From assembly GCA_030324005.1 (NCBI GenBank), contig JARDVH010000169.1, positions 24,336,284-24,400,283 of the forward strand: a stretch of 64,000 nt of DNA. The letters run 5' to 3'. The DNA is from Negaprion brevirostris. Its lineage: Eukaryota. Shown piece by piece: positions 1 to 64,000 of this stretch. The stretch's first letter is position 1, and the number at the start of each line of letters is the position of its first letter. Under the pieces are notes generated by a model. The model worked only from the letters and a program-made list of their open reading frames with translations. It was not told the DNA's origin and did no database searches. Position numbers and translations under genes: made by a program.

Positions 1-13504: not shown

Positions 13505-15328
13505 CTGCGAAGGAGGAAGCAGGAGAGAGTGAGGCCACAAGGTACAGTGCTCAAGATGTCTGAAGAATGTTAATACCAAACCCAGCCATTAGACAGGAGA
13601 GAAAGTCAATCCCCACTTCAAGAAATTTCAAATCTCACTGGAGACTTAGAAGGAAGTCAACTCTGCAGCATTAACTTGCAGCACCTAGTCACTGTCAAAC
13701 CTAACTAAGAAAATCTACCCACAATTAGAGACCATCTAATGACCCACTCATTGTGAACACTTCAAATGCTGGCATTAAAGCCCTAGAAACTCAACACTTT
13801 TAACAATGTCACTCACAACAGTTCATATTCGGTTTAAAATTTTCCAAGAGAAAGTATCCTTTTTGATGGCCTACTGAGGCTGAAATGCACTAACAAATAA
13901 AACTACTGCCTCTGAACCAAAAAAAATCCCTTCCTAAACCATGTTTAGAGGAAACATGCTAGAAATATTAATGGTGATCTATCTTTGAAGAGAAAATTTA
14001 GGAAATACCATTGCAAAAATGNNNNNNNNNNNNNNNNNNNNNNNNNNNNNNNNNNNNNNNNNNNNNNNNNNNNNNNNNNNNNNNNNNNNNNNNNNNNNNN
14101 NNNNNNNNNNNNNNNNNNNNNNNNNNNNNNNNNNNNNNNNNNNNNNNNNNNNNNNNNNNNNNNNNNNNNNNNNNNNNNNNNNNNNNNNNNNNNNNNNNNN
14201 NNNNNNNNNNNNNNNNNNNNNNNNNNNNNNNNNNNNNNNNNNNNNNNNNNNNNNNNNNNNNNNNNNNNNNNNNNNNNNNNNNNNNNNNNNNNNNNNNNNN
14301 NNNNNNNNNNNNNNNNNNNNNNNNNNNNNNNNNNNNNNNNNNNNNNNNNNNNNNNNNNNNNNNNNNNNNNNNNNNNNNNNNNNNNNNNNNNNNNNNNNNN
14401 NNNNNNNNNNGATGTGGTGAAGTGGAATGAAAGTTTGCAGCAAAACCCCTCCTTTACTTCGACTCAGTACCATCAGAAAAAGTTCTAGCAATTGATTGCT
14501 GCTCAGTAGAATCACTTGGTTAAACAGGATACACAGGATCCAAACCATTCTTGTTGTGGTGTGGGGTAGGGTTGGAACAAGCCCATTCAACAAAAGTAAT
14601 ATTCAACTGGAAAAGGTTGGGCTCCACCATATTTAAAACCAGGATTGGGGGTGGGGGGGGGTCAGGCGGGCTGGAGGTGGTTGGGGCGGGAGGGAGGGGG
14701 GCATTTGTGAACCACCTTGTTTTACTTTTACATGTTCAGTGTAAAAGACCGCGGAAAGAACTTGGCAAGGTGACCCTTTGCAACCATCTGGCGCCCCTGT
14801 CTACCAGTGAGTGACAAAACAATGGGATGCTTGTGGCAACTTTAACAACATCAAATGCTAGTTAGTAGTTGCCCTTGTATTTCATTTGTGTGAAATAACA
14901 GTGAAATAAGCACAGACAAAAGCAGACCAGATTTGTATGGAGAGAGAAAAAAAACAAGGCAGATGAAAAATGTCAGTGCAATAGAGAAACATTCCAAGCC
15001 ACATTACACACTCAGAAGCACAATCAGACAGGAATATTTGCAGAGAGTTAGTTAAAAGGAGTCTGGATGGCAAATTCACTAAGTTAATCTCTATTGTTTC
15101 CCTTGGGATCATCAGCAGTGATTTGATCTTTGCTGCATCTCACCTTGTCCCGTTAATAGAATTCCTATCTGTGCTCCCTAACTCTGTCACAAGTTAGCAC
15201 GCTGGAACACTGTCGCAAACACAGGATCCTGACACTCGACATCTCTTAGGCTGAATGTATCCCGAGTGCAAATGCAAAGGTCATTGTTTGACACAAAGGG
15301 AGAGACGCACACAAATGGCATCACTTAC

Positions 15329-15492
15329 CTGATCAGGCATGGAGTGGCTGAGAGGCTTGTCAGGAGTCATAAGGCTGTTGGGCATGTCTGGAGGGTGCGA
15401 CAACTGGGGCCCATGCATGAAGTCGTTCACTGAAGTACCGGCAGGGTTGCCATGTGGGAAATCGAAGTTCCCATGGCTGGGGTAAGTGTTAC
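15329..15492 (-). CDS. ZMIZ2: ZMIZ exon P (164 nt): [17 protein letters not shown]...LSHSMPDQ
   Basis: Within ORF 15281..15526. Atypical acceptor cccaaaag, donor gtaagt; phases fit both neighbours. Confidence 0.9.
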
Positions 15493-16159
15493 CTTTTGGG
15501 AGGATTATGACAGTGTTATTAAACAAGTCTGCCTTCTCAAAACAATCTGCATCCTGCTCAGGACTGAAGCTGGTTCAGAGAAATTGCTGCATCCTAAACA
15601 ACAAGTCAGCTCCCACAAAATGGAGTATTAACTTGCCCTGTGCTCTCGGGTAGTTATTGTGTTAATAACTGCAAAATTGAACACTTCAGGAGGGCATTGA
15701 AATTCATGGGATAAATGTTGCATATTTCAATTCACAATCGTCAACTCAGGGCAAATTTTAAGAAAAAAATCACCATACTCATTCTTTGATATCTCCCAAT
15801 AATATATTCACAGTAAGACATGCCAGAACCTATTCTCACTTCCTTTCAATTCATAACTCTGATCAGTGAATGACTGCTGAACATTTTGCAATAAGGATGT
15901 TATCTCTGTTAATATTTCACTTTCTGGATGTTCTATAGTTCTTGACACCACAACGTAACGTAGCTACCTCATATTTGGCAGCAGAATGCTCTGGTTTCAG
16001 CTCTGCAGCTTGGTGTTTCTTTTCTCATGTAGATACTATTTGTTAGGCAATAACAATTAGTCCAGTGACTAAATGCAATATCTTGCAGTGCATCCGCGAC
16101 AGACCAGTATGACTTGGGTTCAATCTCCAGCTTTCATTCAGTTAAGTGCAACTTAATTT

Positions 16160-16660
16160 TTAAATTCTTTTCATGGGACGTGGTCATCACTGGCTAGGTC
16201 AGCACTTGTTGCCTAGCTCTTAATTGCCCTGGAGAAAGTGAGATGTTTTCTTGAACCACTACAGTCCATATGTTGTAGGTGCACCCACTGTAAGGAAGGG
16301 AGTGTTAGGTCTTTGCCCCAGTAACAGTGAACGAATAGCAATATGTTTCCAAGTCAGGATGGAGAGTAACTTGAGAGGGGAACTTGTGGGTGACAGTNNN
16401 NNNNNNNATGCATCTGCTGACCATGTCCTTCCAGGGGTTGGAAGGTACTGTTGAAGGAGCCTTGGTGAGTTGCTCCAGTGCATCTTGCATATGCTACACA
16501 CACTGTTGCCACTGTGTATTGGTGGAGGAGGGACTGGATGTTGAAGGTGGTGAATGGGGCGCCAATCAAGTTTGTCCTGAATGGGTCAATCTTCTTCAGT
16601 AATGTCGGAACTTCACTCTCCAGGCAAATGGAGAGTATTCCATCACACTCCTGAATTAAG
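16160..16660 (-). mobile_element. Shark LINE 3' fragment (related pieces at about 3800-4020, 36870-37016 and 37820-38460)
   Basis: Shared segments such as ttccaagtcaggatgg and ggagagtattccatcacactcctga recur among these loci. The tail matches that of the SINE family at 57460. Confidence 0.65.
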
Positions 16661-17853
16661 GCAGGAGTAGGGGTTCTACACGTGGTCTTGATGTCCTTAA
16701 ACCAGTGAATTAAAGTTCATTTATTAGTGTCATGAGTAGGCTCACATTAACAATGCAATGAAGTTGCAGTGAAAATCCCCTAGTTGCCACACTCTGGCAC
16801 CTGGTTGGGTACACTGCAGGTCAGGTAGTATTGGCAGGGATGAGTTCCCTGTTGACTTTTCGGATGGCAGGAAGGGAAAGCCCACTATCTTAAAAATCCT
16901 GGCTGTAGAAAAGCAAGAAGTGGGTAAGGGCCACACGAACCATCAAGTCTTCTCAATTCACAAGTCATGTGCAACAAGTCCCACTGGGGCACTCCTACCC
17001 ATCCACCTACCCATTTAAGTGTCTAATGCACAGCTTTGCATTAAACTTACCAGTCCCCATCCTCACTCCCTCTCACCCTCACCTCCCAAATCAAGCAAAA
17101 TTGCAAAGTATTCAGCCATTCTCGCAGTACTATTTGATTCTTGCTTGTTACTCTCCAGATGGAACTCCCGCCCACAGCAGAGTAATCCTATTCTAACGAA
17201 CACTTCTGATCCTTTCAATCTATAACCATCCCTGTAACCCAATCCCATTTGCAAACAGATATCTATTTCTCCAGTTCTGTTTTAGAGGGAGTCTCAGTTT
17301 CAACTATTTTTACCTCGGAGTTTTAACTATGAGTAGGTCACCACCTACTTACAAAGTCGGGCGCTACAAACGTGGGCGAGATTCCTCCTCACTTGACACT
17401 GCACCTTTACATGACTTTTTTTATGGTCACTTGAAACCTAGCCAAAGGAATATCTACAGGAACTAGTGAATCTGTACATTTGGGATCTAGTTCTGAATTA
17501 AGGTCCACGCCCTTTGCACTGCCTATAACTATCTCAAACTCAGCTAGAAAATTACTGCTGCTCTTCAATGGGCCAGGTTACAAGATCGATCTCTGCATCT
17601 GGTACAGTGGGACTTGGAATGCAAGATTCCAACAAGCAAAATACACTCACACTAATGTTTTTGACACATACAAAAAACACATATTAACCTGCAGAATGAA
17701 AAATAATAATTCCGTACAAATACCACAGTTGAGAAACTTAAATAAATATCTTGACAACAGCTTTGTTTCAGTACCCCAGCAAGCTGGATAAATGCAATGT
17801 TAATGATATGTATGGATGGAGAAGGAGAATTTTAAATTCATGGTGAAACTTAC

Positions 17854-18101
17854 CTGGGTTGCCATATTCATTGCCATTGCTGCCTCCTGGTGGAGGAGGT
17901 AGGGAAGGGTACGGTGACGGACCTGGTCCCAGAGCTGCAATCATCTCCATGACATTTGGCATAATCATCTGGCTGGGGCTCATGGTTTTAAACCTCTTGG
18001 ACAGAGGCCCATCGGGGTCATCTTTGATGTGAATGTCAGACTTCAGTGGAACTGGTCTCCAACTGCAGGTCGGGTCAATGGTGACCTCTTCAAACTCAGA
18101 G
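17854..18101 (-). CDS. ZMIZ2: ZMIZ exon O (248 nt): [61 protein letters not shown]...EYGNP
   Basis: Overlaps ORF 17768..17983. Acceptor ctccag, donor gtaagt. Confidence 0.96.
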
Positions 18102-18539
18102 CTGGAGTGATACAGAGAAGATTTAATAAATAAAAAAGCTGCCCCAAAACCTTACTATTAAAAGTCATTTCTTATTTCCTGCAGATAGCTACTAATTACA
18201 AAAAAAAGTCTTGTGTCATGTACCAGCTTAACTTCATACTTTTGATTGCAAATTGATCTTCTGAAAGGATAGCCAGTTTGTGCAGGATTTTTCTGACCTG
18301 GAACCAGGAAACTTCTGATACTACTGGCTTCTAATTGGCTTTTGGAGAGTACACTATTTTAGATTACATTGTCATTGGGTGTATTTGCAGGATAACCCAG
18401 GTTACAAAAAGCTCCAATTCTGAATTTCAATATTCCAAATGTAGTCTAGATTGCCCACGACCCATGGTAGCTTCTCACGCAAACATAATTTAAATAGATG
18501 GGAAGATTGTCTATGGGAACTGGCATACGAAAAATGTGA

Positions 18540-19055
18540 TTTGTATTTGAGAGGAAAGGCATTTAAATAGCACTTTTCACAATCTCAGGACACTGCACAG
18601 TCAGTGAAGTAATGCAAGCTGCCACTTTGTGCAACAGCAAGATTCCATGAACAACAAGATAAGCTGCCTGTTAATCATCTTTTTAGACATGTTGTTTGAG
18701 AGATAATTGTTGGCCAACAATCGGGAAAAGACCCTTTGAACTCTTTAGGCCATGGGATTTTTGTGGCCTCCTGAAGAAGGTATGTGGGGCCTTGGTTAAA
18801 TATCTCATCCAAAACTATGNNNNNNNNNNNNNNNNNNNNNNNNNNNNNNNNNNNNNNNNNNNNNNNNNNNNNNNNNNNNNNNNNNNNNNNNNNNNNNNNN
18901 NNNNNNNNNNNNNNNNNNNCACCTCTGACAGTGCAACCGACGTTTCCTCAGTACTGCGGTGAGGTGTCAGCTGGATTATGTACTGAGGTCTCCAGAGCGG
19001 GCCTTGAACTCATTGCCCTCTAACTCAAAGGCCAAAGTGTTACCACTGAGCAAGG
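18540..19055 (-). mobile_element. DeuSINE (SacSINE1-like), interrupted by an assembly gap
   Basis: Reverse-complement similarity to 28930-29410, with a tRNA-like head at about 18990-19055. Confidence 0.6.
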
Positions 19056-19819
19056 ATGGATAATGAATTTCCAATAAGTTAACAATTAATAGTCTGAATA
19101 CTGCTCAAATAATGCTCTTGAAAATGGTCAATGTCTAGGCAGCAGAGGAACATTTCATCAATATAACCCTGGTTATGAGGCAGAATATTTTAGGACCATC
19201 AGCTTAGTGTCTCTTTAATTGACTGCCTTATTTAAAGAAAGGACCATTCCATACCAAATGGTGAAGGCCTGGCTAGACAGTGTAGACTTCAGTTAAGTAG
19301 ATGAATACCAGTGCTATTTGATATCAGATATTGGATTCACATCAAACAGTATTCACTTTTATTTTGCTGTGCTAGTCTAATTATTCATATCTAAACAAAC
19401 ATAGCTCCCACCAAACTCAGCACACGCAATAGGTCAATCTCGGTTAGTAAGTAATAATCCATTAATCAGTGATTGCCCCATAACCTTGATGGTGTGTAAT
19501 GCTTGAAAGAACTGTGACATACCAAATGCATTTCTTACGGAGGACTTCACAGTCCAATCTGTAGGTTCAAACCTTCTTTGCTAACAGTGGTCAACTAACC
19601 ATCTGAGAACTCATCATGGTAGATGCTATTGCCATTTCTGAAGATGGAAGTTAAAAGGAACTCCCATCATATGAGTGTAGACTGCCTAAGCAGACTAGGC
19701 AGCCTTCCCGAAATCCAACTTGCACCAGAAACTTTGGCCTGGATATCTGTTTAAGCATTCATACTTGATTTGTATTTTACTACTAACATACAAAAGGAAA
19801 AAGCCTTCAGGAAACCTAC

Positions 19820-19888
19820 TTTTGAATATTGGATAGGATGCTCCACATGTACTGGTCAACTTCAAGGCCTTCCAGGAGTGCTGTTTTA
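19820..19888 (-). CDS. ZMIZ2: ZMIZ exon N (69 nt): NKTALLEGLEVDQYMWSILSNIQ
   Basis: Read by hand. Acceptor tggcag, donor gtaggt, phase 2/2. Confidence 0.94.
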
Positions 19889-20569
19889 CTGCCATTGAAT
19901 AAAAAGAATATTATCAAGAACACTTTTTTAAACAAAAATAGAAGCAAATATAATTTCAGAAAAAAGTGCAACAATCACTAAATTTCTTTGGAAATAGTAC
20001 TTGGAGGGGCTTTGATGGGGTAAACAGAAAGAAATTGTTTCTGTTCACAGATGGGTTGGTAACCAAAGCACATAGGGCTCTAGGTCTGGATGTAGAAGTC
20101 ACTGGAATGAAATTTGTGGTTCACCAAAGACCCAACATCTGGAGAAGTAAACATGAAGAATACTTTCAAAATCCACACAGGTTTGGCCCCAATTGCAGAA
20201 CCAAGGGGATAGAACAAGGGAAAGGATAAGGATCCCCTGCAATATGGAGCTTCCATTTTTCTTCAATTAACTAAGATATTAGTATTTATATGGCATTTTA
20301 TTTTGCCCCTCAGCAACTTACTTGACTGTTACGTAGAAAAACAGATCAAGCTATGGCAAGATAAATAACTACTTCATCTGCTCTTAGTAGTGTTGATGGG
20401 AAAATGGTAGGCCTGGAGATTTGGGCAAATTCATTGTTTTGTTTTTGAACTGCAGACACACGACATTGAGTCAATACGCCATCCCATCTCATAAACAAAT
20501 GCAGCTTCCTAGGGGAGTATTGAAAATCGGGAATTGAAAAGCAAACACAGTAATAATAACCATGGGGCT

Positions 20570-20790
20570 ACCATCAATTGTTGTTAAAAACCCATCTGGT
20601 TGACGAATGCCCTTTAGGAAAAGAAATCTGTCACCCTTACCTGGTCTGGCCTACATTTGACTCCACACCCACAGCGATGTGGTTGACTCTTAACTGCCCT
20701 CTGAAATGGCTAAGCAAGCCACTCAGTTCAAGGGCAATCAGGGATGGGCAACAAATGTATGTTTTGTCCCAGGTCTGTCATATGAAGAGA
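20570..20790 (+). mobile_element. tRNA-derived SINE (family B), 3' half
   Basis: ccttacctggtctggcctaca...agggcaatcagggatgggcaa is shared with the copies at 52670, 57460 and 62765. Confidence 0.75.
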
Positions 20791-20794
20791 GACT

Positions 20795-21230
20795 AAGTCA
20801 GTTAGGATTATATTCACTAGAGTCTAGATGAGTGAGAGGGGATCTCATAGAAACTTATAAAACTTTAACAGGGTTCGAAAGGGTAGTTTGAGAAAGAATC
20901 TTCTCAATGGTGGGGGTGTCCAGAATTAGGGGTTATAGTTTGAGGATAAGGGGTAAACATTTAAAAGTGGTGAGGAGAAATTTCTTCATCCAGAGGGTGG
21001 TGGATGTGTGGAATTCACTATCGCAGAATGTAATTGAGGCCAAAACATTGTCTGATTTCAAGAAGAAATTAGATGTAGCTCTTGGGGCTAAACAGATCAA
21101 GGGATATGGGAGGAAGGTGCGGGGGGAGGAAATAAGGATTTTGAATTTGATGATCAGCCATGATCAAGATGAATGGCACAGTAGACTTGAAGGGTCAAAT
21201 GGCCTACACCTGCTTCTAGTTTCTATGCAA
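20795..21230 (+). mobile_element. CR1 LINE 3' end
   Basis: ORF 20907..21329 (SRIRGYSLRIRG...RRNFFIQRVVDVWNSL) is the CR1 ORF2 C-terminus. Confidence 0.9.
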
Positions 21231-21360
21231 CCACAAGTTGTTAAGCCTTACATATTTAAAAGGAAGCAGTATTTAATAAAAATTCATCTTAAAGCACCAA
21301 TCAAACATCAAGGCAGCAAAGATGCATAATTCTCTCGCACCAGCTGAATTGCTTTACTTA

Positions 21361-21474
<114 letters not shown>

Positions 21475-21729
21475 TTACACACAGTCTTTGTAACAGTAAT
21501 CAAGATTTGACTGCCAGCAGATTTAATAGACCAGTTTCCTCATGGAGTTGGTCAGCTTTCCAGTTTTAGGTTTAAGCTGATAAATCTCTCTTTAAAACTC
21601 AATTTTGCACTAAATTAATAACCACTTTAGTACCAAATGGGTCCTATTAAAAATTAAATTCCTGGCCATAGTTTGTTTTAATACTAAACCATCATAGATG
21701 TTGAAAGACAAGATGGAGGAATTACTTAC

Positions 21730-21890
21730 TTGTACGTGCTTACAGTCATGGCCTCTTGCTGGTAGCTGGATCCGCCTGAATGTGATTGGACACTTCAGGG
21801 ACACTTTGATTGCCGTCTGCTCCACTCCATCTTCTCCATTTAACGTAGCCCCACCTGAAGAAGCTGCCACACTGCTGAAGTTCCTTTTAA
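21730..21890 (-). CDS. ZMIZ2: ZMIZ exon L (161 nt), start of SP-RING/MIZ finger: [14 protein letters not shown]...[26 protein letters not shown]
   Basis: Within ORF 21610..21942. Acceptor ctccag, donor gtaagt. Confidence 0.97.
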
Positions 21891-23269
21891 CTGGAGACAA
21901 GATGGAATTTATCAGCAACACCACCATCAGGGACACAGACACAACCTTCTCTCAAATCAAACTGCCTTCTATTCCTGACAACTGATCAACTGATCCTCTG
22001 GCAGAATTCTTCATAATTCCAGTCACCACTGGAACCAGTACCCGAAACTTCACTAATGATTTCTCATTTGAGTACGACTGTTTTTTAAGACAATATTGGT
22101 AGAACAACTGAAGACCCCCTCTGGATGGCTGGCTGCATCACCATTGTTGGTCTTTGAGTGTTTATTCTCTGGGAGTTTCCCAAGAGGCTGAGAAAATCCC
22201 CAAAGAATCTCAAACTCTCAGTTTCTGTCTCGGAGCTGGACATAACAGGAAGCCCCCAGTTCTAATATGGACTTTTGGTTAAACACAAGAAACAACTGTG
22301 TGAAGATCCCTCATCCTGACAGCACAGTATATGTGCGAGTACCAGATGAGGACTGAGATGTAACACTCCACAGTAAAGACTTAATACTTAATAGATTCCA
22401 TCAAGCCATAGATTAGCTTGACCAGTCAATGCCTTCAGGAGAGGGGGTGGGAGTGGAAATAATCTATTTGTAAATAAACTGTTTCAATTGGTTTCTGACT
22501 GATGGCTTACTCCTTGCTCATTCTGGAGCACCCATCTAAAGGCAGATGAAAATGTGCTGCCCTTATCTTTGACCAATTCAGATGGTACATATTTTTCACA
22601 AAGTACCAGTGCTAAGAAAAAGGTCCTCTGTCGGCTTCTTTCCAAACTTCTCCCTTCTTGAAGGCACTGACTCATCCAGCTGTATAATAATAATAATGCC
22701 CTCCACACCCCTCCTGCAAATAGACGTACCAGGCTCTTTATCAGACATCCCAAAATCTGGAAATAACTGAAAACCGGCTACGTTTGAAGCTGGCCCCTTG
22801 GGAATAAAAACCTTCTAGATGTCCTTCATAAATCTTTTGTACGTGCTAGCCCTAGTGCTCAAAATCCATAAAAGCCTCAAATCTGGCTTACATCCAGTCC
22901 CAAGTTTCCTGATAGAGTTGGGTACCTATATCTCATCCAAAGTGAGCTTTGTACACACAAAATTGTACGGTGAATTGTGAGCTGCAATCTTTCTCCAGTG
23001 AAAGCAAACTGAATTGGATTTACGGTCAACTGTAAATATTTGATCTCTGATTTCTTGCACACAAGCTGATAAGCTTATCCAATGACGTTATTGAAGCAGA
23101 GACTTTGATTTTTTCCCCCCACTCCTGCTTTGTGAAATGACTGAAGTGGTTTACTTTACTTGAGCATTAAAGCTGATGTTCCTCAAAAAAGTGCATAAAA
23201 CCGTGCTTTGCAAAGAATTCCTTTGTCTAACTTACCAGAAATGCTAACAGTTTGTTTGAAATATATCTG

Positions 23270-23480
23270 TGGGCAAGATTTTCTGACTTTTCACACCAGC
23301 AGGATTTTCCAGTCCTGCTGGCAGCACACACAGGTTGTGGGTATCCCAATGGAGTGAGGTGAATTCAATGGGAAACCACATTGACTAGAGGACCCCATCA
23401 CTAACTAATGGTGGCCAATAGTGGGCCACCTCATGCCGCTGAGAAACACACCTCGGAGAAGCCAGAGACTCTCACCCTGG
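23270..23480. mobile_element. MITE-like element (related copy at about 9600-9780)
   Basis: Imperfect terminal inverted repeats gggcaagattttctg...cagagactctcaccc. Confidence 0.45.
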
Positions 23481-23519
23481 AGGTTTAATGGACAGCAGCA
23501 AGGCTCCCACTAGGTTTCC

Positions 23520-23840
23520 CCTGGGATTCGATGGGGTAGATACTAGGAGAATGTTTCCTCTCACGGGAGAGTCTAGAACTAGGTGGGGTCACAGTTTAAG
23601 AACAAGTCAGGAGAATTTCGTTTCTCTCAGCAAGTGGTTGGTCTGTGGAAACCTCATCTCCAGAAAGCAGTGGAGGCTGGGTCCTGGAATTTATTCAAGG
23701 TTGTGTCTGATAAATTTGTGATTGACAATGGATTTAGGGGAGATGAACAAATGGATGAAGTTTAGACCACAGTCAGATAGCCCATGATCTTATTGAATGG
23801 TGAAATAGGCTCAAAGGGCCAAATTGCCTTCTCCTACGCT
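23520..23840 (+). mobile_element. CR1 LINE 3' end
   Basis: RMFPLTGESRTR and FSQQVVGLW motifs plus a CR1 tail. Confidence 0.85.
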
Positions 23841-23918
23841 CCCTAGCCAATTATCTCTCCTGTTATTTTTGGTGAAGCGATATTTGAAAGATCAAAAAGG
23901 CATACTGCAGCATAATTA

Positions 23919-24278
<360 letters not shown>

Positions 24279-24419
24279 TTATTCCCCAAGTAGCAAGTGA
24301 AATTGTTCATCTGCAGGAACGTATCACGTACAGTCCTTCGAAGATTGTAAACGTGCTGCAGATACATTAAATAACAACAAAGAAACAGTCCATTCTGAAA
24401 TAAAACAGAAGACAATTGT

Positions 24420-24549
24420 GGCCAGAATTCTTCGATCTCATTTGCCTCACGCCTGCTGCCAGTGAGAAGGGAGAATTTGGCGCTCAGCTCCATTCACTGC
24501 AGCAGGACCGGAGAATCCTGGCCGCGGGTGAGTTGGGAGAATTCCGGCC
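24420..24549. mobile_element. 130-bp MITE
   Basis: Terminal inverted repeats ggccagaattct / agaattccggcc with one mismatch. Confidence 0.6.
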
Positions 24550-25764
24550 TTGATCTTAAACATGTAGGATGTGTCCCTTATTTTGCATGCTATGCAAAAA
24601 TGATTTACTGATAGAAATGGACACTTCGCCAGACCACTTTCTCCTCAAGAAGCTTTTCTTTCAGCAAGAACTTTTGTGTGTTATTTCTTTCTCATGTACA
24701 AGGATACTCCACCTCACTGGGTAGGGTTGGGATTTATCACAATTATCAGTGTAATGAGCCATATGCTTTTGAACCAAAACTTAGAAGTTTTAATTACTTT
24801 ACGCAGGTGGACCTCAATTTTTTTTATTGATTGAAAGATTTAATAGCGTGCGTCAGGTTCTCAACATCAAGTATGGACATGGATGGACAATCATTTCACA
24901 TTGCTCTCTCCTGAAACAGGTGTATGCAAAGTACAAGTCCTATCATTCCTGCAAATTTCCCTTACCATCAGTGGCCAATTTCAGCTGAAGGGTCAGGTTA
25001 GGTTAGATATGGCAAAGTAATACTTTGTGCATAAAATGACACAGTGCTCCTTCCTTTAATCAGACAGCACATGACCTGATAAACCATGAGCAATGCCATG
25101 GGAAATCTGGGAGTAATTAATAAATCTTGTGTACAATACATTTCATAACTCAAATGTGTCTGCTGCACTACTTTCCCCAAGAAGCAAACCAGATAAAAGG
25201 CCCACAGCCTTTAATGTCTCCAAGTACAATCTATTAAAGTCTTTCCCAAACTGTTTTGCCTCAGACTCTCTTACAAGCTAAGCCAGAACTTTGTGCAAAA
25301 GTACATATTAAGACATGTGCAGAGCACAACTGCAAGCGTAACAGTGAGAAAATTCAACTTTCACTGAGCTTTGATCTTTGTTCACTATTAATACATTCTG
25401 CTGTCTTATCTTTATGCCACTATTGACACTCCTTCAGTCCATCACGCCACCATTAACACCCTATTTATCTTGTGTCCATCTCTGCTCAGCTCCCACCTTC
25501 CTTCTATTCTGCCCCACCGCCCCCAACAATATAATTCATTAGATTTTCCCTCTCTCCAATTCTGATAAGTGTGCAATGGACTTGAAATGTTAACTGTGTT
25601 TCACTCTCCACAGATGTCGCCAGACCCGCCGAGTTTATCTAACATTTTCTTCTTTTATTTGAGAAAATTCAGCTGCGGTTGAGCATATACTTGCACTACA
25701 CATAAATTTCCTTGGTCTTGTACAGCCATTCATCAACTCTTGTGACCAGCTGTGTCTGCAGTCA

Positions 25765-26062
25765 TTATAGAATCATGGAATCCTGCAGTGCAGAAAAAGG
25801 CCATTTGGCCCATTGAGTCTGCACCCACCACAATCCCACCCAGCTCCTAATGCCGTAACCCCATGTACTTATCCAGCTAGACCCCCTGACACTAAGGGGC
25901 AATTTAGCATGGCCTCTCCACCGAACCCACCATCTTTGGGCTCTGGGAGGAAATTGGAGCACCCAGAGGAAACCCACGCAGACATGGGGAGAATGTGCAG
26001 AGTCTGCACAGACAATGACCTAAGTCGGGAATCAAACCTGGGTCCCTGACGTTGTGAGACAG
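25765..26062 (-). mobile_element. HE1/V-SINE (tRNA-derived), CR1-type tail
   Basis: V-domain (ctccccatgtctgcgtgggtttcctct on the minus strand) and B-box region. Confidence 0.88.
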
Positions 26063-26435
26063 CATTTCTCTTCTTAAGGGTCATGGGTCTACGAAACTCT
26101 CTTCCCCAGAGAATGATGGAGGCAGGATCATTGAATATTTTTAAAGCAGAGGTTGTTGGATTTTTGATTAATAAGAGAGTCAAAGGATATCAGATTAGTC
26201 AGATTGATGGTGGAGCAGGCTCCAGGGGCCAAACTACTGCTGGCTCCAATTTCCTTCCACAGTCCAAAGATGTGCGGGTTAGGTTGAATGGCCATGATAA
26301 ATTGTCCTTTAGTGTCAAGGGGATTAGCAGGAAATATACGTGGGTTTATGGGGATAGGGCCTGGGTGGGATCATTGCAGGTGCAGGCTCAATAAGCCAAA
26401 TGGCTTCCTTCTGCGCTGCAGGGACTCTGTTATAA
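26063..26435 (+). mobile_element. CR1 3' fragment fused to the 3' half of an HE1/V-SINE
   Basis: ORF 26083..26394 runs from CR1-like LRNSLPQRMMEAGSLNIFK into SINE-derived PQSKDVRVR. Confidence 0.8.
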
Positions 26436-27159
26436 TGACTGTATTAATGGTGTATTTTAATCAATTCTGCTGGTTCAAAACAGGTTTAAACTGATGTTCC
26501 GAATTTTAAGGACAGCAGGAAAGAAGATTTTTTTTTAAAAGGGAATTTTCTTTATTTATCCCCATGGAAACCCACATCGAATTTTCTGCTTCTTTGAAAC
26601 GTATTTCGAATGAATCAGTATGAATGTGAAAGCTCCCCTGATTGAACATACTTCGTAATCTGCTGTGTTTAAACTGCATGAATAATGGATGGTTGGATGG
26701 CTTCAATCCTGTCACAATTTTCACACATGAAAGGAGGAACATACGATGTAATTTCTGTGTTTTTCTCAATTGTTTACACTGATTTTTACTTTTCCACCAG
26801 TTCTCTAAAATTGCTGAGTGGTTTTGGGGTAAATGGCTGTCATGGAAATTGGGCATAACAATGATGATAAATTTGGAAATAATTTGATTACACCCCCGCA
26901 TCCCCCAGCACTCACAGCAGGAAATCCCAGGCTGCTGTGCAAGAGGGAGCAGCATTTCATCACACTGCTATGCTAGGAAAAAAATAGCCTGTCAATTGGA
27001 GACCTGTCACTCATTCTGTTGAATCTACCGGCAGATGGCCAAGGCAGGCAGAGCTGGTGTCACTAGCTGTGCAAACAAGGCAGCAGGAAATTCTTTCTTA
27101 AGCAGCAGAATCATTAGCAATAGATAGAGAACTCCAACAAAACGTACATACATACAAAA

Positions 27160-27725
27160 ATACAATTCAGGAACAGGAGTAGACCTTTTGGCCCCTCGAG
27201 CCTGTTCCACCATTCAATTTGACTGATCTGATATCCTTTGACTCTCTTATTAGTCAAGAATCCATCGACTGCTGCTTTAAAAATATTCAATGATCCAGTC
27301 TCTGCCATTCTCTGGGGAAGAACCATGACAATTGAGAAGAAATTTCTCCTCAACTCCATCTTAAATTGTATATCCCTTATTTTTAAACTGTGTCACCTAG
27401 ATCTAGTCTCTCCCACCAGGGGAAATATCCTTTCAGCATTCACCATGTCAAGCCCCCTCAGGATTTTATGTTTCAATAAAATCACCTCAATCTTTTAAAC
27501 TTCAATCGATACATGCTTAGCCTGTCTGGCCTTTTCTCATGAGACTTCACTTCCCTTCACCCAGGAATTAATCACATGTACCTTCTTTGAGCTTCTACTA
27601 ATGCAACTATGTCCTTGTTTAAATATAGAGACCAAAACTGTACACAGTACTCCATATATGGTGTCACCAATGCTCTGTTCAGCTGCAGCAAGCATTCCCC
27701 ACTTTAACATTCCATTCCCCTTGCA
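27160..27725 (-). mobile_element. CR1 LINE 3' part
   Basis: ORF 27114..27359 (ELRRNFF...GSLNIFKA) and further CR1 RT remnants. Confidence 0.88.
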
Positions 27726-28219
27726 ACAAACAACAATATACCACCACACACGAATGCTGAAATGCCTGTACCATGGAAGAAATGAAAGGTTTACTCTGAG
27801 TGCAGTCATTTTAAAATGGGTGCCATAATTTGTAAGTATTTATTTTTACTTCTAAAGAAGAATGCCAGTGGCTGGCACTATTTGAGGGGATGCTACAGCA
27901 TCTTGCCATCTCAATGATGGGGTGCAGGATCTCCTGCCCTAACACCAGCTGTTTCCCAAGCTTGTAAAAGCCATGGAAGAGGGGAAGGAATTGAGAGGGT
28001 GAGTGTTCTCAAGACCACCTCGTGTGCCTTTGAGCAGCATGCCACGTGGGCCTTGGAGCAAAGTGTCTCCTTGTCCATCTCAGCGACACAAAAATTCAGT
28101 GAAAGAGGCAGCAAGAAGGCAGGGGAGGGGGGAGGATTTTAAACCAATTTATCATGGCCAATCAACCTAACCTGCACATCTTTGGACTGTGGGAAGAAAC
28201 TGGATTTTAAACCAAACTA

Positions 28220-28486
<267 letters not shown>

Positions 28487-28929
28487 CTACAGAGGTTGCA
28501 TGTGCTCCGCGTGTGTAACACAAGACTGCAGGCCAAAGCAACATTGTAGTCAGTGCAAAAAATAAACTTGCATTCCATTTTGCCTGTTTTTCCTCCGCTG
28601 CAGACTCAACCTAACTGGGTCGGTTTAGTGTTGCTCTGCTTAAAGCACTTGGAATTGACATTGTCCCCATACATAGTGCTGGACAATACATGACTTCAGA
28701 CTAAAACCTTTACTTCTTGGCAGTGACATCAATATTCTCACCAGTTAAAGTATATAGATAAACGTCTCAGTAAAATAGCAAAACAATCTAAGACAAACCA
28801 GTTTGTAAGCTCGGATCTCACAGTGTAATTGCAGCAGCTTGGGACGCACAATCACAAAATACGCCAATCTTTTTATACTGCTCAAAGTTAGATAACAAAG
28901 CTTGGGCTGAGTATCTTGTACTGCCCCAA

Positions 28930-29410
28930 TGACTGACTTGGCTCAGCACAAGTATTCTTATTTCAGTGCAGAAAGTTGCAAGTTCAAGCCCAACTCCAGG
29001 ACTTGAACACAGTGCCTAGGCTTTCATTTCAGAGTGGTGCTGATAGAGGTGCTGTCTTCTGGTTGAGACATTAATAGACAGAGTCCCACCTGCATGTTCA
29101 GGTGGAAGAATCCATGGCACTACTGGAAGAGGAACGACGGGTTCTCCCAGGTGTCTTGGTTAACATTCATCCCTAAGTCAACATCACATGAAATCTGGTA
29201 TTCTTGTATTTGTCTTGAGTTGAAGATGAAAAACTTTGATAATATCTCTTTTTTCAGCAATAGAACAGATTCACTGATCATTTTGTTTCATTGTTTGCTG
29301 TGGATGCTTGCTGTGCAGAAACCAGCTATTCCATTTGCTTACAAACAATAGTGACTGTACTCTAAATACAGATGATCCCTGAGGGATGAGAAAGGTGCTG
29401 CACAATGCAA
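28930..29410 (+). mobile_element. DeuSINE (SacSINE1/AmnSINE1-related Deu domain)
   Basis: tRNA-like head, then gaggtgctgtcttctggttgagacatt...ccatggcact...ggtgtcttggttaacatt, which resembles the recalled Deu domain. Confidence 0.65.
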
Positions 29411-29433
29411 ATTAATTGCTTCTTTGCTCTTAC

Positions 29434-29569
29434 CTCCACATTAATGTCTGGTGCACTGACTGCCGCAGGTGGAAGACATGGTTACTGACCGCCAGATTGT
29501 GCTCTAGTCGGAAGGGCTCTAACACCACACCGTCTCGGACTGGGAATGTCAGCCGTAGCTCATCGTTGG
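29434..29569 (-). CDS. ZMIZ2: ZMIZ exon I (136 nt): [46 protein letters not shown]
   Basis: Read by hand. Acceptor tctcag, donor gtaaga. Invariant [12 protein letters not shown] motif. Confidence 0.95.
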
Positions 29570-31982
29570 CTGAGACCAAAGAGGGAGAGAAAGTGTCAAC
29601 TTTCCCTTTAGCATCTGTGGCACAGTAAAAATGTGGTTTTCATATCATCGCCAGAGGTTCATTTTCAATGGAACAATCCTCTCTTTCCCACACCCAGACT
29701 CCCTACATCTGTCCTAGGTGGGAGATTGGATAGCTTAGGCCAGAAAAATCACCAGGACTGTCATTAATTTGACCCCATGAATGGCCTGCAAGTGGTAGCA
29801 TTTCAACCGGGAAAGGTGATAAACAGTGGATTTTCCCTTTTCCCCACTAACCAGCTCCCTACTCCAATGTCCCCTAACTTCAACGCATGGATATGGAACT
29901 TCACCACATCATGGTTACTGACTGACAAACTTCAAGAACAAGGCAAGCTGATTTAACTGATATCTGATTCAGTCCACAAGTTTGTATGTGCAAGTCAAAT
30001 GCTTGAGCAGACCTGAGATGCAGTTAAATGGGGTAAAGTTTAAAAGCACGCTTCAAACTGGAAAAAAAAGTTACAAAAATAATCCCCCTGATTTTAAATA
30101 CCATTTAAATCCTTCTGAGTAGCATAAAATCTGCATATTGAGTTATAATTATTGTAATACTGAACTTGAGTCAACAGTATAAGGTCAGCACAGTTGGCTG
30201 CAGCATGTCCCAATAATATTTGCATCCTTCCATCCAACCGGCGCTTGGAATGTTCCTAAGCATGTCACAATCTGCCAGCCCAGAAAAATATTCCAAATAT
30301 TTCACATGAGNNNNNNNNNNNNNNNNNNNNNNNNNNNNNNNNNNNNNNNNNNNNNNNNNNNNNNNNNNNNNNNNNNNNNNNNNNNNNNNNNNNNNNNNNN
30401 NNNNNNNNNNNNNNNNNNNNNNNNNNNNNNNNNNNNNNNNNNNNNNNNNNNNNNNNNNNNNNNNNNNNNNNNNNNNNNNNNNNNNNNNNNNNNNNNNNNN
30501 NNNNNNNNNNNNNNNNNNNNNNNNNNNNNNNNNNNNNNNNNNNNNNNNNNNNNNNNNNNNNNNNNNNNNNNNNNNNNNNNNNNNNNNNNNNNNNNNNNNN
30601 NNNNNNNNNNNNNNNNTGATGTAAACATTTTAACTGTTTATATGATAATATTGTGAATTATTATTTTCAGGCAGCCTCCTAAAAATGAAATTCTATACCT
30701 TATTAGTTAGGGCTCCAACAAGAACAGACTGACAGCCATCTGCAATAGCTAACTTCTGCTGATAGTAACTTATACAAAGGTCAGACAATCAGGAAATTCA
30801 TGGAATAGGAAACTAATGAACTTAAGGGAGAAAGATTTGTTAAGCAAAGTATCTAATCACCTGAATTCTGAACAGAATTATGTGATGGAAGCTAACACAG
30901 CAAAACCCAACTGAAAAGACAAATATTAGATATACTGTTAGGTTTATTGGACACCCGTCTATTCTAATTTGGTGCCTCTTCTGCGCATTCTTTGATGCTC
31001 CTCAAATCACACAACACAGAGCACAGAGTGTAGCCTTAAAATTGGAGCTAAGCCAGCTGAAAGTGAACCCAGCAAAAAACACAGAGGTGGTATAAATGTG
31101 GAGTGCACGTCCCAAGTAGAGGGTTGAGACATATTCCTTCATGGCTACTGCTCCCCGCCAGCTCTGCAGCTTCCAGTGAGAGAAGAAAATTCTCCTTCCT
31201 CTCTCTGCTCCCGCATAGCAGCAAAGTCAAGCGAGGGGTTCAAAAAGGAGACCAATATTTACTTCAGGATTTTGGATAATAAGAAAAGATTTGGAATAGA
31301 GAATAGGCTGTCACTAGCTTACAAGTATCAATAGGCCGCTATTATTCCAAGGGGAAAATGGAAGGTCAGGGTGTACTCGCCTGCTCATCAGAGGAAACTC
31401 TTTAGAAATAAACATTTGTGTGGTCTTACAGAACTTGAGTATTGGTGAAAAAAACATTTTGTTGAAGCTTTTTGTCTTGCACTCATCAGGGCAATCACAA
31501 AGTACCAATGTCTGGCAGAACATGTTATTTCCCACCGATATTCTTGCAACTATTCTGATGAGTGCAAGATGAAAAGCTTTGATAAAAAGTATTTTTTCAG
31601 AAATAAGTAAAGTTTTTTTATTAGTCACAAGTAAGGCTGACATTAACATTGCAACGAAGTTACTATGAAATAAGTAAGTTCTGCTGAAATAGTGGAAATT
31701 CTGCTGTCCCTTTTGCAAAATTGACAGTGAGAGATGGGGATCCACTTATGACAGCTACCTTTCTGATCATGAGTTTTTCCATGTTTTTGAGTCACTGCAC
31801 AGCTAAGAATAATCAGGCAGCACTTATAATCATATGTGCGCAAGCAGAAAGCCCTTTTTAGAATGGTTGACCATTCTGCGGGACAGGCCTACAAGGTAAG
31901 AAGCGGCGATTTGAAGAGTTGGATCCTGTACTACGTCAAGAAATTATCCAAATTTTAAAAACTTTTTTGTCACCCGACTCAC

Positions 31983-32154
31983 TTGGAGGTGGCGGAGGCA
32001 AGGAGCTGAGATTGGGTTTGATATCCGGTGGGAATGGCGGCTTCACATCCTGGTTAGGAGACAGGTATGGTGGAATACTGCTTCCTGGAGTCATAGGTGG
32101 AGTGGGATTTCCTGGCACAGGAGAATGAGGATAACTTGCCACAGACCTTGGAGG
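31983..32154 (-). CDS. ZMIZ2: ZMIZ exon H (172 nt), proline-rich: [26 protein letters not shown]...LPPPPP
   Basis: Overlaps ORF 31936..32142. Acceptor ttttag, donor gtgagt. Confidence 0.95.
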
Positions 32155-35100
32155 CTAAAAGAAAGAAGAAGTGATGATTGTATTGAGTACGTCACAGAAA
32201 TCACATGCATTGTCATGCATCAGATCCATGGTGATTCCAATTCAAAACCGCATCATGCAACAGACATTAATAACTTTTAATCCATTGAAACTATGGTAGA
32301 ATGTTTGCACCGTTCCCAAAATCTTCTCAACGGTGAATTTTTATTCAGTCTTCTGAGCAAGCACCTTTAATTGGGGGAAGCTGGTAGAAATGAAACCACC
32401 CCTTTATCCCTTTGAACAATCAGAACTGACCTATGGATACTGGAATCTAACAACACAATCTGTCATAAAAGAAGCCCATCCCCATTAATCACACTCCTTT
32501 CATAGCAGGTCAGTTGTAATGAAGAACTGTTGCGGAGCAAGGAAACTCTCACTGCCTGGGAATTGGATAGTGCGATAACCTGTCTCAAAGCACTGCTGAT
32601 AGCTCTCAAAAGCGGGCTTTCAACTATTTCTGTATGGAACAGGAGACTTCTAGGGGCCAGCAGTGTTTAGCTTTGTTTCAGTTGAATGGCTTTATCTTTG
32701 TAACAAATGGGTGGGGCAGGCAGAGAGCAGGGGCGGGTGGTGGAGCACTTAAAAAAAATAAACAAAATGCAATCATTTTTATCTGGTTCAATGATTCACA
32801 CTGTTCCACCATTCTTTACAAAGCAAATTCTTTTTAATGTTTGCATTTCTCAATTTTGCTCCAACTCTGAACTTTCCATTGTTTCTCGTAAGCTTTAAGC
32901 CTGTTGTCCTACCAGCTTTTCCTCTTTGCTACATCCTTGACATTTGGCACACATCTCAAGTCCACCGTTAGCATGATGCCTGAAGCCTGAAACTACTTGC
33001 CTCCCTCAGTCTTCCCTGTACAATCGTCAAAGCTTTTTAATCCAGTGCCCCCCCCAACCCAGTCATGTCGTCCTGATTTCCCTCACAGTCACTCCTGCTT
33101 GCTTTAACCCAGCGTCCTCCTCTAAGACCTTCAACTCTTCGCGTACATTTCGCAACTGTAAGCTCACATCTGAGAAGACAACTCTCAACAGGCTCTGCCA
33201 GAAATATTAGCATTCAGATAGTATGTGGTCTTGTAAAATGTCAGCTATGTAAGTGAACAGATATCAGCTGTCAATTTGCTTAATTAACAAAAAAATGTTT
33301 TTTTTAATGTGTGGAGTAGAATCAGTAAGAACAATGTAATCTTACTTTGGTTTCTTTTCCACTCCCAGCATTTGTGATGCAGAGACAGAGAGGACACTAG
33401 TCAGGCAGTCAGCGATCAGTAGAGGATGGGACGTTTCCAATTAGTGTGTTCATTAGTAATAAAAAACAGAATTGGCAGGTTTACTGTACTGTAAAAATTT
33501 GCTAACTCAACATTGTTATTCCATAGTTAAAGCAAAAGCATTGCTTTCCTCATGTGACATAACCTATTGAAATATATGCTGCAACACTGAGAAGGCACTG
33601 ATAACCACACAGCATNNNNNNNNNNGACCTCTCATTTGAACAGCCCACACAGAGTCAATGGTGCTTTCCCACATACAAAGTCAGAGGGTTGCTTTAAGAG
33701 TTGTGCTGGTGAAAGAGGTGGTCAACCCCCTCCTCCCTCACCCCGAAGGGTGCGACCATCGTTGGGCACTTACAGGTGAGGGGGTTCAGAGGTTAGAAAT
33801 GCTGGAATTTGGTGCAAAGAGAAAACTGTGCCTCAACTGAAAAAGGGATGACTATGAATCTGGCATCTGAACTATGGGGCCCACCAAGACAGAAGGAAAG
33901 GATTAAATTCAGAGAATTTTAGCCCTGGTGCAAAAAAGTACCAGTAATACAACTAGACCCAAATAAGTGTCCAAAATACTGTGAACCAATCACACACACT
34001 GAGACAATTTTAGTAACAATGACACATATCTAGGAATAAAAGTCCAACACATGCAGAGCAATTATATATGAAAGACCAACATTATGGAACAGATACAATG
34101 TTATCTGTTCCCTCTTTCAATTCTATCCTTCCCCTCTCCATTGGTTCATTTCTGATTTCACAAATTGCTCAAACCACTGTTCTAAGTCACTGGAGCTCAG
34201 TGACTAACGCCCATTTAAGTGACAGATTTATTTACAAGGCTGGTTGGTCCCCACAGTGGAACTCCAGTTAATGGATGAAACATGCCAGAGGACGGATGCA
34301 ACAATGACATGCAAAACGTTAAAATAAAAACACTATCAACCGTGATCAGTAGGAAATGTGACAAGAAATATACAGAGACAGTCTGTACCTACCTGCGAGC
34401 TTCAACAAGCTGTGGGACAAATATGCCCCCAAGTGATGCAATGGGATGCTTACATAAACATGCAGAGGCTCAAAATATTGTCAGATTGCATTCATAGAAA
34501 ATTTTAGTTTGCTGTCATGTGTACATGCAACCTACCAGATGAAAATAAAGTCGCAATGAGAAAAGAAATAGTAAGTTTATCCATCACGACTGCATATCCT
34601 TTATACGCATGTAACATGCTTTTAAATGGGAGTTGTGGTGATATGTGATTGCACCTACAGAGAATGGGTGGGGCAGTCGGGGAGAGAGAGAGAGAGAGGC
34701 TGGACTGACACAGCTTGCTGTTTACTGCAATTCTCAGTGGCCAGTATTTCACAAATCACTGTCAAAATTCCAAAAGGGAATATTCCCAGGTCCACTGGGT
34801 CTAATTTAGAGTGAAAACTGGGAGACTGGGAAGTCGGTTAGCAAAATCCTCATCTCAGATTCTAAAAAAACAGCAAGTCTCAATGCACCGAATGTGCAAC
34901 AACAGCAAAAAAAGCGGTTCAGCATTTTCAACTATCTTTGAACTTAACTGTTAAACTGTTCTTGTAACAAATATTTGTGAAGTGAGTAGTGTCATGTTGC
35001 AGCAACAAAACTCACAACATCTCCTAATGAAAGGAGGATGGNNNNNNNNNNNNNNNNNNNNNNNNNNNNNNNNNNNNNNNNNNNNNNNNNNNNNNNNNNN

Positions 35101-35653
35101 NNNNNNNNNNNNNNNNNNNNNNNNNNNNNNNNNNNNNNNNNNNNNNNNNNNNNNNNNNNNNNNNNNNNNNNNNNNNNNNNNNNNNNNNNNNNNNNNNNNN
35201 NNNNNNNNNNNNNNNNNNNNNNNNNNNNNNNNNNNNNNNNNNNNNNNNNNNNNNNNNNNNNNNNNNNNNNNNNNNNNNNNNNNNNNNNNNNNNNNNNNNN
35301 NNNNNNNNNNNNNNNNNNNNNNNNNNNNNNNNNNNNNNNNNNNNNNNNNNNNNNNNNNNNNNNNNNNNNNNNNNNNNNNNNNNNNNNNNNNNNNNNNNNN
35401 NNNNNNNNNNNNNNNNNNNNNNNNNNNNNNNNNNNNNNNNNNNNNNNNNNNNNNNNNNNNNNNNNNNNNNNNNNNNNNNNNNNNNNNNNNNNNNNNNNNN
35501 NNNNNNNNNNNNNNNNNNNNNNNNNNNNNNNNNNNNNNNNNNNNNNNNNNNNNNNNNNNNNNNNNNNNNNNNNNNNNNNNNNNNNNNNNNNNNNNNNNNN
35601 NNNNNNNNNNNNNNNNNNNNNNNNNNNNNNNNNNNNNNNNNNNNNNNNNNNNN

Positions 35654-35710
35654 TGGGGTGGGGCAGGGCGGGGTGGGGTGGGGCAGGGCGGGGCGGGGTG
35701 GGGTGGGGGA
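35654..35710 (+). repeat. G-tract repeat (GGGGT/GGGGC/AGGGC)n with G-quadruplex potential, beside a gap
   Basis: About eleven G3-5 runs visible directly. Confidence 0.85.
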
Positions 35711-36241
35711 AAGTTACATTCAGCAAACCCTCACTCCAATCCCAATAGCCAGTATAACCTCTTTGTGGCTGAGGGGGATATTCCAATCCAGCCACTTACA
35801 CTACTTCCAGCCAGAGCCATTCAATGACAAATGGAAGGGGTGGAATCCTGACTGATTTTGCCTCTGCCCTAATCCAGGCACAGGTCCAAATACAAACCCT
35901 GGCAGACAATGGATGTAAAGCTGGGGAGTTTGTCATGTCAAATTTTGCCCAATTAAATAATTTGCAGAGACACGCTAACTCTTGATTGCAAGCAACTGAT
36001 AAAAAAACCAAAGTATTTTGTTCTGTTCAAAGTTGCACCATTTACCCTGTTCCCTCCTTCACCAACCACCCGGATTGGTTTACAACAAAACTGTACAGAA
36101 AATAAGCAGTGAAAAACATTATTGTGAAAGAGATGAAAGAAAATGCAACACCGCTGTAGTGTTAGGCATGTGGCTGAACTTCAGAAGACGTGTAAAAAGA
36201 GATGGGGGGGTGGAAGAAGCTTTTCTGCCTCGAGAACTTAC

Positions 36242-36316
36242 CCCATTCAGACTACTTTGACTGTAAGTATAACCGCTCCCAGCAAAACTGCTGTTCTGTC
36301 CATTAAACTGCTCCGT
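36242..36316 (-). CDS. ZMIZ2: ZMIZ exon G (75 nt): TEQFNGQNSSFAGSGYTYSQSSLNG
   Basis: Read by hand. Acceptor caacag, donor gtaagt. EQFNGQ motif; 137-nt intron separates it from exon F. Confidence 0.92.
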
Positions 36317-36453
36317 CTGTTGAAGTTAAGGGGAGGGGAGGATGTGGAAAAACAAAAGAATGGCAGCAGTCAATTCAACTCCTTGAGGTAAGAGTCAATT
36401 CTGATCAACCACCGAAATATACCAAATATAAATGTGCAAGCTGTTGCATTTAC

Positions 36454-36636
36454 CTTGTAGTACTGAGCCATGTTGACTGGAGGTGGGTGGTACTGGCCAG
36501 TGTTCTGTTGGCCTGGCATCCTCTGACCAGGGTAACTGGGCGATGTGATGGGCCTTTGGGGGTTCCCTGTTGGATACTGGCCAGGCTGATTGGCAAACTG
36601 GCTGCTTGGTCCATACTGCTGCGCTCCATAACTTGG
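36454..36636 (-). CDS. ZMIZ2: ZMIZ exon F (183 nt): [10 protein letters not shown]...VNMAQYYK
   Basis: Within ORF 36370..36642. Acceptor ttgcag, donor gtaaat, phase 0/0. Confidence 0.94.
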
Positions 36637-37116
36637 CTGCAAAATACAAATCTTCTTATAGTTTTCATGACTGTAAAGTCAGCATTGATGAGCAACAAGC
36701 TATTTTAAGTCACACTGAAGAAAGCCAACAATAGCCGCTTATAATGAGGCGAGTGTTTCGATACTGACTGCCTAGTGCGAACTGTCAGTATGGCTTGTGA
36801 ACTCTGAAACTTAGTGGAGTACGCGATGACCGAAAGGAAGCAATTTTTTTTATTCTTCCAAAAGGTGTAGGAGCATTTATTTCCCAATCTTAACTGGCCT
36901 CAAGAAGGTGGTGGTGAGCCATGTTTTCAAATTGCTGCAGTCCTTGTGGACCTAGATTGCTGTTCGCGAGGGATTAAAACCCAGCGACAATGGAGGAATG
37001 GCAATCTATTTCCAAGNNNNNNNNNNNNNNNNNNNNNNNNNNNNNNNNNNNNNNNNNNNNNNNNNNNNNNNNNNNNNNNNNNNNNNNNNNNNNNNNNNNN
37101 NNNNNNNNNNNNNNNN

Positions 37117-37200
37117 GAGGGAGCTTTACTCTGTATCTAACCCCGTGCTGTACCTGTCCTGGGAGTGTTTGATGGGGACAGTGTAGAGGGAGCGTTACTC
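37117..37200 (+). repeat. Approximately 70-bp shark tandem-repeat unit beside a gap
   Basis: gagggagctttactctgtatctaacccc...gacagtgta is followed by a restart gagggagcgttactc. Confidence 0.7.
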
Positions 37201-37699
37201 AGATTTCACTGCTTATGTTGCACAACAAATTCATCAAGAAACTTAAAATGTTGTGTTCTGATAATTCTTAATTATCTGGAATGTTCCATTTATTTATTTC
37301 CATTTGAACATAAATCTCTGTCTGGTTTAAAGGGAGACACAGATTTGAAGTGGATATTGAATCACTAGTTTGGACTCTGTAACAGGGTAAAATACATTCA
37401 CTAAAAGGCTGCTAACATTTATTTCCCTCTAACGCCTCAGTGCACGAAAGAACTGACTAATTCTGTGGATATTTGACGTTTGTTAACAATGAGTTTGAGC
37501 ACAGCGAAAGGCTTCTTATCCCCTCAAATATTCAGTGTACTGATAAATATCGATCCATCACAATCTACAGTGACATTTATTGCAGATGGTTGGGAGCTTG
37601 TTCCCGGTGGATGGGGTGAGGATTGATTCTCCTGACCCACTGCACCTGTCTGAAAGAGGAGAAAATGAGGTGAAACATACAGAGTGTAACTAAGTATTT

Positions 37700-37800
37700 A
37701 CAGTAAGAAGTCTCAGAACATCAGGTTAAAGTCCAACAGATTTATTTGGTAGCACAAGCTACTAGCTTCCGGAGTGCTTCTCCTTCATCAGATGAGTGGG
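37700..37800 (-). mobile_element. Penelope-type short repeat with a hammerhead-like core
   Basis: Minus strand reads ctgatgaaggagaagcactccggaagc...gttggactttaacctg; same family as 42555 and 43917. Confidence 0.6.
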
Positions 37801-38954
37801 ATTTCAGTTCACAAACTGTTTTGAAGCCAGCATGGTGTGTGGCTTGGAGGGGAACTTGCAGGTGCTGGTGTTCCCATTTGTCAGCTGCTCTTGTCTTTCT
37901 GCATGATAGAAATTGTAGATCTGCAAGGTGCAGCTGAATGGGGCCTGGGTGACTTACTGTAGCGCATCTTATAGATGCTACACATTGCTGCCAATGTGTG
38001 ATGTTAGAGGGAGTGAAAATGAAAGATGATGAATAGGGTGCAGATGATGAAACAGACTGCTTTGTCCTGGATGACACTGAGCTTCTTGAGTGTTGCTGAA
38101 GCTGCACTCATCCAAGCAAGTGGAGAGTGTTCCATCACACTCCTGACTTGTGCCTTGTAGATGTTGACTTTGGGGAATTTGGAGGTGAGTTTTCCCAGGC
38201 TCTGACCTGCTCTTTTAGCTACAGTATTTATAGGGCAAGTCAAATTCAGTTTCTGGTCAATGGTAACCTCCCATGATGTAGATGGTGGGGGATTCAGCAA
38301 TTGTAATACCATTGAATGTCAAGGGACAGCAGTTAGATTCTCTCTTGCTGGAGACTGTCATTACCTCGCACTCGTGTGACGCAAATGTTACTTGCTACTC
38401 ATCAACCCAAGCCTGAATATTGTTGAAGGTTTATTGTACATGGGCATGGACTGCTTCAGTGTGGGGTGGGGGGGAAACAGGAGACAAGAAATGAATAAGT
38501 TCAAATGGAGGGGAGTGATGATGAAGAGGAAAAACAGGATTGTTTAAAACATGTACTCAAAGGCATATTTATGGATCATTTCAATGATTGAAAAGGTCAC
38601 AGTAAATGATGCATGCAATGTTGAGCATTAATAAACACATTCAATTTTAATTCATCTATTAGAGATGTTTTGAAGTTCTGCATCACTAGTGCACAATGTT
38701 AATTGTCCATTAATAAGTGTTTAAATGTATTCAGGTGGTGGGCATTAACTGGGGAATCAACTGTGTTCCTATAAATAGGAAAAGACTGACAATTGTTGTT
38801 GTTGAGTCTTGAGACACATGTTTATAACACATGGCTCTAAATTAATGTTTATACGGTATGTAAAGATTAGGCTCCAGTTCTGTCCTTCACCACCTGGCTT
38901 TCTGGAAATAGAAATGCTTGTCGCTAATCAGGTATGTACCTCGGTTTCACTTAC

Positions 38955-39233
38955 CTCGCCGGGATAAGGCCTTTTCACTCCCTGCATGGGCATTGGCTGT
39001 GATGATCTTGGGCCTGGGTACCCCTGCTGGCTCACCCTCTGGCTGTGGGATGCAAACACTGGATTCATCCCTGGTGGTCTGGGCTGGTTGATGGGCATGG
39101 GTGGCCCACTCATGCTGGATGGAGTCATTCCACTGCCCATCCCTCCTGGGTTCATATTGCCTTGCATGTTCGATGGGCCCCGTCCACCCTGCTGGCTCAT
39201 AAACTGACTGTTGTAAGCCTGTGCTGGACCCAT
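38955..39233 (-). CDS. ZMIZ2: ZMIZ exon E (279 nt): [11 protein letters not shown]...[10 protein letters not shown]
   Basis: Within ORF 38928..39239. Acceptor ttgcag, donor gtaagt, phase 0/0. Confidence 0.95.
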
Positions 39234-39799
39234 CTGCAATAGAGAAGAAACAACATTTGAGATGGAAGCAGGAAATACTCGGATTGGAACTAAAATGCGG
39301 GGAAGTTAACACGTAGTGTGTGATGGCTTGTATCCTATGGAGTGGCTGCAGTAACTGTGGTACAAATCCAAATCACAGCACAGCCCAATGTGCGACATGC
39401 CCTTGGGGTGGGAGTATATTGTATCTGCCCATTTGAAGCCTTCCACAAACAGATGACACCAGAGGAATTGGAATAGAACGCACACCATGAGCAACATTAT
39501 ACATCAGTTTGATCATTTTCCTTTATTTACCACAGAACCATAAAAACCCTAGAGTGTAGAAAGAAGCCTTTCGGCCCATCGAGTCTGCACTGACTCTTCA
39601 NNNNNNNNNNNNNNNNNNNNNNNNNNNNNNNNNNNNNNNNNNNNNNNNNNNNNNNNNNNNNNNNNNNNNNNNNNNNNNNNNNNNNNNNNNNNNNNNNNNN
39701 NNNNNNNNNNNNNNNNNNNNNNNNNNNNNNNNNNNNNNNNNNNNNNNNNNNNNNNNNNNNNNNNNNNNNNNNNNNCATCAACAATATATAAGAGGATGG

Positions 39800-40595
39800 T
39801 TAATATGGTGGTTATAAAATCAGACTTGTAATGCAGAGGCCTGGAATAACAAACTGGAGATGTGAGTTTCAATCCCACTACAACAGTTGAGGAATTAAAT
39901 GAATCAGAAATAAAAAGCTAGTATTAGTAATGGTGACCCAGGAAAAACCCACTGGGTTCAATAATGCTCTTAGAGAGCAAGGTCTGCTCGCCTGGCCTGG
40001 TCTATATGTGATTCCATGCCCGCAATATGAAATTGTTTAGCAAGCTGCTCATTTGTAGGTATATTCCCAGCACCTTTCCAGGAGCAATTAGACTGTACAA
40101 TTAGTTTAAAGTTTATTCATCAATGTCACAAGTAGGCTTACATTAACGTTGCAATGAAGTTACTTTGAAAATCCCCTAGTCACCACACTCCGGCACCCGT
40201 TCGGGTACACTGAGGGAGACTTTCGTATGGCTAATGCACCTAACCAGCACGTCTTTCGGACTGTGGGAGGAAATCGGAGCACCTGGAGGAAACTCACGTA
40301 GACATAGGGAGAACGTGCAGGCTCCGCAGACAGTGACCCAAGCTGGGAATCGAACCCGGGTCCCTGGCGCTGTGAGACAGCAGTGCTAACCCACTGTGTG
40401 GCCGTGCCCCCGGGAATCGAACCGGGGTCCCTGGTGCTGTGAAGCAGTAGTGCTAACCCACTGTGTCACCGTGCCCCTGGGAATCGAACCCGGGTCCCTG
40501 GCGCTGTGAAGCAGTAGTGCTAACCACTGTGCCACCATGCTGCATCCTCCCGCCCTGCCATTAGAGCGCACATCCTGTGAATGAATAAATAAAAC
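39800..40595. mobile_element. Family-B SINE (+) interrupted by an HE1/V-SINE (-, about 40105-40543) with a triplicated head
   Basis: The host tail is split around the insert, and the insert has three 67-bp tRNA-head repeats. Confidence 0.8.
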
Positions 40596-40862
40596 CTATT
40601 CCTCTATTCCTGTTTCCCTCATTTAGCCTCTACTTGAATGCATCCAAGCTATTTGCCTTATGTAATAACTTGTCTTTGTGTGAAGACATCTCCCTTGAAG
40701 TGACTACAATACAAGGGGGTTGACTAAAGAACCTGAGATGTCAATGCAAGTTCTTTCTTTCAAAGTGCCAGTAAACTGCTATAGTGGCACATTGCAATAC
40801 TACGACTGTTAAGACACTCAACTAATGGATCCACGAATGCTGGCCAAGAGCTGGTTTCTTAC

Positions 40863-41061
40863 CGGGCCATACTGGTTCATCTCCTGGTTCTGTTTCTCTT
40901 GCAGGGCAGCCACTGTGGCAGTGGCAGTTGCTGTTGCTGTTGCTGCGGCAGCTGCAACTGCTGCCGCTGCTGCTGCGGCGGCTGGCTGGGTAAAATCCGT
41001 TGGTGGCCTGCTGTGCGGAGGAATGCCCATGGAGCCAGGAGCATTGGGACCACCAGGGTAA
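40863..41061 (-). CDS. ZMIZ2: ZMIZ exon D (199 nt), alanine/threonine-rich motif: [16 protein letters not shown]...[40 protein letters not shown]
   Basis: Overlaps ORF 40818..41030. Acceptor ttccag, donor gtaaga. Confidence 0.96.
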
Positions 41062-41182
41062 CTGGAAGAGAAACAACATACAGTTGGGCATCATCTCTCT
41101 CAATAGCAGGTAAAAAATAAGCAGAACTCAAGTCATCAGACACAGATATTATTTCACTTCTCTCTGTAGGTTCAAAGTGATA

Positions 41183-41470
41183 ATCATAGAATCCAAAAGT
41201 GCAGGAGACCATTCGGCCCTTCGAGTCTGCACTGACCACGATCCCAGCCAGTCCCTATCCCCACAACCCCCATGCATTTACTTTAGTTAATCCCTCTGAC
41301 ACAAAGTGGCAACTTAGCATGGCCAGTCCACCTAGCCCGCACATCTTTGAACTTTAGGAGGAAATCCACGCAGACCCGGGGAGAACATGCAGACTCCGCA
41401 CAGACAATGACGCAAGCCAGGAATTGAACCTGGCGATGCAAGGCAGCAGCACTAACCGCTGTGCCATCGC
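41183..41470 (-). mobile_element. HE1/V-SINE, CR1-type tail
   Basis: Head, V-domain and tail recognisable by similarity to the other copies in the window. Confidence 0.85.
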
Positions 41471-42211
41471 TCCACAACACTAAACTGTACGAGCATTGTT
41501 AGACAGTAATAATGTTGGGGGGTGCACCCTGCCATGCACAAAGTGAAAAGGCAGAGGTTAATGCTTGAAATTCCCCCATATGTGAGGAGGTAGTGAATGT
41601 AGATCTGCGCATTCTTGGAAGGAGGGTGAGGAATGCACACTTTTCAGTGCCTCACAGTGAAGGAGTTGCTTCCTTAGCCACAGAATGGCACGTTGCCCAC
41701 CAGGGAGGGAGAGCAGAGAAGGTTGTCTTTAAAGAACTAAATCGGGTCCTGAACATCTACAGTGGAAGCAAGGAGTGAAGGTTTTGGAGTTTTTAAAGTG
41801 AAGGTAGGAGAAGGACCAGGTTGGACCAGGGACACACCTGGCACACAATGCCAGTCAGGCCAATGTCAAGTGGTCTGGGAAACACCCACTTGTTATTAGA
41901 AGCTCACCCAGTTAGCTGTACAATAAAGCGGATGAGGCATTGAGCCTGACCTGGATATTTTCAACCAACACCCCCAAATAAAAACATATTAGCCTCCCAA
42001 AAAAGTGAAACAGCGGTGGCGGGTCACATGAAAATTGTACCAGCTGGAATGTTCAGAAATATAAGTACAAATCCCCTCACTGTCACTGATTGAATTATTT
42101 TCAGCCATCTCCACATGCTCCCATTGTTCAAGTGACCATTTATTTCTGCTGGTTTGGTCTTGTGTGTGCTCCCCCAGAATCGTGCTGAGTCACCAACAGT
42201 GTGGGCTTTAC

Positions 42212-42432
42212 CTGCTCCCAAAGTTGCCACTTCCAGGGTAGTTTGGTCGCCCGTACATGCCCTGCTGCATGTATGCTTGGTTGGAACCACCCTTGCCCGC
42301 TGAGAACTGCTGCTGCTGACTGGCAAACTGAGGCGAGTTGATTCCAGGATTGTTTGCTGACATCCCAGAGCCCATTGGGTTGCCCCCAGGAGTCATGGGG
42401 TTACTGGCATTTGCCATTGGATTTCCCAGCAC
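42212..42432 (-). CDS. ZMIZ2: ZMIZ exon C (221 nt): [13 protein letters not shown]...YPGSGNFGS
   Basis: Within ORF 42208..42597. Acceptor aagcag, donor gtaaag. Confidence 0.94.
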
Positions 42433-42529
42433 CTGCTTACAGGATGAGAAAGTAACTGTATTAAAAGGCACTGGAAAGAGAGACAGTAAAGCATTCAGTT
42501 CTATGTAAGAGTGGTAACATGGATGAAGA

Positions 42530-42930
42530 ATGGTGGCATAATGGTAATTGCACTGGACGAAGGGGCAAACCCCAAAAGCTTGTGAGTTTACTATCAAATA
42601 AATTGGTTGGACTTAAACCTGGTGTTGTCAGACCTCTTACTGTGTGTAGCCCAGTCCAACGCCGGCATCTCCACACCATAATCCAGAAGCCCAGGTGAAT
42701 GCTCTGGGGATATGGGTTCAAATCCCACTACGGCAACCATTGGAATTTAAATTCAATCAATCAAGCTTGAACTGACCATGGCAGCTATCATCAACTGATG
42801 TAAAAAAAAAACTCAAATCAGTTTGGAGATGTCCTTTAGGGAAAGAAATCTGCCATCCTCATCTGATTTGGCCTAAATGTGACTACTACAGTACTTTGGG
42901 TTTGCCTCTGGATGATGTCCTCTTGATCTG
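42530..42930 (+). mobile_element. Family-B SINE with a nested Penelope-type short element (about 42555-42678)
   Basis: The SINE head cactggac...taatccag is split by the insert. Confidence 0.7.
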
Positions 42931-43339
42931 CACTGAAATGTTTCAGGACACACATGTGGACTGACCAATGAGCCATTGGCAGGCCATCGGACCTCGCAGC
43001 TGCTCCCAGCCTGTCCATGCCAAATATCCACAGGCTTGTTGTTCCAGCGCAGGAGTGCACTCTGTGAGCTCTGAAACTGAATCTCCACTGCTAACCTGGC
43101 TGAGATGAACAAACTCAATCCAGAGGGAGGTCAAGCCCCCAGCCTTCCTGTTTTACACGACCTGCTTATAGCAGTTGCGCCACTGGTTGGTTTTCAGCTG
43201 CTCTGGTGTTCTAGGCTGCCAGAACTTGATGCAACCACATTGCAAACAATTGTAATAAGTGACTTTTTAACTAGTTTAGTTAATTATTTGCCATGAAGAT
43301 TGCCTCAGTTTATGGTAAATTTACAGCACACACACATTA

Positions 43340-43519
<180 letters not shown>

Positions 43520-43914
43520 TCACTCATCCCAAAACCATTCCCTACAGTTATACATGATCAGAATTCGGAATAGATATGCTAAGCAGTTTGAATAAACTGC
43601 TGAGTTCAAACAGAAGTGGCACAGCCTGAGGCAAATTGGAGATTCATTGTTGCAAACAGTTCTCGCATAGTGGTGGATCCTTGGAACAGCCGGGTTAAAA
43701 AATAAACAGCAGGAAATGGCTGGCTTCCTTTGAAATTCTTTATAACACTTTGAAGTTTGCTGTACTGACCTCCTGAAGCAATATTAGCAGGTCTTCACAC
43801 TCAGTTGAATGCTAGGGGGTGCATTTCAGGCTGTGGGAGTGTTTAAAGTGAACCAGTAGCAGAAGAACAGCAATTAAAGAAATATTGATTCATCTGTTAT
43901 GGTTAAATACAGTT

Positions 43915-44040
43915 GCCTGATGAAGGAGCAGCATTCCAAAAGCTCGTGCTACCAAGTAAACGTGTTGGACCTTAACCTGGTGTTGTGAGACCTCTTGCGA
44001 CGCCTACCCCAGTCCAACGCCGGCAACTCCACATCATGGC
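43915..44040 (+). mobile_element. Penelope-type short repeat with a hammerhead-like core
   Basis: ctgatgaaggagcagcattccaaaagctcgtgcta...ccagtccaacgccggcaactccacatc. Confidence 0.6.
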
Positions 44041-45520
44041 CTTTAAAATGGTTCATGAGTTGACACCAAGTTTTGGATGTGAAGGTAATTTGGTCTATTT
44101 TGGTGTCCAGAATGAGCCTTAAGGCTCCCATTCAATTGGTTCTTAAATCAATTCCAGGGATTTGGTCTCCACTCCCTCCCAGGATATTCATTCCATATGT
44201 TCATTACACTTCCTCATGTGATGAATGGTTTCATGGCATCAGTCGTACATTCACCTTTTCTTTTGTTTGAATCTGTTCTCCTTTCACAAGTTAATATTCT
44301 AGATTCATCTCTACTGGCTTAACTATCCTAAGATTCCACTGAAATATGATCTGTCAGATACCCGTTCTTCAGGCTAAAAAGTTCAAATTTCTCCAGTCGA
44401 TCCTCGTCAAACTGGTGAAACAAGGTATCAGACCTATTTACATTCTCTGCACTGCCTCCGGTGCTTAAGAACATAGGACTCAGTGACAGGTGTAGGCCAT
44501 TTGGCCCCTTTAGCCTGCCCCGCTATTTGATAAGATCATGGCTAATCTAGTTGTGATCTGAGCTCCAGTTTTCTGTCTGCCCCCTGCCACCCAATCCTTG
44601 ACTCCCTTATACATCAAAAATTTTTTGAGTTGATTTATCATTGTCACATGTATTAACATATAATGAAAAGTATTGTTTCCTGCGCTCTATACAGACAAAA
44701 CATACTGTTCATAGAGAAGGAAAGGAGAGAATGCAGAATTTTCAAATCCTTTAATGCTGCATTGAATAAATTCAAAGATACTGGGAATGCTTGAATGTCT
44801 GTCTCCCTGTGTCTTGATNNNNNNNNNNTTGATGATGAGAAACAGGCATCACATTTAAAGTGAGGCCTGATCAGAGCATTGTCCACTGTGTTGACTATAA
44901 TTCATCATTTATTGGTTTTGTTCACTGATGCTCTGCTTTGATTGGACATAATGTGCCTGCCTATTAAGCCTCCAAGTTTTCTCTTGACTTCCACTGTTGT
45001 TATTTCAATGCCATTCTAAATTTGTTGCTTCATTTTTTTCCCTATATGTACCAAGTGGGAAGTTGACCTGTAATAAAATCATTTACACTGTTCTTCTCAC
45101 CTGCTTACCTCACCCAATACGCTCTGTAATTTCAGAATAACCAGCTTGATGCCCACCCTAACTTTATACCACCTGCACGCTTTGTGTTGGGTTTCTAAAC
45201 TCAAGTTGTTGATGTAAGTGAGAAGCAGTGACTTCCAATGTGAGTTTCCAACTCCACAGGTTATTGGTTGCAGCAAGGAAGAAGGGACTAGGGGAGTGTC
45301 AGGGGGCTCATCAGTGACATCTAGAGTTGTGGGAGTGACATTAAAATGAGACAGGCAGCAGAGCAATGGTGCTTCTGAGGAATGGGGGTTGGTGGAAGAG
45401 AAGAGGAAAGTGTGCTATGGGAAAAGCCACCAAAAGGTAGGGGGGACACAGGGGCCAAGGGTGTACTCCACTGAACTGACAGCCANNNNNNNNNNTCTGA
45501 GTTTGAAGTGTGAACGTTAC

Positions 45521-45810
45521 TGTCGAACCACGCCTGACATCTCAGAGAGTGAGCAAAACAGCAACCTAAACAAGCCGGAGGCAGGCAAGATAGCGAGATC
45601 CCATCCTCCATATGAACAATGTCTCTGAAAGGCATACATTTCAACTGTCGTGCAGAAAAATTGATTGTTCAATGTCGGGAGCCAATGTGCACCTGATTCA
45701 ACAATAAGACCCATTCGGCCCCTTGGCTACACATGAAACCAATCAAGGCTCGTCCAATTGTGACCACTGGGAGCTTCAGGTTACTTTGTCCAGTCAACAG
45801 GAAGTTGCCT
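45521..45810 (-). promoter_or_regulatory. Second candidate internal promoter/alternative first exon
   Basis: Three CCAAT boxes (about 45682, 45739, 45754) and an ETS-like ACAGGAAGT lie upstream of ATGs whose frame reaches a CA|GTAACG donor in phase with exon B. Confidence 0.35.
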
Positions 45811-46748
45811 GTGTCACAAGGGTCAGTGAAGCACTGTGCAACCACCCTCCGCACCACTACTCAAAGATGACTCCCAGATTAATTACTAATAAGAAAACAC
45901 AACATTACAAACTAGCAGCCAGCTCCAACCTACAAAAGGACAATAAAACTGAACCTGCTGGCAAGAAGATTATACATTTCAGGAACATGTTTAATTACTT
46001 GGGTAATAAAATACTCCATTAATCACCCACACACACACGTCACTGGATAGTGAGTAGGCGAGGACAATGGTCTGAGTTTCACTTCCCTAAATCTAAAAGC
46101 ATCAAAGTTAAATGAAATATCTCCATTACTCTGTCCCTGGTTGCAATCGCCTATCTCTCTGTTCAAACATAACAGGTGTAGCCTCCTCAGAATGGGGTGT
46201 TTTTTCTTGTTTGACTCTGCATTTCACAAATTATCAGAGATACAAGAGACCAGAACAAAAGGGTGGCTGAAGCCAGTTTGTTATTTCATGCAGCACGGCA
46301 GGCAGCTGAATATAAGGACAATTCTGAAAGACTTAATAAACCCTCAGATGCATTCTTCTGAAACTGTTCAGCAGTAATAACGGGAGGCATTATTCAGAAT
46401 TAGCTCCGTAGACCAAGCTTTGCCAGTTTCATTAATAAAAAATTAGCAGACTCATCCAGCTAATTAACAACGGCAATTCCAACTTACAATCTTCACCAAA
46501 TAATGTTGCTTTATAACTCAACATCCCAAAAAGCTAGTCTCAGCAGNNNNNNNNNNCCCAGAATATCATCAACTTAGCTGTCACACTCCGCACTCTCTCC
46601 ATTTTCATCAGCAAACAGTACCTGCCTGGACACATCCCCAAAGCACAGATATCATTCTTCCTTCTAACCCTGTACGACTCACTTTGACTTTGAAAGCTGC
46701 TAATGAAACATGTTGGCACCACTGAGATCCAAGTTTGACCACAGCAAT

Positions 46749-46978
46749 CGGAAGGTCACCAACAGTCCCAGAGATCAGCAGATCTCCAGTGATCCCAGAG
46801 ATATGGAAATCACCAATAGTCGTAGAGATCAGCAGATCACCAACAGTCCCAGGGATCAGCAGATCTTCAGTGGTCCCAGGGAACAGCAGATCACAAACAG
46901 CCTCAGAGATCAGCAGATCACAAACAGCTGCAGAGATCAGAAGATCACCAACAGTCTCTGGGATCAGATCACCAACAA
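46749..46978. repeat. 27-bp minisatellite, about 8.5 copies
   Basis: Unit cagagatcagcagatcaccaacagtcc; appears as ITNSPRDQQ repeats in ORF 46710..47120. Confidence 0.9.
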
Positions 46979-47179
46979 TTGGTGCAATCCTCGTGAATAC
47001 AATGTATTACCCTTTAAAACACTGTTGTGGGAAATTATCAAAGAGCAGTTCATTGCTGCATGTCTCTGTAAGGAAGTTTTACTCGTGTTTAATGCAATGG
47101 CCCTCAGTTTTAAGCTATAGATCAGTTCTGCGGACAGGTGGAAAGGTGACTGTAGAAAATCTGAGCTATATTGACTAAC

Positions 47180-47333
47180 CTGTGGGGTCCAGGAGGGAGT
47201 GTTGGTTTCATGGAGTTCATAGGGTTCATTGGTGGCTGCATGGGCAGTTTACCAGGGGTGTCGTTCTGACGGCTCTTCTGGTGACGGAGTAACAGGAGTC
47301 GCCCTAAATCCTCGCACCACGATGACAGGAGAG
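47180..47333 (-). CDS. ZMIZ2: ZMIZ exon A (154 nt): [51 protein letters not shown]
   Basis: Not in the ORF track; read by hand. Acceptor tgcacag, donor gttagt, phase 1 to 2. Matches the end of the ZMIZ1 N-terminal domain followed by a ZMIZ2-like MNxMNxMKPxLPPxPH. Confidence 0.93.
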
Positions 47334-47589
47334 CTGTGCAGAGAGAAAAGAACCATCATAAGAACCTTACCCTTCCAAAAAGAACTGGTGATGACAAGTT
47401 TGAAAGTTTTTGCACATTAAGGTCTTTAATTGTGAAGATCGGCTGGGATTATATTTGATGGTTGTCAGGAGATAGCTACTGCTCTATCAATCACGCGCAC
47501 ACACATAGGTGCAATCACAATGACACAGTCACACACTAAAACATACAACCATGCACAGATCCAGAATCAACCAAACACACACACACACC

Positions 47590-47890
47590 TATCATAGAAA
47601 CCTATCACAATGCAGAAAGAGGCCATTCAGCCCTTGGAGTCTCCATGACTCTTTGACAGAGTATCTTATCCAGGCCCTTTTCCCCAACCCTATTCCTGAA
47701 GTCCCACATATTTATCCCCTTTACCCCCCAACCTACAGATCTTGGGACACTAAAGGGCAGTTTAACATGGCCAATCCACCCAAGCTGCACATCTGTGGGA
47801 GGAAATCAAAGCTCCTGGAGGAAACCCACACAGACATGGGGAGAATGTGCAAACTCCACAGACAGTCACCCAAGGCTGCAATTGAACTAG
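47590..47890 (-). mobile_element. HE1/V-SINE, CR1-type tail
   Basis: Similarity to the other V-SINE copies in the window. Confidence 0.85.
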
Positions 47891-48431
47891 AGACTTGCCC
47901 GCCTAAATCAAAGGTCATCATTTGTGAAACAGACAAAATGGAGGCTTCCTCATTGGGACTGTTTGCTCCTGCATCAACAACCAGACAGCACACAATATTC
48001 ACCATCCCTGTGCAGCTGACCTGCCCGCATCAAACTGTCAGATTACATGTAATGGTTATTTTACATAAAAATATGTCTGTGGAACAATGGTGGTAATTTA
48101 CACTCATCCAGGGCACACTTCCAATAATCCTGCTAAGCCTGTTCAAAATTTCTGACGCAAAGCTGAAGGATTTATTGATGGCTTGAGTGGCTTTGCTCTG
48201 TACTTTTCTGGCTTTTTATTTATTCCAACACATTCAACACAAGTGCCTAACAAGAAGGATCAGAGACACAGAGCATTTAACTAAAGTGCTAATGTCTTCA
48301 GAGGGAGCTCAGCTACAGAATCACCTGCTTGGGCTCCTTCCTCAGGTAGATTTGTCTCACTGCAGTTTGCAGGGATGTCCTCAGTATTGGACAACCTCAG
48401 CATTGTCTTTATTACAGCTGTCCTCGAATAA

Positions 48432-48702
48432 ATTTAAGTTTACTTATTCAGGCTTACATTAAGACTGCGACGAAGTTACTGTGAAAGTCCCCTAGTCCTC
48501 AGTCTGGCGCCTGTTCGGGTACACTGAGGGAGAAATTAGCAGTGCCAATGCATCTAACCTGCATGTCTTTCAGACTGTGGGATGGTGCGGGAGCACCCTG
48601 AGAAAACCCATGAAGAGACAGGGAGAACATGCAAACTCTACAGTGACCCAAGCCGCATATCGAACCCAATCCCTGGCAGCAGTGTTACGCATTGCACCAC
48701 TG
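48432..48702 (-). mobile_element. V-SINE with the alternative tail
   Basis: V-domain plus a tail similar to 53505-53610. Confidence 0.8.
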
Positions 48703-49369
48703 TTACAAATGAATATGATGTTATGATATTCATTAAGAAGTAACTAGCTGCTATGGGGATGTACATGTGGAGTGCCCCATTGTACTGCTGCACTGCAGTC
48801 ATGCGATGACAGTTTGTCAACTACTTGGAGAAATGCAAGATATACACTCAGCAAAGCCTTAATGTCTGATTCTTTCGAACTTATAGGAAACAGGACACAT
48901 GACATATCGGAGGACGGGGGGGTGGGTGGGAGAAGAGGAGAGAGAGAGACTGAGAGGTGGTACTTTAGATTGCGCAGTGGAATGGTCAGTGCTGCTTTCG
49001 GTTAAGTGAAAGAAGGGCTTTTGTACATCTGACGTTTTGTCACATCTCCAGCTTCACTGGGCACCTCAAGAGCCGAGTGAAGGCAGTGCCAGTCCATTTG
49101 GCATAAGTGGGTGGCCTCACAAGCCCTTGCGCCAGGGAGAGACTGGATTTCCACCAGGGATTCTGGCCCACAATCCAGTGATGCCTGCTGCCGGAAAGCA
49201 TAGCCGTGGATCTGTCAGGTGAGAGAGGTGGGATCAGCCCCTACCAAATCAGCCTCGCAAGACTATTTCTTGCCCACCCCGAAATATCCAGGTTCACAAG
49301 AAGGTGCGACAAAGGATGACATTGGGAATGAGAGGTTCTAACCATCAGGAAAAACTTGAACAGCATTGT

Positions 49370-49460
49370 TTCTCTAGAGAAGTGGAGGCAAAGGGGTGAC
49401 CTGAAAGATAGAGGTCTTTGAAAGTAAGAAGGTTTCTGATAGCAGAAACGCAAACAAGAG

Positions 49461-49494
<34 letters not shown>

Positions 49495-49822
49495 TGGGGG
49501 GGAGGCAGACAGATACCAAGTTTAGGGATCATCAACCTAAGATAGCCACTAATATATCCAATATGTAATTCAGGAGAAATCTCTTTTACAGAGAGTAGTT
49601 AGAATGTAGCACTCTCTATCTCCAGGAGTAGCTAAAGCAAAGAGCATAGATATATTTAAGGGGAAGGTAGACAAACAAGAAGGAGAAACAACTAGAGGGA
49701 GAAACAACTAGAGGGTTACTTGGTGGGTTTCGATGGGTAAAACAGCCATTGTGGTATATAAGCATTAGCGTGGGCCAGTTGGGCCAAATGGCCTGTTTTG
49801 CTGCTATACATTGTGTATGATT
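49370..49822 (+). mobile_element. CR1 3' end containing a (GT)n microsatellite (49463-49492)
   Basis: CR1 3' motifs and tail gggccaaatggcctgtt. Confidence 0.75.
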
Positions 49823-50359
49823 CTTACACTCAGCTCAATGCTCTTGAATGTACTTTAGTAAGGCGCTGCATGACTGTTGAACTCTCAGGTACTGAGCAGT
49901 AGCTCCCCAGCATGGCTGTACTGCTCTTGGACAGAAAATGGAGGTATCGCGGACATCGCTGGAAGGGGTTTCATAGAATCATCCAGTGCTAAAGAGGTGA
50001 AATTCTTAAAAGAAAAAAAAATCAGGTTTCCTATTTGAAATGTTGCCTTCATTCATTCATTCTTTGTAGTAAAACCAGGGCTACAGTTTTGAAACATTTT
50101 TCGAACCTGTTTAGATGGCCCTCATGGTTGATATTTAATTTTGAAGTTGCATTCAATCTTCCATTGTGTCTTCCTCTGGGGAATCAAGTGGTGCCGGTCC
50201 TGTGGATAGCCACAAGGTGGCAGTCCCAGCAAACCTTTAAACCTAAAAGGAGCCTCACTTACAGTGGGAGGGATTTACCAATAAGCATTCGATCACATCA
50301 GATGGATCACTACTACGAATGTGTTGACTGCGAGCAGCCCTTGTCTTTTTTTCTCTTAC

Positions 50360-50900
50360 CCCACCTGATACTATTACTGCACTGCAGATGTCATTGCTGT
50401 CGAGCACAGCCGCTTTGTATTGAGCGCAGTGCTGTGAATGCTACTTAGGGGAACAAAGTGCACATTGAGACAACGGGCAGCCATGTCAAAACATACACAC
50501 ACTGCAGCTTCCACAGCTCAGAGGCCCCTAGACTGCTCTCTGTACGGTATAAACCGGCCATTTTGAGAGAGAGAGAGAGAGAAAAACGATCTGTGTGTGC
50601 GCGCACACACAAACGATGTGTCTGCTTGAGGTTGCTGGTGACAGGGCAAGCAGTATATCCTGCCCCGGCCATTTCTCTCCCTTTTTTTTGAAGGAAAGGA
50701 AACCTCTTGTTTTCAGACTCTGTAGATCCCGTGCAATACTTGCACTGGGCTGGAACTGGCTGTCGTCGAAAATGGAATTAGAGTCAGAAAATTAAACATT
50801 CCCTGAGAGGCTAATTTAACTGTATCTCCCCCCCTCCACCCAGTCCCACACGCTGCCCCCCGCCCCTCCACCCCCACAACCATCTGTAAAACTAGCTCAC
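50360..50900 (-). promoter_or_regulatory. Candidate internal promoter and non-coding alternative first exon
   Basis: No recognised transposon and locally CpG-enriched. Two YY1-like CCGGCCATTT motifs, a GC box (ccccgcccc, about 50857-50866), and a strong donor GG|GTAAGA ending at 50360. Confidence 0.5.
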
Positions 50901-51350
50901 ACACGCATTGTGCTCTTAAGCTGAAACGGCAATAAATTATTCATCTTCACTTGTAATTTTCTCCCCGTCATGGGCTGCCAGCAGCAGAACGAATTGACAT
51001 TCACCGAGAAACAGAGTGTGTGCAAACTGGCTCCCTGCTAAACAGGCAGACTGTTGAAACAAAATGGCTCACTTGCGACTTAAAAGGCTAAACCTCAGTC
51101 TGTGTCACAAAAACACACGCGGTTTATCGTACATGTATTTTCGAATTATATTTTTTACAAACATCCACAATAAAGAACTGATATAAATATTAATCAATTG
51201 TTTGTTTAAGTTTATACCACAGATAAAACTCAATTTAAAGACTNNNNNNNNNNNNNNNNNNNNNNNNNNNNNNNNNNNNNNNNNNNNNNNNNNNNNNNNN
51301 NNNNNNNNNNNNNNNNNNNNNNNNNNNNNNNNNNNNNNNNNNNNNNNNNN

Positions 51351-52250
51351 CTCATGGCTGACCTGATTATAATCTCAACTCCACATTCCTGCCTACCCCC
51401 AGATAACCTTTCACCCCCTTGTTAATCAAGAATCTATCCAGCTCCACCTTAATAATATTCAAAGACTCTGCTTCCACTGCCTTTTGAGGGTTCCAGAGAC
51501 TCACACCCCTCAAAGAAAAAAGTTCTCACCTCTGTCTTAAATGGATGACCCCTTAATTTAAAATCTAGTTTTAGATTTTCCCACTGGAGGAAACATCCTC
51601 TCCACATCCACCCTGTCAATACCCCTTAAGATCTACAAAGGTTTTGATTAAGTCACTTCTTACTCCACTAAACTCTACTGGATACAAACCTAACCTCTCC
51701 CAACTTTCCTCATAAGACAACCTGCCCATTCCTGGTATTAGTCTAGTAAACCTTCTCTGAACTGTTTTAATGCAGTTACGTGTTTCCTTAAGGGTGACAC
51801 AGTGGTTAGCGCAGCTGCCTCACAGTGCCAGAGACCTGAATTCAATTCCCAGCTTGGGTCACTGTCTGTGCAGAGTATGCAAGTTCTCCCCGTATCTGTG
51901 AGAGTTTCCTCCGGGTGCTCCATTTTCCTCCCACAGTCCAAAGATGTGCAGGTTAGAAGGATTGGCCATGATAAATTGCCCATTAGTGTCAGGGGATTAG
52001 CAGGAGTAAATATATGGGGTTATAGGGTCTGGTGGGTGGAGGGAAGCCGTTGTTGGTACAGGTTTGATGGGCCGAATGGTCTCCTTCTGCACTATAGAGA
52101 TTCTATGATTCTAAATAAGGAGACCAATACTGTATGCAATACTCCAGATGCCGTCTCTCCAATGCCCTGTACTGCTTAAGCACATTTTTGTAATCAATTC
52201 CCCTCACAATAACTGTTGACGTTCTTTAGCTTGCCTAATTACTTGTACCA
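51351..52250 (-). mobile_element. CR1 fragment (-) split by an HE1/V-SINE (+, about 51792-52111)
   Basis: CR1 sequence ttcctta|aataaggagacc rejoins across the SINE. Confidence 0.85.
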
Positions 52251-52669
52251 GACATACAAGCCAGTGCAATCAGGGCAGGAATAACAAGATCAGTGTTCAA
52301 GTGTCAGATCAAGCCCAATATCAGGTGCGATGGCTTCTCTTGTTAACTTGGATCTTGTTTGTCTGTTTTGTGGGAACCATGAATTGGATTCAATTTGATT
52401 TTTTTTTCGAGCAGGCAAGAAGCAGGATAACGGCTTGCCTGGTCTGCTCCACGCTTTGGCTTTGTAACGTTAAGAATGGAGGAAAAATTAAAAATTCAAC
52501 TTCCATCTTTCTCACAAGTCTATTCTTTCTGCTTCTCACTCTCTCTTCACTTGCTGCAAAATCTTGAACTCATTTCTAGGTAGGGAGTTCAGAACTGGAG
52601 TCACTAGTTTGTAAGTGGGTCCAAAGTGAATTCATAAATAATGTCTGCAGTGTTTTAAAGGGGAGATAG

Positions 52670-52978
52670 AGCTGGTGGTGTATTGGCAATGTTGCTGGAC
52701 TAGTAATCCAGAAATTTATGCAAATTCTCTGGAATGTGGGTTCAAATCCCACCATGGCAATTATGGTGGTGCTGTAGTTTTCTATGTTCTATGTGGAATT
52801 TGAATTAAATTAATAAATCTGGAATATGAAGCTCATGTTGGAAATGGTACCCGTGACAACCATCATTGTTCTAAAAGCCCATTTAATTCACTAATATCTT
52901 TTAAGGCAGGAAATCTATTGTCCTTACCTAGTCTGGCCTTCATGTGACTCACGTCAATGCCCTCTGAAATGGCTAGAA
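52670..52978 (+). mobile_element. Family-B tRNA-derived SINE
   Basis: ctggactagtaatccag...ggttcaaatcccacc head and family-B body. Confidence 0.75.
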
Positions 52979-53311
52979 ACTTTTGAATGCTGTCAGGTTC
53001 AAATTACAGAACCGTGGCTTAGTAAATGGTTGAATGGCCTACGCCTGTTCTATATTCATTCAGCCAACCTAGCCTCTGCTTTACAGAGGCCTCATCCCAA
53101 CCATCCTCATGTAACCCATTCANNNNNNNNNNNNNNNNNNNNNNNNNNNNNNNNNNNNNNNNNNNNNNNNNNNNNNNNNNNNNNNNNNNNNNNNNNNNNN
53201 NNNNNNNNNNNNNNNNNNNNNNCTGTTCTATATTCATTCAGCCAACCTAGCCTCTGCTTTACAGAGGCCTCATCCCAACCATCTTCATGTAACCCATTCA
53301 GGAAAAGCACA

Positions 53312-53618
53312 GGACGGCACAGTGGTTAGCACTGCTGCCTCACAGCACCAGGGACCCAGGTTCGATTCTTGGCCTCCGGTCACTGTCCGTGTGGAGTTTG
53401 CATGTTCTCCCTGTGTCTGTACGGGTTTCCTCTGGGTGCGCTGGTTTCCTTCCACAGTCCAAAAGACGTGTTGGTTAGGTGGTTTGGCTGTGCTAAAAAT
53501 TTAGCGTACCCGAACAGGCGTCGGAGTGTGGCGACACAGGGATTTTCACAGTAACTTCACCGTAATGTTAATGTAAGCCTACTTGTGACACTAATAAATA
53601 AACTTTAAATTAAACTTT
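53312..53618 (+). mobile_element. V-SINE with the alternative tail
   Basis: A box (cagtggttagc), B box (ggttcgattc), V-domain, and tail taccggaacagg-like ...gtaagcctacttgtgacactaataaataaac. Confidence 0.88.
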
Positions 53619-55674
53619 ATGCTGGGGACTAGTTGAAGCTCAAAAGATGGAGATCTGTAGATTTTCTTTTGTCCTGTAAGGGTATTCAGAGATGTGGAGC
53701 TAAGGTCTCAATAAGAGAATAGGTCTCAAAGTTTAGGTCAGCCATGATCTAATTAAAAGTCTCAAGATTTCTGAAGGGCCTACACTTGTTCTTTTGTACT
53801 GGGGAGAAAGGAAAACAGAAAAGGGACAGGAAATAGGGATTAGAAAGACGGAGCTGTCATGATAAACAAATCAGCAGAGGTTCAATAATCATCCTATAAT
53901 TGAAGGCAGTTTGGTCTGATTGAAAGTAGGGATAGTAAAATGGGTTTTAATATGGTATATGGGCTTTGTAATGGGTCACACTGTGGGTAGAACTGTAAGT
54001 CACACTATCTGCCGCGCGATGAGTTGTACCGAAGGCTGCTATTGTTAGACAGTAAGTGCCAAGGTTCACCTCATTGGGTGAGATAGAACCATAGAAAATT
54101 ACAACTCAGAAACAGGCCTTTTGGCCCTTCTTGTCTGTGCCGAACCATTTTTTGCCTAGTCCCACTGACCTGCACTTGAACNNNNNNNNNNNNNNNNNNN
54201 NNNNNNNNNNNNNNNNNNNNNNNNNNNNNNNNNNNNNNNNNNNNNNNNNNNNNNNNNNNNNNNNNNNNNNNNNNNNNNNNNCTTGTCTGTGCCGAACCAT
54301 TTTTTGCCTAGTCCCACTGACCTGCACTTGGACCATATCCCTCCACACCCCTCTCATCTGTGAACCCGTCCAATTTTTTCTTAAATATTAAAAGTGACCC
54401 TGCATTTACCACTTTATGTGGAAGATATACTTGTGAAATTGCACTTTTACTATCAGGACTTGAGAGGAGTGAGGCAAGGGTAAGAGAAATGGAGAGACAG
54501 AAAATAGGTGACAATATCACAAGGGTTTGCTCAAAGCTTGTGAGTGGTACGGACAATTACGCAATGAACATGATTGTGTCCAGTATACATTTTTCCTCTC
54601 TCTCAGAAGCAATTTTGTACCTCCTCAATTTATTCTCTCTGGATCTCCATCTCTCACAAAAGCACAAGCTGGCTGGCCCTTGGCATGTCTCAGTGAGTCG
54701 TCGCCAAATGTGAAATTGTACAGAGAAACTTCTGCTTTCCGCTTGGTGCCCCAACCGCATCACTGCTCCTCACCATTTTAAGGCATGACGTTGGGTATCA
54801 TAGAAACAAACTCACACTCTGTCCTGCCTGGGGCAATACCATTGTAGCTTGGAATAAAATCACTGTCGGATAAGTCAAGGTGGAAGTAACTAGTGCAAAC
54901 TTCCAGTGGCGCAAGAAGTGAACCAAATCAACATGAGTAACATCAACTTTCGAGAATGGATTTGTTTCATACAGGATGACAGGGCAAGTTCTGGAAATGT
55001 TTCACCCTACAGCATTCACTAGATGCTGCTGCTAATGAAGTGTTGAAATACTCTCCAGACATTGCTACTAAATGTTTAGTCTCAAGCAGAGCAGACAGCA
55101 TTATCGTTCTGGGATGAGGTGGCACGTGGGAGCACTTCCGAACAACTTCAAGATATGTCAGTGTCTGTGCTACATCTGCGCATCAACAAACAGCTCTATA
55201 TATTGTGCTGCCTTCTGGAACATCCCCAGAATCATGTCAGAACCAAGAGAAAATACTTTTTTTCGAATAAAGTAACAAGCAGTTCCAAGCACTGCTTTGT
55301 GTCTGATGCTTCAGGCCCCTTTACAGTTCCTCAGTAAAAAGAAATCAAGCTTGATATTAAATTCAGGCGTTAATTGTGAAATGTAATGAGGTAAGACGTA
55401 GCAAGGATTCAAACATAAATCCCAAATGAAAACTTGCTTCTGGGGATGTACACCCTGGTACTTAGTTACCCTGGATGGTGAAGCCAGCATAAGTGAACCA
55501 CTTCAACTTTGAGTCTTTCTATCCAGTAGTCATGACAGCACTTGATTTTCATGAATCCCAATTCTCCTTTCCTCCATCTTTTTGACATCCACATTCCTCT
55601 TAAAACAAATCAACCAATTCTTCATGTGATTGTCAAAGATGTCTACCACATCCACACAACCATCTGGAATGGAA

Positions 55675-55916
55675 TAAAAGCAAAACCGTGGATGCTGGAA
55701 TCTGAAACAAAAACAGAAAATGCTGGAAAATCGCAGCAGGTCTGACAGTATCTGCGAAGAGTGAATAGGGCCAACGTTTCAAGTCGGGATAGCCCTTCGA
55801 AGGGTCTTCCAGACTCGAAACATTGGCTCTATTCAGGGGGTCATCCAGACTCGAAATGTTGGCTCTATTCTCTCTCCAGAGATGCTGTCAGACCTGCTGC
55901 AATTTTCCAGCATTTT
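55675..55916. mobile_element. Palindromic (inverted-repeat) Penelope-type element
   Basis: Arms of about 70 bp (55717-55785 and about 55848-55916) are reverse complements; internal 33-bp direct duplication. Confidence 0.7.
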
Positions 55917-56874
55917 GAATGGAAGTTCTGTCTCCTCATTGCTGCCTAATCATGAAACAAAATCCCCAAAAAAACAGGACAGTGAACCAGAGATGGCGGA
56001 TGATGTCAACTGGGAGAACAACAGGGCTGCGTTGTTACAGCGCCTTTTACCATCTCAGAATATCCACATTCACAACCAATGGAGCACTTACTTTTGAAGT
56101 GTGGCCACTGTTGTGATGTGGTAACCTTTACGCACAGAGCAAGCATTCACCGACAGCAAAGTGTCAATGCTTTAGTGTTGATTAATGCTTGGTGAAAGCT
56201 TCCCAAGACACTGGGGCCAGGATTTTACAGCCCCTCCTGACCAGTCGAATATTAAGAGTCCCACTGTGGTAAATGACAATCTAAATGGCAGGCTTCAAAT
56301 CACTCCCTTGCTCTTAAATCATGGGACTATATATGCTATCTATGTATTCGCATAAATTGAAGACTGCAAAACCAATGCAGCTGAGAAATGATCCATGCCG
56401 AGCCATGGACCTCATCATACCTTTCCACTGAAACCACAATAGCAATAAGCCATTCTCTACAAATCACAACTCATCAGCTGGTCTCACCACCTATTGTTGA
56501 TATAGATGCTGTTCCAAGATCGTTGCTCTGCGCCTATCAGAGAATTCTGATCTTAGCCACGCTTTTGAAAGAACAGAGGTGCAAGAGAGCAAGACGTCAA
56601 AAGGATTCATCTTGCACCAAGACCTGGAGGCTCCAAAACCATTCTGTGAACTGACACTTTGCAAGAGCCAGTCTTGCCCAGACAATGAACCAATTTATAG
56701 AAACCGCAGCAGGTACAAACCACACCCGAGTCACGAGCTGTATGATTAGGCTTAGCTTTACATACCTACACAGGTTCACTCCTGTCATGAGCTGCCCACT
56801 CTACTAACTACATCCTCAGTGGCTTCATTCTTTCTGCTACATGTTGCAGGTATTACACTACCCAAGTACCCGAA

Positions 56875-57060
56875 CCAGGACAAGACTTACTCAGTTAATG
56901 GTAGGGCATTGGGGCGAGTTAGAGGACAAAAGAGATCCAGGGGAACAAGTTGAAAGTGGAGTCACAGGGTGGTGAAGCATGCTTGGTTTCATTGGTCAGA
57001 ACATTGAATACAGAAGTTGGGACATCTTATTGAAGTTATACAAGACATTGGTAAGGCCAT
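56875..57060 (+). mobile_element. CR1 RT fragment
   Basis: cattgaatacagaagttgggacatcttattgaagttatacaagacattggtaaggcca encodes IEYRSWDILLKLYKTLVRP. Confidence 0.75.
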
Positions 57061-57459
57061 AGGTCGAACACTTTAGGGTCATCACCAGCTGTGCAAAATC
57101 TGCCTGCTGGGCCCCAGCCCAATTTCAAGCTGCCAAAGCAGCTATAGACACTGGACTGGCTTTTACTATTGGGGAGTTATGTCCCTTCTTTGACTCCTCA
57201 AGTTTAAATATGCATCGAAAGTACTACTATTTGGAGTATGGGGACTTGTTCTAGCAATTAAGCATGGGCGGCAGCGACATGAAGACTGGATTAGGAGCCA
57301 GGTAGAGATGGAATTCCAGAAGGACAAAACCCAATTACTACAGTTAATATCAACTAACTGTTTCTTCAACTCCTCCAGTCCCTATAGACAAGCAGCCCCA
57401 ATAGTGGATTTCCTTTTCTTTGCCAAAAACCATCTGAACCTTCATAAGATGATCAGGTG

Positions 57460-57790
57460 AGATGGTGGGATGGTAGTAATATCACTGGACTAGTAATCCA
57501 AAGACCCAGGCTGACGCTCTGGGGACAAGGGGGTCAAATCCCATCACGGCAGCTGGTGGAATTGAAATTCAATTAATAAAATTTGGAATACAAAGCAACT
57601 ATCAAGATTGTTTTGTGATTGTTTTTGCTGGTTCACTGATGGTGTTCAGGGAAGATAATCTGCCATCCATACCTGGTCTGGCTGACATGTGACTCCAGGC
57701 CCACAGGAAAGTTTGAGGGTAATTAGGAATGGGCAGCAAAGACTGGCCTTGCCGGCAATGCCCACATCCTATGGAGAAATGTTTTAAAAA
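57460..57790 (+). mobile_element. Family-B tRNA-derived SINE, near full length
   Basis: Head, body and gggtaattaggaatgggc tail all present. Confidence 0.8.
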
Positions 57791-60589
57791 TTCTTTATCA
57801 GAATAGGTTTATGAAAGCCACATAACTTGTGATTTATGATGCTCCATAATAAATCTGATCTGCTTATGGTGAGTGATGGAACGACAACTCAAAAATCATC
57901 CTTAATTTGAGAAGGAAGCTACATCTCAATTTGTTTCATCTCCCTGTAAATGGGAACTGTATACAATCACTCTGCTTTTGTTACCTGTGTAACAAGACTT
58001 CAGGATGTTCATTAGCTGTAAAGCGCTGTGGGATTATAACAAATCGTATTTATTAAAGTGCCTTAAATGGAAAGAATACACCCTGAAGCATTTCACAGCA
58101 GTATAAGGACATTGATAAGGAACTAGATAAACACAAGTTACTTCTCAACAAAAACAAGATCTCACCAATTTGCAGGTGAAGTAAAGCCTCCTAAACTGTG
58201 GATGTAAAGCATTATTGTCTTGGCAACAGCTGTGTTCGAGACAAACTGCTGCTCAAAATATATCCCAACTTCAATTTACTTTCAATGTTGGCAACGGGAG
58301 GGGCATTACTCCTCAGTGTCTTTTACAACCACATTATTATTCAGCATCTAGTAGTTCAAGGTGCCTTCAACAGAAAATAGCACCTCACACAAGCACAAAG
58401 ACACAAACTGGATAAAAACATGGTCCTGTTCTCTTCCAAAAAAGCTGCAGGAAAATGCAAGGCCAGCTTTTAGAACAACGAGTCATGGCAAATACTCAAT
58501 GATTAGAATGAATGATTAAACCCTGCTCTGTTTCCGAGGAAAGATTTCCAAAAGGGCAAAATCCATACCCTGATGGACTTCCCGGTTAGGAGACCTGAAT
58601 GCAATTCTGTTGTCAGCCGGTATCAAAAGGTTCACCTTCCTCACAGGACGGTTCGAAACTCAGGAGATCAGCCAAAACTTCTGATCGAGTTCAAGCGTTC
58701 TTGAAAGCACTGATTGGGAAACAAAGCACGGCCTGGGTTACATTAGAAAAAAATGCACATTCGATTGCATTGGCCCAATTCCAAATTAAAAGGGCCATGA
58801 GGATGGAATTGGATGGCGGGGGAGGGGAGGGAATACGTGGGTGGCTGACAGAACCTAAACTTAGGCTGCAGTTTCAAATTCCAATCATTGCCAGAGGATT
58901 GGAGACACTGAGGAATGTCACTTAAGAGTACCAACTAAAAACAGAAGACCAGCAAAATAAAATCCTACAAAGAATAACAGGAAGTGTTGGGTCGTGTGCA
59001 CAGTGTCAAAAATGGATTTTGCTTGCAGCAATCTTTCTTTTGGAGAAGTGTTGGGGAAAATGCTCCTTACTTGTAACATTCTCACTCATTTGAGTTTCAG
59101 ATGTCAGCCAACCTCAAAGAGAACATCAGAAGTGTCCGGAGATGGGCTCTAATTGCTTTTGGACAAATGAGCATACCTTACATTTCCCAGGGGCAAAAGC
59201 CAGGATCCAAGCGTCAAATGCCATGGCAAATTAGTCTAAAGTTTGTGAGGATTGGACAATGTTCAGCCTCCCAGCCTCAGTGTACAATACTGATAAATTG
59301 TCTGTTTGCCTCAACTGCCAGGTCAACTTTAGCACAGCGGTGATATTTAGCTACTGGCCATTTGTACATCATTAACTTTGGAGTCTGAGAAGTTAGAACA
59401 CTTTAGCTGAATCACATTTTGTGGATGGTGACTGGATAATCCCCAAGATGGCTGACAAAGCAGCACAACCGAAAAAGAACGCTGAAAAGATGTTTTAAAA
59501 GTGAAATCAGCTATACAAGTGACTTTCCTCCCTCCTTCCCACGATGGTCTAATTTAAAAAGGCACCAGCCTTGTTGCCAAATTAGGAGTTTCACAAACAA
59601 ACCCAGCACCAAGCTTCTTAGATGCATGTGCAGATATCTCGTGACATTGCTCACCAGTCAGAAGCTACGTGGTTTTATAATAAGTGAAGTGCTGTGCCCT
59701 GAAATGGTTGGGGCACAGTTCAACTACCATGCTGCTGTATACAATCCAGCCTTTCTCTTCAGTGCCCCAAAGTCTCCATGCTGCAAGTATGGCACACCCA
59801 GAGGACAATAAGTTAATGCTTTTGGTTGGCAGGTGCTTGCAAATTCTCTGGCTCCCAATCTCAAAGAAAACAGCATGAAGTAACTGCCCAACTTTCAACT
59901 CTGCTGGCACTTTGAAATCTGGTGTCTGGAGTGTGACAGATGCCAGACAGAAAACGCACTCCCCTCCTGAGATGCTGCTGAACAGGTCAGAAGAATGGGT
60001 CACTCGACATAGGCAGGAATATTATTTCAATTGAAACAAAGGTATATTATTGAGCAGGCGTTTATAGATAACAAAATCTGACAATACTAATTATTAAGCA
60101 GTTTCAACGAAAATTTTATTGCAGTTTAAGCTGGAAATTGGATCCTTGATATGGTTTCGAAATGGTCCCTTGCTCTAATAATCTGGAGACATCCTAAGCG
60201 ATGGCCTTAATTTTTAAAGATGTGTCTTCAAACGTGACAGCAGAAATTTGCATTTAACAGCGCGTGACATCTGAAGTGTGACCGACAGGAAATGCATACG
60301 TGAAGTGTAATATTAAAGATAGATTCACTATATTTATCCCCTGTTTAGGGCCTCACTGCACTGTTGGCAAATGGCCATTAAAATGTAAATTAAGCATCAC
60401 TAAACATACTGCAGGCCCTTACGGATCAGAAAGTCCCAGGTTCTGTTCCCAGTCTAACTACAGCCAAGGTAGCTGCGGGGCAACATTTCTGCTCCGGAAA
60501 AATGGCCTCGACTTAATCATCCACTTGTTTGTGTGCCAGGTCAGGACAGCAGTAAAGTTCAGCCATCGAGCTTCCGACAGTCATTAAAT

Positions 60590-62525
60590 CCTGCCGCCAA
60601 TTACTGTCGTTCGTATCTACCTCTGGTTTCTGCCATCCCCTCTCCAGCTCGCCTTGTCCATGAGATCCATCCTCTGCTCCCTCAAAACTAACTTTCCTAC
60701 TAAACTGATCAGCCAATCTCCCCACCTGATCCCCATGTTAGCTCAACTCTTAATGGTTCTCCCTCTACAGATGTAATCTCTCTCTTCTTTCAATCTGCCA
60801 TCATCACCTGTCTCCTCCAAAAACCCCAACATCCTTGCAAATTACTGTCCCATCCCATGGTGACATTTTGGCACAGTGGATAGCACTGCTGCTTCACAGT
60901 GCCAGGGACCTGGATTTGATTCCTGGCTTGGGTCGCTGTCTGTGTGGAATTTGCACATTCTCCCCGTGTCTGCATGGGTCTCCTCTGGATGTTTCCTCCC
61001 ACAGTCCAAACATGTGCGGGTTAGATGGATTGGCCTTGCTAAATTGATCCTTAGTCTCAGGGAAACTAGCTAGGGTCAATGCATGGGGTTATGGGGATGG
61101 GGCCTAGGTGAGATTGTGATCGGTGCAGACTTGATGGGCCAAACGGTCTCCTTCTGCACTGTAGGATTCTAGATTCTAACCTCCCATTCCTCTCCAAAGT
61201 CCTTGGATAAGTTGCTACCTCCCAAATCCATGTCCATGTCCTGGAACTCTTGTTGTGAGAATCCTTCCAATCAGGTTTCTAACATGCCACAGCACCAAGA
61301 TGGCTCTCATCAAAGTCACAAATGGCCTCAAACATGACTGTGACAAAGGTAAATGACCCTTCCTCATTTTATGTGACCTGTCTACACTTTGACATGGTTG
61401 ACCACACCATCCTCCTCCAATGCCTCATAACTATGGTCCAGTCAGGTGGGGCTGCTCTCACCTATCTGTGTAATCAGAGCCAGAGCATTGGCTTTTCTTC
61501 CTGCTCCCACACCATTCCCACTGGTGTTCCCCAGGGATCTATTCTTCCCCACCCCATCCTCCCATTCTGCATCTATGCCTCGGTGACATGGTCTGAAAGC
61601 ACAGCAGTATTATTCACAGGTGCATCGATGACTCCTAGCTTTATCTCAGCACCACCATTCCACTCCTCCATTGTTACTAAATTATTGAACAGCTTGTCTG
61701 ACATCCAATACTGGATGAGCAGAAATATCCTTCAATTTAATGTTGGGTAGACAGAAGCCATTTTCTTTTGTCCCCACTATAAGTGGTGTTTGCATAGGCT
61801 CCAATTCCATCCCTCTCCCTGGGGGCTGTTTGAGGCTGAATGAGTCTCTTCACTACTTTGATGTCATTTTTTTATCCCAAGCTAAACTTCTGCCCACTAA
61901 CCTGCACAATAACTAAGCGCGCTTAATTCCAGCCCAGTAACATTCTCCAACTTTACATCACCTTAGCTTGTCTGTTACTGCCATCCTCGTTCATGCCTGT
62001 AACCCCTAGACTTGGCTATTTAAAAGCACTCATTGCAGTGTCCCACATTCCACCCTCCTCTGACTTGAGGTTATCTGTGTCTCATGTCGCACTAAGTCTT
62101 ACTCACTCATCAGCTCTGTACTTGCCAACCTACACCAGCTTCTGCTTAAGCACCAATTCAATTCCAAGATTATTGTCCTTATTTTCAAATCCCTACATGA
62201 CGTCATCCCTCGACCTCTCAGTAATCTCCTCCAGCCCCACAACCCCCCCAGATATTGGTGCTTGTCTAATTCTGGTCTTTTGACCACTCTCAATTTTAAT
62301 CACTCCATCATTGGTTACCATGTCATCAGCTGCCTGGGCTCTACATCTGTCCACCTCTTTGCCTCTATTTCTTTCTTTGTCTCCTAAAACCTCTTTCTTT
62401 TGACCAGGCATTTGACCATTTGCTCCAGGTTCGTTGTGACATTTTGCTTTGTAAAGTTCCTGAGAAGTGCTTTGGGATTTTTCCATATTAAAGCCCCTAT
62501 ATAAATACAATGGTTCTTGTTGTTT
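60590..62525 (+). mobile_element. Degenerate L2 LINE (RT region and 3' end) with a nested HE1/V-SINE (about 60865-61176)
   Basis: ORF 61322..61750 has FDMVDHTILLQ, GVPQGSIL and WMSRNILQFN RT motifs. The L2 sequence rejoins across the SINE. Confidence 0.85.
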
Positions 62526-62764
62526 TCATCATTCACCGTGAACAGAATACTTGGGTGAAACACAGGAAACTGAATGAGTCACTGCAGTGAGGAGAGAAGT
62601 GGACGAAAGGAAGGAAGAAGTGAAGAAGGGTTCCGGTTGGTTGAATTGATGATTTTCTCTCCATGGAACCCTCTGTTCTCTGTTTTCTGCCCTCCCTCTG
62701 CCCCTCAAACAATATAACAATGTGAGGACTCTTTATTCCAGACACTTCAGACATGTTTAGTTGC

Positions 62765-63305
62765 ATTTTTTAAATTCATTCGTGGAACATGGGCGTCGCT
62801 GGCTGGGCAGCATTTATTACCCATCCCTAGTTACCCTTGAAACTGACTGGTATTTCAAAGGGCAATTGAGAGTCAACCACATTACTGTGGATCTGGAGTC
62901 ACATGTAAACCACACCAGATAAAGATGGCAGATTTCCTTCCCTAGAAGGAACATTAGTGAACCCCATGGGTTTTTCCAACAATTGACAATTTCGTGGTCA
63001 TCAGTAGATTCTTAATTCCAGATTTTTTTTTAGTGACTTCAAATTCCACCATCTACCGTGGTGGGATTCGAATCCAGGTCCCCAGAACATTAGATGAGTT
63101 TCTGGATTAATAGTCTAGCAATAAGACCAGTAGGCCATCACAACCCCTAATCCTGTTGCACCCCGGCTGAGACTAGCTTTCATTTCCAGATTTAATTGAA
63201 AATAAATTCCACCAGCAGCCATAGTGATCTTTGAACCAGTCATCCTAGTTTAGCCTGAGCCTCAGGATTACGGGTTCAATGGCACTTACACCATACCACT
63301 GTCTT
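62765..63305 (-). mobile_element. Family-B SINEs (one near full length, one 5' fragment)
   Basis: Reverse-complement similarity to 57460-57790. Confidence 0.8.
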
Positions 63306-63379
63306 CCCCTGAGGTTCCATCCTATTGCCTCATCAGTAATTCTCAATAAAATCATACCTCAACTTAGTTAATACTGTTT

Positions 63380-63572
63380 TAAAGTTTATTTATTATTGTC
63401 ACAAGTAGGCTTACATTAACGCTGCAATGAAGTTATTGTGAAAATCTCTGAGTCGCTCCAGCGCCTGTTCGGGTACACTGAGGGAGAATTTAGATGGCCA
63501 ATTCACCTAACCTGCACATCTTTGGAGTGGGAAGAAACCACAGCACTTGGAGGAAACCCACGCAGACATGGT
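63380..63572 (-). mobile_element. V-SINE 3' part with the alternative tail
   Basis: Similar to 40105-40310 and 48432-48620. Confidence 0.8.
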
Positions 63573-64000
63573 GGGTTTACATCGTGTTATTCAGCTCCGA
63601 TTTTTCCAAGTGTTATGAGCAAGGAGTTTGAACTTTTTACATTAACTTTGGGATTAGGCAGAGAGGACTGCCATTTCCAAGTGATCTACGCAGTTCCTGT
63701 TTACTCTACTGCAGAGGAATGTTCCCTAATGGAGGCCAAAGACTAAATAAGGAAACAAACAGAACTTTCTAAACCACTGCTAAACATTAAAAAGTGAACA
63801 GGGGGCAAAGTTCATTCATGTGGAAACTCCCAGGGCAGCTCTGCCTACATGGGAAGATATAATATATATCTTATAGCCAATTTGTGACATTGGCCACTCC
63901 ATGAAATGGACAGTCAAATTGCCCATTTTTTGAAGTGGACAGCTTACCTGCACGGTTTATGGAGTTGTTGGCCATTCGGTTCATTAAATGGGTAGCAGAA

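Follow-up and report, generated by a model that had tools for sequence, protein, structure and literature searches.

Our analysis concerns a window of 64,000 nucleotides from Negaprion brevirostris (G000:C169:24336284-24400283). Within it lies an exon whose first part looks like the end of the ZMIZ1 N-terminal domain and whose second part looks like the start of human ZMIZ2. The original prediction was that the gene is a shark ZMIZ2 orthologue which has retained the ZMIZ1-type domain. The question is thus to which of the two paralogues the exon belongs and whether the domain has been kept on ZMIZ2 in sharks. We are confident that the exon is the ordinary exon 4 of ZMIZ1, and that another gene, on scaffold C167, is most likely ZMIZ2 with four N-domain exons and likely both a long and a short protein.

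The exon is intact and in frame, as predicted, and both peptides are encoded by its 154 nt of open frame (Table 1). It is flanked by a pyrimidine-rich acceptor (...cacag) and a gttagt donor, with phase 1 at its start and phase 2 at its end. A comparison with the human ZMIZ1 N-domain structure 5AIZ places the exon's first 24 residues at the end of that domain (E 5.9e-8), which bears out the assignment of this part. Against shark ZMIZ1a proteins the exon scores 96%. The upstream TPR exons expected beyond position 64000 were found on C169: exons 1, 2 and 3 lie 138, 125 and 86.5 kb from exon 4, respectively, and exon 3 ends in phase 1, in which exon 4 begins (the exon 3-4 joint is taken from the gene model). 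Joined through GT-AG sites, these three exons and 18 exons of the window form a gene model of 21 exons and 1088 aa in one open frame, with Zmiz1_N, GBD-like and SP-RING domains together. In contigs assembled from four runs, presumed to be RNA (none is recorded as RNA), exon 4 is spliced to the downstream exons in 4/4 runs. Upstream of exon 4 the contigs extend by 154-720 letters, and three letters there fit both the end of the intron and the end of exon 3. Alternative splice sites are seen at two other exons. Exon 6 has a tandem acceptor (42435-42430; contigs at about 42432; a difference of one residue) and exon 8 has two donors (38955-38940, five residues apart; contigs use 38955), and the contigs favour the shorter form at both.

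Table 1. Positions of the window gene and of related features. Plain numbers are window positions; numbers after C169 or C167 are scaffold positions.
Feature	Position	Strand	Remarks
ZMIZ1 coding exons 1-3 (remainder of TPR-like domain), outside window	G000:C169:24521248-24521180, 24508572-24508459, 24470258-24470153	-	
ZMIZ1 intron 3 (86.5 kb), part within window	47334..64000	-	
ZMIZ1 exon 4: final helix of N-terminal TPR-like domain and linker with internal Met cluster	47180..47333	-	
Short tandem-like repeat, intron just 3' of exon 4	about 46750-46990	-	
ZMIZ1 exons 5-10	36242..43469	-	gene model; exons 5-9 joined within single contigs
ZMIZ1 exons 5, 6, 7	43469-43355, 42435-42212, 41061-40863	-	exon 7 with alanine-rich motif
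ZMIZ1 exons 8, 9, 10	39233-38940, 36636-36454, 36316-36242	-	
ZMIZ1 exons 11-14 including GBD-like domain PF25527, ZMIZ1-type residues	24086..32154	-	domain located via 98% identical P0001
ZMIZ1 exons 15-17, SP-RING/MIZ zinc finger	19820..21890	-	PF02891 E 5.4e-9
ZMIZ1 exons 18-21 (C-terminal region), TGA stop	9180..18101	-	gene model
Tandem spliced cyclophilin copies, at least four, outside window	G000:C169:24251384-24326058	-	just 3' of the window gene
ZCCHC24 C-terminal exon	G000:C169:23991261-23991365		same strand as shark ZMIZ1
C167 ZMIZ gene	C167:18796536-18894109	+	

The window protein shares 97.9% identity with Rhincodon ZMIZ1a, 93.3% with Callorhinchus ZMIZ1a and 85.3% with a primate ZMIZ1, compared with 64.2% for human ZMIZ2; in the N-domain 113 of 120 residues are those of the primate ZMIZ1. 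Among the best 120 of 189 protein matches to exon 4, all but one bird protein named ZMIZ2 are either called ZMIZ1 or carry no specific name (unnamed, hypothetical or generic). This bird protein, P0020, is probably misnamed in its source, since its core motifs and its exon 4 are of the ZMIZ1 type. We defined 34 diagnostic columns that are fixed differently between seven bony ZMIZ1 and six bony ZMIZ2 proteins. The window gene carries the ZMIZ1 state at 28 of them, the ZMIZ2 state at none and other states at six. Two trees were calculated, one with 43 rows by a quick mixture-model search and one under JTT with 25 rows, hand-picked for taxonomic spread, and 908 columns after removal of the N-domain and the ZMIZ2-like motif. 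In both the window gene falls inside the gnathostome ZMIZ1 clade (SH-aLRT 92 in the 43-row tree, 95.9/97 in the 25-row tree), against the predicted ZMIZ2 identity. In AU and SH constraint tests, with constrained trees from fast searches under a single model, a clade of the window gene with bony ZMIZ2 is rejected (AU p 3.7e-6). Moving the root so that shark ZMIZ1 falls on the side of ZMIZ2 is weakly rejected by AU (p 0.032) and not by SH.

The neighbouring genes are also those of the ZMIZ1 side. The next gene downstream is PPIF-like (PPIF 63.6-64.8 vs PPIA 56.1 bits), and the sole ZCCHC24 match is found about 350 kb downstream. In the human ZMIZ1 locus, PPIF and then ZCCHC24 presumably follow downstream. 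The ZCCHC24 exon is on the same strand as shark ZMIZ1 while we take the two genes to be on opposite strands in human, so a local inversion at ZCCHC24 is possible. The tandem cyclophilin copies, counted from four separate copies of one internal exon and with the nearest copy PPIF-like, are likely a local PPIF expansion. An RPS24-type match on C169 is weak and 10 Mb away, sharing the scaffold only. By the trees, the AU test, the diagnostic columns and the neighbours, the window gene is an ordinary shark ZMIZ1. It is known already, as such genes are annotated ZMIZ1a in sharks. Its protein would be expected to act like ZMIZ1, as an SP-RING co-activator whose N-domain binds NOTCH1.

What made this exon look like ZMIZ2 are three residues near its end, which had been taken as an insertion typical of ZMIZ2. 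It is correct that human ZMIZ2 begins with the motif in question (P0193) and that primate and other bony ZMIZ1 proteins are without the three residues. In the 25-row alignment, however, they are present in shark and chimaera ZMIZ1, including that of the whale shark, in ZMIZ2 and in hagfish. All three are missing only in the seven bony ZMIZ1 rows, and lungfish ZMIZ2 is without one of them. Because the residues are ancestral and common to hagfish and chimaera, they are not a ZMIZ2 marker. A separate deletion in bony ZMIZ1 would account for the ZMIZ2-like look of shark ZMIZ1. The idea that the window gene is a shark ZMIZ2 which has kept its N-domain would draw on these residues and on the broad ZMIZ2-side rooting, which is rejected at AU p 0.032 only. 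Against this stand the absence of any ZMIZ2-type column, the rejection of the direct clade, the residues in hagfish and chimaera, the PPIF-like and ZCCHC24 neighbours and a better candidate on C167, and we regard such an identity as almost certainly wrong. A different change in exon 4's surroundings is seen in the ray-finned-fish ZMIZ1 models P0064, P0107 and P0114, which have 12 additional residues, two of them cysteines, within the N-domain where exons 3 and 4 meet; this insert is not in the sharks or tetrapods of the alignment.

If the window gene were ZMIZ2, a separate ZMIZ1 was to be looked for in the same genome. A genome search with Pfam Zmiz1_N (PF18028) gives two loci over the cut-off, on C169 and C167, with two exons each (4/7 matches), and exon 4 likewise occurs at exactly two loci, the other one on C167 at 72%. 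A second paralogue thus exists, but it is the window copy that is ZMIZ1 and the C167 copy that groups with ZMIZ2. Exons 1-4 of the C167 gene (69, 114, 106 and 154 nt) have canonical splice sites and an open frame, and their lengths and phases equal those of the window gene. The model is partial, with 14 exons visible and the others presumably in N gaps.

Bony ZMIZ2 and the C167 group come out as sisters, with a support of 99 in the 43-row tree and of 98.7/99 in the 25-row tree without the N-domain. An origin of the C167 gene as a shark-specific ZMIZ1 duplicate is rejected (AU p 3.1e-6). A 55-aa core of a shark C167-type protein is 100% identical in the best 120 of 994 matches. Nearly all of these carry the name ZMIZ2, and birds and mammals are heavily represented. 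PF18028 is found in 3 of these 120, all elasmobranch, and N-domain motifs in none of the 117 new ones. Among the protein matches listed for C167-type queries there is no chimaera ZMIZ2. A cyclophilin gene lies 28-39 kb downstream on the same strand. It scores higher for PPIA (52.1 bits) than for PPIF (46.2 bits) over a single 43-aa exon whose best matches are not named PPIA, and we assign it as PPIA-like with moderate confidence, the reverse of the window locus. In human, PPIA is presumably directly downstream of ZMIZ2. The bird ZMIZ2 models P0135 and P0140 continue into a cyclophilin domain and are probably gene-model fusions with the downstream neighbour. For OGDH and PURB, which we assume to lie near ZMIZ2, the families PF00676 and PF04845 gave no match on C167 in this gap-rich assembly, and there are two PF00676 matches on small contigs.

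Several observations would fit a different origin, in which the C167 gene is a separate ancient ZMIZ1-like duplicate that survives in sharks and rays alone, while the true ZMIZ2 is absent or unassembled. All named members among the C167-type shark and ray matches listed are called 'ZMIZ1-like' by NCBI. Elasmobranch ZMIZ2 is overall 74% identical to primate ZMIZ1 and 67% to human ZMIZ2, and at the 34 columns it has 16 ZMIZ1 and 11 ZMIZ2 states. A clade of C167 with all ZMIZ1 is weakly rejected, at AU p 0.023 only and not by SH. The hagfish protein has 24 ZMIZ1 states, however, and the ZMIZ1-like states of elasmobranch ZMIZ2 are therefore read as slow evolution. The sister position to bony ZMIZ2 is obtained without any N-domain column, the core is that of proteins named ZMIZ2, the start motif of the short form is the same as in human and bichir ZMIZ2, and the downstream neighbour is PPIA-like. 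Such a duplicate would also demand reciprocal gene losses, and we consider it very improbable. The C167 gene is most likely the ZMIZ2 orthologue.

Two kinds of 5' end are observed for this shark ZMIZ2. In four runs the contigs depart from C167 exon 4 at or within a few letters of the splice sites. A single contig, which comes from run X16 (presumed to be RNA) and reaches about 29 letters into exon 4, continues upstream into a stretch that agrees with the end of C167 exon 3 in 29 of 30 letters (compared by eye). A different upstream sequence is joined to C167-type exon 4 in 4/4 runs, and the domain exon in 1/4. The first in-frame Met of C167-type exon 4 is the start Met of human, bichir and marsupial ZMIZ2, and database models of at least six genera include both the long form and a form starting at the exon 4 Met cluster. 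The shark ZMIZ1 models P0452 and P0460 likewise start inside exon 4, so that such forms may also occur outside ZMIZ2 or may in part result from faulty annotation. The alternative upstream exon was not found in the loci searched or in the genome; of the 29.5 kb of the C167 intron concerned, about 12.6 kb is N. Since this exon is not located in the assembly, an internal promoter is something that we infer.

Given that three of the four runs contain the alternative upstream exon only, exons 1-3 of this ZMIZ2 could be vestigial or rarely used, with the short protein as the functional one. Its N-domain has also drifted further, with 96/120 residues identical to primate ZMIZ1 compared with the 113/120 of the window gene. 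Vestigial exons are nevertheless improbable. The frames are open, the splice sites canonical and the exon lengths identical to those of the window gene, and a spliced exon 3-4 contig exists. C167-type models with the full N-domain are found in at least nine genera of sharks and rays (Mustelus, Heterodontus, Scyliorhinus, Cetorhinus, Heptranchias, Pristis, Narcine, Amblyraja and Rhinoraja; in the largest cluster, 15 of 45 members), and PF18028 scores 145-151 bits in 4/4 long elasmobranch ZMIZ2-type proteins scanned. The C167 domain retains Met4, Arg85 and Lys91, which are positions of patient missense variants according to PMC12170594. The N-domain is that through which ZMIZ1 binds NOTCH1, as described in PMC13687641, PMC12170594 and bioRxiv 10.1101/2021.05.14.444216. 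The long shark ZMIZ2 may share this binding.

The same Pfam domain is also present in 2/2 ZMIZ1, in hagfish and in 4/4 invertebrate proteins. It is found in 0/7 bony ZMIZ2 proteins, including those of lungfish and two bichirs; the loss in bony vertebrates is judged from database proteins. The N-terminal extensions of lungfish and three teleost ZMIZ2 proteins do not resemble the first part of exon 4 (shuffle p 0.45-0.91). A start at a Met inside exon 4, predicted for mammalian ZMIZ2, is supported for bony ZMIZ2, but the loss is not specific to mammals, because bichir and lungfish ZMIZ2 are already without the domain. Similarly, the proposal that both paralogues had the domain ancestrally and that sharks kept it on ZMIZ2 holds for the C167 paralogue outside the window and fails for the window gene.

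A single ancestral ZMIZ gene would have carried the N-domain, which we regard as ancestral because tunicate, crinoid, abalone, horseshoe crab and hagfish ZMIZ all have PF18028. In PMC2453138, a paper about block duplications in early vertebrates, the human ZIMP pair is placed on chromosomes 7 and 10. Such a duplication would have given two domain-bearing genes, ZMIZ1 next to PPIF and ZMIZ2 next to PPIA. Some ZMIZ2 transcripts would begin with an alternative upstream exon, probably under an internal promoter, that splices into exon 4, and the short protein would then begin at the exon 4 Met, as does human ZMIZ2. Sharks and rays would have retained both routes; the ancestor of bony vertebrates would have lost exons 1-3 once and kept the short form. 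We lean towards this history, in which bony ZMIZ2 is a short isoform that existed before and became fixed when exons 1-3 were lost once, and sharks and rays keep, via an alternative first exon, a short form together with a long form of the Notch-binding type. The mammalian rule that only ZMIZ1 has the domain would then go back to its loss in the bony-vertebrate line, and shark ZMIZ2 would be a second Notch co-activator.

The difference between mammalian ZMIZ1 and ZMIZ2 would accordingly be a loss from ZMIZ2 and not a gain by ZMIZ1, likely by way of an already existing isoform. Where shark and ray genes carry the label 'ZMIZ1-like', they are most likely ZMIZ2, and the long and short forms of shark ZMIZ2 would provide natural material for what the N-domain adds, namely NOTCH1 binding. 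No paper on shark ZMIZ2 was found in the open literature (subscription papers, supplements and curated gene trees were outside this search); PMC8389471 concerns transposon-driven truncations, not evolution. The case is a tidy one of divergence after genome duplication and is mainly of interest to specialists in ZMIZ and in vertebrate evolution.

Compared with known genes, the window gene is the same as vertebrate ZMIZ1 (Zimp10) in its domains PF18028, PF25527 and PF02891, its long 5' introns and its PPIF-like neighbour, and differs from bony ZMIZ1 in keeping the three ancestral residues of exon 4. Derived residues in the core, the motif at the start and the PPIA-like gene downstream link the C167 gene with bony ZMIZ2 (Zimp7), from which it differs by its four N-domain exons. 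The N-domain on the C167 gene is a variant feature and not grounds against ZMIZ2 orthology. PF18028 occurs together with the SP-RING core in 5/5 of the invertebrate (tunicate, crinoid, abalone, horseshoe crab) and hagfish ZMIZ proteins, which are pre-duplication or unplaced genes, the hagfish one being not firmly either paralogue.
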